A stretch of DNA of 64,000 nt from assembly GCA_964521215.1 (NCBI GenBank), contig CAZFRD010000001.1, positions 59,210 through 123,209 of the forward strand, in the 5' to 3' direction. Both the position numbers and the translations under genes were made by a program. Each line of letters starts with the position of its first letter. Positions within the stretch are counted from its first letter, which is position 1. Of the stretch, positions 1 to 64,000 are shown in pieces. This stretch comes from an uncultured Pseudomonadales bacterium (lineage in GTDB: Bacteria; Patescibacteriota; Microgenomatia; UBA1400; PJMF01). A model generated the notes under the pieces. The model was not told the DNA's origin. It worked only from the letters and a program-made list of their open reading frames with translations, and did no database searches.

Positions 1-223
1 TGGGATTTTGGCACAAAACACATCGTTTTTTTTAGTCATTTAATCTCCTAACACATTAAAGTGGTGAGATTATATGCTATCAATCAATGAAAAGTAACTA
101 AAAAACCAACACAAAACTTTACTTAACCCGTTTTTTGCGGAAAAAGTTGATGTAGGGTTGACTTGTTTGTATATTTTCTTGCACAAAAGCTTACTTGAAG
201 TTGGAGATTGTGTAACGATTACA

Positions 224-1201
224 CTAACTACAAGAACCCTTGTCTCTCAGGTACTGCTGATAGGCAGTACTGGCACAACCTTCTCTAAAATGGACTGGCT
301 GATACTCGCAACTCCTTAATGTGCTTTGATAATTAGCATCGGCAGTTTTAAAACAGTCTTGTTTGATTTTTACTTCTAACTCAGCGTTACGAGCTGCCTC
401 ATCTGCTGCTGCCTGATCCTGTTTAGCCTGTTCTTCTTGGTAGTATTGATCTTGTCTAAGTAGATAATCATCAAATGCTTGGGAATCTCTTTCTAGATCA
501 GCATAAAAATTAGCTTCAATAGCTGAACATTGGCTTTTAGACATAAAAGAGTAGCTACCATCCAGTGTTTGGCAACAAATCGTCTGGTTACAGTTAGAAC
601 GGGTCATTTCTCTGTAGCCGCCACCACAATTGGGATGGATATTACACCTGACTATTTCATTAGGATCTGGATTTGAGCCTGAGGTGCTCCCCCAAGCAGC
701 GTTAAACTCATCACATTCCTTCTGAGTGGTCTTAAAAGTGACTCCATCAGGTCCAGTGCAGTTGATTTGATTAGAAACAGTTTTGGTGGTGGTTATTGGC
801 TGGTTCGTTTGTGCAGGAGTATTGGAATTTCCCACCTCTGGTGATGAGCTAGCTGGAGCACTAATTACTTGTTTTCGCTCAGGAGGAGAAAAACCTAATC
901 TTGCCTCAACAGTTTCAAAATCATGAAGCAACCAGAAAAAGCTAATAAAAGTCGCTAGAACAACAACTCCATACTTTCTAGCATCTTTGGTTTTTAGTGA
1001 ACTCAACACTTTACCCAATAGTACTAGAAAAACCACTATTCCACCTAAAACAATTATTCCTAAAGTAGTTAACCAAAACATTAGTGTTGTACCAGGATTT
1101 CTATGGATGAAAAACAATGACAAGAAAAACAAAGCCATTGATAGAAACCAAATCCAGTAGAGTTTATTTAGAGAAAGTGATTTTTTCTTCGAGTTTGACA
1201 T
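224..1201 (-). CDS. hypothetical membrane-anchored protein with a Cys-rich extracytoplasmic domain
   Basis: 325-aa ORF. The N-terminus has two hydrophobic helices; a Ser/Thr/Pro-rich linker follows, then a Cys-rich domain and a Gln/Asp/Ala-rich acidic coiled-coil-like tail. No family recognised. Confidence 0.45.
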   Translation of the reverse strand: MSNSKKKSLSLNKLYWIWFLSMALFFLSLFFIHRNPGTTLMFWLTTLGIIVLGGIVVFLVLLGKVLSSLKTKDARKYGVVVLATFISFFWLLHDFETVEARLGFSPPERKQVISAPASSSPEVGNSNTPAQTNQPITTTKTVSNQINCTGPDGVTFKTTQKECDEFNAAWGSTSGSNPDPNEIVRCNIHPNCGGGYREMTRSNCNQTICCQTLDGSYSFMSKSQCSAIEANFYADLERDSQAFDDYLLRQDQYYQEEQAKQDQAAADEAARNAELEVKIKQDCFKTADANYQSTLRSCEYQPVHFREGCASTAYQQYLRDKGSCS

Positions 1202-1267
1202 TGTTGATATTATAAAGCTACAAGGAGAAGCTGTTTAGATTTAGTTATTTCACCCACAATATTTTTT

Positions 1268-1495
1268 GTGGGAACTAAACTTAAAACAACAAAATTACAC
1301 AAGGAGTTTGGAAAACAAATCCAGAAACTACGTAAAGAGCGTGGTTTGACTCAGGAGGATTTAGCTGGTGAGGTTGGTGTTGATCGCAGTTATATGGGAT
1401 TTTTGGAGCGAGGTGAAAAAAATGCCACTCTCGACAAAATTGGTAAAATTGCCAAAGCACTCCATATTAAACTTAAAGAATTATTTGACTTTTGA
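1268..1495 (+). CDS. XRE/Cro-C1 family helix-turn-helix transcriptional regulator
   Basis: 75 aa. Contains the classic HTH_3 motif LRKERGLTQEDLAGEVGVDRSYMGFLERGEKNATLDKIGKIAKAL. It lies immediately upstream of the DGR target gene on the same strand. Confidence 0.8.
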   Translation: MGTKLKTTKLHKEFGKQIQKLRKERGLTQEDLAGEVGVDRSYMGFLERGEKNATLDKIGKIAKALHIKLKELFDF

Positions 1496-1548
1496 TCATA
1501 TCCAGAATTGATGCTAAAGTTACAAAAAAAATCTTGTAAAATAGTGTC

Positions 1549-3549
1549 ATGACGGAAAATACGGGATCTCAATTTCTTGGTGAGCGTTATCCAAGACTTG
1601 CGAAAAGCTCAGAAGTTACTGCAGCAGTAGCACGAACGAAAGCTCGCACTGGAAAAACAATTATAAAAGATCCAGATGAAAGAATTCAAAATTATCTTGG
1701 CAGGTTTAGAGAAATTGTTGAACGCAGCGATCCGCAAGCAAAGGCTCGGGGAATTGTAGCTCTTAAAAAGATTCTAGTCGATCGGTATGTAGTACGAGTA
1801 GAAGATATTCCAAATAGTTATTGGCAGGCACAACTGCGAGTTGTGAGGAATCGAGGAGAATTTGGAGACTGGCAAAACTTACCAGAAGAAGAAGTACTAA
1901 AACTTAAACAAGAACATCTTGCTCAATCTAAAGAAGACCAACAAGGAAGTATCGAAGAATGGATTGATTATCTTGCGTCAGATAGATCTTCATATTTGCC
2001 TGACTATCTAAAATATTGGGTGTTTGCTGGAATGCTTAAGCTTGAAAGATATGAAAAAGCTGAAAAAAACCAACATGGAACAGTTATTAAGCAGGGAAGA
2101 TTTCCTGAGCGTCCTACAGGAAGGCAGCGCACAATTAAGATGTTTCCTGAAGTGAACGAAAGCGGACTCAAGTTCATCGCTTCTGCATACAAGCAACAAA
2201 CGGAAGGAAAAAATATTTACTGGGGATATAACCAGGATATTCCTGCAGATGTTAGACAAACTTTTCTTGACGCTCTTAAGAGGAAAGATTTCCGTGCAGC
2301 ATATGGATGGGTACAAGAACATATTCCTCCAATTACCGATGAAGAAATGCAAATAACAGAGGGCAGAAATTGTGGTTGGGTAACTTTTTCCAAAGATCTA
2401 GGTCATACAGGTCGAGATGTAGCAGTAACACTTGCGGGCAAGGGAACTGGCTGGTGCATTGCGGGCCGCGAAACCGCCCAAGGTAACTATCTAGATCAGG
2501 GAGCAAAACTTCACATATATTACACGCGCGACAAAGATGATAAACAAGCAAACCCTCGTGTAGGAATTGTAGAAATGGGAGGCAAGGTCACTGAGGTCAG
2601 AGGCATAGAATGGGAAGAAAATATTGACGATTATATTAAACCCACAGATGTGATCGAAAAAAAATTGAAAGAACTTCCTGGCGGTGAGGGATTTTTTGAA
2701 ACAGATGTAGATACTAAATATCTAACAGCCATTGATCAGAAGATGCATTGCAATGAGCCATTAAAAAGAGAAGAGTTAATTTTCCTTTATGAGATAGACA
2801 AACCTATTAAATATTTTGGCTACCAACGTGACCCTAGAATCGCTGAACTTCGGGCTCGACGGGATCCAATAGAGGATGCGCCTGTCGTTCTTGACTGTGA
2901 TCCAGGAGAGATTGCTTGGAATCGTCATGAGGTTTCTACTCATACCAAGGCATACATAGGGCCACTCTTCCCTGGAATTTTTGAAGAGTTTAGTGGTTTA
3001 GAACATATCTATACTTCTTTCCCTGAAGGAAAAATTACAGGAGATGAAGTAGTCATTGGTACTAAAGATAGGAAAGAGCTTCTAGAAGCCATGAAGAAGC
3101 AAGGAATTGATACTAGCACATATGCACAGGAAATGATTGAAAGTCCTGATTTTATGCCTACTCAAAGTCGCTTGAGTGGTATCCAAAGACTCTTTAAGGG
3201 AGAAGGATCGCAAACCGCTAAAACAGTTGATGTCATTCGATTAAAAGTGCGAGATTTTGGATTTACCAATTACCCCACCACTACTGAGTTGTTTGCCAAA
3301 GCAGAAGAGTTTGGCTTAGAACTCTGTCCAGCTGAAGTTGGTCCGCAATACCGTTTGCAACAAACTGACCAACCAATGAATGATTGGTTTTATATTGGCA
3401 TGAAACCGCTTGTCGCGTCCGGCGATCCTAGTGTGTTCACGCTCGGACGCTATGGCGATGGCCTGTGGCTCGACATCAGCTGGGCGAGACCAGACAGTCG
3501 TTGGCCTCTAGATGGCGAGTTTGTGTTTCGTTTTCGCAAGAATTCTTAG
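1549..3549 (+). CDS. DGR target protein (variable protein); VR occupies the C-terminal ~45 codons
   Basis: 666-aa ORF. Its 3' end (3405..3540) is a near-copy of a downstream repeat and differs almost only where the downstream copy has adenine. No obvious signal peptide, and the N-terminal region is not recognised. C-terminal tail reads ...MKPLVASGDPSVFTLGRYGDGLWLDISWARPDSRWPLDGEFVFRFRKNS. Confidence 0.7.
   Translation: MTENTGSQFLGERYPRLAKSSEVTAAVARTKARTGKTIIKDPDERIQNYLGRFREIVERSDPQAKARGIVALKKILVDRYVVRVEDIPNSYWQAQLRVVRNRGEFGDWQNLPEEEVLKLKQEHLAQSKEDQQGSIEEWIDYLASDRSSYLPDYLKYWVFAGMLKLERYEKAEKNQHGTVIKQGRFPERPTGRQRTIKMFPEVNESGLKFIASAYKQQTEGKNIYWGYNQDIPADVRQTFLDALKRKDFRAAYGWVQEHIPPITDEEMQITEGRNCGWVTFSKDLGHTGRDVAVTLAGKGTGWCIAGRETAQGNYLDQGAKLHIYYTRDKDDKQANPRVGIVEMGGKVTEVRGIEWEENIDDYIKPTDVIEKKLKELPGGEGFFETDVDTKYLTAIDQKMHCNEPLKREELIFLYEIDKPIKYFGYQRDPRIAELRARRDPIEDAPVVLDCDPGEIAWNRHEVSTHTKAYIGPLFPGIFEEFSGLEHIYTSFPEGKITGDEVVIGTKDRKELLEAMKKQGIDTSTYAQEMIESPDFMPTQSRLSGIQRLFKGEGSQTAKTVDVIRLKVRDFGFTNYPTTTELFAKAEEFGLELCPAEVGPQYRLQQTDQPMNDWFYIGMKPLVASGDPSVFTLGRYGDGLWLDISWARPDSRWPLDGEFVFRFRKNS
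3405..3540 (+). repeat. DGR variable repeat (VR)
   Basis: 136 nt aligned without gaps to 3906..4041. There are 21 mismatches; at 18 of them the TR base is A and the VR base is G, C or T. A fully conserved GC-containing 3' segment (gcgagtttgtgtttcgttttcg) is IMH-like. Confidence 0.8.
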
Positions 3550-3905
3550 TTGCTTGAATTCTTGAAAAAGTGACCCTTTGAATCTATAAAACTATGATAC
3601 TAAATTTTTAAAATTTTTTAGTCTGTTCGGGTTTATTTTGTCTTTTATTTCTATGTCTTTTGCAAATATACTGACAGATGATTGTGTTCTATTGGGTGGT
3701 CATGGCTACCTGAAACGCAGTTGGCATTTGTATATTGAGATCATAAATGGAGAAATTCTTTTTGTGGAGGGAATATAATTTGTCTATAATAAAAAGAAAA
3801 CTTGGTGTGTCGTGCTTGTGGATTTCTATCCCAAATAAATAACAGCCTAATATTTCTTTTCGTCATATTGGCAGTGACTCTAGATGGCACTTCACACATA
3901 GTTTC

Positions 3906-4041
3906 ACCGCTTGTCGCGTCCGGCAATCCTAATGTATTCAAACTCGAACACAATAGCAATGGCCTGTGGCTCAACAACAACTGGGCGAAACCAGACAATA
4001 ATTGGCTTCTAGCTCGCGAGTTTGTGTTTCGTTTTCGAAAG
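3906..4041 (+). repeat. DGR template repeat (TR), non-coding template
   Basis: The TR copy is rich in AAC/AAT codons (ctc aac aac aac tgg; aat cct aat; gac aat aat), a hallmark of DGR templates. It sits between the target gene and the RT gene. The tracked ORF 3802..4089 covering it is probably not a protein. Confidence 0.8.
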
Positions 4042-4056
4042 TACTTCTTTTCCGCA

Positions 4057-4446
4057 CTATTCGTTAGTGCGGTTTTTGTTTTGAGATAACTCTATGTTTT
4101 TTCTCCACCCACCAAGCATTTTCCCCACATCGTTTAATTTAAAAGCGATTTCCTCATATTGTTTATGAGACAGTAATTTAGCTTCCCACGCTATTGACAG
4201 TAAAAATTTAAGTGAATCAAGTAAAATAACACAGCCTGTTACCTTTTTATATTTTGCTTCCTTTTCAGTAAAATAAGATGCATATGTTTTTTCCAATAGA
4301 TCTAAAAAGGTATTTTCTATTCTGGCACCTATTGTGTAGCGTGCTCCTTTAGGCATATGAGGAACAAATCGCAACCAAATCAAATAAGCCTCTTTGAGAT
4401 GGTAAACAACAGAGTTAGTGCTATAAGGAGTAGTCATTTTAATCAT
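4057..4446 (-). CDS. avd: Avd-like accessory variability determinant (four-helix-bundle, 23S rRNA IVS-protein family)
   Basis: About 130 aa. Its layout resembles Bordetella bAvd and the IVS-protein family: YHLKEAYLIWLRFVPHMPKGARYTIGARIENTFLDLL...LLDSLKFLLSIAWEAKLL...IAFKLNDVGKMLGGWRKN. It is encoded on the strand opposite to TR and RT. Start is ambiguous: TTG at 4485, or ATG at 4446 or 4437. Confidence 0.55.
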   Translation of the reverse strand: MIKMTTPYSTNSVVYHLKEAYLIWLRFVPHMPKGARYTIGARIENTFLDLLEKTYASYFTEKEAKYKKVTGCVILLDSLKFLLSIAWEAKLLSHKQYEEIAFKLNDVGKMLGGWRKNIELSQNKNRTNE

Positions 4447-5417
4447 GTCTATGACAATATCATCTCTTTTGATAATTTGCTCCAATCTTGGAAGGATTTT
4501 TTAAATGGAAAAAGAAAGCGCAAAGATGTCATCTTATTTTCCCTAAATTTGATGGATAACATTTTGCAACTTCATCAGGATCTCTTAAACAAAACCTATC
4601 ATCATGGTTTTTATCAGGCTTTAAAATCAATGATCCAAAACCAAGAGATATTCACAAAGCTGAGGTAAAGGACAGGCTAATTCATCACGCAATTTACAGG
4701 ATTCTGTATCCATATTTTGATAAAAAATTTATTTTTGATTCATATTCTTGTCGAAAAGGTAAAGGCACACATCGAGCAATTCAGCGTTTTGTAACATTTA
4801 GCAGAAAAGTTAGCAAAAACAATACCCGCACAGCCTGGGTGCTAAAGTGCGATATTCAAAAATTTTTTGCCAATATAGATCACGATCTGCTCAATCAAAT
4901 TTTAGCTCAGCACATTGATGATCCTGATGCACTTGAGCTATTAAGAGAGGTTATCGGCAGTTTTCGAATTAACCCGTGTGTGTCAGTTGGTTTACCACTG
5001 GGAAATTTAACAAGCCAACTTTTGATAAATATTTACATGAATGAATTTGATCAGTTTGCAAAGAGAACCTTAAAAGCAAAATACTACATCCGTTATGCTG
5101 ATGACTTTGTTTTTCTCCACGAAGACAAACACACTTTGGTTGCTATGGTTCCTCAAATCGAATCTTTTTTGAAGGACAAATTAAAATTGGCTCTTAATCA
5201 GCGCAAAGTCTCTATCAAGACACTTAACTCTGGTATCGATTTTTTAGGATGGGTTAATTTTCCTCATCATCGAGTATTGCGTACAACCACAAAAAGAAGA
5301 ATGTTTCGCAAATTACAAAAAAATCATAGCAGAGAGACTCTTGCGTCGTATTTAGGATTGCTAAGTCACGGCAATGCTTATAAATTAAGATGCAGCATAT
5401 TAAGCAACAATTTTTAG
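4357..5417 (+). CDS. DGR-type reverse transcriptase (frameshifted at ~4620; start uncertain)
   Basis: Two frames (4357..4668 and ~4590..5417) together align with the Bordetella Brt RT. Matching segments include ISFDNLLQSWKDFLNGKRKRK, YHHGFYQA|FKINDPKPRDIHKAEVKDRLIHHA, SYSCRKGKGTHRAIQRF, VGLPLGNLTSQLLINIYMNEFD, IRYADDFVFL and GIDFLGW. The frame change occurs in a T-run (gcTTTaaaa) that also forms a U_UUA_AAA heptamer. The alignment shows that no residues are lost across the junction. Possible starts are ATG 4357, ATG 4399 or TTG 4477; the first two overlap the avd 5' end. Confidence 0.85.
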
Positions 5418-5877
5418 GGAAAACGGACTTTCAGTTGTTTGCCTCATTGACGTTGATATTATTAGCAAGCTATATGCATGATAGTAATCAGAGTAGAGCC
5501 ATCTGTGGCACTGCATGGCTTTATTCGCTCGCAGTTCCATCTACCTCCTTACTTGGTTTTTATTGACCACCCCTGGGGTGGGGGGGGTTCCATCACAGCA
5601 GACATGCAATCATTACACAAAAAAAGAGATAAAAGTTCTCACCGAGAGAAAAATCTCATGCGAAATTAGGCTGAAAACTAGTTTTGAAGCTAGAATTAGA
5701 GATCATACTTGAGGTAAAATAAGTTCTGATATAGTCAATTAGTGCCATCACAACCAGCTGGCAAATCAAACAGTTCATGACGAGCGACGGATGAGAAGTC
5801 AACATGGTCTTTTTCGACTAGGTTATCCTGTTTGGCGAGACCAAATGGGAAATCCTAGCGAGGCATCACCAACCTGT

Positions 5878-7866
5878 TTACTCAAACACGGGACGTGCAT
5901 CTTGTAGTTTTTTGTAATCATCGGGGAACATTTCCTCGATTGCCTTCAGCGCTTTAGCTCTTTCATTTGCATAAAAGACATCAAGTTTGGCGTAAAATTC
6001 TTGATTTAACTCAATCTCCATCAATTGTGCTAGATTGACCGCCATCACCGCAAAAGTGGCATTACGAGAGTTCACCAAACCTCTAAAAGTTATCAATCTA
6101 GCGCGATTGATCTCTGTTTCTCGTCCACTAGCCGTATCACCAAACAAATCATCTAGCTGATCAAAAGCATTGGTAAATTGTTTGTTTGCTTTAATGGCCT
6201 TCCAGCCGGATTCTGAATTAAGCTTTTCTTGTTGAAACGCTTGAACAACTCTGTCATCAATCAATTGATTATGTAGAAGATCCACAAATAGCGCATCAGC
6301 ACCCTTCACAATCTTACTCCATAAAGCACGTTGCTTTTCAGTAAAGTTAGCAAACACCGAGCCACCGTTGAGTACGCCATACAGAGCATTAAACCATTCG
6401 TTGGGACCGGTGGGCATTGTCAACAAATTGAAAGTACCAACTTGAGGCAACATTAGCGGTGCCTCACCAGATTTAACTGCCTCAACCAATACCACTTGTT
6501 CAAGTTGAAGTTTAAGCTGGGTAGTGATGGTAATATCATTAGTTCGGAGTAAAATAATTTTTCCCCTATTTTCCTTAACTTGTTCGATGATTTTCTCAAA
6601 TGAGTTCTCTGCAGTTACCGTAATTCTTACGACATCTGATTGATCTTTATCTAATTCATTGCTCAAACCTTCTATTTTTTTATCTGAATGTTCACCAGTG
6701 AAGAGAAGTAGAGTATAAGGCGAATTTTGGTGAGTTTTTTGATAAGTTCTAAAATGATCAACCATTGTCGCTAACTCTTCCATGTTGGATCCATTGCCTG
6801 AGGTTGATCCCATTATCCATCGGTCAGTTTTCGTATCTTTCCATTTGGCCACCACTTCTTTTTTATTCATGACATCGGCAATCGTGCCGGCCGCATAAGC
6901 TTCAATGCCATAATATTTTTTCATGACTTTGGCCACTAGTTTGCTGGGCGCCAACATTGGCGCACCATGAGTAATTTCTTCAATCAGCAACAAAGGATTA
7001 AATTTTAGAAACTTAAAGATATAGCCTGGATCGACAGGCATGGTTACCAATGCTAACACCTGGCCCAATTTTTTGAAAAATCTGCTCACACGACGCATAG
7101 TGGCGGGGTGAGAACTAAAGGCAAAATTGACGCCCAACTGAGCTCTAATTCTCTCAACTTCTTGACCCATTTCCTTGTCGAATAGTTCGTATTCTAATGA
7201 TGAAAATAATTTAAGTAATCTTCTAGCTAACCATGGGTGAGTACGCAAATACTGTTCAAATGGAGATTCTGACTCAGATTCATCTACCTTGACATTATTG
7301 GTAATGTACTTGATCAGTATTTTTCTTACGTAACCTTTGGGATCGTCAGAAAATTTCTTCGGAATTAAACCCAACTCATCTAAGTGGTCGATAATATCTA
7401 GCTCGTTTTGAACGGCAGAATGGGCATGTCTTTTTACCTCAAAACCTTTGCTAGCTTTGCCCGTGACGATATTTGCCGAAAATACGTAGGTCACTTTGCG
7501 AAAGATTTTAACAACAGCATTAACAAACGCTTGGGTTTCAAAACCATGACCCCAACCTGCCTCAACCAGTTCGCCGGCAGCGATTATGCGATTGATTGCC
7601 TCATCAAGTAATTTTGAGTCACCAAAGATTTCTTTAAATGCTTCTAGGTATTCGATTGCTAAAGGAGGGGGTTCGTCTTCAGGATTAGGATTGTATCGCA
7701 ACAGTCCATGTTGGACCTCATTTCCAACTCTGATTCTTCGGAAAAGGTCTTTGAGACCATTTTTAACACCATTTCTGATAGGATTTTCATTCCACCGTGC
7801 CCGCTGTGGTATTTCAGGAGTCTCTTTTGTTCTACGCCATAGTGACATAGACCTATAATTATACAC
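5878..7866 (-). CDS. hypothetical protein (662 aa, soluble, no family recognised)
   Basis: Long uninterrupted ORF starting at GTG 7866 or ATG 7848. No P-loop, HTH or transmembrane segments seen. It is convergent with the DGR RT gene. Confidence 0.5.
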   Translation of the reverse strand: MYNYRSMSLWRRTKETPEIPQRARWNENPIRNGVKNGLKDLFRRIRVGNEVQHGLLRYNPNPEDEPPPLAIEYLEAFKEIFGDSKLLDEAINRIIAAGELVEAGWGHGFETQAFVNAVVKIFRKVTYVFSANIVTGKASKGFEVKRHAHSAVQNELDIIDHLDELGLIPKKFSDDPKGYVRKILIKYITNNVKVDESESESPFEQYLRTHPWLARRLLKLFSSLEYELFDKEMGQEVERIRAQLGVNFAFSSHPATMRRVSRFFKKLGQVLALVTMPVDPGYIFKFLKFNPLLLIEEITHGAPMLAPSKLVAKVMKKYYGIEAYAAGTIADVMNKKEVVAKWKDTKTDRWIMGSTSGNGSNMEELATMVDHFRTYQKTHQNSPYTLLLFTGEHSDKKIEGLSNELDKDQSDVVRITVTAENSFEKIIEQVKENRGKIILLRTNDITITTQLKLQLEQVVLVEAVKSGEAPLMLPQVGTFNLLTMPTGPNEWFNALYGVLNGGSVFANFTEKQRALWSKIVKGADALFVDLLHNQLIDDRVVQAFQQEKLNSESGWKAIKANKQFTNAFDQLDDLFGDTASGRETEINRARLITFRGLVNSRNATFAVMAVNLAQLMEIELNQEFYAKLDVFYANERAKALKAIEEMFPDDYKKLQDARPVFE

Positions 7867-7934
7867 ATTAAATATGTAAAAATCAACTTTTCACCTTCAA
7901 CTCATTCATCATGTGAGATAATCAGAACTAGATC

Positions 7935-8807
7935 ATGAAATCACAGAAATTCCAAATTTATCTAGAAGATTTGATGACCAAGGGTCTTGGATATTTTATT
8001 GTTTCCCGGCTCAAAAAACATGCAATTACTAGAAAATTAGTTCATTTGATCCATCCTGACTATGTCCTAGTTGAGCGTCATCGGCTTTTTATCAATAAGA
8101 TGGATACAGTTGTATCAGATACTCTGCTGTCAACCGGAACTTGGGAACCATTTGTTGCTTCGCTGTTCATTAAATTAGCAAAAAAAACTCAAACAATCGT
8201 AGACATAGGAGGAAATATTGGTTACTTCACCTTGTTGAGTGCTCTTCATGCTCAACCTAAAGCTAAAATCTTCACTTTTGAGCCTGATACTACCAATTTT
8301 AAATTGCTTGAGAAAACGATAGGCGAAAATAAGTTATTCAATACAACAATAGAGCAAAGAGCAGTTGCGCAAAAAAGCGGACAAATAAGACTATTTGTTG
8401 ACACAAATAACTTTGGTGATCATCGGACTTACGATAGTGGAGATAATAGAAAATCAACACCAGTCAAAACTACCAGCTTGGACGATTACTTTTATTCACT
8501 TTCCATCGATCTCGATTTAATCAAAATGGATATTCAGGGTTTTGAGTACTTTGCTCTGCTTGGTGCCAAACAATTGTTGAAAGCCAAACGAATCAAAATT
8601 ATTCTCAGCGAATTGTGGCCAATGGGTTTGCAATTAGCGGGCTGTGACTGGCAAGAGGTCATCAAGCTCTTAAAACAATCGGGCTTTTCACTCTGGGAAA
8701 TTGACGAAGAAAATAAATCTGTTGGCAAATACCTGATAAGAAATACAAAGCAAAAACTCATGAATGACGCTTCTTACTCGACAAGTATTTTGGCAGTGCT
8801 AAAATAG
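7935..8807 (+). CDS. FkbM-family SAM-dependent methyltransferase
   Basis: Contains IVDIGGNIGYFTLLSA...IFTFEPDTTNFKLLEKTIGEN, consistent with the Methyltransf_21/FkbM signature. Confidence 0.7.
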   Translation: MKSQKFQIYLEDLMTKGLGYFIVSRLKKHAITRKLVHLIHPDYVLVERHRLFINKMDTVVSDTLLSTGTWEPFVASLFIKLAKKTQTIVDIGGNIGYFTLLSALHAQPKAKIFTFEPDTTNFKLLEKTIGENKLFNTTIEQRAVAQKSGQIRLFVDTNNFGDHRTYDSGDNRKSTPVKTTSLDDYFYSLSIDLDLIKMDIQGFEYFALLGAKQLLKAKRIKIILSELWPMGLQLAGCDWQEVIKLLKQSGFSLWEIDEENKSVGKYLIRNTKQKLMNDASYSTSILAVLK

Positions 8808-8836
8808 CTGACAGATATCATTAACAGAAAGGATCT

Positions 8837-9244
8837 ATGAACATCATCAAGGGATTTCGCGATTTCTTATTTAGAGGCAATGTGGTTGATTTAGCAGTTG
8901 CAGTGATTATTGGTGGAGCGTTTGGATCGATTGTTAATTCTTTAGTCAAAGATATTGTTACACCCATCATCGGAGCCATTGGTGGACAACCAGATTTTTC
9001 TGGCATTTATTTCACCGTCAATAATAGTAAATTTATGGTTGGAAGTTTCATCAACGCAGTTATCTCGTTTGCAATGATTGCCGCCGTGATTTACTTTATT
9101 GTTATCTTGCCGATGGATAAAATCATGAAAGCGATGAAAAAAGATGAGAAAAAAGATCCAACTGAAAAAACATGTGGCGAATGCTTAAGCCAAATTCCTC
9201 TCAAGGCCAAGCGCTGTAAATTTTGCACGTCGGTAGTGAAATAG
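8837..9244 (+). CDS. mscL: large-conductance mechanosensitive channel MscL with a C-terminal CxxC...CxxC extension
   Basis: N-terminus MNIIKGFRDFLFRGNVVDLAVAVIIGGAFGSIVNSLVKDIVTPIIG closely matches MscL TM1. The C-terminus ends ...KTCGECLSQIPLKAKRCKFCTSVVK. Confidence 0.9.
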   Translation: MNIIKGFRDFLFRGNVVDLAVAVIIGGAFGSIVNSLVKDIVTPIIGAIGGQPDFSGIYFTVNNSKFMVGSFINAVISFAMIAAVIYFIVILPMDKIMKAMKKDEKKDPTEKTCGECLSQIPLKAKRCKFCTSVVK

Positions 9245-9265
9245 AACAAAAATATTAGGCAAAAA

Positions 9266-9278
9266 CTGCGGTTCGCAG
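9266..9278. terminator. short hairpin in the 40-nt convergent gap between mscL and the antiporter gene
   Basis: ctgcg-gtt-cgcag, preceded by an A-run and followed by aattgatt. Weak candidate for a bidirectional terminator. Confidence 0.3.
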
Positions 9279-9284
9279 AATTGA

Positions 9285-10934
9285 TTACAGACGATTGATT
9301 GCTACTCTGGCGTATTTGCGTTTATCATGACCAAATCGTTCAACTAAACTGCCAAGGGTATCGGCAGCTTGATGGTGAGGAACAATCACGAATGCCGCGC
9401 CAGCTTGATAAAGTTGGTAGGCATCTTGTTTGGATGAGGCAAAAAAGAGCAAAGTAGCTGGCTTGAGTAGTGACTGGAAGTATTTGCAGATCACCAAATT
9501 GATTTCTACCGTGGGTAGGGTTGAGATTACCACTCTCAATGCTTCGGTGGGCAAACTTTGCAAAAACTCCAAATCACTGGCATCCCCATACAGATGCTTG
9601 ACCTTTTTTGCTTCTAGAATCTCAACTTGCTTGGGATCAAAATCAACCACTAATGTCTTGAACTCACGTTGTTTGAGAGATTTGAGCAGTTGCTCGCCCA
9701 CCCGATTGTAGCCGATTAATAACGCAGAATATTGAGTTGGTTTTTTGCTAGTTTGATTGCCAGTTTTTCTTAGTCTCGGTAACAAGGGAATAATTCGTTG
9801 CTCAATTGTTTCTAATTGAGGAATCACTAAACTGGAAATTAGAATTGCAATAATTCCCACGATGGTCGTTAGGGTCACAGCCGAATCGGTGAGCCAGCCC
9901 GTCTTTAACCAAATGGCGACTAAAATAAAGCTGAATTCACTGAGTTGTCCCAAGCTGAGAGCGGTTTTAACGTTGACTCGGCGATGGTAACCAAATTTCT
10001 GCATTAACAAGACGATAATCATTGGTTTGATGACAACTACAAAGAAAACTAATAGCAAGCAAGGAATGATCAGATCGGCAACCGAACTAAAAGAAATGGC
10101 GGTGCCCAAAGTCACAAAGAAAATTAACACAAAAAAATCTCTCAGCGGTTTGAGTCTAGAGCTAATTTCTTCTGCAAAATCGCTGGTCGAAAGTAAAACT
10201 CCTGCAAACAGAGCGCCGATTTCTGGACTGAGGCCGACAAGTGAAAATAAACTGGCAATGGCAAAACCCCAAGCCAAAGAGAAAACAAAGAGAGACTCTT
10301 GATTGCGAGCGATTATTGGCAGGAGCTTGGGTAAAAAGTAAGATTGGATTAGTAATAATGAGCCAACCAACGCCACCACTAAGCCCAACTGAAGAAAAAA
10401 GGAGTAATTGGCAATTAGTATGTGTTGGTTGGCTGAGTTACCCAGAAAAATTAAGGCCAAGCTGACAATGATGTCCTGAATAATTAAAATGCCAATGGCA
10501 ATCCTGGCATGCAAAGATTCCAATTGTTTCGCATCTCCCAATAATTTGAGAACCAAGATGGTGCTACTTAGGGCAAAAGTCAGTCCAAGCAGAATTGCTT
10601 GTAACACTGAAAAATCAAGTAAAAAGAACACCGCCGACCCGATCAGGGTAGACATTGCGACTTGTAAACTACCAATAGCAATGACCCGTATGCCTAACTC
10701 TTTTATAACCGTTGGTGATAAGTGGATGCCAACGATAAAAAGTAAGATAATCACTCCAAATTCGGAAAAGGCGCTAAGCACCTCGGTCGACTGGATTAAT
10801 TGAAGAGCGTTGGGACCGATGAGCATCCCCGTTGCAATGTAACCAAGTAGGGGTGGCAAGCGAAAGCGTTCTAAAATGATTAGCAAAAGCGCAATAAACC
10901 CAAGAATCAGGCTGATTTCTATGAATAAAGACAT
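9285..10934 (-). CDS. monovalent cation:proton antiporter (CPA2, KefB-like) with C-terminal RCK/TrkA-N domain
   Basis: About 12 transmembrane helices are followed by a Rossmann-like segment, LLIGYNRVGEQLLKSLKQREFKTLVVDFDPKQVEILEAKKVKHLYGDASD. Confidence 0.8.
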   Translation of the reverse strand: MSLFIEISLILGFIALLLIILERFRLPPLLGYIATGMLIGPNALQLIQSTEVLSAFSEFGVIILLFIVGIHLSPTVIKELGIRVIAIGSLQVAMSTLIGSAVFFLLDFSVLQAILLGLTFALSSTILVLKLLGDAKQLESLHARIAIGILIIQDIIVSLALIFLGNSANQHILIANYSFFLQLGLVVALVGSLLLIQSYFLPKLLPIIARNQESLFVFSLAWGFAIASLFSLVGLSPEIGALFAGVLLSTSDFAEEISSRLKPLRDFFVLIFFVTLGTAISFSSVADLIIPCLLLVFFVVVIKPMIIVLLMQKFGYHRRVNVKTALSLGQLSEFSFILVAIWLKTGWLTDSAVTLTTIVGIIAILISSLVIPQLETIEQRIIPLLPRLRKTGNQTSKKPTQYSALLIGYNRVGEQLLKSLKQREFKTLVVDFDPKQVEILEAKKVKHLYGDASDLEFLQSLPTEALRVVISTLPTVEINLVICKYFQSLLKPATLLFFASSKQDAYQLYQAGAAFVIVPHHQAADTLGSLVERFGHDKRKYARVAINRL

Positions 10935-11237
10935 TTAACCTGCCCTATTTTTAATCCGTACTCCCACCTGGTCGATCAGTGGGTAACGGAGTTTAACCTT
11001 ATCCCAAAATTTCTCGGCCAATTTTTGAGAATATTGTGCATGTTGGCCTCGTTCCATTCCAGCGCACAAGCGTCGTTCCCAACTTCTAACCACTTCTACC
11101 ACTTTTTGTCCCTCGGTATGAAATTGGGTTTCGTTTGAGCGATCCTCAGAAAATTGTTGATGAATTGGATCAAAAGCATTAAGTAAATCTGCATGTTTTT
11201 CATTCATCAACTGATAGTAGCGGTCATTTTTCGTCAT
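10935..11237 (-). CDS. hypothetical protein, translationally coupled to glgP
   Basis: 100 aa, starting MTKNDRYYQLMNEK... at ATG 11237. This ATG overlaps the glgP TGA stop within the bases ATGA. The longer tracked ORF 10935..11330 lies inside the glgP 3' end in another frame. Confidence 0.4.
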   Translation of the reverse strand: MTKNDRYYQLMNEKHADLLNAFDPIHQQFSEDRSNETQFHTEGQKVVEVVRSWERRLCAGMERGQHAQYSQKLAEKFWDKVKLRYPLIDQVGVRIKNRAG

Positions 11238-12886
11238 AAAGCATAAAGTTTTTCTTGATACTCGCCGAACATGCGTTCGGTGGAAAAACGCTCGAATAGC
11301 TCGATCGATCCCTTCATCCGATTGACCCATTCTTCAGAAAATCCTTGATCGTTTTTTTGAAAATACATATTTTGAGCCTCTTGCAATTTTTCGTTGAGAC
11401 TAGTGGTAAGATCATCATGCTTGAGTATCCAGCCAAGATTATTCCAATCAACCTCGCTGGTCCACCCGTCTTGGACGGTAACTTGTAGTACGCCATTAGC
11501 AATGGCTTTCATGCCAGAAGTACCCGAGGCTTCCTTACCTTTGATGGGAGTGTTAAGCCAAATATCCGAACCCTTAGTCAAAAACTGAGCAATTTCGATA
11601 TTATAGTTCGGAATGAACAGGGCGTAGCCAGCTAGATCGGTAGAAAAATGTTGAATTACTTCTTTGAGCACATCTTTACTATATGAATCACCAAAATGGG
11701 CTTTTCCAGCGACGAGAAACTGGACCTCACGACCGTGTTGAGTAAAAATTCTACGCAGAGCTTCAATATCAGAGAAGAGAGAGCCAAGTTGTTTATAACC
11801 TGCTATCCGCCTTGCCCAGGTTACTACTAAGCGGTGGTGATCGTAACCAAAACCAGTAGTAGCTTGGACGAAGTCTCGTAATTGTTCTTTGAGTTGATAA
11901 TGTCGTTGCCAAAGTTGGTGTGAGTCGGTGGCGCTGGCTTTGATTTGACTATCTTGCCAGGTGGTTCGGTGTACGCCATTAGTAATATTTATCCAGTTGT
12001 AGTCTGGCCAGACTTGCTTACTCAGATCGGTGTGAACTTGGCTAACACCGCTGGCAATATGGGACACGTTAAGTGCAGCAGACGTCACAGAGAAGGAGTC
12101 GGGATTGCCAGCACTCCCCAGAGACAGCAGTTGCTGAGGACTAATTTGCATTTCTTTGGCATAGGGCTCAGCCAGAGGCAGGAGCGCTGATACTGGATAA
12201 GTCATATTGCCCGCCGACACCAGCGTATGATTGGTATAGACAATTTTATTTTTAACTAAACGGAGAGCGCTTTCAGCCACCACCTGGTGTTGTTTCATCA
12301 TGTCTAAAATTAGTTGCCAATGAGCAAAAACTGGTCGTCCTTCATTGAGGTGAAAAAGACGCGGGACAATACCCAATTCGGTCAATAGTTTGATGGCGCC
12401 AACCCCTTGCACAATTTCTTGTTTGAGTTGATAGTCGGTATCGCCAGTGTAAAGAAATTGAGTAATTTTTCGTAAATGAGGGGGATTTTGATCAGTGTCA
12501 GAATCAAGCAAATATAGAATAGTTTGTTCGGAAAAGGTTTTTTTCCAACAGCGGAGCCAAACTGATTCGGCTCCAACTTGGACTGAAATAAATAGTGGTT
12601 GGTCGCCATCCACGTAGACATGTTCCAGCCCGACGGCAACTGGGTCAAAAAGCCATTGTTCTTCTAGTTGTTCCCCGCTAGGCGTAATGGTTTGCTTCAT
12701 GTATTGACCTCGATAAAGCAAACCGACACCCACAAAAGGCAAATGATTGTCTGCAGCCTGCTTCATAGTATCGCCTGCCAGAATGCCTAATCCACCAGCG
12801 TAAATGGGAATGGCGTGGTCAAAGCCAAATTCGGCACTCAAGTAGGCAATGGGTGTCTCCAGGACTGGTAAGTTGGCAGGCAGCAT
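11234..12886 (-). CDS. glgP: alpha-glucan (glycogen/maltodextrin) phosphorylase, GT35
   Basis: N-terminus MLPANLPVLETPIAYLSAEFGFDHAIPIYAGGLGILAGDTMKQAADNHLPFVGVGLLYRGQY. The pyridoxal-phosphate region contains EASGTSGMK. The C-terminus ends FSTERMFGEYQEKLY. Confidence 0.8.
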   Translation of the reverse strand: MLPANLPVLETPIAYLSAEFGFDHAIPIYAGGLGILAGDTMKQAADNHLPFVGVGLLYRGQYMKQTITPSGEQLEEQWLFDPVAVGLEHVYVDGDQPLFISVQVGAESVWLRCWKKTFSEQTILYLLDSDTDQNPPHLRKITQFLYTGDTDYQLKQEIVQGVGAIKLLTELGIVPRLFHLNEGRPVFAHWQLILDMMKQHQVVAESALRLVKNKIVYTNHTLVSAGNMTYPVSALLPLAEPYAKEMQISPQQLLSLGSAGNPDSFSVTSAALNVSHIASGVSQVHTDLSKQVWPDYNWINITNGVHRTTWQDSQIKASATDSHQLWQRHYQLKEQLRDFVQATTGFGYDHHRLVVTWARRIAGYKQLGSLFSDIEALRRIFTQHGREVQFLVAGKAHFGDSYSKDVLKEVIQHFSTDLAGYALFIPNYNIEIAQFLTKGSDIWLNTPIKGKEASGTSGMKAIANGVLQVTVQDGWTSEVDWNNLGWILKHDDLTTSLNEKLQEAQNMYFQKNDQGFSEEWVNRMKGSIELFERFSTERMFGEYQEKLYAL

Positions 12887-12949
12887 TAGATTTCTAGTGT
12901 ATCACGATCCTACTAGTCAATCGAGTCATTCTTTTGCTACTATGTATCT

Positions 12950-14008
12950 ATGAATTATGAAGAAATAGTAGCATTGTTGGGGAGCGAGGCAGAATCACTG
13001 CTCAATCATAGCTGTGAAAAAATTCCCAAAGAGATCATTACCTTGCCTGGTCCAGACAAAGTATTGACGGTGTTTCGAGATACTAATCGATCGAGTCGAG
13101 TGATTGCCAACCTACAAAGACTTTATCATCATGGACGATTGGCTGGCACTGGTTATTTGTCTATTTTTCCCGTTGATCAGGGCCTGGAGCACACGGCGGC
13201 TTATTCATTTTACCAACAACCGCAATATTTTGACCCCCAGGCAATTTTGGAGATGGCCGTGGCCGGAGCATGTAGCGGCGTGGCTAGTTCATTTGGTGTT
13301 TTATCACTGGTTGCAAAAAAATATCAAAATAGGATTCCATTTGTTGTAAAAATCAATCATAGCGAACACTTGACTCTTCCAGAGAAAACCGATCAACTAA
13401 TATTTTCCAGTGTAGATCAAGCAGCAGCAATTGGGGCGGTCGCAATTGGTGCGACTGTTTACTTTGGATCGGACAACTCACACAGACAAATAGAACAAGT
13501 AACTCAAATTTTTGAAAGAGCGCACCAACTAGGTTTGGCCACCATCCTCTGGTGTTACCCAAGAAACGATCAGTTCGTGGAAAATGGTCAATCATATGAG
13601 GATGCGGTGGATATTACCGCTCAAGCGATTCATCTGGGAGTAACAATGGGGGCAGACATTGTTAAACAGAAACTTCCCAGTCACCTTAGGGGATTTCAAG
13701 CCCTAGATTTTTCTAAGTACGACCCCCAAATGTACGATAGATTGTTAACCGATCACCCAATTGATTTGGTACGATACCAAGTGATCCATGCTTATGCTGG
13801 CAGAATTGGATTAATTAACTCTGGAGGCGAAAATTTAGGTGTAGATAATTTACGCTCTGCAGTGAGACAAGCAGTCATCAATAAACGGGCTGGAGGTCAT
13901 GGCTTAATTATGGGTAGAAAAGTCTTCAAAAGTAGTCGGGCAGAGGGTTTGCAACTGCTCAGAGCCGTGCAGGACGTATACTTAGAACCAAAAATCACAA
14001 TTGCTTGA
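12950..14008 (+). CDS. fbaB: class I fructose-bisphosphate aldolase (FbaB/DhnA type)
   Basis: Collinear with E. coli FbaB along the full length: ...LQRLYHHGRLAGTGYLSIFPVDQGLEHTAAYSF...IPFVVKINHSE...ADIVKQK...IDLVRYQ...GLINSGG...AVINKRAGGHGLIMGRKVFK.... Confidence 0.9.
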   Translation: MNYEEIVALLGSEAESLLNHSCEKIPKEIITLPGPDKVLTVFRDTNRSSRVIANLQRLYHHGRLAGTGYLSIFPVDQGLEHTAAYSFYQQPQYFDPQAILEMAVAGACSGVASSFGVLSLVAKKYQNRIPFVVKINHSEHLTLPEKTDQLIFSSVDQAAAIGAVAIGATVYFGSDNSHRQIEQVTQIFERAHQLGLATILWCYPRNDQFVENGQSYEDAVDITAQAIHLGVTMGADIVKQKLPSHLRGFQALDFSKYDPQMYDRLLTDHPIDLVRYQVIHAYAGRIGLINSGGENLGVDNLRSAVRQAVINKRAGGHGLIMGRKVFKSSRAEGLQLLRAVQDVYLEPKITIA

Positions 14009-14030
14009 TCTGCTGATGGAGTTGTTTACA

Positions 14031-15242
14031 CTAAACAGTAAATTGACCATCAGCGTATATTACTTTTGATGTTCCATCGGTCAGCGTGGCAGTAACGGTA
14101 CGATTGGTAGTGCTAATAATGTCGGTGTGCTCTGGCGAGTCGTTGAAACCAAGCTTTTCCCAATCAGCACTAGTTAAACTGGCTTTTTCGCCACGCAGGC
14201 AATCTTTGTAAGCCATACCAATCGCCACATGGGTGTTCCCTTCTGGACCTCCTAGGTTTTCATCATAGAGAGTTTCGGCCATAAAATGAGTAATTCTAGA
14301 TAGGCGCTTATCAGTCAAAGAAAATTCACCCAATTTATTAGCATTTGGACTTTTGATCATTGTCTGCAGCAATGAGTCGCCCTTAGTGGCGGTAGCTTTG
14401 GTGATAATTCCATCTTTAAAGTGAAGTTCAATGCCCTCGAGAATATTGCCGTAGCGGTAGAGTGGTTGATTTAAACGGATATGGCCTTGGGTGCCTCGCC
14501 AATCTGGACTAGTGAATAGCTCGAAGCTAGGTATATTTCGATCCGCGCCACCCTTCCATTGGCGGTTGGCGCCAAGCTGGATGTGCAAATCAACATCTGG
14601 ACCGGTAATGTGAACCTGTTCAATCGATAATGCGTTGAGCTTGTCACGCAGTTCTTGTTGTAACCGTTTCACCTTTCGCCACTCTTCAATGGGATCCGCC
14701 TGATCGAGAAAACAAGCTTTGATAATTTGTTGCCAGTAGTCTTCTAGACTCAAGCCAACGATTTTCGCTTTTGCCTCCACCCCCCAAAGTGCTAGGGTCC
14801 AGGTAAACTTGCCCTGAATTTCCTTATCCATCAACCAATCTCGGTAGGGTTTTTGAGTGTTGCGAGCCAACATAATGGAGTCAGGATCGATATCCTTCAA
14901 TTCTTCGGGATAGGGATCGGCCAAAATGGCAATTGAATGGTCGATTAAGTCGGCGCGAGTCTGCAGATGTTTTTCTGGGAAAAAAGTCAGTTGCTCTTTT
15001 GAAGCAATTGAATAGTAATCCTTGTCGAAACCAGTGGGTAGCAGGCGCATCAGCACATGTGCGCCAGCCTTGAGTAATGTGTTCTGCAAAGCTAGGGCTA
15101 GTGGTTTGGCCACATCGGGAACTAAACATTGAACCACCTCGCCTTCATTGATACCCTCAGTTTGGCCTAAGGCAAAATGCACCAATACAGCTGCATATTT
15201 ATCTAGTATTTCCGCTGGTGGAGAATAAATGCTATCAGACAT
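14031..15242 (-). CDS. M29-family aminopeptidase (AmpS/PepS-like)
   Basis: About 400 aa; likely start MSDSIYSPPAEILDKYAAVLV. The C-terminal half contains ...GANRQWKGGADRNIPSFELFTSP...GEFSLTDKRLSRITHFMAETLYDENLGGPEGNTHVAIG.... Confidence 0.65.
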   Translation of the reverse strand: MSDSIYSPPAEILDKYAAVLVHFALGQTEGINEGEVVQCLVPDVAKPLALALQNTLLKAGAHVLMRLLPTGFDKDYYSIASKEQLTFFPEKHLQTRADLIDHSIAILADPYPEELKDIDPDSIMLARNTQKPYRDWLMDKEIQGKFTWTLALWGVEAKAKIVGLSLEDYWQQIIKACFLDQADPIEEWRKVKRLQQELRDKLNALSIEQVHITGPDVDLHIQLGANRQWKGGADRNIPSFELFTSPDWRGTQGHIRLNQPLYRYGNILEGIELHFKDGIITKATATKGDSLLQTMIKSPNANKLGEFSLTDKRLSRITHFMAETLYDENLGGPEGNTHVAIGMAYKDCLRGEKASLTSADWEKLGFNDSPEHTDIISTTNRTVTATLTDGTSKVIYADGQFTV

Positions 15243-15302
15243 AAGGCATGATTGTACAAATGAAAGCGTTAAACTACAAGTCAAGAAAACTGGATTTCTA
15301 TA

Positions 15303-17423
15303 TTAATGACCCATAATCCGAGCGATAGACCTTGAGAATTTAAAAAGTGATAGCCTCATAGTTTTACCATTGATGATGAATATTCTTGGGAAAATAATTT
15401 TACTCGACGATGGGGCATATAATCTACCATTTATAGCCTGAAGTTTCGGTAAGCTAATTGAGGTGGCTGATCTTGCTATAAATGTCCCATTGATTAACTG
15501 AAGTTCTGGTAAATAGATTGTGGTAGCTGGGTCTGCATTAAAAAACGAACCGATTGACCGAAGTTGGGGCAAATTAATGCTAGTGGCCGAGTCCAGAGAG
15601 AAATATCCGCCGACTGATTGAAGCTGCGGTAACTCGATGCTCGTGACTGACCACAGCCAGAGGTTCTCGCCGACAGATTGAAGCTGCGGTAACTCGATGC
15701 TCTTGACTGACCTCAGCCAGAGGTTCTCGCCGACAGATTGAAGCTGCGGTAACTCGATGCTCGTGGCTAACTCTATCAAGAATTTCCCGCCGACTGATCT
15801 AAGTTGGGGTAATATAATTCTCGTGGTTGACCACAATTCGAAAAACCCAATAACTGAGGTTAGTTTATCATATTGAGAACTTTCCCGTGATTCGTCAATC
15901 AAGTTACCTTTTACCTCGATAAGGAGATTCTTCATTTCTGGCTTAAGCGAAGTGCAGTCAAGAGTAAGACCGGTAACTTTGGCGAGAGCTAAAAGAGTTT
16001 CTTTCTGAGTATTTTCGTTAAAAACTACCTTTCCAACAAATACAGACTTATCCTCTCCATCTAATAATTCGTCAATGGTTTTCTTCTCCCCATTATAGGT
16101 GATTACCTCATCATGTTCTATTTTGATATTATTGGTATCACCAAAACTTCTAATATTAACTTGTGGATTTAAACCCGAGAGTTGTTTGAGAATTCCCAAG
16201 AAATCAGCAAACCACGGTTCTTGACCAGTCAACAACTCATCGTTCTTCTTCTTCATTTGACTTAATTGATTTGAAATCGGTTGGTATTCTATTGTTAAAA
16301 GTGGCTTGCCAGTTCCATCTCTAACTGACCAAATCTCCACTCTACCCTCGATAATATTGTTAAGATAATGATCACTTTTTCCTACACAATGATTCATCCA
16401 AACTGACTCCTGTGCGAGTTGTTGGCGGTTGTTTAATCTAAATAATCTCAATTTACCATATGATGTGAGAAATTCGGGTTGTGATGTGGGGTTGGCTACC
16501 AACTCTTCCCTAAATTTTCTAATTGCTTGCTGAGTTCCTTGTCGATGTTTTTCGATAGTGGCAGCAATTCCCATCTCAGTGCTAATCAGCAATGTGTAGT
16601 TTTCAACAATGGCATCAGCTAGGGATTGCCAACCACCTAGAGGTATATCTCTATTGGCCAATTTTAAGTATCTGTGTACTTTTATTTTGACAACTTTGTA
16701 ATCTGGGTGTGCAATATCAATACCTCTTTCAGCTAATGAGTTTTCGAGTTCTGGGAGGTTAAGACTCTCATTATATTTGCTTTGCTCATCCGATAATTGT
16801 ATTGGCCCATTACTTTGTATGGGATTGTCTGAATTGGTCAGATCAAGGTATAGGTATGGGACAACTATTAAATCACCTCCGCCCGCAATGGTATGCAAAT
16901 CTCTTGCTATTTCAGGTTTAAAACCATATCTTCTCTCAAGAAGCCAATTGAGTGCCTTGTTGAATCCATGAAGTGATATTCTCTCGAAACCTTTCTTTTT
17001 TGCTTTTTTTATTATTTTCTCTATGTTGCCGGTTATTAAATCTGTTGGCGCCTTTCTGTCTTTAAACCTTTTTACTCCGAAGTATTTAAGATCCAATTCT
17101 GGTCCATGAGAAGTTTGAATTTCATCACAAACAAGAAAGCCTATGACATTGCCATCTACTAACCAGAGTTTATTAAATTCTGATGTTCCTGAGTTTAAGC
17201 AACGGACAATATCTCCCACCATTTGCAACGAAATCATAGTGGGAACAACATCATCCATATCCCTAAGTATTTGGGCAATGATTTCATTAGCATTTGAATG
17301 AAGTAGTTCAACAATTTTTTGATGGTCGCCAACAGGCACTATGTCATATGAAGGTTCAATATCCTCTTTCACAATTATAATGATACAAATTTTGATTTGA
17401 GAACACAAGGGGGGGGCTGTCAA
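15303..17423 (-). CDS. large surface-protein candidate: N-terminal PcfJ-like region (tentative) and C-terminal LRR-like 20-aa tandem repeats
   Basis: 706-aa ORF. The central region has WMNHCVGKSDHYLNNIIEGRVEIWSVRDGTGKPLLTIEY. The C-terminus has at least seven repeats of the form TSIELPQLQSVGENLWLRSV. The start is unclear: TTG at 17423, or in-frame ATGs further downstream. Confidence 0.5.
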   Translation of the reverse strand: MTAPPLCSQIKICIIIIVKEDIEPSYDIVPVGDHQKIVELLHSNANEIIAQILRDMDDVVPTMISLQMVGDIVRCLNSGTSEFNKLWLVDGNVIGFLVCDEIQTSHGPELDLKYFGVKRFKDRKAPTDLITGNIEKIIKKAKKKGFERISLHGFNKALNWLLERRYGFKPEIARDLHTIAGGGDLIVVPYLYLDLTNSDNPIQSNGPIQLSDEQSKYNESLNLPELENSLAERGIDIAHPDYKVVKIKVHRYLKLANRDIPLGGWQSLADAIVENYTLLISTEMGIAATIEKHRQGTQQAIRKFREELVANPTSQPEFLTSYGKLRLFRLNNRQQLAQESVWMNHCVGKSDHYLNNIIEGRVEIWSVRDGTGKPLLTIEYQPISNQLSQMKKKNDELLTGQEPWFADFLGILKQLSGLNPQVNIRSFGDTNNIKIEHDEVITYNGEKKTIDELLDGEDKSVFVGKVVFNENTQKETLLALAKVTGLTLDCTSLKPEMKNLLIEVKGNLIDESRESSQYDKLTSVIGFFELWSTTRIILPQLRSVGGKFLIELATSIELPQLQSVGENLWLRSVKSIELPQLQSVGENLWLWSVTSIELPQLQSVGGYFSLDSATSINLPQLRSIGSFFNADPATTIYLPELQLINGTFIARSATSISLPKLQAINGRLYAPSSSKIIFPRIFIINGKTMRLSLFKFSRSIARIMGH
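15421..15840 (-). repeat. seven in-register 60-nt tandem repeats (coding)
   Basis: Units begin at 15421, 15481, 15541, 15601, 15661, 15721 and 15781. Units 15661..15720 and 15721..15780 are about 90% identical; the outer units are more diverged. Confidence 0.85.
17409..17416 (-). repeat. homopolymeric G8/C8 tract at the 5' end of the LRR gene
   Basis: The sequence is ...caagggggggg ctgt... It lies 5-14 nt inside the TTG-started ORF, encoding Pro-Pro, or in the 5'UTR/promoter if a downstream ATG is used. Confidence 0.8.
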
Positions 17424-17450
17424 TGTGTTCGAATGTGAAAAAAAAGTACA

Positions 17451-18059
17451 TTAAATGACAAAAAAATCAGGATGAGTATGCAAATACATTTTAGTTTGCT
17501 CAAGCGCTTTTTGCCGATGAGAATGTTGATTTTTGATATGACTGCCCAACTGAGCAAAAGTTTGGTCAAATCCTGAAGGGATAAAGATTGGGTCGTAGCC
17601 AAAACCAGCTGAGCCTATTAGCTGTGAAGCGATCGTTCCCTCAACCTTGCCAGTGTAACAGACGTTTTGGCGTGATCTCGGGTTGAATAGACAGGCCGAA
17701 CAGACAAATCTAGCAGATCTTTGTGGTTTGCCTTCCATTTTTTTTAGCAAAGCTAGGCAACGGTCGTTATCACTCCCGGAAAGCCAACGAGCACTATTTA
17801 CGCCCGGCTCACCATTTAATGCATCAACCATCAACCCGGAGTCTTCTGCCAGAGTGGGAATACCTGTAAGTTGAGCGTAAGTTTGGGCTTTGATGAGCGC
17901 ATTGGCCTCAAAAGTAGTACCAGATTCTGCCACTGGTTGAATTTTAAGTAAGGGAAGATCGCTCAACGACAAAACTTCGCAATTGAGCGAGGCTAAGATA
18001 GCCTTAGCCTCCACGATTTTTCCCTCATTGGTAGAAGCAAATAGCAACTTGCCAACCAT
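17451..18059 (-). CDS. rdgB: non-canonical purine NTP pyrophosphatase (RdgB/HAM1 family)
   Basis: MVGKLLFASTNEGKIVEAK...FEANALIKAQ...LAEDSGLMVDALNGEPGVNSARW...GFGYDPIF. Confidence 0.85.
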   Translation of the reverse strand: MVGKLLFASTNEGKIVEAKAILASLNCEVLSLSDLPLLKIQPVAESGTTFEANALIKAQTYAQLTGIPTLAEDSGLMVDALNGEPGVNSARWLSGSDNDRCLALLKKMEGKPQRSARFVCSACLFNPRSRQNVCYTGKVEGTIASQLIGSAGFGYDPIFIPSGFDQTFAQLGSHIKNQHSHRQKALEQTKMYLHTHPDFFVI

Positions 18060-18347
18060 TTATTGACCCATTTTGCCCAATAGTCCACCCAAGCCACCAG
18101 TCATACTTTGCAGTTTTTTGGCGGCTAGTTCTTGAGATTTCTTGATTGCTTCATTGAGTACTGAGATAGCATCTTCGCTAGAAATACCTTGAACGGAAAA
18201 CTGTCTGATCTTTTGGTCGCCAGTGATGACTACGCGGATATCACCTTTTTCGATCACAATTTCTTCTTTGGCCAATTCGTCTTGCATTTGCTTGGCTTGT
18301 TGACGGAGCGAGTTCAAATCTCCCAGAGCTTTTAAGGGATTTTGCAT
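18060..18347 (-). CDS. ybaB: YbaB/EbfC nucleoid-associated protein
   Basis: 95 aa: ...LRQQAKQMQDELAKEEIVIEKGDIRVVITGDQKIRQFSV.... It sits in the conserved position just downstream of dnaX. Confidence 0.85.
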   Translation of the reverse strand: MQNPLKALGDLNSLRQQAKQMQDELAKEEIVIEKGDIRVVITGDQKIRQFSVQGISSEDAISVLNEAIKKSQELAAKKLQSMTGGLGGLLGKMGQ

Positions 18348-18367
18348 AGAGTCCTTTCTAAATTACA

Positions 18368-19918
18368 CTAGTTGGATTGTACTACATCTGCAACTGAGTG
18401 GGGATCTGATTGTAATAAGGCTGCCGCAACCCTTTCGGGTAGACTGGCAGGTACTTCATCGAGCAATTCTGCGGCTACTGGTGCGGAAACGACGGAAATA
18501 TCAAAGTGGACATCCCCTCCCACTAGCGAGTGAAGAATTGGCTGAATTGCCGCATAATGCTTGAGATTAACCAGTTGCTCTTTGTGAAATTGGTAGTAGA
18601 CCTCAATTTCTAAATGATGGCGGTCGGCTCTCCTGGGTTGGGCAGAACGAAATAAAGCCGCTAGTGTCGTATTATGATTACCAATTTCGGTCAGAAACTG
18701 CGACCAATTGGCCAGTAACTTATGAGCATCTCCTTTGATGGCAGGTGACTCAGTTTTAATATGAGTAGCTGGTTTGGCGATTTTTGAGCTACCTGATCCA
18801 TTTTCATTCGGTTTGACTTTTTGTTTGGCACGCTCAATGATGTTTAAACAAATTATCTCTAAATTTAAAAAAGGCAGAGGACTTTGATTGTTGGTGGTAA
18901 GTTGAGCAAACTCTTTGAGTAAAAATAGGTTAATCGCCACGGTGCGAGCGGGTTGGTTTTCGGTGGTGGGTAAATAATGGAGCAGTAGATCCTGATGAAT
19001 GGTTTCAAGCAATTGTGTGGTAAATAATTTTTCATCGCTCACTTCTGCCCGCAACGTCACAAATAAGCGACAGATCTCGGCGGAATCTTTGTCTAACAGG
19101 GCTTTAATCAGTTGCTCGATGCTGTTGGAGAAAGAGGGAGAGATAAGCGCTTCGACTAGATCGAGATCGCAGTTGGGGTAAGACGCAATTTTTTGTAAAT
19201 ATTTCACCCCATCGCGGAAACTACCATTGGCGAGTTCGGCAATTCTGGTTACTACTTCATCGGAAAACTCGAGTGATTCACTCAAGGCCACTTGGCGAAG
19301 CGCTGTTTCCAGTTCCGACAGCGTCGCTTGGTGAAAATAAACCACTTGGCAACGAGAGATAACTGTTTCGGGAATTTTTTGCAGTTCGGTAGTGGCGAGG
19401 ATAAAAGTAGTGTGGGCTGGTGGTTCCTCGAGAATTTTTAGCAAAGCATTAAAAGCTGGCGTCGTTAACATGTGAACTTCATCCAGAATAAAAACAGCAA
19501 TCGTGCCCTCAATTGGGGTTAGTTGTGCTTGATCCTTAACTGAACGAACTTCGTTAATCCCTCGATTGCTGGCCGCATCCAGTTCGTGCACAGTAAAAGA
19601 GTTGCCGGCGAGAATTTTTTGGACCAGTGAGTTGCTCAGATCGGGATCATGCAGTGGTTTGGTTGCCGGTTGACGTTGAAGATAGTGTTGATTGACTAGC
19701 GGTTCATTCTGGGGATCGTTGAGTAGAGCGCCAATAATTCTGGCTGAAGTGGTTTTGCCAGTCCCTTTGGGTCCAGCGAAAAGCAGTACTTGAGGAAATA
19801 ACCCTTCTTTTTGGTACTTCAAGAGTTGGTTACGAACCGACACTTGATGTAACTGTGACAGATTAGTCGGGCGATGTCTGCTAGTCCATGCGAGGGCGGA
19901 ATTAAGCTTCTTCTTCAT
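18368..19918 (-). CDS. dnaX: DNA polymerase III subunit gamma/tau
   Basis: AAA+ clamp-loader motifs are present: LLFAGPKGTGKTTSARI, ELDAASNRGINEVR, ILDEVHMLT...FNALLKILEEPP and ISRCQ. Likely start is MKKKLNSALAWTSRHRP. Confidence 0.85.
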   Translation of the reverse strand: MKKKLNSALAWTSRHRPTNLSQLHQVSVRNQLLKYQKEGLFPQVLLFAGPKGTGKTTSARIIGALLNDPQNEPLVNQHYLQRQPATKPLHDPDLSNSLVQKILAGNSFTVHELDAASNRGINEVRSVKDQAQLTPIEGTIAVFILDEVHMLTTPAFNALLKILEEPPAHTTFILATTELQKIPETVISRCQVVYFHQATLSELETALRQVALSESLEFSDEVVTRIAELANGSFRDGVKYLQKIASYPNCDLDLVEALISPSFSNSIEQLIKALLDKDSAEICRLFVTLRAEVSDEKLFTTQLLETIHQDLLLHYLPTTENQPARTVAINLFLLKEFAQLTTNNQSPLPFLNLEIICLNIIERAKQKVKPNENGSGSSKIAKPATHIKTESPAIKGDAHKLLANWSQFLTEIGNHNTTLAALFRSAQPRRADRHHLEIEVYYQFHKEQLVNLKHYAAIQPILHSLVGGDVHFDISVVSAPVAAELLDEVPASLPERVAAALLQSDPHSVADVVQSN

Positions 19919-20300
19919 GATGATATCCAAGTAAATGGAGCAAACCATGTTCTACAAAAAAACAAATTTGGTCGTCCACTAGTCTACCAAAACGCCTCGC
20001 TTGTTCAAGGGCAGCAGGGAAACTGATGACTATATCTCCCAAGTGAGGTGGCATGGAGGCTGGCAAAGGAAAGTCATTCAAATTTTGCTTTTCGTGAAGT
20101 GGAAATGATAAGACATCTGTAGCGCCATCATGACCAAGCCGAGTTTGGTTCAGTTCGATAATTTTTCTTTTGCCTACGATGGAGATATCGACTTGGGCGT
20201 CAACAATTTTATATTCAGTTAGTAGTTTAAGAGCAGCGTCTCGAATTTTCTTCCGGTCAACCGGAAAGCGCGAACCAACATTGAGGTTGATGTAAATCAT
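19902..20300 (-). CDS. ybeY: rRNA maturation endoribonuclease YbeY
   Basis: The C-terminus carries the metal-binding motif HGLLHLLGYHHEEEA (H-x3-H-x5-H). Confidence 0.8.
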   Translation of the reverse strand: MIYINLNVGSRFPVDRKKIRDAALKLLTEYKIVDAQVDISIVGKRKIIELNQTRLGHDGATDVLSFPLHEKQNLNDFPLPASMPPHLGDIVISFPAALEQARRFGRLVDDQICFFVEHGLLHLLGYHHEEEA

Positions 20301-20578
20301 AAGCCTTTATTTCCGTTGACTAAAGCAAACTTGTCGGTGATTTCTCTCAACACTAGCGTGACCTGGGGGATTTGCTGTTGTAACCATTGAGCGATTTGTT
20401 CCGCTGAGCTTGAAGCATTAACGACTTGTGATGCAAATTCACTTTGTTGGTCGGTATCTAGTTGCTCGCCCAGAGCAGTGAGGATTAGTGACAACTGTAG
20501 GTGCTGTGCCATATCGGAATCCGCCCAAACAATGGTCGGTAAGATAGTGGTAAAGACATTGGTTAATTTTGTGTTCAT
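20297..20578 (-). CDS. hypothetical protein
   Basis: 93-aa ORF in the operon with ybeY; its stop overlaps the ybeY start. No family recognised. Confidence 0.3.
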   Translation of the reverse strand: MNTKLTNVFTTILPTIVWADSDMAQHLQLSLILTALGEQLDTDQQSEFASQVVNASSSAEQIAQWLQQQIPQVTLVLREITDKFALVNGNKGL

Positions 20579-20594
20579 ATAAATAAATTAAGGT

Positions 20595-21326
20595 TTAGTT
20601 GATCAATATTCCAGTCTGATGGTTGGCGGTGGAGGAATCGAGGAAAAAAATCGCCGCTAAACCGTTACAGCCGGGAGACCAAAAGCCACCGTCTTTGACG
20701 AGCTGAGGTGTGCCACCAAACTGGTAGCGTCTGGTGTGATAAGGACCCAGATCTACAATTTTGGCCAACAGCGCTTTTTCTAGCACAGGATTAATCACCA
20801 GTACAAAGTTTTCGGCAAACTGTTTTTTTTCTTGCTCTGAAGTGGTCTGCCATTGAGGGAGCTCGTGAAGTGGCAAGGCTACGCCATAGTTTTCGGTTTG
20901 CCAACCAAAGTAGCTTCGTTGCGGCCTGAGCCCAGCTTCCAAGATTACTTGGTGCTCTGAGAGAGCGTCGGTGGGTGACGATTTCAGGTGTGCATGTGCC
21001 TCGATTTGACCGACTAAATAAGGTAGACTGCCAAGACAACTTTCGGCGGATAAAACTAATCCATAGATGTCGCTCAATTGTTGTTCTAGGTAGAGCAAGG
21101 TCTCTTGCTTGATAGAAGTAATTGGTTGACTATTGATGTGACGCAGTTTCTCAAAGATAACTGAACGCTCTGAACGGTTGAGAGCCTGCAATGGTTCGTT
21201 CAATGCTTGGTCGACCGACACTTTATGGCCAGGTGGTTGAAAAAACTGTTGAGCAGAAGGAAAAACCTTTAGTAAATTTTGATAGGCAGTCTCCGCCTTT
21301 GGTGTTAAATCTAGGTTTTGAGTCAT
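20595..21326 (-). CDS. hypothetical protein
   Basis: 243-aa ORF between gltX and ybeY. No family recognised. Confidence 0.35.
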   Translation of the reverse strand: MTQNLDLTPKAETAYQNLLKVFPSAQQFFQPPGHKVSVDQALNEPLQALNRSERSVIFEKLRHINSQPITSIKQETLLYLEQQLSDIYGLVLSAESCLGSLPYLVGQIEAHAHLKSSPTDALSEHQVILEAGLRPQRSYFGWQTENYGVALPLHELPQWQTTSEQEKKQFAENFVLVINPVLEKALLAKIVDLGPYHTRRYQFGGTPQLVKDGGFWSPGCNGLAAIFFLDSSTANHQTGILIN

Positions 21327-21339
21327 AGATGTCTATTGG

Positions 21340-22770
21340 TTAAAGTTGAGCCCTGGCAACTGAGAGTCTTTCTGTGGTTTGTGACTTGCCCATCACTAAG
21401 ATAGTTTCGAACAGTGGCGGAGTGGCTGTTTTACCAGTAATGGCGTAACGCAACAACATGAAATATTGTTTTCTCAGCCAGGAGTTCTTTTCCTGTAGGT
21501 CTCTCATGCTCGCTTCGACTTGTTCGAGGCTCCATTCCGGCAAGTTCTCTAGCTGTTCAATTGTTTGACTAAGTTGGTTCATGACGAGTTCGCTGTTGGC
21601 TTTGGCTAGTAATTTTTCAGTAGTTACTTCAATTGGACGATAGAAAAAGTCGGTCAACGACTCGATTTGATTGAGTTGCTCCAGTCGCTCCTGAATTAAC
21701 GGCAAAATTTCAGCCGCTTTTTCTTTGGGAAAATCGGCAGGTAAAAAAGGTTGAGCTAACAGTAAAAAGTCGGCTGGCGAATATTGTCGAATGTACTGGC
21801 CATTGAGCCAACGCAATTTGGCTAAATCCACAATCGGACCAGTAATGTGTACTGCCGAAAATTTAAACAACTCAATGGCATCCTGCAAAGAAAAGATGTC
21901 TAATTGTTCTGGATGCGTCCAGACGATCGATAAGAGGAAGTTGATCAAAGCTTCGGGCAGAATACCTTCTGAGCGATACCAGGTTACCGATGTGTGACCA
22001 TGACGTTTGGATAACTTTGATTTGTCAGGATTTCTCAGGGTTGGTGTGTGAAAAAATATAGGTTTTTCCCAACCAAAGCAATCATATAACAACATGTGTT
22101 TGGGGGCTGAACTGAGCCATTCCTCACCCCGAATTACATGCGAGATTTCCATTAAGTGATCATCAACCACCACGGCTAGATGATAAGTGGGAAAACCATC
22201 GGATTTGAGTAAAACTTGATCATCTATATCACTGCTTTGAAAACTAATTGCCCCCCTGACTACGTCGTCGACCACGATGGTGGTAGCTGATGGAATTTTT
22301 AATCTAATGACAGATGGTTCATGCTTAGCTTTCTCTCTCGCTTCTGCTGGGGGAAGTGAGCGACAAAGCTTGTCATACATTGGTGGCCGACCGTCTTTTT
22401 GGCATTGATCTCTGACGCTGGCTAATCTTTCTGGTGAACAGAAGCAATAGTAAGCATGGTCGGCATCGATTAATTGTTGAGCATACCGTTGGTATAACGC
22501 TAATCGTTCGGATTGTCGGTATGGACCGTAGTCGCCAGCTTTTTTGGGACTTTCGTCTGGTTGAATTCCCACCCAATCCAAGGCGTCGTAAACAGCTTGC
22601 TCAGCCAGCGGGTCGAGTCTTTTTTGGTCTGTATCTTCAATTCGCAGAATAAATTTACCATTTAACTGTTTGGCGATGATATAGTCTAATAATGCCTGGA
22701 ATATCGTACCTATGTGTGGTAAACCCGTCGGACTGGGAGCGATTCTAGTACGTACAGGAAGGGTGTTCAT
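21340..22770 (-). CDS. gltX: glutamate--tRNA ligase
   Basis: Class I motifs are present: RIAPSPTGLPHIGTIFQAL...LRIEDTDQKR and KLSKRHGHTS. Confidence 0.9.
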   Translation of the reverse strand: MNTLPVRTRIAPSPTGLPHIGTIFQALLDYIIAKQLNGKFILRIEDTDQKRLDPLAEQAVYDALDWVGIQPDESPKKAGDYGPYRQSERLALYQRYAQQLIDADHAYYCFCSPERLASVRDQCQKDGRPPMYDKLCRSLPPAEAREKAKHEPSVIRLKIPSATTIVVDDVVRGAISFQSSDIDDQVLLKSDGFPTYHLAVVVDDHLMEISHVIRGEEWLSSAPKHMLLYDCFGWEKPIFFHTPTLRNPDKSKLSKRHGHTSVTWYRSEGILPEALINFLLSIVWTHPEQLDIFSLQDAIELFKFSAVHITGPIVDLAKLRWLNGQYIRQYSPADFLLLAQPFLPADFPKEKAAEILPLIQERLEQLNQIESLTDFFYRPIEVTTEKLLAKANSELVMNQLSQTIEQLENLPEWSLEQVEASMRDLQEKNSWLRKQYFMLLRYAITGKTATPPLFETILVMGKSQTTERLSVARAQL

Positions 22771-23927
22771 GGTGTTTCGGTTTGGGTAATATTGAGATAA
22801 CTGGGGTCTAGAGCAGAAACATAGCCAAGAAAGCCATCGTCACCAGAAAAGACATAAATCGGTTGCAAGTACATCTGGGGAGCAGTGGAGTCGTAGTAAC
22901 CCAAACTCACTTGACGAATAGTTGCTTGTTCTGACTTGATTGGGTGAGAAATATAGCCTTCCCCACCTTGGAGTATCTCCCAGGCTTGCTTAACGGGTCG
23001 AAGAGGATAGGTATGAATGACTGAGTAATCAATCGGATAATAATAGTAATCAAGTTTGAGTATGTTTTCAATATCTTTGATATTTCCTACTAGTGCATGA
23101 ATTACTCCTTGGCCATCTCGATCCGTATACATTTCGAATTGACCTTCGACAGGCGCCCGATTTAGATCCACGGTGACAAAGTCGGCGTCGGTGACTGCCA
23201 CGGCAGGTATTAACTCAGCCCCAACACTTTTAACAAAGGCAAAACTGCCCGATGCCGTTGCTATATCAGGCTGGAGATCGAGCGCTGATTGGAGAAAGGT
23301 TTTTACCTCACTAATCGCGTCAAATTTCGTCGGTAATTCGGAATCAAGCAACAGCTCCGGACGATTGGCAAAGTCGCTCTGATAACTAAAAACATGATCC
23401 TGAATGTCGTACTCAATCGTAGTAAAAAGTGGTTGAGTTCTTTGCCAGCGATAAGTTCGGGAGTCAATAATTTCTGGCTCAAACACAAAATTAAGCTTAG
23501 TGGCAAATTGTTTGGCTTTTTCTGCATCTAGCAAACCGGGCGAGTTTTTTGGCATGAAGAAGACCAGCGCCCTATCGGAAAATTCCGGTAATCTACCAGT
23601 GGGTGTTTCCAAGATGTATTTACTTGGTTTATCTTCGTCAGGGGTAGTGGGAAATACGGGTGGGGGTAAAATGCCAAAACCCACTGTGGGAGGCGGGGGC
23701 GGCTCTGGGTGAGTGGCAATCCAATAGCGGATAAAAGCTCCGGATGCAAACCAAAAAACCAAAAATACCACTAAACCAACCCCACCAAAGAGAACAAAGT
23801 TTTTGCTAACTGTTTTTGCTTGAGTGAGGGTAAAGACTGATTTTTCTTCTGCCATATCAGGACTGTATTTTTGGAGTACAGTATAATCATACCTGCAAGT
23901 ATTCGCTATGACTAGAAGCTGATGCAA
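22767..23927 (-). CDS. hypothetical membrane-anchored protein with Pro-rich linker
   Basis: 386-aa ORF with a single transmembrane helix, then a PEPPPPPTVGFGILPPPVFPTTP segment and a large C-terminal domain. Its stop overlaps the gltX start. Confidence 0.4.
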   Translation of the reverse strand: MHQLLVIANTCRYDYTVLQKYSPDMAEEKSVFTLTQAKTVSKNFVLFGGVGLVVFLVFWFASGAFIRYWIATHPEPPPPPTVGFGILPPPVFPTTPDEDKPSKYILETPTGRLPEFSDRALVFFMPKNSPGLLDAEKAKQFATKLNFVFEPEIIDSRTYRWQRTQPLFTTIEYDIQDHVFSYQSDFANRPELLLDSELPTKFDAISEVKTFLQSALDLQPDIATASGSFAFVKSVGAELIPAVAVTDADFVTVDLNRAPVEGQFEMYTDRDGQGVIHALVGNIKDIENILKLDYYYYPIDYSVIHTYPLRPVKQAWEILQGGEGYISHPIKSEQATIRQVSLGYYDSTAPQMYLQPIYVFSGDDGFLGYVSALDPSYLNITQTETP

Positions 23928-24560
23928 TTTCGTATTCTTACTACTTTTCCTGAATATTTTGTCAGTCCGTTAAAATCATCGATTATTGGTAGGGCTATGG
24001 TGCAAAAAATAATCAGTATCAATTTGTTGAATATTCGCGATTTTACTCAAGATAAACATCGAACCACTGATGATCGGCCATTTGGCGGTGGCGCGGGTAT
24101 GGTGATGAAAATTGAGCCAATTGATTTGGCTCTTGAGAGTATAAAAATTCCCGATAATCAGAGCAATTTACGTATCCTCTTGTCTGCCAGAGGGAAAAGA
24201 TTTACTCAATTAGAGGCAGTGCGTTTGGCGAAATTTCAATCAATCACCCTAATTTGTGGTCACTATGGTGATGTTGATCAGCGAGTGGCGGAACACTTGG
24301 CTGATGAAGAAATTTCGGTGGGCGATTTTGTGTTGACGGGTGGCGAGCCAGCAGCTTTAATCTTGATCGATGCCGTTACTCGCCTGCTACCTGGAGTCCT
24401 GGGTAATGAACTCAGCACCGATGAGGAAAGTCACACCATTCCTGGAAAACTCAGTCCGCCCAGTTATACCAGGCCGGCCGATTATCAAGGTTGGAAGGTG
24501 CCAGAGGAACTGTTATCAGGCGATCCAAAGTTGATTGGTAAATGGAAGAAAACTAGATAA
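23922..24560 (+). CDS. trmD: tRNA (guanine37-N1)-methyltransferase
   Basis: MQFRILTTFPEYF...RDFTQDKHRTTDDRPFGGGAGMVMKIEP.... Confidence 0.85.
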   Translation: MQFRILTTFPEYFVSPLKSSIIGRAMVQKIISINLLNIRDFTQDKHRTTDDRPFGGGAGMVMKIEPIDLALESIKIPDNQSNLRILLSARGKRFTQLEAVRLAKFQSITLICGHYGDVDQRVAEHLADEEISVGDFVLTGGEPAALILIDAVTRLLPGVLGNELSTDEESHTIPGKLSPPSYTRPADYQGWKVPEELLSGDPKLIGKWKKTR

Positions 24561-24563
24561 GGC

Positions 24564-24579
24564 ACCGTTCCAAAATGGT
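24564..24579 (+). terminator. post-trmD hairpin accgtt-ccaa-aatggt followed by a T-rich segment
   Basis: Stem and CCAA loop with a G-U wobble pair. The ccgttccaaaa motif is shared with the post-gene hairpin at 38209..38224. Confidence 0.35.
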
Positions 24580-24610
24580 TATTTGTCTAAAGATCACACT
24601 ACACAAAATA

Positions 24611-24678
24611 AAAACATAGTTTAGTGTAAAGCACAGCCCTGTCTGGAGTCATGCTCTACACTAAGCTATCAAATAAAA
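24611..24678. repeat. intergenic imperfect-palindromic element, copy 1
   Basis: aaaacatagTTTAGTGTAAAGCACagccctgtctggagtcATGCTctacactaagctATCAAATAAAA. A 13-bp stem (ttagtgtaaagca / tgctctacactaa) encloses a 17-nt loop. A second copy is at 38309..38380. Confidence 0.6.
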
Positions 24679-24838
24679 CTAAGTAGTCGTGTTGTTAAAA
24701 AAATAACTTCACTGCACGAAACGATTGGCTGATTTAAGGTAATTATTTTGTAACGGTCTCTTTAAATAGGAGACTATTCTGAGCACCCATTTACTGGTAG
24801 AGGGACCCTTGGTGGAAAACCGATTGGCGGCAGGATGG

Positions 24839-25732
24839 TTAAAGCTCGCTGACTGTTTTTGATAAGCAGTCAACAATCTTGTCTGGGGTTAGTTTGAGAA
24901 TATTCCAAATCAAAGTGGAATCTAGTGCGGTGTGGGCTTGGTAAGGTCGGTTGGTAGTTTTTAAATAATCAGACAAACTTCCTTTTTTGATTTCTCCCCC
25001 ATAATTCATTAATTGAGCGATGGTTGAGGAAAAATCAAAATCAGTCCAAGTTTCATTATTAGTGGCGTGATACAGTCCGGTTACCTTATTTTCAATTACA
25101 CCCCGGATGATTTTCGATAAACTATCGATATAGGTTGGGCCAAAGGTATGATCGGTGAATTGGGGATAAAGCGTGTTTTGTCGTAACCCCTCGATCACTC
25201 GATGAGCCGTATCAAGTTTGCTAAATGCATCCGGGCGAAAAGGCTGATCGATCCTCAAGATTGTATGTCTGGGATTGATTTCCCGAATCGCTTCCTCTGC
25301 CAAAAGTTTGGTTTGACCATACCACTCAATGGGTCGAGGCTGATCAGACTCGACATAGGGAGTAGTTTTTTCTCCATCAAAAACATAGGCGGTTGATAAA
25401 TGAATGAGGTGAATGTTTTGCTCTTGGCAGACTTGGGCAATATTTTTCGTACCTAACACATTAACCTGGTAACACAATCCGTTTTTGTCACCTGTTTGTT
25501 CCCAGGCCGCAGTCACATTGGTAAAAGCGGCAAAATGTAACAAGGCTATTGGTTGTAAGTTGATGAGCGAGGCTCGAGTTGAGTCAATGTTGGTAATATC
25601 AACCGGGCGAGTTGGTTCGGCAATATCAAAATTAATAAATGAAAAATTGTTTTTCAGTTGAGAGACAAGCCGAGAGCCGACCAAACCATTTAAGCCCGTG
25701 CCAACAATTGTAGGTAACTTATTTTGGTTCAT
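24839..25732 (-). CDS. rfbD: dTDP-4-dehydrorhamnose reductase
   Basis: IVGTGLNGLVGSRL (Rossmann fold) ... YGQTKLLAEEAI (YxxxK). The likely start is MNQNKLPTIVG; the longer tracked ORF runs into rfbC. Confidence 0.8.
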   Translation of the reverse strand: MNQNKLPTIVGTGLNGLVGSRLVSQLKNNFSFINFDIAEPTRPVDITNIDSTRASLINLQPIALLHFAAFTNVTAAWEQTGDKNGLCYQVNVLGTKNIAQVCQEQNIHLIHLSTAYVFDGEKTTPYVESDQPRPIEWYGQTKLLAEEAIREINPRHTILRIDQPFRPDAFSKLDTAHRVIEGLRQNTLYPQFTDHTFGPTYIDSLSKIIRGVIENKVTGLYHATNNETWTDFDFSSTIAQLMNYGGEIKKGSLSDYLKTTNRPYQAHTALDSTLIWNILKLTPDKIVDCLSKTVSEL

Positions 25733-25743
25733 GGCGCTACTAG

Positions 25744-26367
25744 TTATTTCTGGTTTTTGGCGCCAAATTTCTCTGGAAATTTGGCGCGCAGTGAAACAGA
25801 CTGACGATCTCTTTCCGAAACTATCATTGATTTTTTGGCAATCGGCCACTCGACGTTGATATCTTGATCAAACAAGGAAATAGAGATATCACCGGATCGA
25901 TCTCGATCGGCATAGAGCGCATCCACAAAGTAAAGATAATCAACCGGTTCGGATAAGGCCAAAGCTGAGTTGGCGACGCCAGCAGGAATAAATAAAGAGC
26001 CATAAAGTGCATCATCATGGTTGCCCAGATTAAGACTAACAGATTGACCGAAGGTTCGAGATTGAGGCCGAACGTCAACCAGTACACAGTAGCAATAGCC
26101 ATGGACAATTGTGACCAACTTATTCCAATTTTCCGCATGAAAGCCTCTAATCACATTGATGTGTGAGTGAGAGTGATTGATTTGAACTGGGACAAAAGGT
26201 TTTTTGAGTGCCGAATTAAGATCGGGCAATCTCACTAACTCAGCATAATGTCCGCGATGATCTATATGTTTTTGCGATGCAGAAAAAAGCAATCCGGCAA
26301 TTGCTGTCTGGTAAATACCGTCGACAACATGGTTAGCTTCGGTGGGAATAAAATTGTCTGTAGGCAT
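25744..26367 (-). CDS. rfbC: dTDP-4-dehydrorhamnose 3,5-epimerase
   Basis: RmlC cupin fold: ...VRGFHAENWNKLVTIVHGYCYCVLVDVR...SLFIPAGVANSALALSEPVDYLYFVDALY.... Confidence 0.85.
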   Translation of the reverse strand: MPTDNFIPTEANHVVDGIYQTAIAGLLFSASQKHIDHRGHYAELVRLPDLNSALKKPFVPVQINHSHSHINVIRGFHAENWNKLVTIVHGYCYCVLVDVRPQSRTFGQSVSLNLGNHDDALYGSLFIPAGVANSALALSEPVDYLYFVDALYADRDRSGDISISLFDQDINVEWPIAKKSMIVSERDRQSVSLRAKFPEKFGAKNQK

Positions 26368-26373
26368 AATCAG

Positions 26374-27417
26374 CTAGCTCCTCGGCTGTTCATTATACTG
26401 CTTGGAAAAATAAGCTTGGTTGGCAGTTCTGAGTGGTTGCCACCATTGAGGATGTTGAACATACCAGTCGATGGTTAGTTGTAAACCTTGCTCCAAATCA
26501 ACGCTGGGACTCCAACCGAGTTGATCTTGAATCTTTTTCCAGTCAACACGATATTTGAGATCATGTCCAGGGCGATCGCTCACAAATTCAATTTGTTCTT
26601 CTGATTTTTTCATTAGTTTAATGATGAGTTTAATTAACTCAAGATTGCTAATTTCTTTGGTTAAACCGCCAATAAGGTAGGTATTGCCGATTGTGCCGTT
26701 GAGCAAAACTGCTTCAATAGCTCGACAATGATCTTGCACATATAACCAATCTCTAATTTGATTACCCTGACCATAAATTGGTACTGGACGACCCTCGATT
26801 AAATTAGTGATCGCCAGCGGTATTAATTTTTCTGGAAATTGATATTCGCCATAGTTATTCGAACAGTTAGTAATAGTAATAGGCAATCCGTAAGTTTCGG
26901 CATAAGCTCTGACCAAGTGGTCAGAGGCCGCTTTGCTCGCAGCATAAGGGCTTCTGGGGGCGTAGGGAGTTCTTTCATTAAAACTTACGGTGGATTCAAT
27001 GGGTAAGGATCCAAAAACTTCATCGGTAGAAATGTGATGAAATCGAGTCACCTGATGTTTCAAAGCAGATTTCAGCAGAGTGTGGGTACCAATCACGTTG
27101 GTTTGCAAAAAAAGATCGGGATTATTGATGGAGCGATCCACATGAGACTCAGCAGCGAAGTGCACCACGAGGTTGGTCTCGCTCATGAGCTTATCTACAG
27201 TTTCCGCATCATTAATATCGGCTTGGACGAAACGAATCTGCGATTCTTCTTCTAGCTCGGCTAGCGATGAGCGATTACCAGCGTAAGTTAGAAGATCGAG
27301 AATGATAATTTTATCTGCTGGATGTTGTTGGTGCCAATAATAGCAAAAGTTGGTGCCTATGAAACCTGCACCACCGGTAACCAGGATGGTTTGTTGTTTT
27401 TGATTAGTCTTGGACAT
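26374..27417 (-). CDS. rfbB: dTDP-glucose 4,6-dehydratase
   Basis: ILVTGGAGFIGTNF...HFAAESHVDRS...YAASKAASDHLVRAY. Confidence 0.9.
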   Translation of the reverse strand: MSKTNQKQQTILVTGGAGFIGTNFCYYWHQQHPADKIIILDLLTYAGNRSSLAELEEESQIRFVQADINDAETVDKLMSETNLVVHFAAESHVDRSINNPDLFLQTNVIGTHTLLKSALKHQVTRFHHISTDEVFGSLPIESTVSFNERTPYAPRSPYAASKAASDHLVRAYAETYGLPITITNCSNNYGEYQFPEKLIPLAITNLIEGRPVPIYGQGNQIRDWLYVQDHCRAIEAVLLNGTIGNTYLIGGLTKEISNLELIKLIIKLMKKSEEQIEFVSDRPGHDLKYRVDWKKIQDQLGWSPSVDLEQGLQLTIDWYVQHPQWWQPLRTANQAYFSKQYNEQPRS

Positions 27418-27434
27418 AGCTGAGTAATTGTATA

Positions 27435-27698
27435 CTATTTATTATAAGATTGATCAATTAAACGCTGAGTTTCTTCTCTGCCAAGTTGAGTTCTAACGCG
27501 GACAAACATGTCTTCTAACTTAAGATATTTTTTATTTTCCTGACGGTAAAGTTCTTGAAAAAGACCCATGAGCAGTGCAAAAATAACGGTCGTAAGCAGT
27601 AGGATGCGCAGGATGTTTTTTGAATTTGGAAGGGTAATTAGTGGTTTTTGCATAATTAAGCGATCATTATTCAGATGCAAATAATAGCGACTGAACAT
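27435..27698 (-). CDS. small hypothetical membrane protein
   Basis: 87-aa ORF with one hydrophobic helix; it overlaps the 5' end of the LCP gene. Confidence 0.25.
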   Translation of the reverse strand: MFSRYYLHLNNDRLIMQKPLITLPNSKNILRILLLTTVIFALLMGLFQELYRQENKKYLKLEDMFVRVRTQLGREETQRLIDQSYNK

Positions 27699-28737
27699 AG
27701 GTTTTTAGCACCGCACTGTCGGTGGCAATGTAAACCCATTGATTTTGATAGCGCCAGGTAGGTGGGTGATAGAGCACACCATCAGTATTGTTTTTGGTTG
27801 CTATCGGTAAAGAATGGGTAAGCAATTTGGGTCGGATTTGATTTCGTGCTAACTTCAAACCAAGACTAAGTAGTTCGGTGAGCGACCATTGCTTTGAGTA
27901 ATTAAGGTTATACCAAGCAACTAATTTTCCGAGTATTTCTGGGTTAGTTAAGGTTGTTTTTGATTGGAGTTTGTTCAGCAGAGCAGTGATAACTTCTTGT
28001 TGACGTTGAGTGCGGGAATCATCGGTGCCAGTTTCTCCAGCTGCCTGTCGAGACCGAACATATTCCAGAACTCGCTCGCCGCTCATAGTTTGGAGACCTT
28101 TTTCAAAACTAATAGTTTCTTGTAAAACCGACAAATCCGACGTTTCACTTGGGTTTACTCCAGCCCGGGGGTAATGCTCATCAGTAAAAGCTTGCGCAAC
28201 CGTGATTTCTATGCCACCCATAATATTGACGAGTTCAGCTAATTGTTCGAGTGAAACGGGGATCACTTTATCAATAGTGATGCCAGACAGCTCTTCAACA
28301 ACAGTTTTCACAAACTCAGTTGGTTCAGTTGGTGAATTTTGATGACCATAATAATAGAGGGCATTGATTTTGGTTTTGTATTGATCTATCCACAGATCTC
28401 TTGGTAATGAAAGTGAATGAATGACTCCCGTATTTGGATCCAGAGTGATGAGCATAATCGTATCAGTTAAAACAGTTTGGTTTCTTGCTTCTACTTCATC
28501 CAAACCCAAAATCAGTATAGAAATAACACCCTTAGTATCTTGTAGTCGATTTTGCCAAGCTTTACTCGCTATCTCAATTAGTTGTGAAGTGCTCAGACCA
28601 CTAGATTTTTGGAAAATGGAGTATTTGTGCCAAGAGATAAAGGAGAAAAATATGCCAGTCAGCAAAAACAACACTACTAGAAAACCCAGAGTGGCCAACT
28701 GAGCTTTGAGCATGAGTTTGATGAAATCTTTATTCAC
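27667..28737 (-). CDS. LCP (LytR-CpsA-Psr) family cell-wall glycopolymer ligase
   Basis: N-terminal transmembrane helix, then ILILGLDEVEARNQTVLTDTIMLITLDPNTGVIHSLSLPRDLWI. Confidence 0.75.
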   Translation of the reverse strand: MNKDFIKLMLKAQLATLGFLVVLFLLTGIFFSFISWHKYSIFQKSSGLSTSQLIEIASKAWQNRLQDTKGVISILILGLDEVEARNQTVLTDTIMLITLDPNTGVIHSLSLPRDLWIDQYKTKINALYYYGHQNSPTEPTEFVKTVVEELSGITIDKVIPVSLEQLAELVNIMGGIEITVAQAFTDEHYPRAGVNPSETSDLSVLQETISFEKGLQTMSGERVLEYVRSRQAAGETGTDDSRTQRQQEVITALLNKLQSKTTLTNPEILGKLVAWYNLNYSKQWSLTELLSLGLKLARNQIRPKLLTHSLPIATKNNTDGVLYHPPTWRYQNQWVYIATDSAVLKTYVQSLLFASE

Positions 28738-28760
28738 TAGTTGCTATCTTACCATTACTA

Positions 28761-30458
28761 ATGCGGTACAATGAAATGATGCTAAAGAAAATTCTAGCGA
28801 CCTTAGTATTGCTAGTGATATTTTTTGTTTCTTCAAGACAACTATTTTGGGGCAGATTATTTTTTTTACATGATTTTACGCATGCAGCCAGGATAGCAGA
28901 AATGGCTAGGGGACTTCAGGATGGAGATTTTCCCGTACAATGGTCAAGGAACTTTGGTTATGGTTATGGTATGCCTCTCTTTTTATTCTATGGACCATTA
29001 CCATTTTATCTTGGTGCGATCATCTATATTTTGAGCGACTCCATGATTTGGTCAGTGCTGGCATTATTTATCGTGGCTAATTTGGTTACTATTGGAGGCA
29101 CTTATTTATTGGGAAAAACCTTATCGGGAAGAGCGGGAGGCTTAATTTTAACTACGTTGTATGTGTTGGCTCCCTATCGAGCAGTAAACTTATTTGTGAG
29201 GGGAGCCCTCAATGAACTCTGGGCCATGGCACTTTTACCCTGGTTACTCTTGGGCTGGCTTTGGCTGATTAAAAAAAATAAGTTCGGCGGACTACTAATT
29301 ACAATCAGCACAGCGGCAATTATATTAACTCACAACCTATCTGCAATCTTTTTTTTACCCTTCGGCCTGCTGGTTGGCGTCGCCTTATTGTTTTGGTTGA
29401 CTGACGCTACTGAAACCAATCATCGAGCATGCTTTTCAGTCATAACGCAGGGTTTGCTGAGTACGGGTTTGGGAATTGGTTTGAGTGCTTTTTATGCTCT
29501 ACCCGCAGTGATGGAAAAAGCTTATACCCGACTAGACCGTCAGGTGCTCACTGGCTATTTTGATTTTCATAATCACTTTTTGTATTTACGTCAATTTCTG
29601 ATCGACAGTTGGACCTACGGTGGTTCCGCTTGGGGACCGGAGGATGGCATTAGCTTTTTCCTTGGCTATGGTTTGCTTTTTGGCTTAATCATGGTATTAG
29701 TTTTACTGGTTAGCAGACAATTATTACTGAAGAAAAAAAACCAACTTGTAGCCATCAGCATTTTATTTTTGTTAGTCACTAGTTTAATTTTATTAACGAC
29801 TCAAAAAACACTCTGGATTTGGGAGCACTTAACAATATTGAAGTACTTACAGTTCCCCTGGAGATTGCTCAGTCTAATTTCTTTTGGTTTGGCTCTGATT
29901 GTGACACTCGTGACGTCGTGGTCTTTCAGGCGAAAAAGTATTGTTTTGTCAGTAATTATTTTAGTCACCTTAGTTACTTCTTACCGATACTTTTCACCTG
30001 TCGAATACTATCAAGACTCAATGGGACCTTACCACTATGAAGAAAAGCAAATCCAAATTGATATGAGTGGTATTCTGCCAGATTATCTGCCCAACTCTTT
30101 TAATTCTGAAATTGCTCCTTTCCAAAAAATCATAACCGATACTGACAAGATCAAATCTGAGGTGCTTAAGGATGGTAGCTCAGAGAAGCTAATTAGTTTA
30201 GAGGTCAAGCAAGAGCTGACTCTCGAACTTTCTATAGCTAATTTTCCAGGTTGGAAGGCTTATTTGGATGGCAAGGAAACCGTTATTGAGACCACAAGTG
30301 ATGGTCTAATGACAATCCAACTGCCTTCGGGTAAACATTTGCTCAGCCTTGCCTTTGAATCAACAGGGATCAGACAAATTGGCTATTTGATTAGCTGTGT
30401 TTCGCTGGTGCTTATCATGGCAGGGCAATTTATAATTCAGCGCAAGATCCAACTCTAA
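28761..30458 (+). CDS. polytopic membrane protein, 6-pyruvoyl-tetrahydropterin-synthase-related (PTPS-related) family; putative GT-C-like glycosyltransferase
   Basis: HDFTHAARIAEMARGLQDGDFPVQWSRNFGYGYGMPLFLFYGPLPFY, followed by many transmembrane helices. It is a paralog of 48551..50242. Confidence 0.5.
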   Translation: MRYNEMMLKKILATLVLLVIFFVSSRQLFWGRLFFLHDFTHAARIAEMARGLQDGDFPVQWSRNFGYGYGMPLFLFYGPLPFYLGAIIYILSDSMIWSVLALFIVANLVTIGGTYLLGKTLSGRAGGLILTTLYVLAPYRAVNLFVRGALNELWAMALLPWLLLGWLWLIKKNKFGGLLITISTAAIILTHNLSAIFFLPFGLLVGVALLFWLTDATETNHRACFSVITQGLLSTGLGIGLSAFYALPAVMEKAYTRLDRQVLTGYFDFHNHFLYLRQFLIDSWTYGGSAWGPEDGISFFLGYGLLFGLIMVLVLLVSRQLLLKKKNQLVAISILFLLVTSLILLTTQKTLWIWEHLTILKYLQFPWRLLSLISFGLALIVTLVTSWSFRRKSIVLSVIILVTLVTSYRYFSPVEYYQDSMGPYHYEEKQIQIDMSGILPDYLPNSFNSEIAPFQKIITDTDKIKSEVLKDGSSEKLISLEVKQELTLELSIANFPGWKAYLDGKETVIETTSDGLMTIQLPSGKHLLSLAFESTGIRQIGYLISCVSLVLIMAGQFIIQRKIQL

Positions 30459-30464
30459 TCGTTT

Positions 30465-31931
30465 ATGATAGACACCACCCAGCAAGCAGAATTACAAACT
30501 ATCAAGAAACGCTCGATCTCAGGAGCATTATCTTACTTACTCCGAACTGTTGTGTTGCAAGGCATTGGTTTTCTTTCTTTGGCTATTTTAAGTAGTTTAT
30601 TTGCACCTGAAGACTTTGGTGTCTACGGGTTTGTTGTTGTCATCATTGGTTTATTAACTTTTATTTCCGATATTGGTCTTGCTGCCGCCCTCATCCAGAA
30701 GCAAACAGAACCGACCAGAGATGAATACCAGACCGCCTTTACCATTCAGCAGTTGCTCGGTTGGATAATTGTGGGTCTGGCTGTCATCTTGGTGCTATCT
30801 GGCATAGTTGCCCAAAAAACTGGTTGGGCAGGAGATTGGATTCTGCTTACCCTCGCCCTGTCTTTTCCACTTACGACTTTGAAAACAATTCCTTCTGTTA
30901 AATTGGAGAGAAAACTTGAGTTTTCCAAATTGGTTATTCCCCAGATTGCTGAACAGCTGGTGTTCCACGGAGTTTTAATCATTCTGGCCTACCAACGCTG
31001 GGGCGTGATTAGTTATGCCTATGCGATTATGGCCAGAACCCTAGTCGGAATCGTGATAATGAACTTGATCCAGCAGTGGGAATTTGGCATTACCATCACC
31101 AGACCCGCCATCAAAACACTGCTCTCATTTGGAGTCAAATTCCAACTCAACGATTTGTTGGCCAGAGTTAAAGATCAATTATTTTACTTAGTTATCGGAT
31201 TAGTCATGCCTTTGAGGGAATTTGGCTACATCCAATGGTCCAAAAATTGGTCGATGTATCCCTACACACTCACGGTGCAAAACGTCATGGCGATCACTTT
31301 TCCGACTTTTTCTCGGTTGCAAAATCAAAAAGCAGCTTTAGCTAAAGGGTTGGAACTATCTTTGTTTTGGATTACTTTGGCCATCTTTCCTCTGATAGTT
31401 GGTATGGCTTGTTTTATTTCTCCACTCCTAACGGTTTTTGCTAGCACATATGGCAAGTGGTTACCCGCAGCTTTGAGTTTTGCTCTCTTTAGTTTGAGCA
31501 TTGGGTGGAGTGCTATATCAACTCCTTTGACCAACCTCCTGACTGCCATGGGAAAAATTAATCAAACACTAAAATTGATGGTCATGTGGACGTTGCTGAC
31601 TTGGATTTTAACGCCACCCCTCCTTTGGTGGTTTGGTTATAATGGGGTGGCGATTGCAGCGCTCCTGATTAGTTTTTCATCAGTCGCCGCCGTTCGTATG
31701 GTTCAAAAAGAAATTCAGTTCGATCTGTGGTCTCAGATTTGGCCGCAACTAGTTGCGGCCAGTGCCATGGCCCTCACTGCTATTGTTGGACGCTCATACT
31801 GGCAACAAAATATCGTTTGGTTATTGGGTGGCATGAGTTTTTCGCTAGTCGTGTATGTACTGGCTTTTTATTTGCTTGCCAAAGACCGATTAATGCGTAA
31901 TATTATGTATCTGAGAAACAACAACCACTAA
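30465..31931 (+). CDS. polysaccharide/oligosaccharide flippase (Wzx-like, MOP superfamily)
   Basis: About 12-14 transmembrane helices. The N-terminus RSISGALSYLLRTVVLQGIGFLSLAILSSLFAPEDFGVYGFV is typical of the Polysacc_synt family. Confidence 0.7.
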   Translation: MIDTTQQAELQTIKKRSISGALSYLLRTVVLQGIGFLSLAILSSLFAPEDFGVYGFVVVIIGLLTFISDIGLAAALIQKQTEPTRDEYQTAFTIQQLLGWIIVGLAVILVLSGIVAQKTGWAGDWILLTLALSFPLTTLKTIPSVKLERKLEFSKLVIPQIAEQLVFHGVLIILAYQRWGVISYAYAIMARTLVGIVIMNLIQQWEFGITITRPAIKTLLSFGVKFQLNDLLARVKDQLFYLVIGLVMPLREFGYIQWSKNWSMYPYTLTVQNVMAITFPTFSRLQNQKAALAKGLELSLFWITLAIFPLIVGMACFISPLLTVFASTYGKWLPAALSFALFSLSIGWSAISTPLTNLLTAMGKINQTLKLMVMWTLLTWILTPPLLWWFGYNGVAIAALLISFSSVAAVRMVQKEIQFDLWSQIWPQLVAASAMALTAIVGRSYWQQNIVWLLGGMSFSLVVYVLAFYLLAKDRLMRNIMYLRNNNH

Positions 31932-31933
31932 CT

Positions 31934-32839
31934 ATGATCAAACTAACTGCCATCGTTAATACAAAAAATTCGGCTAAATATTTAGAGTCGTGTTTACAGT
32001 CACTCTCATTTGCTAACGAAATTATTGTGGTTGATATGGAGAGTAAAGATGAAACAAAAGCCATAGCCCACAAGTATCACGCCACAATTATTAGCATACC
32101 CCAGGCTACCTACGTTGAGTTAGTCCGTAACGACTCAATTAAATTGGCGACCAATCCTTGGATTCTGTTGGTTGATCCAGATGAAGTAATTTCTCCAAAG
32201 TTGCAGGAAAAGATCTTGGCCACCATTTCTAATCAAGACTCATCGATTGTGGCTTATCAGATTGCTCGCAAAAACCTCATTTTTGCCAAATGGATTCAAC
32301 ATAGCGGTTGGTGGCCTGATTATCAAATTCGCCTCTTCAAAAAAGGTAAAGTTAAATGGAGCGGTGTCATCCATCAAAAACCTGATCTGGATGGAGCAGT
32401 GGCGACTCTACTCCCCGAAACTGAGTATGCGATTGATCATGACAATTATCAATCGATTGATGAATATTTTGAAAAAATGCTACGTTACACTCTGGCCGAG
32501 GTTGACCAACCAGCGGCAAAAAAACCTTCTAAATTTACCTCCAATGATTTGCTGAAAGCTTTCTTTGATGATTTTTTCCGTCGTTATTATCAAAATAATG
32601 GTGATCAAGATGGTCTGCATGGTACCACCCTGGCGTTGCTTCAAAGTTTTTACCAGGTGACTACCAAACTCCGAGCTTGGGAAAAGCAACAGTTTCCTCA
32701 GTCAAACAGCTCATTGAGTACTGCCGTTGTGGATCAAATCATGAGTGATTGGAAATATTGGCAAGCTTCTAGCAAAGCGCAGAGGGCAACTGGTTGGCGC
32801 AGATTTTATTGGCTACTGAGAAAATATTTACGAGTTTAG
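31934..32839 (+). CDS. family 2 glycosyltransferase
   Basis: LTAIVNTKNSAKYLESCLQSL...EIIVVDMESKDET...LLVDPDE. Confidence 0.75.
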   Translation: MIKLTAIVNTKNSAKYLESCLQSLSFANEIIVVDMESKDETKAIAHKYHATIISIPQATYVELVRNDSIKLATNPWILLVDPDEVISPKLQEKILATISNQDSSIVAYQIARKNLIFAKWIQHSGWWPDYQIRLFKKGKVKWSGVIHQKPDLDGAVATLLPETEYAIDHDNYQSIDEYFEKMLRYTLAEVDQPAAKKPSKFTSNDLLKAFFDDFFRRYYQNNGDQDGLHGTTLALLQSFYQVTTKLRAWEKQQFPQSNSSLSTAVVDQIMSDWKYWQASSKAQRATGWRRFYWLLRKYLRV

Positions 32840-32854
32840 GCTATAATAGAAGCT

Positions 32855-33772
32855 GTGAAGCACGTTTCTGTAATTTTAGTTCACTACAATAATATTCGAA
32901 CTACCAATACCTGCATCAGATCTTTGGTATCGTTGGTACACCCTGGCTATGCTTGTCAGTTTCTGATCGTCGACAATGGTTCGGTGCGGAACTATGTGTT
33001 GCCCAAGCAACTCCGATCTTCAAAAAAATTCAAGGTAATTAGGTCCGATGCCAATCTAGGCTTTACTGGAGGAAATAACTTGGGTATTCATTTTGCAGTA
33101 GAAAATAACAATTCTCAGTATATCTTTTTACTCAATAACGATACAACTATCGAAAGAAATGCTCTACGGAATTTACTCAAAGTCTTAGAGGATCAAGCCG
33201 AGGTCGGAATTGTTAGTCCCAAAATTTATTTTACGTCCGGCAAAGAATTTCACAAACAAAGTTATAAACCATCCGAACGGGGACAGGTGCTTTGGTTTGC
33301 AGGTGGCACTATTGACTGGCAACATTTAATTGCTTTTCACCGAGGGGTAGATGAGGTAGATCTGGGTCAGTTTGATCATACAACTCAGACCGATTTTGCC
33401 ACTGGGTGTGCCATGTTGATACGCAGAGAAGTGTTAGAAAAAGTCGGTTTTTTGGATAAGCGCTATTTTATGTATTTTGAAGATGTAGATTTGAGTTTAC
33501 GTGCAATAAAGGCGGGGTACAAAATTGCTTTTTGTCCCCAGGCTAAGGTCTGGCATGACAACGCCGGCTCCTCGGGTGGTTCCGGTTCCGCGCTTCATGT
33601 TTACTACCAGGAAAGAAATCGTTATTTACTTGCTTTTACCCAAGGGAACTACTTGGTGATACCAGTTATCTTGCGCTTGCAACTGCAAGCGCTCTTATCA
33701 GGCAATCGCTTTCGTCGAAAAGCGGTGCTAGACTTTTATATGCGCTCATTTGGCAAACAGGCACTCCTATGA
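32855..33772 (+). CDS. family 2 glycosyltransferase
   Basis: VSVILVHYNN...LIVDNGS...GFTGGNNLGI...FLLNNDTTIE...FFMYFEDVDLSLR. Confidence 0.75.
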   Translation: MKHVSVILVHYNNIRTTNTCIRSLVSLVHPGYACQFLIVDNGSVRNYVLPKQLRSSKKFKVIRSDANLGFTGGNNLGIHFAVENNNSQYIFLLNNDTTIERNALRNLLKVLEDQAEVGIVSPKIYFTSGKEFHKQSYKPSERGQVLWFAGGTIDWQHLIAFHRGVDEVDLGQFDHTTQTDFATGCAMLIRREVLEKVGFLDKRYFMYFEDVDLSLRAIKAGYKIAFCPQAKVWHDNAGSSGGSGSALHVYYQERNRYLLAFTQGNYLVIPVILRLQLQALLSGNRFRRKAVLDFYMRSFGKQALL

Positions 33773-34587
33773 AAAAGCTTTCGGTGACAGCAATTATTTT
33801 GGCTAAAAACGAAGAAGCAATGCTCCCAGGATGTTTAAAAACTCTCAGTTGGTGTAAGGAGATTATCTTAATTGATGATGGATCGACGGATAAAACAGCG
33901 GAAATAGCCGAAAGTGCTGGCGTCAAAGTCATTGCTTTTAAGCACCAATCGTTTGCCAGACTCAGAGAAGAGGGGGCCAAGTACGCCAGCCAAGACTGGT
34001 TATTTTATATTGACTCCGACGAGCGAGTGACGCCTCAGTTAGCTCAAGAAATTCAGGTTAATCTGGAAAATAATAAAAACCTAGCTTTTCAAATTAACCG
34101 AGAAAATATTTTCTTTGGCAAATTATTTCAGCATGGGGGTTGGGAAACCGATCCCGTCACTCGCCTGATCAAGGCCAACGCTCTCCGTGGCTGGAGGGGA
34201 GCGATTCATGAGTCTCCGCTGATCACTGGTAAAACATCAACGCTTGAGTCACCTTTGTTGCATTTTTCCCATCGATCAGTGGCGGAGGGTCTAGTCAAAT
34301 CTGCCGCTTGGACACCAGTGGAAGCTCAACTAATTGCTAAAGCCAGTAATATGTCAGTCACCTTTATGATGATAGTAAGAAAAGGCATGGGGGAGTTTTG
34401 GCGCCGAGCAGTCAAGCATAAGGGCTACCAAGATGGCGAGGCAGGATTGATGGAGAGTTTGATCCAAGCCATCAATCGGATGTTAGTTTACTTGCAAGTC
34501 TGGGAACTCCAACAAACTCCACCCATCAAAGATTTATATGCGGTAAAAGAAAGAGAAGTAGAAATACTGTGGGAACAGGTAAAATAA
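33769..34587 (+). CDS. family 2 glycosyltransferase
   Basis: VTAIILAKNEE...EIILIDDGSTDKTAEIA...FYIDSDERVT. Confidence 0.75.
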   Translation: MKKLSVTAIILAKNEEAMLPGCLKTLSWCKEIILIDDGSTDKTAEIAESAGVKVIAFKHQSFARLREEGAKYASQDWLFYIDSDERVTPQLAQEIQVNLENNKNLAFQINRENIFFGKLFQHGGWETDPVTRLIKANALRGWRGAIHESPLITGKTSTLESPLLHFSHRSVAEGLVKSAAWTPVEAQLIAKASNMSVTFMMIVRKGMGEFWRRAVKHKGYQDGEAGLMESLIQAINRMLVYLQVWELQQTPPIKDLYAVKEREVEILWEQVK

Positions 34588-34593
34588 ACTATT

Positions 34594-35706
34594 GTGAAAG
34601 CCGTCTTTGTCTCTCCCTATTTGAAACATGTGCATACCGGCGGTGGTGAAAAACATCTGTTTGATGTGGCACTCGCCTTACCCAGGCATATTCAGCTGTA
34701 CTTCGCACTGCCCACCGAAGCAGATGTGACAGATGCCGAATTTCTTGATTATGTGGCAAGATGTAGGAACGATTACCAAGCATTTTTGGGTAAATCTTTA
34801 AAAAGAATTGAGTTTATCAGGTCGCCACTGTTTACTCAGGCTCCCTGGTATAAGAAACTACTTTGGACTCGAGAATTTGATTATCTTTACTATGTGACTG
34901 ACGGTAGTCTGTTTTTTAGTTTGGCTAGAAATAATTTACTTCATATTCAAACGCCATTGCGCAATAATCATCCTAATTTTGTGCAATCAATCAAGATAAA
35001 ACAGTGGCGCTCAGTCAACACTAATTCGGAATTTACTAAGCAAGTGGTTGAAAATGATTGGGGTATCAAGGTCAACCAGGTTCTTTATCCAGAAATTGAT
35101 GCCACATTATTAGCCACTAGAACGAAAAAAACTAATCTCATACTGTCTGTCGGTCGTTTTTTTCCTCAACTACATAGTAAAAGACAAGATATTCTGGTTG
35201 AAGCGTTTGCCCGGTTGTTAAAAGAGCAATCAAGTTTAATGAAAAACTGGCAACTAGTTTTTGTTGGCTCGGTAGAAAACAAGCTTTTTTATGACCAAAT
35301 TGTCCAGCAGGCGAAAGGCTTGGCCATTAGCTTTCAAACTAATCTTGACCACCGGGGCATCACTGATCTTTATGCGCAAGCCCGCATATTTTGGCATGCC
35401 ACTGGTTTTGGCATAGACCAGGAGAAAAACCCAGAAAAGGTTGAACATTTTGGCATTGCCACCGTCGAAGCGATGGCGGCTGGAGCGATACCGTTAGTCA
35501 TTACCAGTGGCGGGCAATCGGAAATTATTCCTTCAGCATTGAAGCCATATTGTTGGCAGAGCGTGACGGAGTTAGTGACCAATACTGCTCAACTTTTACG
35601 CGATCCCAGTAAAGAAAGTCAATTACGTAAAATTGTGCGAGCTCGAGCGGCAGATTTTTCTCATGAACAATTAGAAAGAAATGTTCGGAAATTTTTTAAT
35701 GTCTGA
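34594..35706 (+). CDS. GT4-type glycosyltransferase (Glycos_transf_1)
   Basis: The C-terminal domain has EHFGIATVEAMAAGAIPLVITSGGQSEII. Confidence 0.7.
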   Translation: MKAVFVSPYLKHVHTGGGEKHLFDVALALPRHIQLYFALPTEADVTDAEFLDYVARCRNDYQAFLGKSLKRIEFIRSPLFTQAPWYKKLLWTREFDYLYYVTDGSLFFSLARNNLLHIQTPLRNNHPNFVQSIKIKQWRSVNTNSEFTKQVVENDWGIKVNQVLYPEIDATLLATRTKKTNLILSVGRFFPQLHSKRQDILVEAFARLLKEQSSLMKNWQLVFVGSVENKLFYDQIVQQAKGLAISFQTNLDHRGITDLYAQARIFWHATGFGIDQEKNPEKVEHFGIATVEAMAAGAIPLVITSGGQSEIIPSALKPYCWQSVTELVTNTAQLLRDPSKESQLRKIVRARAADFSHEQLERNVRKFFNV

Positions 35707-36601
35707 TGCCCTAACTGTGACTACCATCATCCCCACTTATAACGGCAGAAAACTGCTAGAAAAAAATCTGCCTTCCGTCCTACGTTCATTAAGAAATGGG
35801 GATGAGTTAATTATCATCGATGATGCCAGCCAAGACGAAAGTTGCAATTGGTTAAAATATGGTTTTCACCTCACTCAGCAACGCAAACCAAATCTTTCAG
35901 ATAAGCATGGTGAGTTTGAGTTGTTTCAGGGATTTGTAGTATTGAAACATAAGAGAATTGCAATTACTTTAATTGAAAATGCTCGCAACCTCAGGTTTGC
36001 CGCTAGTGTTAACCGAGCGGTTGGGTTAGCAACAAAACCCTTGCTCTTTTTGCTCAACTCGGATGCATCGGTTCAACCAGATACAGTTGATTGTTTGGTG
36101 AAGGCATATCAGAATAACGCTCAGCCCATTTTTGCTATTGGTTGCTTGGAATATGAAGGCGAAATCAACCAAGACCTAAAAAGTTTACCTACGGCAGGAA
36201 AAAACAAACTTTGGTTTGAACGTGGCTATTTTATGCACAGCAAAGCTAGCACCGATGCCTCGGGCGAAACGGTCTGGGCGAGTGGGGGGAGCGCGCTGTT
36301 CAACCGCGAAAGATGGCTAGCATTGGGGGGATTTGACGAGCGTTTCGCCCCGGCTTATTGGGAAGATATCGATCTTTCCTATCGTGCTAAAAAGAAAGGT
36401 TGGCAAGTCTTGTTTGAAAGATCGGCCGTTGTTTTTCATCAGCATGAATCAACTAACCAGCGTGTATTTTCAGAATCGGAAGTTCAACAACTCAGTTGGA
36501 AACACGCCGCCTACTTTGTGCAGAAACATGGCTCTTTTTGGCAAAAGCTAGCTTTTGTCTTATGGCAACCATATTGGTTATGGAAAAGATCTCGCCAATG
36601 A
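35699..36601 (+). CDS. family 2 glycosyltransferase
   Basis: VTTIIPTYNGRKLLEKNLPSV...LIIIDDASQDES...FLLNSDA...YWEDIDLSYRAKKKGW. Its stop overlaps the next gene's start within the bases ATGA. Confidence 0.7.
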   Translation: MSDALTVTTIIPTYNGRKLLEKNLPSVLRSLRNGDELIIIDDASQDESCNWLKYGFHLTQQRKPNLSDKHGEFELFQGFVVLKHKRIAITLIENARNLRFAASVNRAVGLATKPLLFLLNSDASVQPDTVDCLVKAYQNNAQPIFAIGCLEYEGEINQDLKSLPTAGKNKLWFERGYFMHSKASTDASGETVWASGGSALFNRERWLALGGFDERFAPAYWEDIDLSYRAKKKGWQVLFERSAVVFHQHESTNQRVFSESEVQQLSWKHAAYFVQKHGSFWQKLAFVLWQPYWLWKRSRQ

Positions 36602-38193
36602 AAAACAAGCAATCATTAATGTTATTGTTCTTAGTCTTGTTAGCTGGAATAATTAGATTTTGGCAACTTGGTACCATACCTTCGGGACCCAACTGGGATG
36701 AAGCTGCGATTGGCTACAATGGCTGGTCGGTTTGGCAGACCAGAAGAGACGAGTGGTTGGAAAAATTGCCAACTTCTTTTCGCTCTTTTGGAGACTACAA
36801 AGCTCCGTTAGCGATATATCTTAATGGTTTGTTTACCTCACTTTTTGGATTAGAAACATGGGTAATTAGATTGCCTTTTGCCTTATCGGGAGTAATTGGT
36901 GTGGTGGGATTTTATTTTCTACTCAAGTCAATTTTTAACTTTTCACCCAAAGGGAGTACTTATCTTTCTTCTGCCTGGTTAGCGTTACTGGGTACTGGAA
37001 TGCTCACGATCTCTCCGTGGCATATTTTATTTACTCGAGCTGGTTTTGAAAGCGGCCTAGCCCTAAGCGAAGTCGTCTGGGCCACAACTTTGTTTTTATC
37101 TTCATTACAGCTGAAAAAGAAAAACTGGCAATACTTTTGCTGGCAAATTACTGCTGGAATACTATTTGCCAGCACTTTTTATACTTACCACAGCGCCAAA
37201 GTGATGGTACCACTTTTTCTTTCACTTTTATTTTTATTGCTCAGCCGCAAAAAGTTGATTGCAATCAAACAGGTTGTGATTTTTTCAGCCGGCGTGCTCA
37301 TCTTAATCATTCCATTTTTAATCGACTCATTATTGGGTGAGGGTCTCACTCGGGCTAATGTCACTATCTTCGCTCATACCCAATCATTGGCTTATCTTCC
37401 ACTATTATTGATTAAAAATTTGCTGGCTCACCTCAGTCTCTCGTTTCTCTTATTGGGTAAAGCTGACTCAATTCGTCACTCAATTGGTACGATGGGAGTA
37501 TTGTTTCCCACCACTGCATTTTTATTCGCCTTAGGATTGGTGGCAAGATACAAAAAAAACTATATATTTATTTGGTCTTTCGCCACAATTTGGGTTGTAG
37601 CGGGATTGGCACCCGCCATCATTGGGATTGAAGTCCCTCATCCCAATCGTGCCTTACTCGCCCTGCCAGGTTTCTTACTTTTTGCCTTACTGGGAATTGA
37701 CTTGATAACTGAAAACATCTCAAAACATACACGTCAACCCGCCAAGTACCTCAAAATATTTATTGCTAGTTTGGTCATTATTAACATCATTCAAGCTAGT
37801 TATTTTTTATCTCAATATTTTGGCGTTTATGCCAAGCAATCTAGCCCATATTTTCAAGATGGTTACCGGGAAATGTTTACTGAAGTTTGGTCTTACTACG
37901 ATGGTAAAGATGGTCGGCATTCTGTTGATCAAATTGTTATCACGAGCGAATATGGTCAACCGTATATTTACGCTCTTTTAACCAGGAAAATTTCCACTTT
38001 TCAGTACCACAATGGCGCATTGATCAACTTTATTTTCCCCGATGTAGTCCAGTTAAGCGATCTTGATCGGCCCAATGCTTTGATTGTAGCTGGTGAAAAA
38101 AGTGATCTAGTTAATCGCACGCAAGCTTTTAAAGTGATATATACCAAAGACGGTAAACCAAGATTTTGGTTGTTTGATACCGACCAACTTTGA
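36598..38193 (+). CDS. GT-C glycosyltransferase, GT39/PMT-ArnT-like (paralog 1 of 5)
   Basis: IIRFWQLGTIPSGPNWDEAAIGYNGWSV...FGDYKAPLAIYLNGLFTSLFGLETWVIRLPFALSGV, followed by about 11 transmembrane helices. Confidence 0.75.
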   Translation: MKNKQSLMLLFLVLLAGIIRFWQLGTIPSGPNWDEAAIGYNGWSVWQTRRDEWLEKLPTSFRSFGDYKAPLAIYLNGLFTSLFGLETWVIRLPFALSGVIGVVGFYFLLKSIFNFSPKGSTYLSSAWLALLGTGMLTISPWHILFTRAGFESGLALSEVVWATTLFLSSLQLKKKNWQYFCWQITAGILFASTFYTYHSAKVMVPLFLSLLFLLLSRKKLIAIKQVVIFSAGVLILIIPFLIDSLLGEGLTRANVTIFAHTQSLAYLPLLLIKNLLAHLSLSFLLLGKADSIRHSIGTMGVLFPTTAFLFALGLVARYKKNYIFIWSFATIWVVAGLAPAIIGIEVPHPNRALLALPGFLLFALLGIDLITENISKHTRQPAKYLKIFIASLVIINIIQASYFLSQYFGVYAKQSSPYFQDGYREMFTEVWSYYDGKDGRHSVDQIVITSEYGQPYIYALLTRKISTFQYHNGALINFIFPDVVQLSDLDRPNALIVAGEKSDLVNRTQAFKVIYTKDGKPRFWLFDTDQL

Positions 38194-38233
38194 TGTTTCA
38201 AAGTCGGAGCCGTTCCAAAACGATCTTTTTTTT
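38180..38233 (+). terminator. hairpin spanning the stop codon plus a ccgttccaaaacg hairpin and T8 tract
   Basis: ccgac-caa-ctttga-tgtt-tcaaag-tcgg, then gagccgttccaaaacgatc followed by tttttttt. Confidence 0.5.
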
Positions 38234-38308
38234 GATTCTCGATGAGAATATTTTACCCAAAAATCACAACTGTATTTTTATTAACATTTGAGAAACACTC
38301 TACTAATA

Positions 38309-38380
38309 AAAAATATGGTTTAGTGTAAAGCACGTCTCCAGACGGGGCCATGCTTTAGTGTAAACCCCCATCAAATAAAA
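38309..38380. repeat. intergenic imperfect-palindromic element, copy 2
   Basis: aaaatatggTTTAGTGTAAAGCACgtctccagacggggccATGCTttagtgtaaacccccATCAAATAAAA. The central 16 nt are the reverse complement of the copy-1 centre, while the outer flanks are in direct orientation. Confidence 0.6.
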
Positions 38381-38513
38381 AGCACGTAGCTTGGGGTAGC
38401 AATTAGCGATACTTCATAAGTCAGTTCAATAGTTTGCAGAACCATTAGTCTTTTTCTAGGATTTCTTTCTAATCAAACAAAGAAAATAACCGTTGGGAAT
38501 GGTATCCAAAAAG

Positions 38514-40058
38514 TTATTCGATCAAAAAATCACTACCACTTTCACCTTGATAAATATACCCAGTCGTATCTAGAGTAGCATCAGAGTTGCCGATCGTGCC
38601 AATAATGACTTGAAAGGGCACTCGACCAAAACGATGACTTTGTTGTTGGTATTGCGAATCGAGCTTAAAAAGAGCTACCTTGGAGTAAGCTAATGAATGC
38701 CGACAGGCAGGGAAGATATCCCAAGCGCAGATCTCTCGATTGTTACAGATATCAACCACCGTGGTGGCTGTTTCATCAATGGTTAAAGTAGAATATTGTT
38801 TAACGCCAAAAAACACATTATTGATAAAATCATCATCGTGGAAAATAAAGCGAATATTTTGCCCAGGTGATTTGGCTTGAATAAACTCAATTGTACTTTG
38901 TAACTCTGCCAAATCGTTATAGCTATGCCATTGACTAATATAGATTCCCGAAGAAAAAAACATCAAGCCAAATATGCTGAGAATGACAAACTTGGAGCGA
39001 GTGGCTGACATTAAACTCGCCAGAAAGACAAAAGGTAAAAAGAAAAGGGTGCTGAAAAAATAATCCAACTTATCTCCCCTGAAAACTCTGAGCATTATAA
39101 AAATACTGAAAAAATAGAACAAGATTATTATAAAAGAAAGATTCTTAGTTTTCCGATAATGTGCAATCAGGGAAAAGATTCCACCAAAGTAAATAGAGAG
39201 ACCAAAAATTGAATAAAGAGTCTCTTTGCCGAATAATACTCGGTCAAAAAATGCCGGAAAGTAGGTGAAAACATATGTTGGCTTAGAGATTCGTTCAAAA
39301 TACCTCGAATGTTCTTGAGTAAAGTAGTTCAATATCGCTCGGGAGTTGGAAAAATTAGAAGTAATTTCCGCATAGAAATATGGCAGTAAGATAAGAGACA
39401 TTATGATTATGCCACTCGCCCAAAATAGTAGTAGTCGCTGAGAAAAATTGTTTTTGATAGAGTAAATGAAACAAAAAGCAAGCAGGGGTAGTAAGACAGC
39501 AGCTTGATAATGAAACTGAAAAGCGACAATAAATGAAAAACAAGCTATTGGAATAAACCACAGCTGATGGTATTTAACTACTCGGATAGATGAATAGACA
39601 AGAAGCAAAGAGAAAAAAGGAATCATGTTGGGATTCCAGGCCGTCGTACCATACTGCAGGGGAATTGGTGCCACGATATATAACAAACTAGATAATGTTG
39701 CTAACTTGATACCAAATAATTCTTTAATAATCAGAAATAATAAGACCGGACTTAAGGCTTCAACTATGGTCACAACCCACTTCATGACCAGAGGATCATT
39801 GTTGGTGAATAGCGAAAAGATCACATGAATTTGGTAATAAAGTGGAGGCAAATAGAAATTGCCTATGCCCACTTTTGGCCCATAGTCAACTATGATCTGA
39901 TCAAATTTTATTCGTTGACTCATAAGCCATGAGTCTCGAGCAACATCTTGTCCAAACGAAATATGGGTAGAGGAGAAAATCAGGCGGGTGCTCAGACTGA
40001 GAATCAAGATGAGAAGGACTACTAGTGTATTACTGGTCTTGAGCTTGCTATGATACAT
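38514..40058 (-). CDS. polytopic membrane protein, GT-C-like candidate (unnamed family with D-x-x-R-D...WNP motifs)
   Basis: FGQDVARDSWLM...TAWNPNMIPFFSLLL with about 12 transmembrane helices. Related to 51171..52883 and 52904..54319. It is the only minus-strand gene inside the GT39 array. Confidence 0.45.
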   Translation of the reverse strand: MYHSKLKTSNTLVVLLILILSLSTRLIFSSTHISFGQDVARDSWLMSQRIKFDQIIVDYGPKVGIGNFYLPPLYYQIHVIFSLFTNNDPLVMKWVVTIVEALSPVLLFLIIKELFGIKLATLSSLLYIVAPIPLQYGTTAWNPNMIPFFSLLLVYSSIRVVKYHQLWFIPIACFSFIVAFQFHYQAAVLLPLLAFCFIYSIKNNFSQRLLLFWASGIIIMSLILLPYFYAEITSNFSNSRAILNYFTQEHSRYFERISKPTYVFTYFPAFFDRVLFGKETLYSIFGLSIYFGGIFSLIAHYRKTKNLSFIIILFYFFSIFIMLRVFRGDKLDYFFSTLFFLPFVFLASLMSATRSKFVILSIFGLMFFSSGIYISQWHSYNDLAELQSTIEFIQAKSPGQNIRFIFHDDDFINNVFFGVKQYSTLTIDETATTVVDICNNREICAWDIFPACRHSLAYSKVALFKLDSQYQQQSHRFGRVPFQVIIGTIGNSDATLDTTGYIYQGESGSDFLIE

Positions 40059-41768
40059 AATATGCGTAATTTCTCGATTGCTACAATCATTATCTTAGCA
40101 GTCGTTTTTCGTTTCTTCCAGTTGGGAAACCTACCTCCCTCACCTTATTGGGAAGAGGTGGCTCTCGGTTATGATGCCTATTCTATTCTGCAAACTGGTC
40201 GGGATCACCATGGTCATTGGTTTCCTATTGTGGCTTTTGAATCTTTTGGTGACTGGAAGCCCGGCTTTTATATTTACTCGGTTATTCCTAGCATTTTTAT
40301 ATTTGGCTTAAATACTTTTGCCGTGCGTTTACCATCGGCGATAGCTGGTATCGCCATTGTGATTGGTTCTGGCGTTTTGGCCAACTTGTTGTTTTTGACA
40401 AAAAAAACTGCCGACCAACCAGTTGAACAAACTGATCGCTGGTTGCCACTACTAGTCATGTTGGTAGCCGCAGTCGAACCCTGGGGGATTATCTTTTCTC
40501 GTGGAGCCTGGGAGGCTAACTTGGCCAGTGCGTTAATACTCTGGGCAATTATCTGTATCTTCCAACAAGCAAAATTCAATCAAAAGTCAAAGATGGCTGG
40601 CAATTTATTTTTTTCGGCGATACTGACAGCTTTGGCTATGTACACCTATCATGCAGCTCGGATTGCCGCCCCGCTAATGGTCGGGGCGGCATTTATTTTT
40701 CAAGAACTAGAAAATAAAACCATTTGGATCAATGCCAAACAACGAGCGAAACGCTGGCGACAACTAGTTGTGCCCATCATCGTCTTTATCTTGATGTTGT
40801 CACCACTCATAACCAATATTTTTACCAACCAAGTAACCAATCGTTTTGTCACTACCTCGATCTTTTCCAATCTAGAAATTATTATCCAAAGCAACCAACT
40901 GAAAGAAATTGCGGGCAACAACTTATTAGCTCGCTTGTTTTATCATCGATATTTATTATTTGCCAAAGAAATCTCCATTAATTTTGTCAAAAACTTTGAT
41001 CTGGGATATCTTTTCCTCCATGGTGATACCAATCCTCGTCACTCAATTCAGTATTTTGGCCAGTTCTTTCCACTTAGCTTGATACTAATTATTATTGGTA
41101 TGACGGTATTATTTTTTAAACATCGATCCAAAACTTTACTATTTTTGCTTTGGTTTATTGTCGGTTTACTGCCCTCTACTCTAGTAATCGGATCACCGCA
41201 TGCAGTCAGAACGCTGATGATTTTACCCTTTTGGTTCATCATTATTGGCTTAGGTTTGCATCGATGTATTGATTGGTTGTCTCGTGTTAATCAACCAAAA
41301 CAAACCATTGTAACGTTAGTTTTTTCTTTTGTTTTGATAGCGCAGATCAGCATCTTTTGGATCTATTATAGTCAGATCTATCCAGCTAAATACGAACACG
41401 AATGGCAGTTTGGTTATCAACAACTGGTATCAGAGGTCAATCAGTTGGCCACGGCGTTTCCCGATGATCAAATTTATATTACCAGAGAGCAGGGCAGGCC
41501 CGCCATGTACTATTGGTTTTTCTCTCAAACAGATCCACGCTTAGTGCAAGCATATGAAAAGACCGCTTACAAGGATCAAGGCGAATTTCTTCAATTTGGA
41601 AGACTGCATTTTATTGACAAAGCAGACCAAGTATCAACCAGCTTTGGCATCTTAGCCGCATCTCCCTCTTTTACTGCCGATGTGGGACTGGCTACCGATG
41701 GTGATAACGTAACTATAGTTGATTCATTCGGCAAGCCTATTTGGGTCGTCCAACATTATGAAAAATAA
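40050..41768 (+). CDS. GT-C glycosyltransferase, GT39/PMT-ArnT-like (paralog 2)
   Basis: VFRFFQLGNLPPSPYWEEVALGYDAYSILQTGRDHHGHWFPIVAFESFGDWKPGFYIY...AVRLPSAIAGI. Confidence 0.75.
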   Translation: MIHNMRNFSIATIIILAVVFRFFQLGNLPPSPYWEEVALGYDAYSILQTGRDHHGHWFPIVAFESFGDWKPGFYIYSVIPSIFIFGLNTFAVRLPSAIAGIAIVIGSGVLANLLFLTKKTADQPVEQTDRWLPLLVMLVAAVEPWGIIFSRGAWEANLASALILWAIICIFQQAKFNQKSKMAGNLFFSAILTALAMYTYHAARIAAPLMVGAAFIFQELENKTIWINAKQRAKRWRQLVVPIIVFILMLSPLITNIFTNQVTNRFVTTSIFSNLEIIIQSNQLKEIAGNNLLARLFYHRYLLFAKEISINFVKNFDLGYLFLHGDTNPRHSIQYFGQFFPLSLILIIIGMTVLFFKHRSKTLLFLLWFIVGLLPSTLVIGSPHAVRTLMILPFWFIIIGLGLHRCIDWLSRVNQPKQTIVTLVFSFVLIAQISIFWIYYSQIYPAKYEHEWQFGYQQLVSEVNQLATAFPDDQIYITREQGRPAMYYWFFSQTDPRLVQAYEKTAYKDQGEFLQFGRLHFIDKADQVSTSFGILAASPSFTADVGLATDGDNVTIVDSFGKPIWVVQHYEK

Positions 41769-43446
41769 AATACTTTTAGCAATCATTATTATAATTGCTG
41801 CTGGACTGCGCCTCTTTGATTTAGGATCTATTCCCATTGCCCTGAATCGTGATGAAGCCTCGCTGGGATACACCGCCTATTCCTTGTTAAAAACTGGAGC
41901 AGACGAATATGGTAAAAAATGGCCGTTAAATTTGGAGTCTTTTGGCGACTGGAAATTACCCGTATATACTTGGTTCACTATTCCCAGCGTTGCCCTGTTT
42001 GATCTTTCAGCTTGGTCAGTTAGATTACCTTCGGCTTTGGCAGGCATTGCGGCAGTGGGGCTAATTTACCATTTATCATTATTGCTAATCTCTCAGAGTC
42101 GCTACCGCTACCAGTTTGCATTACTGACGGCACTACTGCTGGCAATTTCACCCTGGCATCTCCACTTTTCTCGTCTGGCCTATGAGGCCAATCTCGGTTT
42201 AACCCTGCTGTTAGCAGGCATGCTCTTGCTGTTTAAATATTTTCGCCAGCCAAAAGGCGTGCTAATTATTTTGAGCGCCATGTTCTTTGGACTGACCATG
42301 ATTTGTTATCATGCCTTACAGTTAGTGACGCCACTAATCTTAGTGACAATCATTTTTCTATTTGCAAACAAATTAATTAAAAAACAAACAGCTCGCTTAA
42401 TCGTTTTGCTTGTCGCCAGCGCCTTTGTACTACTACCAATGATCTTTTTATCAACGGTAGCTACCCAACACAGCAACAATGTAAAATTATCAGGCATTTC
42501 TATTTTTGACAAAGAATCATATTTCCGCAGGTCACAGGCTAAACGCCAATATTTTAATAATGATCATTGGTTAATAGCAAAATACTACACCAATATTCCG
42601 CTCGAATTTATCCGTCAATTATTGGTGAATAGTACGACTGCTATCAATCCCGACTTTTTATTTATCAATGGCGCTGGTCATGGGTCGCACGATATCAGTG
42701 GTATCGGCAAACTTTATAGTGCGACCATACCTTTTTTGGTCTTGGGTTTAATGACAATTTTTAGCCGTAACTCTTTATTCAATCGTCAGGTAAGACTTTT
42801 TGTTTTTGGCTGGTTAATAATTGGCTTGCTTCCCGCACTAATTACTTGGCAATCAGCCCATGCCACTCGTTCATACGTTATTGTCATTCCCCTGATATTG
42901 ATCACAGCCCAAGGCATTTTTTGGCTATTTCAGCAACTCAAGAAGCAAAACCCCAAACTGCTCTGGGCGAGTCTGATATTTACATTCGTCGTTTTATTTT
43001 TTCAACTCGGTAGCATGATGATTACTTATTTTATTGTGGCACCACAAAGAGATAGCGAGAACTGGTCGTGGTATGCCCAAGACATGGTGAAGTTTTTGTC
43101 CTTGGCTCGAACGCAAGTCGATCACGTTTATGTTCAGGGTTACAGCTGGTCTCCATATATCTACTACTTATTTTATGCCAAAGTCGATCCACAGTACGCC
43201 CAAACTCATTTAAATCATTTGTCCGCTGATGTTGAGGGCTTTCGACACGTCAATCAATTCGACTCAATCGACTTTGGCGATGTGCCTTTTCAACATTTGA
43301 TTGAAGCGGGTAGTTCGTATGCGGTGTTTGCTCCCAAGAGTCAACTCCCCACTAATTTCAGTCAGGATCCGACTCAATTTGATTATTTTGAAGTATTAAC
43401 CAATCCAAATAGCAGGGAAACCTATGTGGCAGTCTTTAAAAAGTAA
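41758..43446 (+). CDS. GT-C glycosyltransferase, GT39/PMT-ArnT-like (paralog 3)
   Basis: GLRLFDLGSIPIALNRDEASLGYTAYSLLKTGADEYGKKWPLNLESFGDWKLPVYTW...SVRLPSALAGI. Confidence 0.75.
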   Translation: MKNKILLAIIIIIAAGLRLFDLGSIPIALNRDEASLGYTAYSLLKTGADEYGKKWPLNLESFGDWKLPVYTWFTIPSVALFDLSAWSVRLPSALAGIAAVGLIYHLSLLLISQSRYRYQFALLTALLLAISPWHLHFSRLAYEANLGLTLLLAGMLLLFKYFRQPKGVLIILSAMFFGLTMICYHALQLVTPLILVTIIFLFANKLIKKQTARLIVLLVASAFVLLPMIFLSTVATQHSNNVKLSGISIFDKESYFRRSQAKRQYFNNDHWLIAKYYTNIPLEFIRQLLVNSTTAINPDFLFINGAGHGSHDISGIGKLYSATIPFLVLGLMTIFSRNSLFNRQVRLFVFGWLIIGLLPALITWQSAHATRSYVIVIPLILITAQGIFWLFQQLKKQNPKLLWASLIFTFVVLFFQLGSMMITYFIVAPQRDSENWSWYAQDMVKFLSLARTQVDHVYVQGYSWSPYIYYLFYAKVDPQYAQTHLNHLSADVEGFRHVNQFDSIDFGDVPFQHLIEAGSSYAVFAPKSQLPTNFSQDPTQFDYFEVLTNPNSRETYVAVFKK

Positions 43447-45148
43447 AATACTTACCAAATCATTCATATTTTACTGCGCTATTATCTTTGGCATTGGCTT
43501 GCGCCTGATCCAATTTGGTCAAATACCGGTGGGCACCTATTGGGACGAGACGGCAATTTTGATTGATGCGACTACCGTGGCCGAAACTGGACATGATATG
43601 CATCGCAACTCTTGGTTGCAGGCAATCTTTCCCTCATATGGAGATTATAAATTGCCAGTTTATATTTGGTTGAGTAGTCTGGTAGTCAAAGTCATCGGCA
43701 GTCATGAAATTGCCGTCAGACTGCCTAGTTTGGTGGCAGGTTTGGGTACGATTGTTTTAGCGGCAGCCTTAGCGGGTGAACTAGCAAAATACTGGCCCAG
43801 AAAACAACGCCTGGTCTTCCAGTTGGCTGCCGCTAGTGTCGTATCGCTCTCATACTGGGCGATTCTATTTTCTAGAGTTGGCTTTGAGGGACACCTGGCT
43901 CAACTTTGGTTGGGTATTTCATTTTTGCTACTGCTCAAATCAAAGCAAAAAGCTATTTATTGGCCACTAGCTGGTTTATTTGGAGCTCTCGCTTTATTCA
44001 CTTATTACGCTACACGATTTATTTGGCCGGCGCTGTGGTTGCTGATGCTGTTACCAATCCTTTATCAAATGATCAGCAAATCAAATCAGCGCCGGTCGCT
44101 TGTGACCTCTCAGTTGCTGCCGGCAGTTTTATCATTCGCTATTTTTAGTCTGAGTTTATTGGTGATGATTCGCTCGCCGTTATATCCGGCGAGCGAACTT
44201 TTTCGACTCAGTTCTGACTCCATTCTCAATCAAGCGCCATTTGTGGCCCAAGCCAATTTGGCCCAACAAATAGAAGGGCCCACACTGATTGGCAGAGTAG
44301 TACTCCATCGACATATTTTTCAAGCTCAAGCCCTACTCAATCATCTGTCGGCCCATTTTTCTTTAGATTATTTATTTTTCCATGGCGACGCCAACCTGCG
44401 CCACGGCACGAGCCTGCATGGATTATTTCCCGTTTTTTTTCTACCTTTTCTTCTGCTTGGAATAGTCAGCCTTTTTAGACATCACAAAAAAGTCTTCATT
44501 TTCCTCATTTTTTGGTGGGTAATTGGCTTAATTCCTGCTTCGGTACCATATGAAGTGCCTCACTCATTGCGTTCTTTGAATAGTTTATTGCCATTATCCC
44601 TGATTTTTGCCTATGGTTGCTCGGTACTATTTTTGTCTGTCAACCGCACTGCTAAAATCGTACTTAAAATACTAATAGTTGGCGTCGGTTTTGAGTTAGT
44701 TGCATTTAGTTACTTTTTATTTACCACCTACCCCAAGCTGTCAGCTTCCGAATGGCAGGCGGGATACAAACAATTAGCTCAACATGCAATTCAGCACCAA
44801 GCTGACGTCAATAATCTTTGGATCAACTCGGGAGATGGCAGGTTTTACTTATGGTTGTTGGCTTACGGCAATCTGAGCACCCAAGAGATTCAGAAGCTAA
44901 ACTGGCAAAATTACCAACTCGCTACCATCGACAATATCAACCTGCAGGATTTCGTCTATAGTTATGAAGATCTACCTAATACTCCATTTGCCTTAGCGGG
45001 TCGCAGAAAAGAAATCCTAAGTAATTTAGCGATACTCAAACTGACACCGCAAGTGGTAGTACCAATTTATGACGCCAACCAACAGGAACAATTTATTGTG
45101 ACTTACTTCAACCTAAATCAGGAAAGAGCCATTGATGTTACAAAATAA
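43424..45148 (+). CDS. GT-C glycosyltransferase, GT39/PMT-ArnT-like (paralog 4)
   Basis: GLRLIQFGQIPVGTYWDETAILIDA...FPSYGDYKLPVYIWL...AVRLPSLVAGL. Confidence 0.7.
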   Translation: MWQSLKSKILTKSFIFYCAIIFGIGLRLIQFGQIPVGTYWDETAILIDATTVAETGHDMHRNSWLQAIFPSYGDYKLPVYIWLSSLVVKVIGSHEIAVRLPSLVAGLGTIVLAAALAGELAKYWPRKQRLVFQLAAASVVSLSYWAILFSRVGFEGHLAQLWLGISFLLLLKSKQKAIYWPLAGLFGALALFTYYATRFIWPALWLLMLLPILYQMISKSNQRRSLVTSQLLPAVLSFAIFSLSLLVMIRSPLYPASELFRLSSDSILNQAPFVAQANLAQQIEGPTLIGRVVLHRHIFQAQALLNHLSAHFSLDYLFFHGDANLRHGTSLHGLFPVFFLPFLLLGIVSLFRHHKKVFIFLIFWWVIGLIPASVPYEVPHSLRSLNSLLPLSLIFAYGCSVLFLSVNRTAKIVLKILIVGVGFELVAFSYFLFTTYPKLSASEWQAGYKQLAQHAIQHQADVNNLWINSGDGRFYLWLLAYGNLSTQEIQKLNWQNYQLATIDNINLQDFVYSYEDLPNTPFALAGRRKEILSNLAILKLTPQVVVPIYDANQQEQFIVTYFNLNQERAIDVTK

Positions 45149-46724
45149 ACCACTTTTACTTAGCTTGTTGGTCATATTTTTGCTGGGTTTATTTTTTCGG
45201 TTCTTTCAACTCTCCACTACCGCACCCATACTCAATCGTGATGAGGCGGCTTTGGGTTATAACGCCATGTTGCTCAAAGAGACAGGCAGAGACGAGTGGG
45301 GCATCAGTTGGCCGATTACGCCCAGATCTTTCGGTGACAGCAAGCTGATTGGCTACCCACTACTGTTAGTCGGCCTGTTTCAGTTTTTGCCCCAAGCTGA
45401 CTGGGTTGTTCGCTTGCCAGCCATCATTGCGGGCTCATTACTATCCATTCTAGTATATTTTTTTGCTCGACAATTAGGTGTAACCAAAAGTTTCGCTCTT
45501 TTAGCCTCACTGAGTATTGCCGTCAATCCCGTGTTCATCCATTTTTCCCGGTTTGCTTACGAAGCCATGGTAGCTTTGACGTATTTTGTCGCTGCCACTA
45601 CGTTAATCCTTTGCCCCACCAAGCAGTTCAAGCGCAGGCTAGTTTTTGACTTGGTGGCAGCGTTACTCTTTTTTGCCAGTTTGTTGACCTACAACACTCC
45701 ATTGCTATTATTGCCACTTTTGATTTTACTTATTCCAATTCAACGAGGAATGTTTCCCGTTAAGATCTGGCTGAGTTCAGTTGCGATTTTGAGTCTCACC
45801 TGGGTGATTGCACTAGCATTGCTGTTTCCCATGCTGGCGCAAAAAAGTGGCATTTCAATTTTTTCGGATCAAACATACATCCAAGCGTATCCACAGTTTC
45901 GTGCTTCATTTAACACCTTGCTCCGGCCCCTGTTGGGGAATCAATATATTTACTACGGCAAATCAATCCTGACACAAATGTTGAAAAGTTTTTCTGCTCA
46001 TTTTATCGTTACTGCCGGTGGCACCCATCCTTGGCACACGCTCAGAAATCATGGTCATCTCAGCTGGATCATCTATCTTGGTTTTCTCATCGGCATTATC
46101 TCTTATGGAACTAAACTCATTAGACGTGATCGTAGATTAAGCAAAAATAATCATTTTCTAATGCTTTTGTTGATTGGCTCATTAATTCCCGCCAGTATTA
46201 CGGTAGATGCACCCCATGCAACTCGGAGTTTATTATTTTTTGTTTTAGTGACTGTTATCGCCGTTTACGCTTATCAACAATTATCAGCTCATATTCACTT
46301 GTCACTACTGGGAAGATTTACAAAGCGACTTATCATATTGGGAATGCTTGCCACAACTCTCATTGGCGGTCTCTCTTTCTTCACCCAGTATCTAGAAAAC
46401 TATCCTGCCCAAGCTGCTCGGGTTTACCAAGCTGGTTTCGATCAAATAATTACTACTTTAAACAAACAATATCCCAATTCCAATATTGCAGTGGTAGATC
46501 CCGGTGGATTTCAGTATATATTGTTGGCTTGGTACGCCAAATATTCTCCTGCAGAATTTTTTCAAACAATAGTCAAACAACAACCCAACACAATTGGTTT
46601 ACAATATGGTGAAAGTCTCGGTCGCTACCATTTTATTATGCAAGCTTCAGATCAGTCACCGGTGGAGGATATCTTAGTATTTTGGAATGAGTCGACTAAT
46701 CAATGGCAGTACTTACGATCATGA
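45132..46724 (+). CDS. GT-C glycosyltransferase, GT39/PMT-ArnT-like (paralog 5)
   Basis: FFRFFQLSTTAPILNRDEAALGYNAMLLKETGRDEWGISWPITPRSFGDSKLIGY...VVRLPAIIAGS. Confidence 0.7.
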   Translation: MMLQNKPLLLSLLVIFLLGLFFRFFQLSTTAPILNRDEAALGYNAMLLKETGRDEWGISWPITPRSFGDSKLIGYPLLLVGLFQFLPQADWVVRLPAIIAGSLLSILVYFFARQLGVTKSFALLASLSIAVNPVFIHFSRFAYEAMVALTYFVAATTLILCPTKQFKRRLVFDLVAALLFFASLLTYNTPLLLLPLLILLIPIQRGMFPVKIWLSSVAILSLTWVIALALLFPMLAQKSGISIFSDQTYIQAYPQFRASFNTLLRPLLGNQYIYYGKSILTQMLKSFSAHFIVTAGGTHPWHTLRNHGHLSWIIYLGFLIGIISYGTKLIRRDRRLSKNNHFLMLLLIGSLIPASITVDAPHATRSLLFFVLVTVIAVYAYQQLSAHIHLSLLGRFTKRLIILGMLATTLIGGLSFFTQYLENYPAQAARVYQAGFDQIITTLNKQYPNSNIAVVDPGGFQYILLAWYAKYSPAEFFQTIVKQQPNTIGLQYGESLGRYHFIMQASDQSPVEDILVFWNESTNQWQYLRS

Positions 46725-47527
46725 AAATCAACTCTTGCCAGCTATCGGTAGTCCTTGCGATTTACAACGAAGCGCATAACTTAACTCGCTGTTTAGAGTC
46801 CGTCGCCAGCATCGCCGATGAAATCATTGTGGTCGATGGAAATTCAACCGATAATTCTGTAGCCATTGCTCGATCGTTCAAGGCAAAAATCATTTCTACT
46901 TCCAACAAAGCCAATTTTCACATCAATAAACAGCAAGCGATTGATGCGGCAAAAGGACAATTAATCCTTCAGCTTGATGCTGATGAGGCAGTCTCTTGGC
47001 AATTGGCCAAATTCATCAGCGAAATAAAGACCCAGCCAACCAAATATCAAGCCATTGCTGCTTGGTGGTTGATCCGAAAAAACTATTTTCTTGGTCATTG
47101 GCTAAAGAAAGGTGGGCAATACCCAGATCCGGTTATTCGTTTGTTTTGGCGAGGTAAAGCTCAATTACCGCAAAAAGATGTCCACGAGCAAATGCGAGTC
47201 AAAGGCATAATTGGTTGGGCAGAAGGGCACCTAGATCATTTTAGTACACCAACTCTAACTGAGTACGCAAGAAAAATGAACGCTTATACTAGTTTTAAAG
47301 CTAACCAACTGGCAACCGAGAAAATCAAGATTAATGTTCCTAACTTGATAAAATATTTTTTTTATTTGCCAACGCTGACATTTTTTTCATTACTAATTCG
47401 TCACAAAGGTATTCTTGATGGTTGGGCGGGCATGCTTTTTGCTGGACTCAGTAGCGCCCATTTTCCCCTACAATATCTTAAGTTATGGGAAATCTATGAA
47501 ACTCACAAACTCAAACATCAAAGTTAG
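46721..47527 (+). CDS. family 2 glycosyltransferase
   Basis: LSVVLAIYNEAHNLTRCLESV...EIIVVDGNSTDNS...LQLDADE. Its start overlaps the upstream gene's stop within the bases ATGA. Confidence 0.7.
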   Translation: MKINSCQLSVVLAIYNEAHNLTRCLESVASIADEIIVVDGNSTDNSVAIARSFKAKIISTSNKANFHINKQQAIDAAKGQLILQLDADEAVSWQLAKFISEIKTQPTKYQAIAAWWLIRKNYFLGHWLKKGGQYPDPVIRLFWRGKAQLPQKDVHEQMRVKGIIGWAEGHLDHFSTPTLTEYARKMNAYTSFKANQLATEKIKINVPNLIKYFFYLPTLTFFSLLIRHKGILDGWAGMLFAGLSSAHFPLQYLKLWEIYETHKLKHQS

Positions 47528-48554
47528 ACTGGATACGTCACCACTCCAATCGGGACACGAGCTAAGAGGTATTGGTGTTTATACCAGGTTATTGGTACAA
47601 TATTTGTCGGCTGAACCAACCATCATACTAACCACCAACAACACAAACAATAGTCAAGTCGAGCTGGTTCACTACCCCTTTTTTGATTTCTATTTTCCCA
47701 CTTTGCCAATTAAACCCTGGCAGAAAACGGTGGTGACAATTCATGACGTAATTCCTTTAATTTATCCGAATCAATATCCTGCGGGAAAAAAGGGAACAAT
47801 ATATTTTAAAAAACAACTATTGGCTCTTAAATTTATCTCAGCAGTAATTACTGATTCCGAAGTTTCAAAACAAGATATTCATCAATACTTGAAAACGCCA
47901 CTAGCAAGAATATTTGTCGTTCATTTAGCTGGTCAGCCAGAATTGTCTCCAGCCAATGAAGAAGCAATCAGCCATGTCAAAAAGAAATTTGGTTTAAAAA
48001 AACCATATGTCTTGTATGTGGGCGATATTAACTTTAATAAGAATTTGCCCCAACTGATTAAGATGCTTAAATATTTGCCAGATGAAATACAACTTGTTTG
48101 TTTTGGTAAAGCGATGAGAGAAAGTGATATACCCGAATGGAAAGCCATCATCACCCAAGCGGCACTGAGCAATGTTGAATCTCGGATCTGTTTTATTTCC
48201 GATATCCCGCATGACGACTTTTCCACCTTGGCCGCTCTTTACTCTGGCGCATTGTGCTATGTTCAACCATCGCTATATGAAGGCTTTGGTTTACCGGTGT
48301 TAGAAGCCATGCAATGCGCCACCCCAGTCGTCGTCTCCAACTCCGCTTCACTGCCAGAGATAACTGGTGAAGCTGGTTTGTTGGTTGACCCAGACGCAGC
48401 AGCATTGGCCGACGGTGTCTTAAAAGTGTACAACTACTCAAATTCTACCCGTCAAAAAATTATTTCTCTCGGCTTAAGTCATGCCAATACATTTTCTTGG
48501 AAAAAAACCGCCCAGCAAACTATTGAGGTCTACCGAAAGGTACTAGCCAGATGA
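47499..48554 (+). CDS. GT4-type glycosyltransferase (Glycos_transf_1)
   Basis: LYEGFGLPVLEAMQCATPVVVSNSASLPEITGEAGLLVDP. Confidence 0.75.
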   Translation, partial: KLTNSNIKVRLDTSPLQSGHELRGIGVYTRLLVQYLSAEPTIILTTNNTNNSQVELVHYPFFDFYFPTLPIKPWQKTVVTIHDVIPLIYPNQYPAGKKGTIYFKKQLLALKFISAVITDSEVSKQDIHQYLKTPLARIFVVHLAGQPELSPANEEAISHVKKKFGLKKPYVLYVGDINFNKNLPQLIKMLKYLPDEIQLVCFGKAMRESDIPEWKAIITQAALSNVESRICFISDIPHDDFSTLAALYSGALCYVQPSLYEGFGLPVLEAMQCATPVVVSNSASLPEITGEAGLLVDPDAAALADGVLKVYNYSNSTRQKIISLGLSHANTFSWKKTAQQTIEVYRKVLAR

Positions 48555-50242
48555 GACGTCTATCACTGTTTGTCTTCATAGCGGTTTTAGTTGTCACTCG
48601 TTTTTTCTGGCTAAACAGTGGCGTACCTTACACCCACGACGGTGAAAATCACTTAGCTCGTTTCGCTAACTACAAATTAGCCGTCAAAGAAGGTCAACTG
48701 CCCCCTCGTTTTTCGCCAAATTTACATAATCGCTATGGCTATCCAGTTTTTAACTACAATTATCCGTTAGCCAACATTTTATCTCTACCTTTTAGCCTAT
48801 TCAAAGTTCACTATGAACTGACCTTCGAGCTAATTATTTTTTGGGCCCTGGTGGTAGGTAGCTTTGGTTTAATTCGCTGGCTGAAGCCCGATGCGACCAG
48901 CAATCGGCCGATTTTAGCCGCTTTAATCGCTTACTTATCTGGGCCACCCCTCATTTCTACCCTGCTTTTTCGGGGAAGTATTGGCGAAATACTGGCCTAT
49001 GCGCTTTGGCCATGGCTGTTTGTCAGCGTCAGAGCATTATCAAAAAGATTAAACATTAAATTGTTGGTGCTAAATATTTTTATTTGGTCAACTTTTTTAT
49101 TAGCTCACAATATTAGTGTTTACCTAGCTGTATTTATCATCTCAATCTATAGTTTGTGGCAACTAGTTGTTACTCAGCAAAAAAAATTATTCATTTTGCA
49201 AATGAGTGTCATCTTGATTGCATCAATTGGTTTGACTCTTTGGTTTTGGCTGCCTGCGATTACCGAAATGAAAGAGGTTGTGGTAGCGCAGGCAGCCAAC
49301 CAGCGAGAGTATTTATTACATTTTCCCACTCTCAAGCAACTTATCTACAGCCCCCTAGCTTTTGGTTATTCGTATCCCGGGCCAGTGGATACGCTCAGTT
49401 TTTGGTTAGGCTGGGTGATTCCAGCTGTATTGATTCTATTATTGGCTTTAGCGATTGCAAATATATGGTTCAAGCAACTGAAGATTAAATCATTAATAAA
49501 CAGTCTTAAATCAAAACCCTGGCTGTTTTTTACTTGTTTGCTATTTCTCAGTCTATATTTGCAAACATCTAACTCTAGTGATATTTGGCAACTAATACCT
49601 AATTTTCGATTAATTCAATTTCCCTGGCGATTTGGTCTGATTTCAACTGTTTTTAGTTTACCCTTACTTGTTTGGTTACTAGAAAGTAAAAATAGCATCA
49701 TTACCAGAATTATTTGGTTGGTGATTTTCATTCAACTAGTCGTTGTACTATCCGCTCATCCAGTTGATTATGTGGCTAAACAAAAATATGAATACGATCT
49801 CCATGGTGGCACCACTTCCACTCAAAACGAAAATATGCCACCGGCTTTTCGTTATTTATTAATCGCCGATTGGCAACCCTCACCCTCCATATTGGCTGGC
49901 GACGCGCAAATCGCCAAAGTCGAATTATGGAGTGGTTCACAGCATCTGTACCGAATTAATGTCGCTACCACAGCCACTATTGTTGAACCAACGATGAATT
50001 TCCTAGGTTGGGAAACTAGGGCGCGATCAATCATCGGCGCCGACTCTACCAATAGCTTGGTTAAGTATATCGACTCCGATGAGATTCAGGGGCGAATTGC
50101 CTACGTGCTTGCACCCGGTATTTACCAAATAGAAACCAAATTTACTCAAAATACTCCAGCTAGACAAATCGGCAACGCTACTCTAGTCATCACAATCGCG
50201 TCCATATTTGGCATATTTGTCTGGCGTAAACTCCGGTTGTGA
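48551..50242 (+). CDS. PTPS-related polytopic membrane protein (paralog of 28761..30458)
   Basis: HDGENHLARFANYKLAVKEGQLPPRFSPNLHNRYGYPVFNYNYPL. This parallels the HD..H.AR....G.FP.....YGYP.F...PLP motif of the other copy. Its start overlaps the upstream gene's stop within the bases ATGA. Confidence 0.5.
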   Translation: MRRLSLFVFIAVLVVTRFFWLNSGVPYTHDGENHLARFANYKLAVKEGQLPPRFSPNLHNRYGYPVFNYNYPLANILSLPFSLFKVHYELTFELIIFWALVVGSFGLIRWLKPDATSNRPILAALIAYLSGPPLISTLLFRGSIGEILAYALWPWLFVSVRALSKRLNIKLLVLNIFIWSTFLLAHNISVYLAVFIISIYSLWQLVVTQQKKLFILQMSVILIASIGLTLWFWLPAITEMKEVVVAQAANQREYLLHFPTLKQLIYSPLAFGYSYPGPVDTLSFWLGWVIPAVLILLLALAIANIWFKQLKIKSLINSLKSKPWLFFTCLLFLSLYLQTSNSSDIWQLIPNFRLIQFPWRFGLISTVFSLPLLVWLLESKNSIITRIIWLVIFIQLVVVLSAHPVDYVAKQKYEYDLHGGTTSTQNENMPPAFRYLLIADWQPSPSILAGDAQIAKVELWSGSQHLYRINVATTATIVEPTMNFLGWETRARSIIGADSTNSLVKYIDSDEIQGRIAYVLAPGIYQIETKFTQNTPARQIGNATLVITIASIFGIFVWRKLRL

Positions 50243-50274
50243 CCGTAATTGTTTGTCATTACAATAACTAATAT

Positions 50275-51192
50275 ATGAATTCACAACCACTACGTATCAT
50301 TGTGACAGGCGGATCTGGTTTCTTGGGACATCATTTAATTCGCTCATTCTTACGAGAGGGGCATCAAGTACGCAATATTGATTTGCGACCCAATCCAGAG
50401 CATGAAACGCTCTTGGCCGATGTTCGTGACCAAAACCGCATGCAGGAATTAGTCAAAGATGCTGACGTGGTTTTCCACCTAGCTTCACTGATAGAAGCTG
50501 GTGAGTCGGTCAAAGAACCTGCTAAGTATTTTGACAATAACTTAGTGGGCACCCTATCAGTTCTCGAAGCCATGCGTCAAAATCAAATCAACAAAATTAT
50601 TATTTCTAGTAGCGCTGCCATTTACGGTGAGCCACTGCGCACACCAATATTAGAAGATGACCGCACCTTACCCATCAATCCCTACGGTGTCACAAAATTG
50701 GCGATGGAAGGTTTGTTGCGATCTTATGTAGCGTCGCATGGATTTACCGGTCTAGCACTTAGATACTTCAATTTGTACGGACCCGAGGAGCATCATCAAC
50801 CAGAAACCCATGCTATTCCCAGGTTTATTAAGCAAATATCTAATGAAGAGGAAGTCACTGTTTGGGGTGACGGGGGACACCAGCGAGACTATGTCTATAT
50901 TAGCGATATCGTTGATGCTCACTTACTTGCCCTAACCTATGTGCTTGATCATCCCCAACAATATCACTACTTCAATCTTTCGGCCGAACAACCCACTTCT
51001 GTCCTGGAAATTATTAAACATTTAGAAAAATTCATAAATAAAACGGCTAATATCAAGTTCTATCCCGACCGTCCTGGTGACCCACGGATTTTAGTGGCTG
51101 ATGCTTCCAAGGCAAGGACAGAGCTTGAATGGCAATCTTCGGTAACGATAGAGAAAGGACTGGAACGCACATGTCAGTATTTTCTTCATTAA
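50275..51192 (+). CDS. NAD-dependent sugar-nucleotide epimerase/dehydratase (SDR, GalE-like)
   Basis: IIVTGGSGFLGHHL...SSSAAIYGEP...YGVTKLAMEGL. Confidence 0.8.
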   Translation: MNSQPLRIIVTGGSGFLGHHLIRSFLREGHQVRNIDLRPNPEHETLLADVRDQNRMQELVKDADVVFHLASLIEAGESVKEPAKYFDNNLVGTLSVLEAMRQNQINKIIISSSAAIYGEPLRTPILEDDRTLPINPYGVTKLAMEGLLRSYVASHGFTGLALRYFNLYGPEEHHQPETHAIPRFIKQISNEEEVTVWGDGGHQRDYVYISDIVDAHLLALTYVLDHPQQYHYFNLSAEQPTSVLEIIKHLEKFINKTANIKFYPDRPGDPRILVADASKARTELEWQSSVTIEKGLERTCQYFLH

Positions 51193-52883
51193 GAAAACAA
51201 TGGATAATATTATTTGTCCTATTTATACTTGGCTTTGGTTTGCGTAGTTTTAACTATCAATCATTTCCGCTAGGATTTGATCAAGTTATTTTATTAGAAA
51301 ACGCCGAGAAGATCTTATCTGGACGACCGGTTTTGATTGGCCCCAAGACCGGTTACGCGGACATCTTTATCGGTCCATTGACTTACTATCTAACAGCTGT
51401 GGCGATGCTATTTTCTCACTCAGCCTATGCTTTAGTAATTTATCAGTTAGTGATCGTATCGATTACGATGTTGATTATCATCACTTTGTCGCTGCGTTAT
51501 TTACCCAAATATCTCGGTTGGACCGTTATCATTCTTTGGATGTTTTCTCCTTTTATTTTGCATTTTGATCGTATGCCCTGGAATCCCAGTCTGCTCAATC
51601 TTGCCTCTATCCTTACCTTGTTCCCACTGCTTTCAACAAAAAAATTTGGCTGGATGGAATGGACACTTGTTGGCGCTGGTTGCTTTTTGGGTTTTCAGTC
51701 ACATTTCTCGGGTATCTTCTTGCCCCTCTTAACGCTCTTACTGACAATCAAATCAAATCGACCAGGTACATGGATGATTAGAGGCTCGGCCATTTTTGGT
51801 TTTTCCATTGGTTATTTACCACTTTTAGCATTTGATATTAGACATCAATTTATGAATCTTAACGGCTTAAAAGCTCTGTTACTTGGGGGAAATAGTTCTG
51901 GATCAATGTTTGATCTGGGAGTGAATATTTTACGCAGCACTCAAATTACTGTAGAAAATACCGGTAAGATTCTGTTTTTTAATACCAACGCGCCTTTGTT
52001 TATTGTTGCTGGGATAGCAATACTGATTACTGCGTTTATTATATTTTATAAGCATAAACATCACACCTTACTGATTTCATTGAGTTGGGTGATCTTAATT
52101 GGGCTTTTTTATGGTTTTTACAAAGGTCCTCGACCAGAATACTATTATTTAATTCAGTTTCCAGGAATAATATTGGTGCTAGCTCATGTTTTCAATCATT
52201 TTCAATTAACACATATCAAGCTCTTGTTGGCCATAATTTTAGGTTCGACTGTATGGTTGCATACCATCATGTATTCCAACTCATCTAGTCTCAATATTGA
52301 TAATTTACTGGCGATTTCTTCTTATGTCCACAAAATAGAGTCTCAATTTGGTGTTAGTCAACTTTCATTAGATATGTCTTTAGCAAATAGAGACGGATTG
52401 GCCTACTTATTGCGTGATATTGATCTTCACTTAGGTGGGAAACAAATTCATATTAGTTATCCTGACAGAGTGCCTTACTCTGATACCAAATATTTTGAAG
52501 GCATTAGTGTTTGGACTGATCCAAGATTATCGGGCTTACACTTAACTGAACCAAATTACATAATTTTATATCAGTCTCCACTTGGTATTTATAAATCGTT
52601 TTCCAACGATCAGGATTTTGGTCAGCCTTTTAGCTATGTGGTGTTTAATAACGATAATCTTCTTGGCAAGATCTATATTATTGATAAAAAGACCTCAGAA
52701 AAAGAATGGCAACTAATTATTGAAGGATGTATTGACAAGCCCTGTGAGGGTGGTTGGCAGCCACTGAGTTTGAATGGAAAAAGTGGATATATTATTTTGT
52801 TCAAAGAAAATGCATTCTTTTTTGTGGCTAATGAATTAGAGAATTTTCAACGGTCTAGCCTAGCAGGAATTAGCTTTTATTAG
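51171..52883 (+). CDS. polytopic membrane protein, GT-C-like candidate (same unnamed family as 38514..40058)
   Basis: Likely start MSVFSSLRKQWIILFV. Contains ...FDQVILLENAEK... and MPWNPSLLNLASILTLFPLL, with about 12 transmembrane helices. Confidence 0.4.
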   Translation: MSVFSSLRKQWIILFVLFILGFGLRSFNYQSFPLGFDQVILLENAEKILSGRPVLIGPKTGYADIFIGPLTYYLTAVAMLFSHSAYALVIYQLVIVSITMLIIITLSLRYLPKYLGWTVIILWMFSPFILHFDRMPWNPSLLNLASILTLFPLLSTKKFGWMEWTLVGAGCFLGFQSHFSGIFLPLLTLLLTIKSNRPGTWMIRGSAIFGFSIGYLPLLAFDIRHQFMNLNGLKALLLGGNSSGSMFDLGVNILRSTQITVENTGKILFFNTNAPLFIVAGIAILITAFIIFYKHKHHTLLISLSWVILIGLFYGFYKGPRPEYYYLIQFPGIILVLAHVFNHFQLTHIKLLLAIILGSTVWLHTIMYSNSSSLNIDNLLAISSYVHKIESQFGVSQLSLDMSLANRDGLAYLLRDIDLHLGGKQIHISYPDRVPYSDTKYFEGISVWTDPRLSGLHLTEPNYIILYQSPLGIYKSFSNDQDFGQPFSYVVFNNDNLLGKIYIIDKKTSEKEWQLIIEGCIDKPCEGGWQPLSLNGKSGYIILFKENAFFFVANELENFQRSSLAGISFY

Positions 52884-52903
52884 TTTATTTAAATCGTCGC
52901 TGT

Positions 52904-54319
52904 TTAAATTCGCTGAATTATAACTGACCAAAGTTTATCAGAACAAAATATTTCATTTATTTGTTTCGATTCGCCAAACTGCGTCAACTCATTATACGCA
53001 GTTTTTCCATGCTCATACTTAGAGTGATCGACAATCACCACCATTGTATTTGCTCCATCAATTTGAGTATCTAATTCTTTAATCACGCAGCCACTACGTG
53101 CCAACAAATACTTCCACTCCATACCATTGTGATAAGGATGTATATCTGATTGCACACTTAAAAATACCGGAACACTCAAACTGCTGCATATTTTCTCTGC
53201 GCACTGCAAGCTTTGACTAAATGAGCGATATGAAGGAGAAAAGTAGGTATTTAATTGAGTGGGTCTGATCCAATATGCTATCAATAAACAACTTAATGGA
53301 ATAAACAGCTTTATCTTTAATAAAGAAGTTGTAAATATTGCTACAGTTAAAACGGCAAAAATATAGTGAGCTTGGATTGATATTGGAATTACCAAGGTGA
53401 TCATTACTGTAAGTGCTAGAACTAGAACAGAAGGATAAAAGAAAGAAGAAAATAGTTTGTATTTTGAAAAATAGTGAACAAATATACAAATAACTAAACA
53501 TATACCTACGATAAACTGTACTTCTAAAGGAATACTCGTCATAGCTAGTGAAATTAACTCTAGAGTCTTTTCATACCAACCAGTGGTTGTTTGTGTTAGT
53601 TTTTCTCCGTTGATCAGTAAGTTGGTTAGTAAAAAATGATGACGTAATTCAAAGACTATTGTCGGAATATTCCAGAATATTACAGAGACGAACGTCATTC
53701 CGGCAAACCACAGCGTTTTAATTTTTGAACGAAATATGAGAGCAGAGGAGATAATAAATGCCACGAGAGCTGGTCCCGCTGAGTAATTTAAAGATGTGGC
53801 TAATGAAATTGAGAAAGTCGCGATAAATAAGTATTTCAACTTCCAATCTTTTAGTAACAGAAGCCATGATACTAAAGCAATCAAGATTAAGATGGGTAAA
53901 AATGATGGATTCCAAACAAACCGATTTTGAATGATGATTTGGGGATGAATGCTGATAATCAACAAAGAAATAAGTATGGGAAGTTGTAGTTGCTTGGTAT
54001 TTTTTGTTAGTTTATAAATTAATGCTATTCCCGATAGGTAAAAAATAATTAGAGTCATGACTGAAGCGTATGGAGACTGACCAGACAATAAAAACATGGG
54101 CATCAAAAGATAAAAATAGACAGCGCTCTGATTGTAGGGTAATGCGCTGGTTTGAGGTCCAAGTAAGGGAGGCTTCCAAGACTGTTGCCAATTAAATAAA
54201 ACCCAATAATCACGACCAATATCATTGAAAAACAACAAGGATTGATTAAGTTGAAATAATCTTAAAAAGATAAATATAATGCAGACAGCTATCAAAGATA
54301 GTAGGTAATGATTTTTCAC
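52904..54319 (-). CDS. polytopic membrane protein, GT-C-like candidate (same unnamed family)
   Basis: FFNDIGRDYWVL...FVWNPSFLPILILIAL with many transmembrane helices. It is convergent with the preceding paralog across a 20-nt gap. Confidence 0.4.
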   Translation of the reverse strand: MKNHYLLSLIAVCIIFIFLRLFQLNQSLLFFNDIGRDYWVLFNWQQSWKPPLLGPQTSALPYNQSAVYFYLLMPMFLLSGQSPYASVMTLIIFYLSGIALIYKLTKNTKQLQLPILISLLIISIHPQIIIQNRFVWNPSFLPILILIALVSWLLLLKDWKLKYLFIATFSISLATSLNYSAGPALVAFIISSALIFRSKIKTLWFAGMTFVSVIFWNIPTIVFELRHHFLLTNLLINGEKLTQTTTGWYEKTLELISLAMTSIPLEVQFIVGICLVICIFVHYFSKYKLFSSFFYPSVLVLALTVMITLVIPISIQAHYIFAVLTVAIFTTSLLKIKLFIPLSCLLIAYWIRPTQLNTYFSPSYRSFSQSLQCAEKICSSLSVPVFLSVQSDIHPYHNGMEWKYLLARSGCVIKELDTQIDGANTMVVIVDHSKYEHGKTAYNELTQFGESKQINEIFCSDKLWSVIIQRI

Positions 54320-54432
54320 TTATTCAATCATACAATATAAAAGAGGCAGCCGCGTGAAAACAAAACAAGTCTAATAATCGGATAGTGCCAATTATGGCGC
54401 TAGAGTCGATGTTATGCAACATCCGTGAGCAT

Positions 54433-55476
54433 TTATTCAGTTGATTTTGGCCAATTTCTTATTGCGAGAATCAGTAAATAAGCAATAACGGAAAAACCAA
54501 GGTCATCGTTCAGAGCTTTAATAATATCCGCTCTCTCACCAGAAAGTGACTGAAGCAGAGCAACGACTAACAACGTGATGAAAGGGGATAGAGACACGCG
54601 AACTTCACGATAAGTTTTACCAAGAAATATCTTTTTAATTCTTCTCATCTCTTCATTGGGCACCTTCTCAGTAGGTTCAGCACTATCTGGATTTGACTCC
54701 TGAGTTTCATTTTCGATAGGAATGGTAGGGTTCTGATTACTTTGAAATTCATCTATTTTTAAGTAAGTGCGAATAGCTAATATCATTTTTGCGATAGTCA
54801 AGAGCGCCATTGGATCACTTCTGAGATGATCATCAAAGCGATAGTATGTTTGTGCGCGAGTGTCACTGAAGCATATTTTTATTTCATTCCTTACGATCAG
54901 TAAATCAACAAGGTAGCCTTCTAACTTGTAGTTAGCTACTATCTGATGAAGTGTACTAATTATCTCGCTTGCTCCATTAAAATTCACTGGACTAGTTTCA
55001 TCATCTATTTGATAACTTAAAACAAAATTTTTCTTGTGGAATGACCGTATTTCATTTACTAAATCACTTTTGAAGTAGAATTTTAACTCTGCAGGAGCTA
55101 AGTACAGTCCATCGTCCCTGACTACTAATGAATCAGTTGTGAGACTAATTGCTGAAATTATGTCACTAAGTTCTTCAACAACCTTCTGCGAAGTTAAGGC
55201 GAGTGTTCTTGCGACAAGATCTTCACTATCTAAATCAATGAATCTAACTCCGACTGCCTTCAAAAACAGATTGAAGAAGAGGGCATGCTCTAGATCAACG
55301 GTTGATGAAGTGGATGTCACTTGCCCATATAAATAATTAAGAATCCGACTAATAACTTCTTTTTTAAGAGAATTGCTTAAACTCTCCAATTTTTCAGTTT
55401 CATCTTCGGATAAACCCGATAATTCAACATGGGCGTTTAAATCAATTATTTTTTCTGTGTCTGTGTTTGTAGCCAT
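54433..55476 (-). CDS. hypothetical protein with C-terminal membrane anchor
   Basis: 347-aa ORF with an acidic N-terminal region and two C-terminal hydrophobic helices. No family recognised. Confidence 0.35.
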   Translation of the reverse strand: MATNTDTEKIIDLNAHVELSGLSEDETEKLESLSNSLKKEVISRILNYLYGQVTSTSSTVDLEHALFFNLFLKAVGVRFIDLDSEDLVARTLALTSQKVVEELSDIISAISLTTDSLVVRDDGLYLAPAELKFYFKSDLVNEIRSFHKKNFVLSYQIDDETSPVNFNGASEIISTLHQIVANYKLEGYLVDLLIVRNEIKICFSDTRAQTYYRFDDHLRSDPMALLTIAKMILAIRTYLKIDEFQSNQNPTIPIENETQESNPDSAEPTEKVPNEEMRRIKKIFLGKTYREVRVSLSPFITLLVVALLQSLSGERADIIKALNDDLGFSVIAYLLILAIRNWPKSTE

Positions 55477-55957
55477 ATTGGATTGAAATTATAATCCTTA
55501 TGAGTAATATGTCAATAATATTATGCTATATATAATACAATATATTACAATGTTCTAGCTTTTTGAGAAGGTTTCAAGCACCTGCTATGCAAGCTAAAAA
55601 ATCATCATATTTTTTGACCAGTCATCGATCTTCCATAAGTTCTTATCGGTTTTGGAAGAAAAATGGTAAATATTGAGCATATGGAGCTAACTCGCGTTCA
55701 AATAGTGTCAATAATTTAAGCAAATCTTTGCGAATTAGGTTAGCAGTTAAAATATCCACACCTTGTTCCAATATTTGCTTTCCGGATTTTATCCGTTCGT
55801 TAAAATTGTTCATCTGTCGCTTTCTAGCAGTGGAATGCTACTCACTGTTATATTAGGTATCAATATATTACAGCCAACAACACAATTCAAGTATAAATAC
55901 TTCTATTTTGACTTCCGTACTTCTTTCAACCCAACTTTACCAGTACAATACCACTGT

Positions 55958-56731
55958 ATGATCGGCATCTTTACGAAATACCATGAACTCCTGAGCGAAT
56001 TGACTAAGCGTGAGGTGAAGCAACGTTACAAGCAATCTGTGCTCGGATATGCCTGGGTGATGCTGAATCCGTTTTTTCAGATGTTAGTGATGGCGTTTGT
56101 TTTTAAATTTTTACTCAGAGTGCAAGACTTGGGCGTGCCGTATGCCATATTTTTGTATGCGGGACTGCTACCTTGGACGCTTTTTGCTAATTCGCTCGGT
56201 AGTAGTGTCAACGCTCTAGTGGGTAACGCTGGCTTACTGACCAAGATCTATTTTCCCAGAGAAATATTCATCATGAGTACAATTTTGGCGAAAATGATCG
56301 ATTTTTTCTTAGCTTCAACGATTTTCCTTGCTATGATGGTCTGGTACCAAATTCCTATTACTTGGAACGTGCTCTGGTTTGTGCCGATCTTCCTGATCCA
56401 GATGCTTTTCACCTACGGTTTGTCGTTGATTGTGGCCGCTTTCAATCTGTTTTACCGGGATATTCAATATATTTTGGGTTTATTGATTATGGTATGGATG
56501 TATCTCACGCCCGTGATTTATCCCACCGAAATGTTTCCCGAAAACTACCGCTTTATTTTTCAGCTTAATCCCATGGCGGTGTTCGTTAACGCCTACCGTC
56601 AAGTAATTTTAGCGGGTGGTGCCCCCAACTTTTTCAGTTTGGGTATAGGCTTATTGGTGTCAGTCTTGCTCACCATTATTGGTTATGTTATTTTCAAAAA
56701 ATTGGAAGGTCAATTTGCTGATGTAGTCTAA
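55958..56731 (+). CDS. wzm: ABC-2 type polysaccharide/teichoic-acid exporter permease (Wzm/TagG-like)
   Basis: YHELLSELTKREVKQRYKQSVLGYAWVMLNPFFQM... with six transmembrane helices. The tracked ORF begins at 55763, but the family start is near ATG 55958. Confidence 0.75.
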   Translation: MIGIFTKYHELLSELTKREVKQRYKQSVLGYAWVMLNPFFQMLVMAFVFKFLLRVQDLGVPYAIFLYAGLLPWTLFANSLGSSVNALVGNAGLLTKIYFPREIFIMSTILAKMIDFFLASTIFLAMMVWYQIPITWNVLWFVPIFLIQMLFTYGLSLIVAAFNLFYRDIQYILGLLIMVWMYLTPVIYPTEMFPENYRFIFQLNPMAVFVNAYRQVILAGGAPNFFSLGIGLLVSVLLTIIGYVIFKKLEGQFADVV

Positions 56732-56982
56732 GATCGCTTCATATTTTGAAACGATTTTACATAGTGGTCTAACAGATTACGAATCATCCGTTGATAAGAT
56801 CCACCCAACTTTTCCGCCTCGTCCTTAAAAAAGCTCAGCGTCTTTTGATCCAAATTGATTGTAATTTTGATTGCTGGGGGTCGCAAAATAAGTTCTTCTG
56901 GAGGGGGTAAAAAATCAGGTACCCTAACCATCTTACCGAAGGTGCCTTCAAATACTTGATTATTTTGTTGTATTCTTTTCAT
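56728..56982 (-). CDS. brnA: BrnA-like antitoxin (CopG/RHH-like, DUF4415 type)
   Basis: Small protein immediately downstream of brnT and overlapping it. The C-terminus ...LDQKTLSFFKDEAEKLGGSYQRMIRNLLDHYV is typical of BrnA. Confidence 0.55.
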   Translation of the reverse strand: MKRIQQNNQVFEGTFGKMVRVPDFLPPPEELILRPPAIKITINLDQKTLSFFKDEAEKLGGSYQRMIRNLLDHYVKSFQNMKRS

Positions 56983-57262
56983 ATAATTTTCTTTCTTTTC
57001 TCCAAAACCCAGCTCCAATGATTCTCAGTATCCGATTTCTAATCACAAATCTTACTGTACAAACATCATCATCGACTTGCCCAATACAATACCAACGTTG
57101 TTCAACGTCAGTCGAATGACTGACATCTGCATAAATAAGTCTTTTTTTGTCATAGAATGCTCGTATTGCGTCTTTAAACCTAATGAAGTGTTTTTCATAA
57201 TTACGTTGATCTTTATTTGCATCCCACTCAAATTCGAGTATCTGAATATATGGTACTTTCAT
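56960..57262 (-). CDS. brnT: BrnT toxin (DUF497 ribonuclease family)
   Basis: FEWDANKDQRNYEKHFIRFKDAIRAFYDKKRLIYADVSHSTDVEQRWYCIGQVDDDVCTVRFVIRNRILRIIGAGFWRKERKLYE. Confidence 0.7.
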   Translation of the reverse strand: MKVPYIQILEFEWDANKDQRNYEKHFIRFKDAIRAFYDKKRLIYADVSHSTDVEQRWYCIGQVDDDVCTVRFVIRNRILRIIGAGFWRKERKLYEKNTTK

Positions 57263-57265
57263 ATG

Positions 57266-57287
57266 TATAAAATGTCAATATTTTATA
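57266..57287. promoter_or_regulatory. perfect 8-bp inverted repeat, tataaaat-gtcaat-attttata, 4 nt upstream of the brnT start codon
   Basis: Located in the divergent promoter region between brnT and the 57475 gene. Candidate BrnA (RHH) operator. Confidence 0.4.
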
Positions 57288-57474
57288 TGAATTTGAAATG
57301 TTAGTTTAAACCTTGATGCTTGCACTAACCGTAATTAGCTTAAGAAGCTTTTGTAGCATTCAACTAGTGGAATATTTGATTATTATATGTGACAATGGAC
57401 AACATCGAGATTGATTTATATATAAATTACTAGTATAATAATTTATTGATATATCGATTATTTAATCAAATACT

Positions 57475-57780
57475 ATGTCAACCGATTTCACTTCTTCAAA
57501 TCCGCCACAGACCGTTATCCAGGCTCTATGGTCGGCAGACTTAAACGCATTAGATTTGGCAAAACACAAAAAATACATCGTTCATCAAGTTCTACAGTTT
57601 GGAGATTTACAAGCAATAGCCTGGCTATTTTCAGTTTATGGAAAAACGATAGTTAAAAACCTGTTTGTTGCTCAAGCAGAAAAAGTCTATACGCCTCGAT
57701 CATTTAATTATATAACCAAATATGTTTTGGGTCTTGTTCCAGATTCTTTAAATCAAAAGTTGTATGTTTCAAATATTTAA
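57475..57780 (+). CDS. hypothetical small protein, possible antitoxin partner of the downstream AbiEii-like gene
   Basis: 101-aa ORF overlapping the next gene's start by 17 nt. No family recognised. Confidence 0.3.
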   Translation: MSTDFTSSNPPQTVIQALWSADLNALDLAKHKKYIVHQVLQFGDLQAIAWLFSVYGKTIVKNLFVAQAEKVYTPRSFNYITKYVLGLVPDSLNQKLYVSNI

Positions 57781-58417
57781 ACAGGCAATTACCGATCAAC
57801 ACGAACAAGTCATGTTCCAACTTGCCAACTTGTTTGACGGCCAAATACTCATTGGGGGAACAGGTTTAGCCTTACAAATAGGGCATCGCAAATCGGAGGA
57901 TTTAGATTATGTAATTAAACAACCAGTTGCCGAAAATATCACTTCGTTGCTTACTATAGCTACGGGTGCAAGTCAATGGCAACACCAGATGCAAAATTCT
58001 CAACAATATACTGGTTTTTGCTCTGGAATCAAAGTGACTTTTTTTCACGATAATGTTCAGTTTCTGCATCCAACTCACGAATTCGCTGGAAACCAAATTG
58101 CCGATATATCAGATATCTTTTCCTCAAAACTATTCACCATTAGTAGAAGAGCGGTATGGAGAGACTATGTTGATATAGCAGTACTTCTCGATAAAGAACT
58201 ACTATCACTGAAGGATGGAATTGTAGATGCAAAAATTCGCCACCAGGTTGATGAAAAATGGATTCTTGAGCCTCTGACCTATTTTGAGGATATAACCTAC
58301 GCTCCAATTGATTATTTGGAAAAGTCATATTCAGATGCGGAAATCAGAAATATTTTGGAGACTGAAGCTATGCAATACACTGATTTAAGATTATCATTAG
58401 CAAGTTTTGAGACTTAA
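57764..58417 (+). CDS. nucleotidyltransferase, AbiEii/AbiGii-like (short form)
   Basis: LIGGTGLALQIGHRKSEDLDYV resembles the GGTAL...R.SEDLDF motif of DUF1814/AbiEii. Confidence 0.45.
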   Translation: MFQIFKQAITDQHEQVMFQLANLFDGQILIGGTGLALQIGHRKSEDLDYVIKQPVAENITSLLTIATGASQWQHQMQNSQQYTGFCSGIKVTFFHDNVQFLHPTHEFAGNQIADISDIFSSKLFTISRRAVWRDYVDIAVLLDKELLSLKDGIVDAKIRHQVDEKWILEPLTYFEDITYAPIDYLEKSYSDAEIRNILETEAMQYTDLRLSLASFET

Positions 58418-58421
58418 GCGT

Positions 58422-59174
58422 ATGTTGAATACCACCAAAACTACCAGTGCTGTAATTCATATCTTCCATGTTTCCAAGCTTTTTCGTAAGCAAAAACAGA
58501 AGACGTTTAAGGAGTTTTTACCGGCATTGTTTGGCGGTCAGTCAACGAGTGAGACTTTTTGGGCGCTCAGCGATATTGATCTGGAAATTAAAAAAGGGGA
58601 GACGTTTGGCATTATTGGTCCCAATGGTAGCGGCAAAAGCACCTTGCTCAAACTGATTGCAGGGGTGACCAAGCCCACCAAAGGCTCAATAAAGGTCAAT
58701 GGTCAGATCGCACCTCTAATTGAGTTGGGCGCCGGTTTTCATCCGGAATTGACAGGTAGAGAGAATGTAGTCTTGAATGGGGTGATCTTGGGGATGAAGC
58801 GGGTTGAGGTGGAAAAGAAATTTAAAGATATTGTGGATTTTGCCGAATTGTGGGAATTTATTGATCAACCCGTCAAACACTACTCGTCAGGCATGTACTT
58901 GCGTCTCGCATTTGCGGTGGCGGTGCATACCGATCCCGAAATTTTGTTGGTGGATGAAATCTTGGCCGTTGGTGATGCAGCGTTTCAAGCCAAGTGTATA
59001 GCAAAAATGAATGAGTTTCGTGAGCAGGGGAGGACGATTATTATCGTGACTCATGCTTTAGATACAGTCAAAAGTTTTTGTGGGCGGGCGGCTTTCTTGC
59101 TAAAAGGCTCACTGCAACAAATTGGCGAAGCATCTCAAGTAGTAGAAGCCTACAAAACACATGGTCAGCCTTAG
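58422..59174 (+). CDS. wzt: ABC exporter ATP-binding protein (Wzt/TagH-like)
   Basis: Walker A GPNGSGKSTLLK, signature YSSGMYLRLAFAVA, Walker B ILLVDE, and H-loop VTHAL. Confidence 0.8.
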   Translation: MLNTTKTTSAVIHIFHVSKLFRKQKQKTFKEFLPALFGGQSTSETFWALSDIDLEIKKGETFGIIGPNGSGKSTLLKLIAGVTKPTKGSIKVNGQIAPLIELGAGFHPELTGRENVVLNGVILGMKRVEVEKKFKDIVDFAELWEFIDQPVKHYSSGMYLRLAFAVAVHTDPEILLVDEILAVGDAAFQAKCIAKMNEFREQGRTIIIVTHALDTVKSFCGRAAFLLKGSLQQIGEASQVVEAYKTHGQP

Positions 59175-59220
59175 CCACACCATTGCAAAAATAAGTATTT
59201 TGTTTTAGAATTACTACCAT

Positions 59221-59877
59221 ATGAGTAGTATTACGCAAATGAAAGACACTTCAATCGTTTCCCAAAAGCCCTACCTAACCAGGCCGGAGTTGGGTTTGTT
59301 GTGGAGCAAAACTGGTCGTAATTTAGATAAATCAATCTTGAGTGCACTCAATAAAAAGGAGTTAATTGCACTAAAAAAAGGCATGTACGTATTTGCTAAT
59401 AGAATAAATTTGAATGACCAAAATCATACAGAGTTTATTGCCAATTCGCTTTGTTATCCTTCATATTTATCTTTAGAATACATTCTCCAATTAGAGAAAG
59501 TTATACCAGAATCGATTTTCGTGATGACGTCAATTACTGTTGGAAAAACCATCTCCTACACCAACGCCCTAGGTTCTTTTCAGTATCGATCAATTAAGCC
59601 AACCTTATTTATTGGATTCGCCAGGACTGACTACCTACAAGACTACCAAATCAAGCGGGCGACGTTAGCCAAAGCCCTATTCGATTGGCTCTACTTACAG
59701 CCTTTTCCCCGATCATTGAGAGGTAAACTCCGGGTATTACGTGATGCTCGCCTGAATTACACCAGTATTACTCACTCAGATCTGGAAGAGCTAAAAAAGT
59801 ATATCAAGACTTCCCAGTCGTTTAAAATGACCCAATTGTTGCAAATCTTAGAAGAGGAGATAAATCATGTTGATTAA
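59221..59877 (+). CDS. abiEi: AbiEi-like antitoxin (type IV TA)
   Basis: The N-terminal domain has ...LTRPELGLLW...LIALKKGMYVF.... It overlaps the downstream AbiEii gene by 11 nt. Confidence 0.55.
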   Translation: MSSITQMKDTSIVSQKPYLTRPELGLLWSKTGRNLDKSILSALNKKELIALKKGMYVFANRINLNDQNHTEFIANSLCYPSYLSLEYILQLEKVIPESIFVMTSITVGKTISYTNALGSFQYRSIKPTLFIGFARTDYLQDYQIKRATLAKALFDWLYLQPFPRSLRGKLRVLRDARLNYTSITHSDLEELKKYIKTSQSFKMTQLLQILEEEINHVD

Positions 59878-60691
59878 TGCCTTACAACAGGTGGTTGACG
59901 ATAATCGTCACCAGCCTTTTTTATACCAAAGAAACCTGCTCAAAGAAACTATTCAGGCTTACATTCTAAATTTTGTCTACTCCTCAGCCTATGCTGAGCG
60001 TTTCCTTTTCAAGGGTGGCACCTGTCTCAGGTTTTGCTTCGATCTACCTCGCTTATCAGAAGATCTGGATTTTGATGTAGTAGACCTAGTTGATGATGAC
60101 TATCAGAACTTAGTCGATGATTTAGCTGAATATATTCTTAAAAAACTTCGGTATGAACAAATGAACAGCTCGATCAAAGGTAAAAATAGAATCATTTACT
60201 TACAATTTCCCGTTTTAGCCAAGCTTGGTCTAAGTTCTGATTTGGCGACTCATTCAGACCAAGTTTTACACGTCAGGATTGACTTAGCGCCAATCAGGGG
60301 TCAGGGATTTACTCAAGAAGTGTCTCTGCAATCCACACCTGATTTTGCCTTTTTAATTCGTCGCTATGGTCTAGCTGATTTGTTTGCTGGTAAAGTAGCG
60401 GCTGTTTTGACCAGAGAAACTCTGGAAGCGGGGGTGATAGAGCCTAGATTTAAAGGTAGGGACTTTTTTGATATTTGGTGGCTACAATCAAAAGGAGTGG
60501 AATGGAATGAAAAATATCTAGAGTCGCTGGTTGGTGTGACTTCGCCAGCTGAGATCAAATCAGCTCTAAACGCCAAAATTATACAGGCCGCTGAAAAACA
60601 GCAGCTAATCAAGCAAGACCTACTACCATTCTTCTCCGAGCCCCAATTTGTGATCGATTTCGTCACCCATCTCGACCAGTTGCGGTTTTGA
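59867..60691 (+). CDS. abiEii: AbiEii/AbiGii nucleotidyltransferase toxin (DUF1814)
   Basis: FLFKGGTCLRFCFDLPRLSEDLDFDV. Confidence 0.75.
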   Translation: MLINALQQVVDDNRHQPFLYQRNLLKETIQAYILNFVYSSAYAERFLFKGGTCLRFCFDLPRLSEDLDFDVVDLVDDDYQNLVDDLAEYILKKLRYEQMNSSIKGKNRIIYLQFPVLAKLGLSSDLATHSDQVLHVRIDLAPIRGQGFTQEVSLQSTPDFAFLIRRYGLADLFAGKVAAVLTRETLEAGVIEPRFKGRDFFDIWWLQSKGVEWNEKYLESLVGVTSPAEIKSALNAKIIQAAEKQQLIKQDLLPFFSEPQFVIDFVTHLDQLRF

Positions 60692-60877
60692 TTAGTATTA
60701 CTATACCAGCACGCTTTTCATCAAGCACTTGATTTATTTTCCAATTAAAACTCATTCCGTTTTGGTTGCATCGATGTATCGCAGTCTTAAGTGATCAGCA
60801 AGACGATCGAGCCTTAGAGTCAGATTAGACACTTCCCGAAGATGAATAATTTTTTGGTATTTTTGCGGTATACTTGA

Positions 60878-62080
60878 GTGGTGAAAACTGCTTCAAAGAA
60901 GATTGTCTACTTCGTGCATTGCTATCCACCAGCTTTGGGTGGTTTAGAATTTTTAAGTGGGGAGATTGTTAAACAGCTTCGTGATGCGGGTCATGATGTC
61001 CAAGTTATAACGGGCAAGGGTAGTACCCTAGATAGCTACAAAACGTTTGATAAATGGGTTGATGAAGCAGCAGATCCTACCTTTATTCATCGTTTACCCC
61101 TGAATACGTTCGTACAAAGGCTGGCTAATAAATTTCTGAATAAGGTTATTTTTCTCACTGGTTCAGTTTCGCCTTGGTATTTTGGTCCGCTTCTTGAGTA
61201 TGATAAAAAGACACTAGATCTAATCCAGTCAGCCGATGTGATTATTGGCGCCGGTATGCCCACAATGATGTTTTACGATGCTTATCGGTTTGCCAGGCAG
61301 TATCAGAAGCGACTAATTGTTATACCAGCATATCATGATGTGAACTATTACAATCGCTCAGTACCATTCCAAAATGTTTTGAGTTTTGCCCATAAGGTGT
61401 TATTTCTTTCTCCGTTAGAAAAAAAACAATTACAAAAACACTATCGGATTGATTCCAAGAAGCTGGCGCAATATACGTATTGCCCATATACGAAAGCAGA
61501 AATGGAGTCGGCTCAGAGTAAATATGAAAAAAAACTAGTGGAGATTGAGCAAAAATTAGAGAAGGGTGAGGTAATAACAATTGGCTTTGTGGGGCAAATT
61601 ACATTACGGAAGAATTTTCAGTTTTTTGCCGATTTTATTCGGAATAATGGGGCAGAACTAAAGAGCAAAAAGGTTAGATTGAGATTTCTATTTGCTGGTG
61701 CACGGACTAATTCTTCTCCGCAGGTAGAATCACTGTTTAAAGATCTAGATGTGGATTTAAAGTTTGTGTATGATTTTGTAGATAAGAATGAAATCTACAA
61801 ACAAATAGATATTTTTATCAATCCATCAGAGGAGGAAAGCTTGGGACTAGTCAATTTTGATGCACTGGCACAGGGATTGCCGGTTTTTGTGCATACGGAT
61901 AGTGCGTTTGCATCAATATTAATTAATAATCGTACTCCAAATAATAATAGGGTAATACATAAGTTTAATAACGAACTGAAATTGTTACAATCATTGAACT
62001 ATATTCTAATCAGCAAATTAATAGAAACTCATGTAGACAAACAAACTTTATCCCATAAAATCATTAGTATTATTAATTAA
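60878..62080 (+). CDS. GT4-type glycosyltransferase
   Basis: The N-terminus IVYFVHCYPPALGGLEFLSGEIVKQLRDAGHDVQVIT is Glyco_trans_4-like. The C-terminus has DIFINPSEEESLGLVNFDALAQGLPVF. Confidence 0.55.
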   Translation: MVKTASKKIVYFVHCYPPALGGLEFLSGEIVKQLRDAGHDVQVITGKGSTLDSYKTFDKWVDEAADPTFIHRLPLNTFVQRLANKFLNKVIFLTGSVSPWYFGPLLEYDKKTLDLIQSADVIIGAGMPTMMFYDAYRFARQYQKRLIVIPAYHDVNYYNRSVPFQNVLSFAHKVLFLSPLEKKQLQKHYRIDSKKLAQYTYCPYTKAEMESAQSKYEKKLVEIEQKLEKGEVITIGFVGQITLRKNFQFFADFIRNNGAELKSKKVRLRFLFAGARTNSSPQVESLFKDLDVDLKFVYDFVDKNEIYKQIDIFINPSEEESLGLVNFDALAQGLPVFVHTDSAFASILINNRTPNNNRVIHKFNNELKLLQSLNYILISKLIETHVDKQTLSHKIISIIN

Positions 62081-62127
62081 TTTTGTATGTTATCGATTAC
62101 ATTGTAATAAAATACTTAGGGCCTATT

Positions 62128-63039
62128 ATGATTAGCTGTAATATTTGTAGTAAGAAGGATTTTGATTCAAAATGGTACAAGAAGTGGTGCGAGGAATTTA
62201 ATGAAAAACCAAGATACCATCGTAAACAATGGGAGCACTGTATAATTGCTGAAATTTTATCAGAGAGAGGATTACTGAAATCGGGTAAAAAGGGATTGGG
62301 ATTTGCAGTGGGTGAAGAACCATTACCATCTCTTTTCGCAAAGTGGGGCGTTAAGGTTTTAGCAACGGATATTGACCCAAAGTCAAAAACTGCTAAGTTG
62401 TGGGATAACGGCCAGTTATTAAAGAATAAAAATAAACTTTGGAAAAATATTGGATCAAAAAAACAGTTTAATGAGCTTGTTTCTACTAGTTCAGTAGATA
62501 TGAACAATATTCCAAAAGAATTATTAAAACACAAATTTGATTTTAATTGGTCATCATGCTCATTTGAACATTTGGGCTCAATTCAAAAAGGTATTGAATT
62601 TATAATTAAACAAATGGATTCTGTAAAAGAAGGAGGCTGGTCAATACATACTACTGAATTGAATCTCTCGTCCAATCAGAGCACTCTTGAGAATGAAAAT
62701 CTGGTTGTTTATCGTTTAAAAGATATATATCGTATGATAGATAGACTAGAAGCAAAAGGCTGTATAGTAGAACCACTTATACTTACCACAGGTACTTCAA
62801 AGATCGAAAAGTATGTTGATTTACCTCCATATGTTCAATCTCCACACCTTCGGTTATTGTTGGCTAATTTTGTATCGACATCAATAGTCTTAATAATTCA
62901 AAAACGAGCTACATTTAATAACTCTTTTAGAAGAATTTACAGACTCTTTGAGTATTACTACAATCTATTTGTACTAAAATTCTACTATTACGCTTTTTTG
63001 AGAGCCCCGTTAAAACAAAGGTTAGCAAATGCCAAATAA
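62128..63039 (+). CDS. putative SAM-dependent methyltransferase
   Basis: GLGFAVGEEPLPSLFAKWGVKVLATDIDP is motif-I-like. The start is uncertain. Confidence 0.35.
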   Translation: MISCNICSKKDFDSKWYKKWCEEFNEKPRYHRKQWEHCIIAEILSERGLLKSGKKGLGFAVGEEPLPSLFAKWGVKVLATDIDPKSKTAKLWDNGQLLKNKNKLWKNIGSKKQFNELVSTSSVDMNNIPKELLKHKFDFNWSSCSFEHLGSIQKGIEFIIKQMDSVKEGGWSIHTTELNLSSNQSTLENENLVVYRLKDIYRMIDRLEAKGCIVEPLILTTGTSKIEKYVDLPPYVQSPHLRLLLANFVSTSIVLIIQKRATFNNSFRRIYRLFEYYYNLFVLKFYYYAFLRAPLKQRLANAK

Positions 63040-64000
63040 TAAACTTAACAATCGAAAAAGAAAACTCGATCTTATTTCAGAAATACACAAACTAGATAGC
63101 GATCTAATTCCAACATTTTTACAAGAGCTTGACTCGCTCCCATCAGACTTCAAGCAAGACCTTAATAATCAACAAAGAATTGAATTAATTACTGCAATTA
63201 AAGAGCATTACTACACATTTTCCCCATCTGCAAAAAATAAGAAGTTTGGATTTCTTAAAGAATTTGTTTATAAGCAATTATTTAAATATTTGCACAAGCA
63301 AATTCATTTCAATGATTATATAAAATCGCTCTTAGTGATACATGATTCATATATCACTAATTTACTGCAGTTATGTGAGAGTTTAGAGAGTCGGTTAAGT
63401 AATTTACAGATAGAAAATACTCCGAACAAACAACCATATGATTTTCAGTTAGTTACGCAAAATAAACTAAATTCAGTCTATGAGATGATGAAACTAACAA
63501 TAATAGATGATAAACATATTCCTTATAGCAGCGGAGATAAAATCTATTATTCTCAATTTGGGGAGGATGAGTGGCTTATCAATAATTTAAAACTTCCAAA
63601 ACTGGGTTATTTTGTTGATATAGGTGCAGCCGATGGTATTACTTTTTCAAATACTTATTATTTTGAAAAAATTGGCTGGAATGGCATTTGTTTCGAGCCA
63701 AATCCAGAAAACTATGAGTTGGCAAAAAAGTTTAGAAAGAATGTCATCCCATTTGCAGTATCAAGTGGGTCTGGTTCTAGAACTTTTTGTATAGATTCTT
63801 CATCACCTGACTGGTCCCATCTTGTTCCGGTATCGAATAATCAAACTAAAATAAAGACGAATAATCATAACATTTCAGTTAAAGCGGTTAGCTTAAGACA
63901 AATTGTCGAAGAAAACAATATAAAACAAATCGATATACTCAGTATTGATACTGAAGGTACAGAGATTGATGTTCTTAATTCATTTAATATACGCAAGATT
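63029..64000 (+). CDS. FkbM-family methyltransferase (3' end beyond window)
   Basis: FGEDEWL...GYFVDIGAADGITFSNTYYFEKIGWNGICFEPNPENYELAKKFRKN...DILSIDTEGTEIDVL. This ORF is not in the supplied track because it runs off the end of the window. Confidence 0.65.
   Translation, partial: MPNNKLNNRKRKLDLISEIHKLDSDLIPTFLQELDSLPSDFKQDLNNQQRIELITAIKEHYYTFSPSAKNKKFGFLKEFVYKQLFKYLHKQIHFNDYIKSLLVIHDSYITNLLQLCESLESRLSNLQIENTPNKQPYDFQLVTQNKLNSVYEMMKLTIIDDKHIPYSSGDKIYYSQFGEDEWLINNLKLPKLGYFVDIGAADGITFSNTYYFEKIGWNGICFEPNPENYELAKKFRKNVIPFAVSSGSGSRTFCIDSSSPDWSHLVPVSNNQTKIKTNNHNISVKAVSLRQIVEENNIKQIDILSIDTEGTEIDVLNSFNIRKI

Follow-up and report, generated by a model that had tools for sequence, protein, structure and literature searches.

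The window, as the whole 64,000-nucleotide stretch of DNA analysed here is called, contains two full copies of a palindromic element, and both lie between convergent genes. Copy 1 separates trmD from rmlD, the last gene of a minus-strand rml operon, and copy 2 separates two GT39 (PMT_2) genes. With a length of roughly 110 nt, the element forms a nested imperfect palindrome; its host belongs to the Patescibacteria (CPR, Microgenomates-like). The best TrmD matches were found in Patescibacteria MAGs at up to 67% identity, and the 297-aa RmlD protein has an exact match in Logan assemblies.

Architecture of the two copies and the loop flip

The features of the copy 1 locus are the following.

23922..24560, plus strand: trmD, the upstream convergent neighbour (NCBIfam TrmD equivalog, 258 bits)
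24564..24584, plus strand: M motif ACCGTTCCAAAATGGTTATTT, 3 nt past the trmD stop codon
24585..24697, no strand assigned: full element, consisting of the core, A-rich tracts on either side and an outer short inverted repeat CACACTAC / GTAGTCGTG
24616..24669, no strand assigned: palindromic core ATAG-TTTA[GTG]TAAAGCAC-[loop AGCCCTGTCTGGAGTC]-ATGCTCTA[CAC]TAAG-CTAT, a nearly perfect hairpin
24620-24634: left arm TTTAGTGTAAAGCAC
24635-24650: loop AGCCCTGTCTGGAGTC
24651-24665: right arm ATGCTCTACACTAAG
24839..25732, minus strand: rmlD, the downstream convergent neighbour (Pfam RmlD_sub_bind)

The features of the copy 2 locus are as follows; gene callers place the start of the plus-strand GT39 gene later, giving a protein of 531 aa.

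36496..38193, plus strand: GT39 (PMT_2) gene, the upstream neighbour
38210..38233, plus strand: M motif, a small hairpin and T-run (CCGTTCCAAAACGATCTTTTTTTT) just past the plus-strand GT39 stop codon
38271..38469, no strand assigned: 197-nt intergenic cassette that holds copy 2, homologous over its full length to the intergenic region of the relative L090
38317..38366, no strand assigned: palindromic core GG-TTTA[GTG]TAAAGCA-C-[16-nt loop]-A-TGCTTTA[GTG]TAAA-CC
38319-38333: left arm TTTAGTGTAAAGCAC
38334-38349: loop GTCTCCAGACGGGGCC
38350-38364: right arm ATGCTTTAGTGTAAA
38478..38503, minus strand: M-like motif ACCATTCCCAACGGTTATTTTCTTTG past the minus-strand GT39 stop codon, with 21/25 matches to the M motif at copy 1
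38514..40058, minus strand: GT39 (PMT_2) gene

The M motif, judged by its sequence, is a putative terminator; CCGTTCCAAAA from the motif behind the plus-strand GT39 gene has an exact match at 24566-24576, in the motif behind trmD. Positions 38472-38487, which also belong to inverted repeat I3, are left over in inverted form from the end of the plus-strand GT39 gene (its 3' end), and a match as good as that of ATTTTCTTTGTTTGAT to ATTTTGGTTGTTTGAT arose in 2-3 of 1000 shuffles.

Comparison of the copies revealed the common skeleton GGTTTA-[3 nt]-TAAAGCA-[16-nt loop]-TGCTTTA-[3 nt]-TAAACC with A-rich tracts on both sides. The arms of copy 1 are 15 nt long with two mismatches. Those of copy 2 comprise a perfect inner part of 7 bp and an outer part of 5-6 bp with a 3x3 mismatch between them, and its core corresponds to inverted repeat I1 (23-nt arms, 74% complementary). 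A short outer inverted repeat is also present in young copies of the element; an outer repeat of 8-10 bp was seen in copy 1 and in the metagenomic copy L086, and is absent from copy 2 and L090. A profile search with nhmmer matched the full element of copy 1 at 24586-24697 (85.6 bits), and family D5 of the repeat listing is the same pair of copies.

The initial annotation had described the centre of copy 2 as inverted relative to copy 1, between outer sequences that keep their direct orientation, and both observations hold. The loop of copy 2 agrees with the reverse complement of the copy 1 loop (GACTCCAGACAGGGCT) at 13 of 16 positions in register (the annotation gave 13 of 15), against a best match of 7 in direct orientation, and 13 or more matches were obtained in only 4 of 200,000 composition-preserving shuffles (p about 2e-5). 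The sequence CTCCAGACRGGGC has one site on the minus strand, at 24636-24648, and one on the plus strand, at 38336-38348. By comparison, the left arms match at 15/15 positions directly and 12/15 inverted, the right flanks at 20 positions directly and 4 inverted, and the left flanks align with a score of 9 directly and 2 inverted. The two copies have the same flank-defined orientation. Outside the arms the copies are about 71-75% identical. The right arm of copy 2 was correctly read as TGCTTTAGTGTAAAC, which gives this copy two directly oriented occurrences of TTTAGTGTAAA, one starting at 38319 and the other at 38354. The difference between the two loops is thus an inversion of the spacer between inverted-repeat arms with collinear flanks.

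Folding of copy 1 as RNA gave -28.5 kcal/mol for the plus strand (z = -6.1), with the outer stem present in the minimum-free-energy fold, and -30.1 kcal/mol for the minus strand (z = -3.4); as DNA it gave -9.8 kcal/mol. The plus strand of copy 2 folds as RNA with -20.9 kcal/mol (z = -2.1) and a 3x3 GUG/GUG internal loop, and its DNA fold has -9.3 kcal/mol. No clear influence of the loop flip on the hairpin is apparent. The stems consist largely of A and T, the element lies directly 3' of stop codons, and a T-run occurs on one of its strands only. On the minus strand, that of rmlD, the copy 1 hairpin is followed by CUAUGUUUUUAUUUUG; in copy 2 CCAUAUUUUUUAUUAG follows the hairpin, although the minimum-free-energy fold of that strand is a different one (z = -0.96). 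From this arrangement the element has the appearance of an intrinsic terminator that would act in one direction, on the gene of the T-run strand. A terminator consensus scan called neither the copy 1 nor the copy 2 site, because their loops exceed 8 nt. In the consensus fold of six copies, covariation (term +0.95) did not support an RNA structure under selection, and hence there is no case for such a structure beyond shared ancestry.

Filled and empty sites and the orientation of copies among relatives

The element was found at three unrelated loci, and close relatives with an empty site were found for each. The loci taken from one sample (L089 with L098, and L090 with L099) were assumed to belong to one genome.

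GT39/GT39, filled: window, L001, L002, L089 and L090
GT39/GT39, empty: L091 and L093-L097, with a gap of 1-2 nt
trmD/rmlD, filled: window and L099
trmD/rmlD, empty: L098 (15 nt) and L042 (genes overlap)
After ruvB, filled: L086 and L101
After ruvB, empty: L100 (48 nt)

These sites show a dispersed repeat of intergenic DNA, which some relatives carry and others lack at the same site, its mobility being deduced from the comparison of filled with empty sites. The intergenic gap at empty sites is 0-48 nt, and this ancestral spacing at all three loci is that of the very compact genomes of Patescibacteria. The closest relative, L098, is without copy 1, and in relatives down to 59-63% protein identity the GT39 genes abut with 1-2 nt and no element.

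Wider searches added few copies. A search for the locus based on TrmD retrieved only distant CPR and other MAGs (up to 67% identity), all without the element. The arm pattern had no match in a set of 185,579 genomes, each representing one species, so that neither the host species nor the element is contained in this set. A relaxed arm pattern gave three matches in JGI metagenomes, among which only L086 is a true copy: L087 lies within coding sequence and looks like chance, and L088, an 84-bp tandem repeat from an organism of 29% G+C that shares a common 14-mer and part of the skeleton, is probably unrelated. An nhmmer profile of five copies found no further copy in 1.3 Mb of more distant CPR loci.

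The skeleton is palindromic, and orientation can therefore be read only from three asymmetric segments, namely the two 3-nt bubbles (GTG or CAC) and the loop. The states of the copies, given as bubble, loop and bubble, are listed below.

Copy 1: GTG, A, CAC
Copy 2 and L089: GTG, B, GTG
L090: as copy 2, with the whole cassette inverted relative to the genes
L086 and L101: GTG, A, GTG as sequenced

When orientation is defined by the flanks, loop form B occurs in three lineages or loci and form A in copy 1 only, with weak calls for L086 and L099 (28-nt flank alignments scoring 10-13 over a background of 4-8). This distribution tentatively suggests that copy 1, and not copy 2, is the derived, flipped copy, a polarity that is tentative because those two calls depend on short alignments. 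Copy 2 is essentially identical and has the same orientation in the window and in two further metagenome assemblies, SRR8893623 and SRR9038830 (one 1-nt indel, in SRR9038830), and this orientation is kept in a relative at 95% protein identity. At copy 1, the trmD contigs of SRR8893623 and SRR8893624 end exactly at ...AAAACATAG, the base before 24620, which is the first asymmetric base of the hairpin. Such breaks could mean that both orientations co-exist in populations, with a flip rate far above that of a rare replication error. The initial annotation took a single fixed orientation among relatives as evidence against its proposal; the orientations were found to differ, but as fixed evolutionary differences.

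A larger inversion was detected at the GT39 locus. In L090, a relative at 84% identity, the 197-nt cassette lies the opposite way round relative to the convergent GT39 genes: the cassette aligns locally between the plus strands of the window and L090 (score 186), and the gene ends align between the plus strand of the window and the minus strand of L090. An assembly artefact was rejected as the source, since no long inverted repeats flank the cassette. The junction of cassette and gene end survives as the inverted remnant at 38472-38487, which fits an inversion in situ. Comparison of the sequences flanking the cassette (38194-38270 and 38470-38513) gave no significant inverted repeat as a whole (30/500 shuffles), and only the 16-nt gene-end remnant is significant.

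The gene order itself is stable. The minus-strand GT39 gene had been regarded as a sign of rearrangement, but the same convergent order occurs in relatives down to 59-63% protein identity. A recent rearrangement as its origin is rejected by synteny that is conserved in all relatives examined; the gene is ancient, and its presence therefore marks no recent rearrangement. A weaker form of the proposed rearrangement hotspot holds, for the intergenic DNA only, where the element was inserted and the cassette inverted in the 84% relative, and not for the order of the genes.

Comparison with known repeats and inversion systems

The element has no sequence similarity to any described family (no Rfam match, and none of the 185,579 species representatives). 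Rfam 15 gave no match in the 64 kb at the gathering threshold and only chance-level matches (E above 0.5) in the two intergenic regions at a permissive threshold; tRNA and tmRNA genes were not found. A narrow literature search found no description of such a repeat family in CPR bacteria.

In form, the element resembles ERIC/IRU, RUP, Correia and REP/BIME sequences (PMC10969869, PMC3184786, PMC3733652), which are likewise imperfect palindromes of about 100 nt after coding regions, prefer convergent or co-directional genes, occur in either orientation with filled and empty sites, and have the potential to form a terminator or RNA-stabilising hairpin. Unlike in these families, neither terminal inverted repeats nor a target duplication, a tag tetranucleotide or a partner transposase could be demonstrated for it, and the only figure for its copy number is two in 64 kb. 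Dispersed copies at three unrelated loci, all of which are empty in some relatives, are what is expected of a MITE; a target-site duplication was not recognisable, the ends of the element could not be fixed from five copies, and the scanned ORFs of at least 100 aa in the window include no partner insertion sequence or transposase. REP/REPIN sequences are G+C-rich palindromes of 20-40 bp, one end of which is immediately adjoined by an unpaired tag, GTAG or CGTC (PMC3733652). This assignment was rejected for the present element, in which the bases adjoining the hairpin are ATAG, ATGG or GTGG and the stems are A+T-rich; the nearest GTAG is in the right flank, at a distance of about 20 nt, and no RAYT (Y1 transposase) domain was found in the scanned ORFs of the window. 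An integron attC site was rejected on the order of its core motifs, RYYYAAC ... GTTRRRY in attC (AAC first, GTT last), opposite to the element, which reads GGTTTA ... TAAACC on both strands (GTT first, AAC last); no integrase was found in the window.

The inversion itself has its closest counterparts in quasi-palindrome mutations by replication template switching (PMC8604942, PMC8794818, PMC5453318), in which, as here, an arm-bounded segment is replaced by its reverse complement between collinear flanks. In those systems, too, nearby multi-base differences make the arms more complementary (as in copy 1) or less so (as in copy 2), and the changes are reversible and recurrent. The present case differs in three respects: published loop inversions are mostly of 2-8 nt, and the loop here has 16 nt; published inversions concern orthologues of one site, and here they separate paralogous repeat copies at nested levels (3-nt bubbles, loop and 197-nt cassette); and the mechanism is here deduced from sequences.

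Plastid intergenic spacers are described as having 'small inversions' (Kelchner and Wendel 1996, via PMC6824564), hairpin-bounded segments that 'flip-flop'. They resemble the present case in that a stem-loop at a gene 3' end, often between convergent genes, flips its loop repeatedly with unchanged hairpin stability, so that one event mimics many substitutions. They belong to a fixed orthologous spacer of the plastid, unlike the dispersed, present or absent repeat of a bacterial (CPR) chromosome described here.

Two inverted-complement hairpin forms that differ only at asymmetric positions are also known from the flip-flop palindromes of parvoviruses and poxviruses. These stand at the ends of linear replicons and arise by hairpin transfer, whereas the present hairpin is internal to the chromosome with no replication-initiator nuclease nearby. 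Invertons such as fimS and the hin segment share with the element DNA between inverted repeats that is found both ways round. They are at least about 100 bp long and have a dedicated recombinase, and both states co-exist in one culture; none of these properties was seen for the 16-nt loop, and for the 197-nt cassette neither a recombinase nor co-existence was shown.

Origin of the flip and its significance

Taken together, the observations are probably best explained as an evolutionary accident in a dispersed, terminator-like palindromic repeat, in which template switching from arm to arm during replication inverted the loop, and not as a programmed switch. In the proposed sequence of events, the polymerase would switch template between the arms during replication and then switch back, leaving the intervening segment inverted. 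The same template switching would make the arms more complementary, and such homogenisation would fit the bubbles of copy 1 (GTG/CAC) compared with those of copy 2 (GTG/GTG). Template switching between short inverted repeats is reported to produce both spacer inversion and arm homogenisation (PMC8604942, PMC8794818, PMC5453318). A yeast survey reported arms of more than 9 bp for a template switch (PMC8604942), and the inner arms available for a flip in an element of the copy 2 type have only 7 bp of perfect complementarity. The copies differ by flips of bubbles and loop, and several nested events are needed to connect the observed states; with five independent copies from about three lineages, the number and order of the flips lie beyond the present sample. 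The initial annotation had also offered recombination between palindromic arms; inversion mediated by the arms indeed explains the flipped centre best, but exchange between the two copies is only a rival reading.

Movement of the element through a fold-back intermediate, hairpin-primed or single-stranded, would produce flip and flop forms as well, and copy 1 would then be a fresh 'flop' insertion and not a copy flipped in place. This origin is unlikely, although copy 1 is absent from the closest relative (15-nt gap) and its hairpin and outer stem are the best preserved of all, both of which a young insertion would be expected to show, and no two independent insertions combine the orientations of bubbles and loop in the same way. 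Hairpin-primed replication is an established model for the source of the flip and flop forms of parvoviruses. (Hairpin-primed replication of parvoviruses is mentioned in PMC8794818.) Against such movement, the scanned ORFs of the window include no transposase, replication-initiator or other mobility gene, no element ends or target duplications were defined, the copies are too few to test for orientation randomised at each insertion, and the inversion of the GT39 cassette resembles a local rearrangement and not a re-insertion. A bolder form of the idea, in which an undescribed mobile CPR palindrome would pass through a hairpin-primed or hairpin-resolved fold-back intermediate and flip or flop in each round of copying, with copy 1 still flipping in populations, would explain why contigs of two samples break at the first asymmetric base, and is improbable.

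Ectopic gene conversion or recombination between oppositely oriented copies, with both exchange points inside the palindromic arms, would transplant the loop in inverted form and is likewise an unlikely source of the flip. Its outcome would be indistinguishable from that observed, and the lineage does hold copies in both chromosomal orientations (L090 compared with the window, and L099 compared with the window). The arms are only 15 nt long, however, with 7 nt perfect in copy 2, and RecA-type exchange usually needs a length well above 15 nt. Moreover, the two window copies have the same orientation, and their identity of about 71-75% outside the arms leaves no recent conversion tract visible.

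The arms may also be read as two sites G-TTTA-NNN-TAAA-C for a dimeric DNA-binding protein, with the 35-bp spacing and conserved 'loop' being part of the complex; each site would then itself be palindromic on a small scale, with either GTG or CAC allowed as its central 3 nt. In accordance with this, the window has four exact occurrences of TTTAGTGTAAA, two of them in copy 2 as direct repeats; a second organism shares this direct arrangement (L086 and L101), and a solitary site exists between convergent genes:

14025..14035, minus strand: exact TTTAGTGTAAA (TTTACACTAAA on the plus strand), in the loop of an 8-bp hairpin GCTGATGG..CCATCAGC

By its sequence this solitary occurrence may be a relic arm or chance. 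With one mismatch allowed, TTTAGTGTAAA gave 4 matches where 2.6 are expected, which is not significant (27/100 shuffles). The sites lie at the 3' ends of convergent genes and not at promoters, they decay in older copies (L090 and L099), and relatives lack the element at the orthologous sites, unlike what a regulatory operator would lead one to expect; binding sites of this kind are therefore a doubtful explanation at best.

Least credible is a programmed site-specific inversion of the 16-nt loop or the 197-nt cassette that would toggle which convergent gene receives a one-way terminator: although the cassette is inverted between sister lineages, is bracketed in the window by short inverted repeats (38163-38178 and 38472-38487) and has a size within the range of known invertible promoter segments, and the contig breaks at copy 1 hint at heterogeneity, L090 is without the bracketing repeats, and a synaptic complex needs a longer segment than 16 nt, a length far below the size of known invertible switches. 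A site-specific invertible loop, as first proposed for copy 2, is not supported: copy 2 has one orientation in three assemblies and the 95% relative, and neither a recombinase nor an invertase or transposase was found among the scanned ORFs of at least 100 aa in the 64-kb window (a few overlapping ORFs left out). If only the hairpin flips, the T-runs beside it stay where they are, and the direction of the terminator would therefore be unchanged.

Most likely the flip is no genetic switch but a side effect, already known, of the replication of palindromic DNA, and no new kind of switch is revealed. It constitutes a clean bacterial case in which a single event changed many bases at once. Aligned sequences would show the loop flip as about ten substitutions, and it can therefore mislead alignment, strain typing and divergence estimates in intergenic DNA. 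The analysis also documents, in a lineage of Patescibacteria, a dispersed palindromic repeat that is variably present at a site among relatives. If its hairpin is a one-way terminator, gain, loss or inversion of the element would change which of the two convergent genes is insulated.

Anatomy of the palindromic element and its inverted loop

Both copies of the element, a nested imperfect palindrome of about 110 nt, were found between convergent genes. The neighbours of copy 1 are trmD (+) and rmlD (-), the terminal gene of an rml operon on the minus strand; copy 2 is flanked by two GT39/PMT_2 genes within a large cell-envelope glycan cluster. The element core reads GGTTTA-(GTG or CAC)-TAAAGCA-(16-nt loop)-TGCTTTA-(GTG or CAC)-TAAACC. 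Since this skeleton is identical on both strands, orientation can be read only from the two 3-nt segments (bubbles) and the loop. The features are as follows.

24620-24665: copy 1, left arm TTTAGTGTAAAGCAC, loop AGCCCTGTCTGGAGTC, right arm ATGCTCTACACTAAG
38319-38364: copy 2, left arm TTTAGTGTAAAGCAC, loop GTCTCCAGACGGGGCC, right arm ATGCTTTAGTGTAAA
24564-24584: CCGTTCCAAAAYGG plus T-run, a few bases past the trmD stop
38210-38233: CCGTTCCAAAAYGG plus T-run, a few bases past the plus-strand GT39 stop
38478-38503, minus strand: diverged version of the same motif, past the minus-strand GT39 stop

Comparison of the two copies revealed that, once the copy-1 loop is reverse-complemented, 13 of the 16 in-register positions agree with the copy-2 loop, against 7 at best in direct orientation; 13 matches were reached by only 4 of 200,000 loop shuffles. 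CTCCAGACRGGGC occurs once per strand, precisely at the two loops. The outer parts are in direct orientation: the left arms are identical (15/15), the right flanks are clearly collinear (20 direct matches vs 4 inverted) and the left flanks score 9 direct vs 2 inverted. The inverted centre reported in the initial annotation is thus upheld, with its count of 13 of 15 corrected to 13/16, and its reading of the copy-2 right arm was also borne out, so that TTTAGTGTAAA occurs twice in copy 2 in direct orientation. This is a real, neat micro-inversion inside a palindromic intergenic repeat of a CPR bacterium.

Copy 1 folds into a nearly perfect RNA hairpin (plus strand -28.5 kcal/mol, z = -6.1; minus strand -30.1 kcal/mol, z = -3.4). 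The copy-2 hairpin is weaker (plus strand -20.9 kcal/mol, z = -2.1; minus strand z = -0.96) because GTG stands opposite GTG. The flanks of both copies are A-rich on the plus strand on both sides, so that on the minus strand the hairpin runs into CUAUGUUUUUAUUUUG in copy 1 and into CCAUAUUUUUUAUUAG in copy 2. This arrangement looks like an intrinsic terminator acting in one direction only, with the minus-strand gene as its putative target. The CCGTTCCAAAAYGG/T-run motif is a candidate miniature terminator that may travel with the element. No Rfam family was matched and no tRNA was found.

Several other features were observed in the window. The region 1549-5417 resembles a diversity-generating retroelement: a 136-nt segment (3405-3540) of ORF 1549-3549 (+) recurs, 85% identical, at 3906-4041 (candidate variable/template repeats), adjoined by a bAvd-like ORF on the minus strand (4057-4485) and a fragment of a reverse transcriptase (4839-5417). 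A 60-nt unit is repeated in tandem five to six times (15490-15849) within a 706-aa ORF (15303-17423, minus strand) that has no Pfam match. Toxin-antitoxin/abortive-infection type genes (BrnT toxin, DUF6922, two AbiEii nucleotidyltransferases) are interleaved with an ABC transporter at 56960-60691.

Distribution in relatives and nature of the element

Exact window proteins are present in the Logan assemblies SRR8893623, SRR8893624 and SRR9038830. Among species-representative genomes the best TrmD relatives are Patescibacteria/Microgenomates-type MAGs with at most 67% identity, and the element arm pattern had no match in that collection.

At the GT39 locus, SRR8893623 and SRR9038830 carry essentially the same intergenic sequence (one 1-nt indel), and a relative at 95% protein identity (L089) has it in unchanged orientation with 98% identity. 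Gene order is also kept in a relative at 84% (L090). There all 194 nt between the genes align with window 38271-38469 (score 186), but inverted with respect to the genes, the gene ends aligning in the other orientation than this intergenic cassette does; no long inverted repeats able to mislead an assembler flank it. Relatives at 59-63% (L091, L093-L097) have the same two convergent genes 1-2 nt apart, without the element. This conserved order shows that the minus-strand GT39 gene is old, which speaks against the proposal that the array is a rearrangement hotspot. The element is therefore a later insertion into the GT39/GT39 junction, and the cassette was inverted afterwards in one lineage. 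Window 38472-38487 is an inverted remnant of the plus-strand GT39 3' end (2-3 of 1000 shuffles were as good), and its sequence abuts the same cassette end in L090; this favours a local inversion carrying a piece of the gene end over independent insertion. With its TTG start, the mechanically called plus-strand GT39 ORF is 565 aa long and shares 105 nt (36496-36601) with the glycosyltransferase gene before it; gene callers in the assemblies place its start later, giving 531 aa.

At the trmD/rmlD locus, the gap is 15 nt without the element in L098 (88% TrmD identity; same sample as L089), and the two genes overlap by 19 nt in L042 (67%). The 111-nt gap of L099 (84%; same sample as L090) holds an eroded copy whose flank matches that of copy 1 in opposite orientation and whose loop keeps the same direction with respect to the genes. 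For about 140 nt of the intergenic DNA (24698-24838), neither the relatives nor the rest of the window offer a counterpart; by eye, GGAGACTATTCTGAG at about 24768-24782 is similar to the final rmlD codons of L099.

A third locus was found directly past the ruvB stop in L086, a JGI metagenome contig, and in L101, a 99%-identical locus from another sample. As sequenced, this copy reads TTTAGTGTAAAGCA / TAACCTTGTCTGGAGTCA / TGCTTTAGTGTAAAC, a copy-1-oriented loop with a copy-2-type right arm. The RuvB relatives are Patescibacteria. The element is missing from a relative with 88% identity in RuvB, where the gap measures 48 nt. No further copies were found in 1.3 Mb of fetched loci.

The element thus occurs at three unrelated loci, always right behind a stop codon and in varying gene-relative orientation, with empty sites in relatives at each. 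Judged from sequence, it behaves like a dispersed intergenic palindromic repeat, once mobile and similar to MITEs or ERIC elements. Copy 1 and L086, which seem to be younger, fold into good, long hairpins that include an outer stem of 8-10 bp; the apparently older GT39-locus copies, common to the 84% relative, are decaying. The consensus fold of six copies has conserved stems and no covariation (covariation term +0.95), hence the similarity reflects common descent, not selection on RNA structure. No terminal repeats, target duplications or partner transposase could be defined for the element. This palindromic intergenic repeat appears to be previously undescribed.

Two partial resemblances were observed. 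Within 14006-14050, an exact TTTACACTAAA, one element arm motif, lies in the loop of an 8-bp hairpin (GCTGATGG..CCATCAGC) between convergent DeoC-like and M29 peptidase genes, overlapping the TAG stop of the minus-strand gene. An unrelated metagenome contig (L088, 29% G+C) has 3.7 tandem copies of an 84-bp unit at 2049-2356; the unit contains ATAGCTTTAGTGTAAAGCAT and matches the element skeleton with 1-4 mismatches, which may reflect coincidence or distant kinship with the palindrome.

Origin of the flip and its state in populations

Orientation states of the element copies, referred to flank orientation (left bubble, loop, right bubble; loop A as in copy 1, loop B as in copy 2)
Copy 1: GTG, A, CAC
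Copy 2, L089 and L090: GTG, B, GTG
L086 and L101 (reverse strand): CAC, B, CAC
L099 (reverse strand): GTG, B, eroded

On these states, every asymmetric segment between complementary arms appears to have flipped independently at least once. The flip is most likely the product of a mutational mechanism already known. The pattern matches what has been documented for template switching: when replication jumps between two short inverted repeats, the spacer is inverted and the arms can become homogenised (PMC8604942, PMC8794818, PMC5453318). Such switching between the element arms would invert the spacer, and GTG/CAC in copy 1 vs GTG/GTG elsewhere would fit arm homogenisation. Plastid spacers show the same phenomenon in their hairpin-bounded 'flip-flop' small inversions (PMC6824564). 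In this flank-based frame, loop B occurs in three loci or lineages and loop A is confined to copy 1, which tentatively makes copy 1, and not copy 2, the derived one, the L086 and L099 orientation calls being weak (alignment scores 10-13 vs a background of 4-8).

The site-specific invertible loop suggested in the initial annotation is not supported. Copy 2 does not behave as a switch, having a single orientation in every sample examined; no recombinase or transposase was found among the scanned ORFs (100 aa or more) of the 64-kb window.

At copy 1, the Logan contigs (L003, L004 and L005) show breaks: trmD-bearing contigs from two samples end at ...AAAACATAG, the base before 24620, which is the left border of the hairpin, and the rmlD-side contig stops at 24699 within the A7 run 24697-24703. 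Contig ends at both points suggest that the sampled populations carry sequence variants there; in assembly with k = 31, such an end would be expected when the graph offers two successors to the last k-mer. Were the repeat shared with another locus, the contig would continue for about 30 nt inside the element, and a loop-only flip would place the break 15 nt further on. The first base that differs between the copy-1 hairpin and its own reverse complement is 24620 (T vs C). The position of the break hence fits two scenarios for the sampled populations, segregation of a flip of the whole hairpin or of its precise deletion. With either a flip or a deletion of the copy-1 hairpin, the flanking T-runs stay unmoved, and the direction of the terminator would be unchanged.

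Follow-up and report, generated by a model that had tools for sequence, protein, structure and literature searches.

Hot spots of horizontal gene transfer and defence islands are integration sites between conserved core genes. Exporters of the Wzm/Wzt and TagG/TagH types pair an ABC-2 permease with an ATPase in glycan-gene surroundings, and BrnT/BrnA is a type II toxin–antitoxin (TA) system. AbiE, a type IV TA pair, is a known abortive-infection system, and DUF1814 toxins pair with several unrelated antitoxin types (both PMC7450476). Classical defence systems are generally said to be scarce in Patescibacteria (PMC12455944).

We analysed a 64-kb stretch of DNA (the window) from the genome of an uncultured member of Candidatus Woesebacteria (CPR; Patescibacteria), where three two-gene TA pairs lie within 4 kb. 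ORF inspection recovered every ORF that a first-pass annotation had named, with two TA pairs between wzm and wzt and a canonical abiEi-abiEii pair after the ATPase gene, that is, between wzt and a GT4 glycosyltransferase gene (Table 1). The surrounding glycan locus carries GT2, GT4, GT-C-like and flippase genes. Among the other non-overlapped ORFs of the window we recognised no further TA module, so the clustering goes beyond chance. The reading we favour, with a probability of about 0.75, is that an ancestral coupled wzm-wzt-GT4 operon was opened at both junctions by three TA cassettes, at an insertion hot spot, leaving wzt on a cassette promoter.

Table 1 Features of the split exporter locus (window positions).
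Feature	Position	Strand	Basis
wzm, ABC-2 type glycopolymer-export permease, 257 aa	55958..56731	+	PF01061 ABC2_membrane, E 2e-19
brnA-like antitoxin, 96 aa	56728..57018	-	BrnA/CopG matches weak (E 2e-3, 8e-3), below Pfam cut-offs
brnT, RNase-type toxin, 100 aa	56960..57262	-	PF04365, E 3e-18, profile positions 1-73 of 77
AT-rich divergent intergenic region	57263..57474		candidate promoter for DUF6922-abiEii-wzt and palindrome
Candidate promoter	-35 TTGATT 57411-57416; -10 TATAAT 57434-57439	+	promoter scan, 10/12 match
Conserved palindrome GATATATC	57448-57455		comparison of four diverged copies
DUF6922 protein, 101 aa, putative antitoxin/partner of short AbiEii	57475..57780	+	PF21956, E 1e-11
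Short AbiEii/DUF1814-family nucleotidyltransferase toxin, 217 aa	57764..58417	+	PF08843, E 4e-10; PADLOC AbiEii, E 3e-6
wzt, ABC ATPase, 250 aa	58422 (ATG) or 58407 (TTG)..59174	+	ABC_tran, E 3e-24
Candidate promoter for abiEi	59183-59211	+	promoter scan
abiEi, antitoxin/regulator, 218 aa	59221..59877	+	PADLOC AbiEi, E 3e-39, residues 17-213, near full length
abiEii, nucleotidyltransferase toxin, 274 aa	59867..60691	+	PF08843, E 4e-22; PADLOC AbiEii, E 6e-33, profile positions 5-249 of 270
Spacer, 186 nt	60692..60877		without homology to relatives (blastn and alignment against clade A loci)
GT4 glycosyltransferase, 400 aa, GTG start	60878..62080	+	Glycos_transf_1 / Glyco_trans_1_4

Exporter and TA genes compared with described systems

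Wzm is 90–96% identical to Woesebacteria/Microgenomates homologues, and the best NCBIfam matches of Wzt are TagH (E 2e-70) and galactan Wzt (E 3e-56), both far below the equivalog cut-offs. The locus differs from the described exporters in the uncoupling of its two genes and in the ATPase, which consists of the nucleotide-binding domain only and lacks the C-terminal carbohydrate-binding domain, as the first-pass annotation had remarked; close relatives are all alike in this (241–257 aa). To our knowledge CPR bacteria have no LPS, so that the label "O-antigen" does not apply. The dN/dS values, about 0.02 for wzm and 0.04–0.07 for wzt, point to strong purifying selection on both genes. Together with an intact Walker A, signature (YSSGM), Walker B and H-loop in Wzt, they indicate that the exporter is still functional.

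All three TA pairs hold up in profile searches, BrnA weakly. The brnT-brnA pair resembles the type II system in its BrnT domain, which scores above the Pfam threshold, in its toxin-first order and in the overlap of brnT with a small CopG/BrnA-like gene. It is kept in relatives, brnA being paired with brnT in every one (L082, L088, L089, L090 and L091). It differs in the sub-threshold score of the window BrnA and in the 13-residue C-terminal extension that this protein gained through stop-codon loss, beside a 211-bp deletion relative to L089, to whose BrnA it is 96% identical. brnA is convergent with wzm, and the stop codons overlap by 4 nt.

The pair downstream of wzt is bicistronic like AbiE (59221–60691), with an 11-nt overlap and near full-length matches of both genes to AbiE profiles. 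AbiEi matches NCBIfam TAA_AbiEi below the cut-off (E 5e-5) and had no Pfam match in the profile search; the AbiEii translation shows GGT...SEDLD, K and GRDFFD motifs. The short AbiEii between wzm and wzt keeps the Ser/Asp-x-Asp, Lys and Asp positions of MenAT/DUF1814 toxins in a shorter protein, and GGT, R42, S44, D46, D48, K122, R129 and W132-D137 (WRDYVD; R133 nearly so) are invariant in the family alignment.

This pair is set apart from AbiE and MenAT by the toxin's partner. The DUF6922 gene, which the toxin gene overlaps by 17 nt, encodes a protein with a confident AF2 model (pLDDT 89.5, six helices) for which the structure search returned no PDB neighbour and the PADLOC search no antitoxin profile; no mention of it was found in the literature searched. 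In all metagenome loci that extend far enough upstream of a short AbiEii homologue, DUF6922 directly precedes it (23/23); wzm/wzt linkage is seen in none of them, which argues for an autonomous cassette. DUF6922 is thus a probable, undescribed antitoxin. Judging from the families, BrnT would be an RNase neutralised by BrnA, and both AbiEii/DUF1814 proteins would be nucleotidyltransferase toxins that block translation through modification of the tRNA 3' end, restrained by AbiEi and presumably by DUF6922.

Probable stepwise opening of the operon

The first-pass annotation had proposed a comparison of synteny to see whether the TA genes are insertions, and the relatives support that idea. In the closest uninterrupted relatives (eight loci, Wzm 93% identical) wzm and wzt overlap by 11 nt and wzt and GT4 by 14 nt, so the split arrangement appears derived and the TA genes inserted. 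Nucleotide homology to these relatives stops at 56729–56731 (the wzm stop), resumes at about 58470, stops again near 59132–59157 and resumes at about 60899. At the first junction, where 1690 nt now separate the wzm stop from the wzt ATG, the 3' end of wzm retains a vestige of the earlier, overlapping wzt start (ATG 56721–56723, now followed by TAG) in the junction alignment. Over its first ~15 residues Wzt is non-homologous to the protein of uninterrupted relatives, with homology resuming near 58466–58470, and this new N-terminus is common to the window and L124. The second inserted segment (about 59175–60890) includes the spacer before GT4.

Intermediate states in other relatives indicate that the arrangement arose in steps. 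L091–L094 carry a minus-strand block (55-aa and 79-aa ORFs, brnA, brnT) between wzm and wzt, without AbiE genes; L089 has a 51-aa ORF, brnA and brnT on the minus strand after wzm; L124 and L125 have a 54-aa minus-strand ORF and then DUF6922-abiEii-wzt, without brnTA. Since the brnTA block sits about 1.6 kb upstream of wzm in clade A and between wzm and wzt in another clade, it seems to be a cassette resident in the glycan locus of this lineage, not a fresh acquisition.

We propose that the starting point was a translationally coupled wzm-wzt-GT4 operon inside a large cell-surface glycan locus. Antisense brnT-brnA and sense DUF6922-abiEii(short) would have entered between wzm and wzt, and sense abiEi-abiEii between wzt and GT4, all as autonomous two-gene cassettes. 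Local rearrangement, together with recombination between related genomes, probably produced this build-up, without a recognisable mobile element; ORF, profile and repeat inspection of the locus revealed no integrase, transposase or convincing terminal repeats. Recombination is suggested by the mosaic divergence: brnT is 99% identical to that of L089 (dS 0.04), whereas dS of the adjoining wzm is 0.84, and GT4 (89–90% identical to that of L082/L090) has dS 0.7–0.8 against clade A, a comparison in which wzm and wzt are saturated. L124, which shares DUF6922-abiEii-wzt, is more distant from the window (78–79% Wzm/Wzt identity) than uninterrupted clade A (86–93%), which calls for either lateral spread through recombination or a precise loss. 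A sliding-window crossover search inside wzt was limited by the saturation of synonymous sites.

An insertion hot spot between wzm and wzt

We surveyed 72 Wzm/Wzt loci, mostly from Patescibacteria, counting a gap of at least 150 nt as an interruption. The two genes are normally adjacent, as the first-pass annotation had assumed: the gap is shorter in 54/72 loci, mostly with overlapping genes. At least 10 of the 18 interrupted loci hold AbiE, DUF6922-AbiEii, NYN or 23S-IVP genes, and the cargo across loci comprises AbiEi-AbiEii, DUF6922-AbiEii, 23S_rRNA_IVP, NYN, AAA_14-DUF4143, Fic/RhuM and Phd-PIN. With leave-one-out detection, by models derived from the gap proteins, cargo families occur at 10/72 wzm/wzt junctions and at 10 of about 1139 other junctions (odds ratio 18, p 3e-8), a statistic that treats loci as independent when some cargo (e.g. 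NYN in L051/L058/L064) may be clade-inherited.

All the above suggest a recurrent insertion hot spot and not a new kind of system. It resembles known integration hot spots in its varied cargo at one position between conserved genes, its mosaic identity and its lack of dedicated mobility genes. It differs in its position, which is within a transporter operon of two normally overlapping genes, not between independent core genes, and in its hosts, which are mostly Patescibacteria. The junction would tolerate insertion because two very conserved genes flank it and the first ~15 Wzt residues are replaceable, so that small selfish or defence-type genes could gather there in many lineages.

The same pattern could, more tentatively, be read as a defence island, in which cassettes are kept for abortive-infection immunity beside phage-receptor (surface glycan) genes and receptor variation and defence are exchanged together. 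Defence-system profiles recognise the third pair as a complete AbiE system, for which an anti-phage function is plausible, the cargo at the same junction in relatives includes other defence- or TA-type families, and 8/10 non-junction copies of the cargo families lie within 3 kb of wzm/wzt. However, passive accumulation in a recombination hot spot predicts equal clustering, the AbiE pair alone of the three matches PADLOC models, the glycan locus is kept in close relatives without these genes, and no phage or prophage link emerged, a viral-contig scan with AbiEii finding nothing.

Candidate promoter of wzt and possible roles of the cassettes

In the hot-spot reading, wzt is most likely transcribed from the conserved candidate promoter ahead of DUF6922, with read-through into abiEi-abiEii and GT4, since the antisense brnTA block separates it from wzm. 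The first-pass annotation had raised the possibility of a promoter at the wzt start itself (TTG 58407 or ATG 58422); the scan found no sigma-70-like site on the + strand in the preceding 570 nt (57850–58422). The wzt ATG lies 4 nt past the short abiEii stop, and the -35 and -10 of the DUF6922 promoter are kept in four copies, which argues for the cassette promoter as well. The elements TTG, CTAGTATAAT and GATATATC are invariant or near-invariant across these copies, diverged to about 75% at the nucleotide level. The scan, whose sigma-70-like model was applied to CPR promoters that are uncharacterised, gave 23 sites against 17 ± 3 in shuffles, which is not an enrichment.

This coupling might mean that glycan export has come under the control of the cassette proteins: an antitoxin-autoregulated promoter would drive wzt, and export would follow the TA state. 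The conserved palindromes in the candidate promoter and the close spacing would fit, as would the DUF6922-abiEii-wzt unit, which keeps its gene order in the window, L127 and L124 at about 25% nucleotide divergence, and an unrelated cassette of the same type (31% identity) at the same junction in L009. Yet we consider recruitment unlikely: the cassette occurs without wzt in the 23 other loci, most relatives export without it, and any sense-strand insertion would by default couple the gene behind it to the nearest upstream promoter.

The first-pass annotation had proposed stabilisation of an acquired island as one role of the TA modules. They would then retain the glycan genes by post-segregational killing, which three pairs crowded into 4 kb of a variable glycan locus, and a gene content that varies among relatives downstream of GT4, could suggest. 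This is improbable, as relatives that lack TA genes at the two junctions have a syntenic backbone (563-aa PTPS_related protein, epimerase, wzm, wzt, GT4), the surroundings show neither island boundaries nor an integrase or tRNA, and the cassettes themselves move and vanish, brnTA varying in position and L123 retaining a brnA remnant.

For the opened operon, an assembly of run SRR8893623 (L001) shows the identical arrangement, and single junctions recur in contigs from other runs (L127, window 57271–58620 at 97% nucleotide identity; L089, wzm to brnT), which argues against an assembly artefact. A chimeric contig or an exporter undergoing pseudogenisation deserves next to no weight: metagenome assemblies can be chimeric at repeats and the closest relatives have a Wzt N-terminus without homology to that of the window, but each junction recurs in independent assemblies, wzm and wzt are full length under the selection described above, and L124 has the same new N-terminus.

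Gene content of the exporter locus

The exporter genes lie in a single large surface-glycan locus (28.7–63 kb of the window), which also encodes a Wzx-like flippase, an epimerase, GT2 and GT4 enzymes and some ten membrane proteins that resemble GT-C (PMT_2, PTPS_related or YfhO type). These paralogs of 470–585 aa form a long run on mostly one strand (28761–54319), with GT2, GT4 and the flippase interspersed, and some of them match no family. Homologs of the permease at 90–96% identity come from metagenome bins of Candidatus Woesebacteria and the Microgenomates group. An exact-protein look-up returned a match for Wzt and none for Wzm, for which the gene callers had chosen a longer start.

The two genes share with Wzm/Wzt (TagG/TagH) exporters an ABC-2 permease and a cognate ATPase in which the Walker A (GPNGSGKST), signature (YSSGM), Walker B (ILLVDE) and H-loop (IVTH) motifs are all intact. 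However, they are not members of the curated equivalogs (TagH, galactan Wzt/Wzm, KpsM), as all scores stay far under the curated cut-offs (for example 238 vs 538 and 78.5 vs 380), and from these matches an assignment at the family level alone is justified. CPR bacteria are not known to have LPS, so "Wzm/Wzt" serves here as a family-level name only. As the first-pass annotation stated, the ATPase has no C-terminal carbohydrate-binding extension; its 250 aa comprise the nucleotide-binding domain only, likewise in all close relatives. Permease and ATPase genes of Wzm/Wzt exporters are typically adjacent and co-transcribed; in the window this is not so, and 1690 nt that include two antisense genes lie between them.

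All open reading frames reported by the first-pass annotation are present where it placed them. Profile searches bear out the toxin–antitoxin (TA) genes as far as BrnT, DUF6922, both AbiEii proteins and, through PADLOC, AbiEi are concerned, while BrnA has sub-threshold matches only (PF14384, 19.1 bits vs a cut-off of 26.1; PF12441, 17.4 vs 28). The order brnT then brnA and their pairing are kept in five relatives, and the pair at 56728–57262 encodes BrnT and a probable BrnA. The AbiEi frame has no Pfam match, and its match to NCBIfam TAA_AbiEi (E 5e-5) is under the cut-off. It lies directly 5′ of abiEii, whose translation shows GGTCL...SEDLDFD, AGKVAA and GRDFFD. Judged by its PADLOC matches, the pair at 59221–60691 is the canonical AbiE system that it had been called, whereas the pair at 57475–58417 is predicted to be an AbiEii-family toxin with a partner other than AbiEi. 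An anti-phage role of the AbiE pair is a reasonable possibility. A viral-contig scan with the 274-aa AbiEii found no relatives, so nothing indicates that phages carry it. Neither AbiEii protein gave a usable result when searched against PDB by sequence or profile, and Rfam and tRNA scans of the whole window found nothing.

Features of the window and the matches on which their assignments rest
Feature	Position	Strand	Match or remark
bAvd-like four-helix-bundle protein	4057–4485	−	PF22296 E 2e-14
Reverse-transcriptase ORF	4839–5417	+	RVT_1 E 6e-17, C-terminal two thirds matched only
ABC-2 permease (wzm)	55958–56731	+	PF01061 E 2e-19
Probable BrnA	56728–57018	−	Overlaps brnT, downstream; BrnA/CopG matches sub-threshold
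BrnT	56960–57262	−	PF04365 E 3e-18, 66.3 bits vs cut-off 34.5
DUF6922 protein	57475–57780	+	E 1e-11
Short AbiEii/DUF1814	57764–58417	+	PF08843 E 3.7e-10
ABC ATPase (wzt)	58422–59174	+	Best curated matches TagH and galactan Wzt, far under equivalog cut-offs
AbiEi (218 aa)	59221–59877	+	PADLOC AbiEi PDLC02241 E 2.8e-39, residues 17–213
AbiEii	59867–60691	+	PF08843 E 4e-22; PADLOC E 5.7e-33
318-aa ORF after GT4	62083–63039	+	No Pfam, NCBIfam or PADLOC family

A homolog of the 318-aa ORF (37% identical) is found directly upstream of wzt in the related locus L010 (17221–18093), so the ORF seems to accompany this exporter in a conserved manner.

Insertion of the TA genes and the history of the locus

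The first-pass annotation held that the permease and ATPase genes are normally adjacent, and related loci agree. Wzm homologs led to 80 loci, with wzt downstream on the same strand in 72; the gap is below 150 nt in 54 of these, mostly as an overlap, and larger in 18. In the eight closest uninterrupted relatives (clade A: L082–L088 and L090; Wzm 93% identical), wzm and wzt overlap by 11 nt, wzt and GT4 overlap by 14 nt, and no TA genes are found at the junctions. Nucleotide homology between the window and clade A covers 55919–56729, 58470–59132 and 60899–61912, with none between. The left junction reads GCAGATGTCGTCTGA in clade A, with the wzt ATG inside the 3′ end of wzm, and GCTGATGTAGTCTAA in the window, with a relic ATG and a stop directly after it. 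The window Wzt begins with about 15 new residues, followed by homology from HVSKLFRK on, and the C-terminus of wzt and the N-terminus of GT4 are also rebuilt, around the second inserted segment. All this supports the view that the TA genes are insertions relative to the nearest uninterrupted relatives.

The suggestion that these genes stabilize an acquired island is not supported, because the backbone of the glycan locus is syntenic in relatives without TA genes. A mobile element (IS, integron cassette or integrative island) as the vehicle is not supported, since no recombinase or transposase gene is found at 51–63 kb; around the insertions there is no tRNA and there are no convincing terminal inverted repeats or target-site duplications. 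Flanking repeats were dismissed as scars, being just short two-copy matches of the kind expected by chance. A 13-nt direct repeat (12/13 match; TGAGTAGTATTAC at 59222–59234, TGATTAGTATTAC at 60689–60701) coincides exactly with the start of abiEi and the stop of abiEii; it is no copy of the sequence at the ancestral wzt/GT4 junction and may be due to chance. GC content is no marker of insertion, as the TA segment has 30–39% GC and the non-TA genes at 52–55.8 kb likewise.

Intermediate states are seen in other relatives. In L091–L094 (Wzm 90%) a block on the minus strand, comprising a 55-aa ORF, a 79-aa lipoprotein-like ORF, brnA and brnT, stands between wzm and wzt, and AbiE-type genes are absent. 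L089 (Wzm 96%) has wzm, a 51-aa ORF, brnA and brnT; compared with it, a 211-bp deletion in the window has removed the 51-aa ORF and made BrnA longer by 13 residues. The order in L124 and L125 (Wzm 78%) is wzm, a minus-strand 54-aa ORF, DUF6922, short abiEii and wzt, with brnTA absent between. L123 holds a brnA remnant, DUF6922, abiEii and then the first few wzt codons only. These start codons follow the abiEii stop (8940–8966) though the cassette no longer adjoins wzt, so this copy derives from a wzt-adjacent one. In clade A the same block is likewise on the minus strand (51 aa, 80 aa, brnA, brnT) but is situated some 1.6 kb upstream of wzm, which makes brnTA a position-changing resident of the glycan locus of this lineage and no new import.

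ORFs of the brnTA block were located in relatives at L082 7431–7849, L091 4724–5149 and 6900–7673, L089 1002–1157, and L002 10771–11127. The 51–55-aa ORF is highly charged and its stop overlaps that of wzm by 4 nt, the 79–80-aa ORF has a lipoprotein-type signal (..AC|DS), and a third ORF of 252–265 aa is lipoprotein-like. The small ORFs near brnTA (51–55, 79–80, 91–150 and 252–265 aa) match no Pfam family, and comparison shows that they are not DUF6922 homologs.

Colinearity of the window with L124 extends from the promoter of DUF6922 into wzt (57427–58996, 76% nucleotide identity), and the new Wzt N-terminus is common to both. Clade A, though uninterrupted, is closer to the window in Wzm/Wzt than L124 is, which leaves two explanations for the DUF6922-abiEii cassette: lateral spread through recombination, or precise loss from clade A. 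Between the window and L089, dS is 0.04 in brnT vs 0.84 in the adjoining wzm; against clade A it is 0.7–0.8 in GT4 and saturated in wzm and wzt. This mosaic pattern shows recombination with breakpoints at gene boundaries. Sliding-window identity located no crossover inside wzt or wzm, where synonymous sites are saturated. Both exporter genes are full length, with dN/dS of about 0.02 (wzm) and 0.04–0.07 (wzt); the comparisons include L091, itself a split locus. Together with the intact ATPase motifs, these values indicate that the split state is tolerated across long evolutionary distances.

The DUF6922-AbiEii cassette and transcription of wzt

In all metagenome loci whose upstream sequence leaves room for it (23/23), a DUF6922 homolog directly precedes short AbiEii; wzm/wzt is nearby in none of the 23, and the two genes thus form an autonomous cassette. 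The same pairing is seen in L009, L021, L123, L124 and L127. Among 15 short-AbiEii homologs, G31, G32, T33, R42, S44, D46, D48, K122, R129, W132, D134, Y135, V136 and D137 are invariant and R133 nearly so, and the stretch W132–D137 reads WRDYVD. DUF1814 proteins have an N-terminal GG[ST]...S-x-D-x-D motif and a C-terminal K / R-D-x-x-D motif, and a phosphoserine and catalytic Asp/Lys/Asp are described for MenT3 and MenT4 (PMC7450476). The invariant positions of short AbiEii correspond to these motifs, the phosphoserine and the catalytic residues.

DUF6922 is without a PADLOC match or a mention in the literature searched, and it belongs to none of the described DUF1814 antitoxin families (AbiEi/COG5340, MazE-like, COG4861). 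It appears as a concrete candidate antitoxin for the short AbiEii/MenT-like toxin and, if so, might represent a new family of antitoxins. Unrelated types of antitoxin are already known as partners of DUF1814 toxins (PMC7450476), so a new partner would be a variation on a known theme.

The antisense brnTA converges on wzm, with the stop codons overlapping by 4 nt, and read-through from wzm is therefore unlikely to serve wzt. The first-pass annotation had raised a promoter of the ATPase gene's own; no sigma-70-like match was found on the plus strand at 57850–58422. The best promoter candidate is TTGATT-17-TATAAT at 57411–57439, 36 nt before the DUF6922 ATG, from a scan with a sigma-70-like consensus that overall was not enriched over shuffles, CPR promoters being uncharacterised. 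Four cassette copies of about 75% nucleotide identity show little or no variation in the TTG, the CTAGTATAAT element and the GATATATC palindrome that lies between the −10 and the ATG. The wzt ATG is conserved and lies 4 nt from the abiEii stop. We infer that wzt would be co-transcribed with DUF6922-abiEii. Two ACTAGT palindromes and the GATATATC palindrome (57364–57372, 57430–57435, 57448–57455) are kept in the four diverged copies, and these palindromes around the candidate promoter are possible operator sites.

The wzm–wzt junction as an insertion site

The 18 larger gaps hold diverse cargo, mostly in the orientation of wzm/wzt: AbiEi-AbiEii (L011, L061), DUF6922-like plus AbiEii (L009), 23S_rRNA_IVP four-helix-bundle genes (L007, L035, L049, L071), NYN-domain genes (L051, L058, L064), AAA_14-DUF4143 (L020), RhuM/Fic and Fic (L064), Phd-PIN (L071), glycan genes (L010, L024) and a CofD-like gene (L053). 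At least six different families of cargo indicate several independent events. AbiE, DUF6922, NYN or IVP genes occur at 10/72 wzm–wzt junctions, as against 10 modules among the remaining junctions of these loci, about 1139 in number (odds ratio 18, p 3e-8, among loci that are not phylogenetically independent and with family models that come from gap proteins, rebuilt leaving out each locus's own sequence). Of the 10 copies found elsewhere, eight are no more than 3 kb away from wzm/wzt. L071 comes from a Thermodesulfovibrionales bin with a 23S_rRNA_IVP gene and a Phd-PIN pair at the junction (1643–3362); the insertion pattern is thus not strictly limited to CPR, and Patescibacteria may not be the only group with this hot spot.

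We consider most likely a passive, stepwise build-up of selfish or defence-type cassettes at a junction that tolerates insertions and is prone to recombination, within a variable glycan locus, in the course of which wzt would have been captured by a cassette promoter. A more far-reaching reading takes the wzm–wzt overlap as a specific integration hot spot across Patescibacteria, with at least one case beyond, where diverse small toxin/defence cassettes repeatedly land and take over wzt transcription, so that glycan export becomes conditional on an autoregulated TA promoter, and sees in DUF6922 a new class of antitoxins of DUF1814 toxins, one with a new fold; as a whole we find this unlikely. 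TA cassettes and integration hot spots are already known phenomena, and so is the pairing of DUF1814 toxins with various antitoxins. No new kind of system is revealed, and the junction-specific hot spot and DUF6922 are the two points of note.

The literature searched, on DUF6922, on TA genes in Patescibacteria or at wzm/wzt, and on defence genes in O-antigen loci, holds no earlier description of such an arrangement. CPR bacteria are usually described as poor in defence and TA systems. The loci provide a nucleotide-level record, with intermediates, of how selfish two-gene cassettes can enter a translationally coupled transporter operon that survives their insertion, and the junction could serve as a handy marker site when uncultured bacteria are searched for new small genes of accessory or defence type.

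In L003, a Microgenomates bin, AbiEi-AbiEii and DUF6922-AbiEii form a tandem at 4116–6390, located 1.5 kb 5′ of wzm; these are the same two types as in the window, at another position. Many contigs with Patescibacteria-type Wzm (70–93% identical to that of the window; L002, L005–L007, L009–L011 and others) are titled "uncultured Pseudomonadales" or "Gammaproteobacteria bacterium", titles that look inconsistent with their gene content. Far from the exporter, the bAvd-like gene and the adjoining reverse-transcriptase ORF (4057–5417) look like a diversity-generating retroelement or its remnant.
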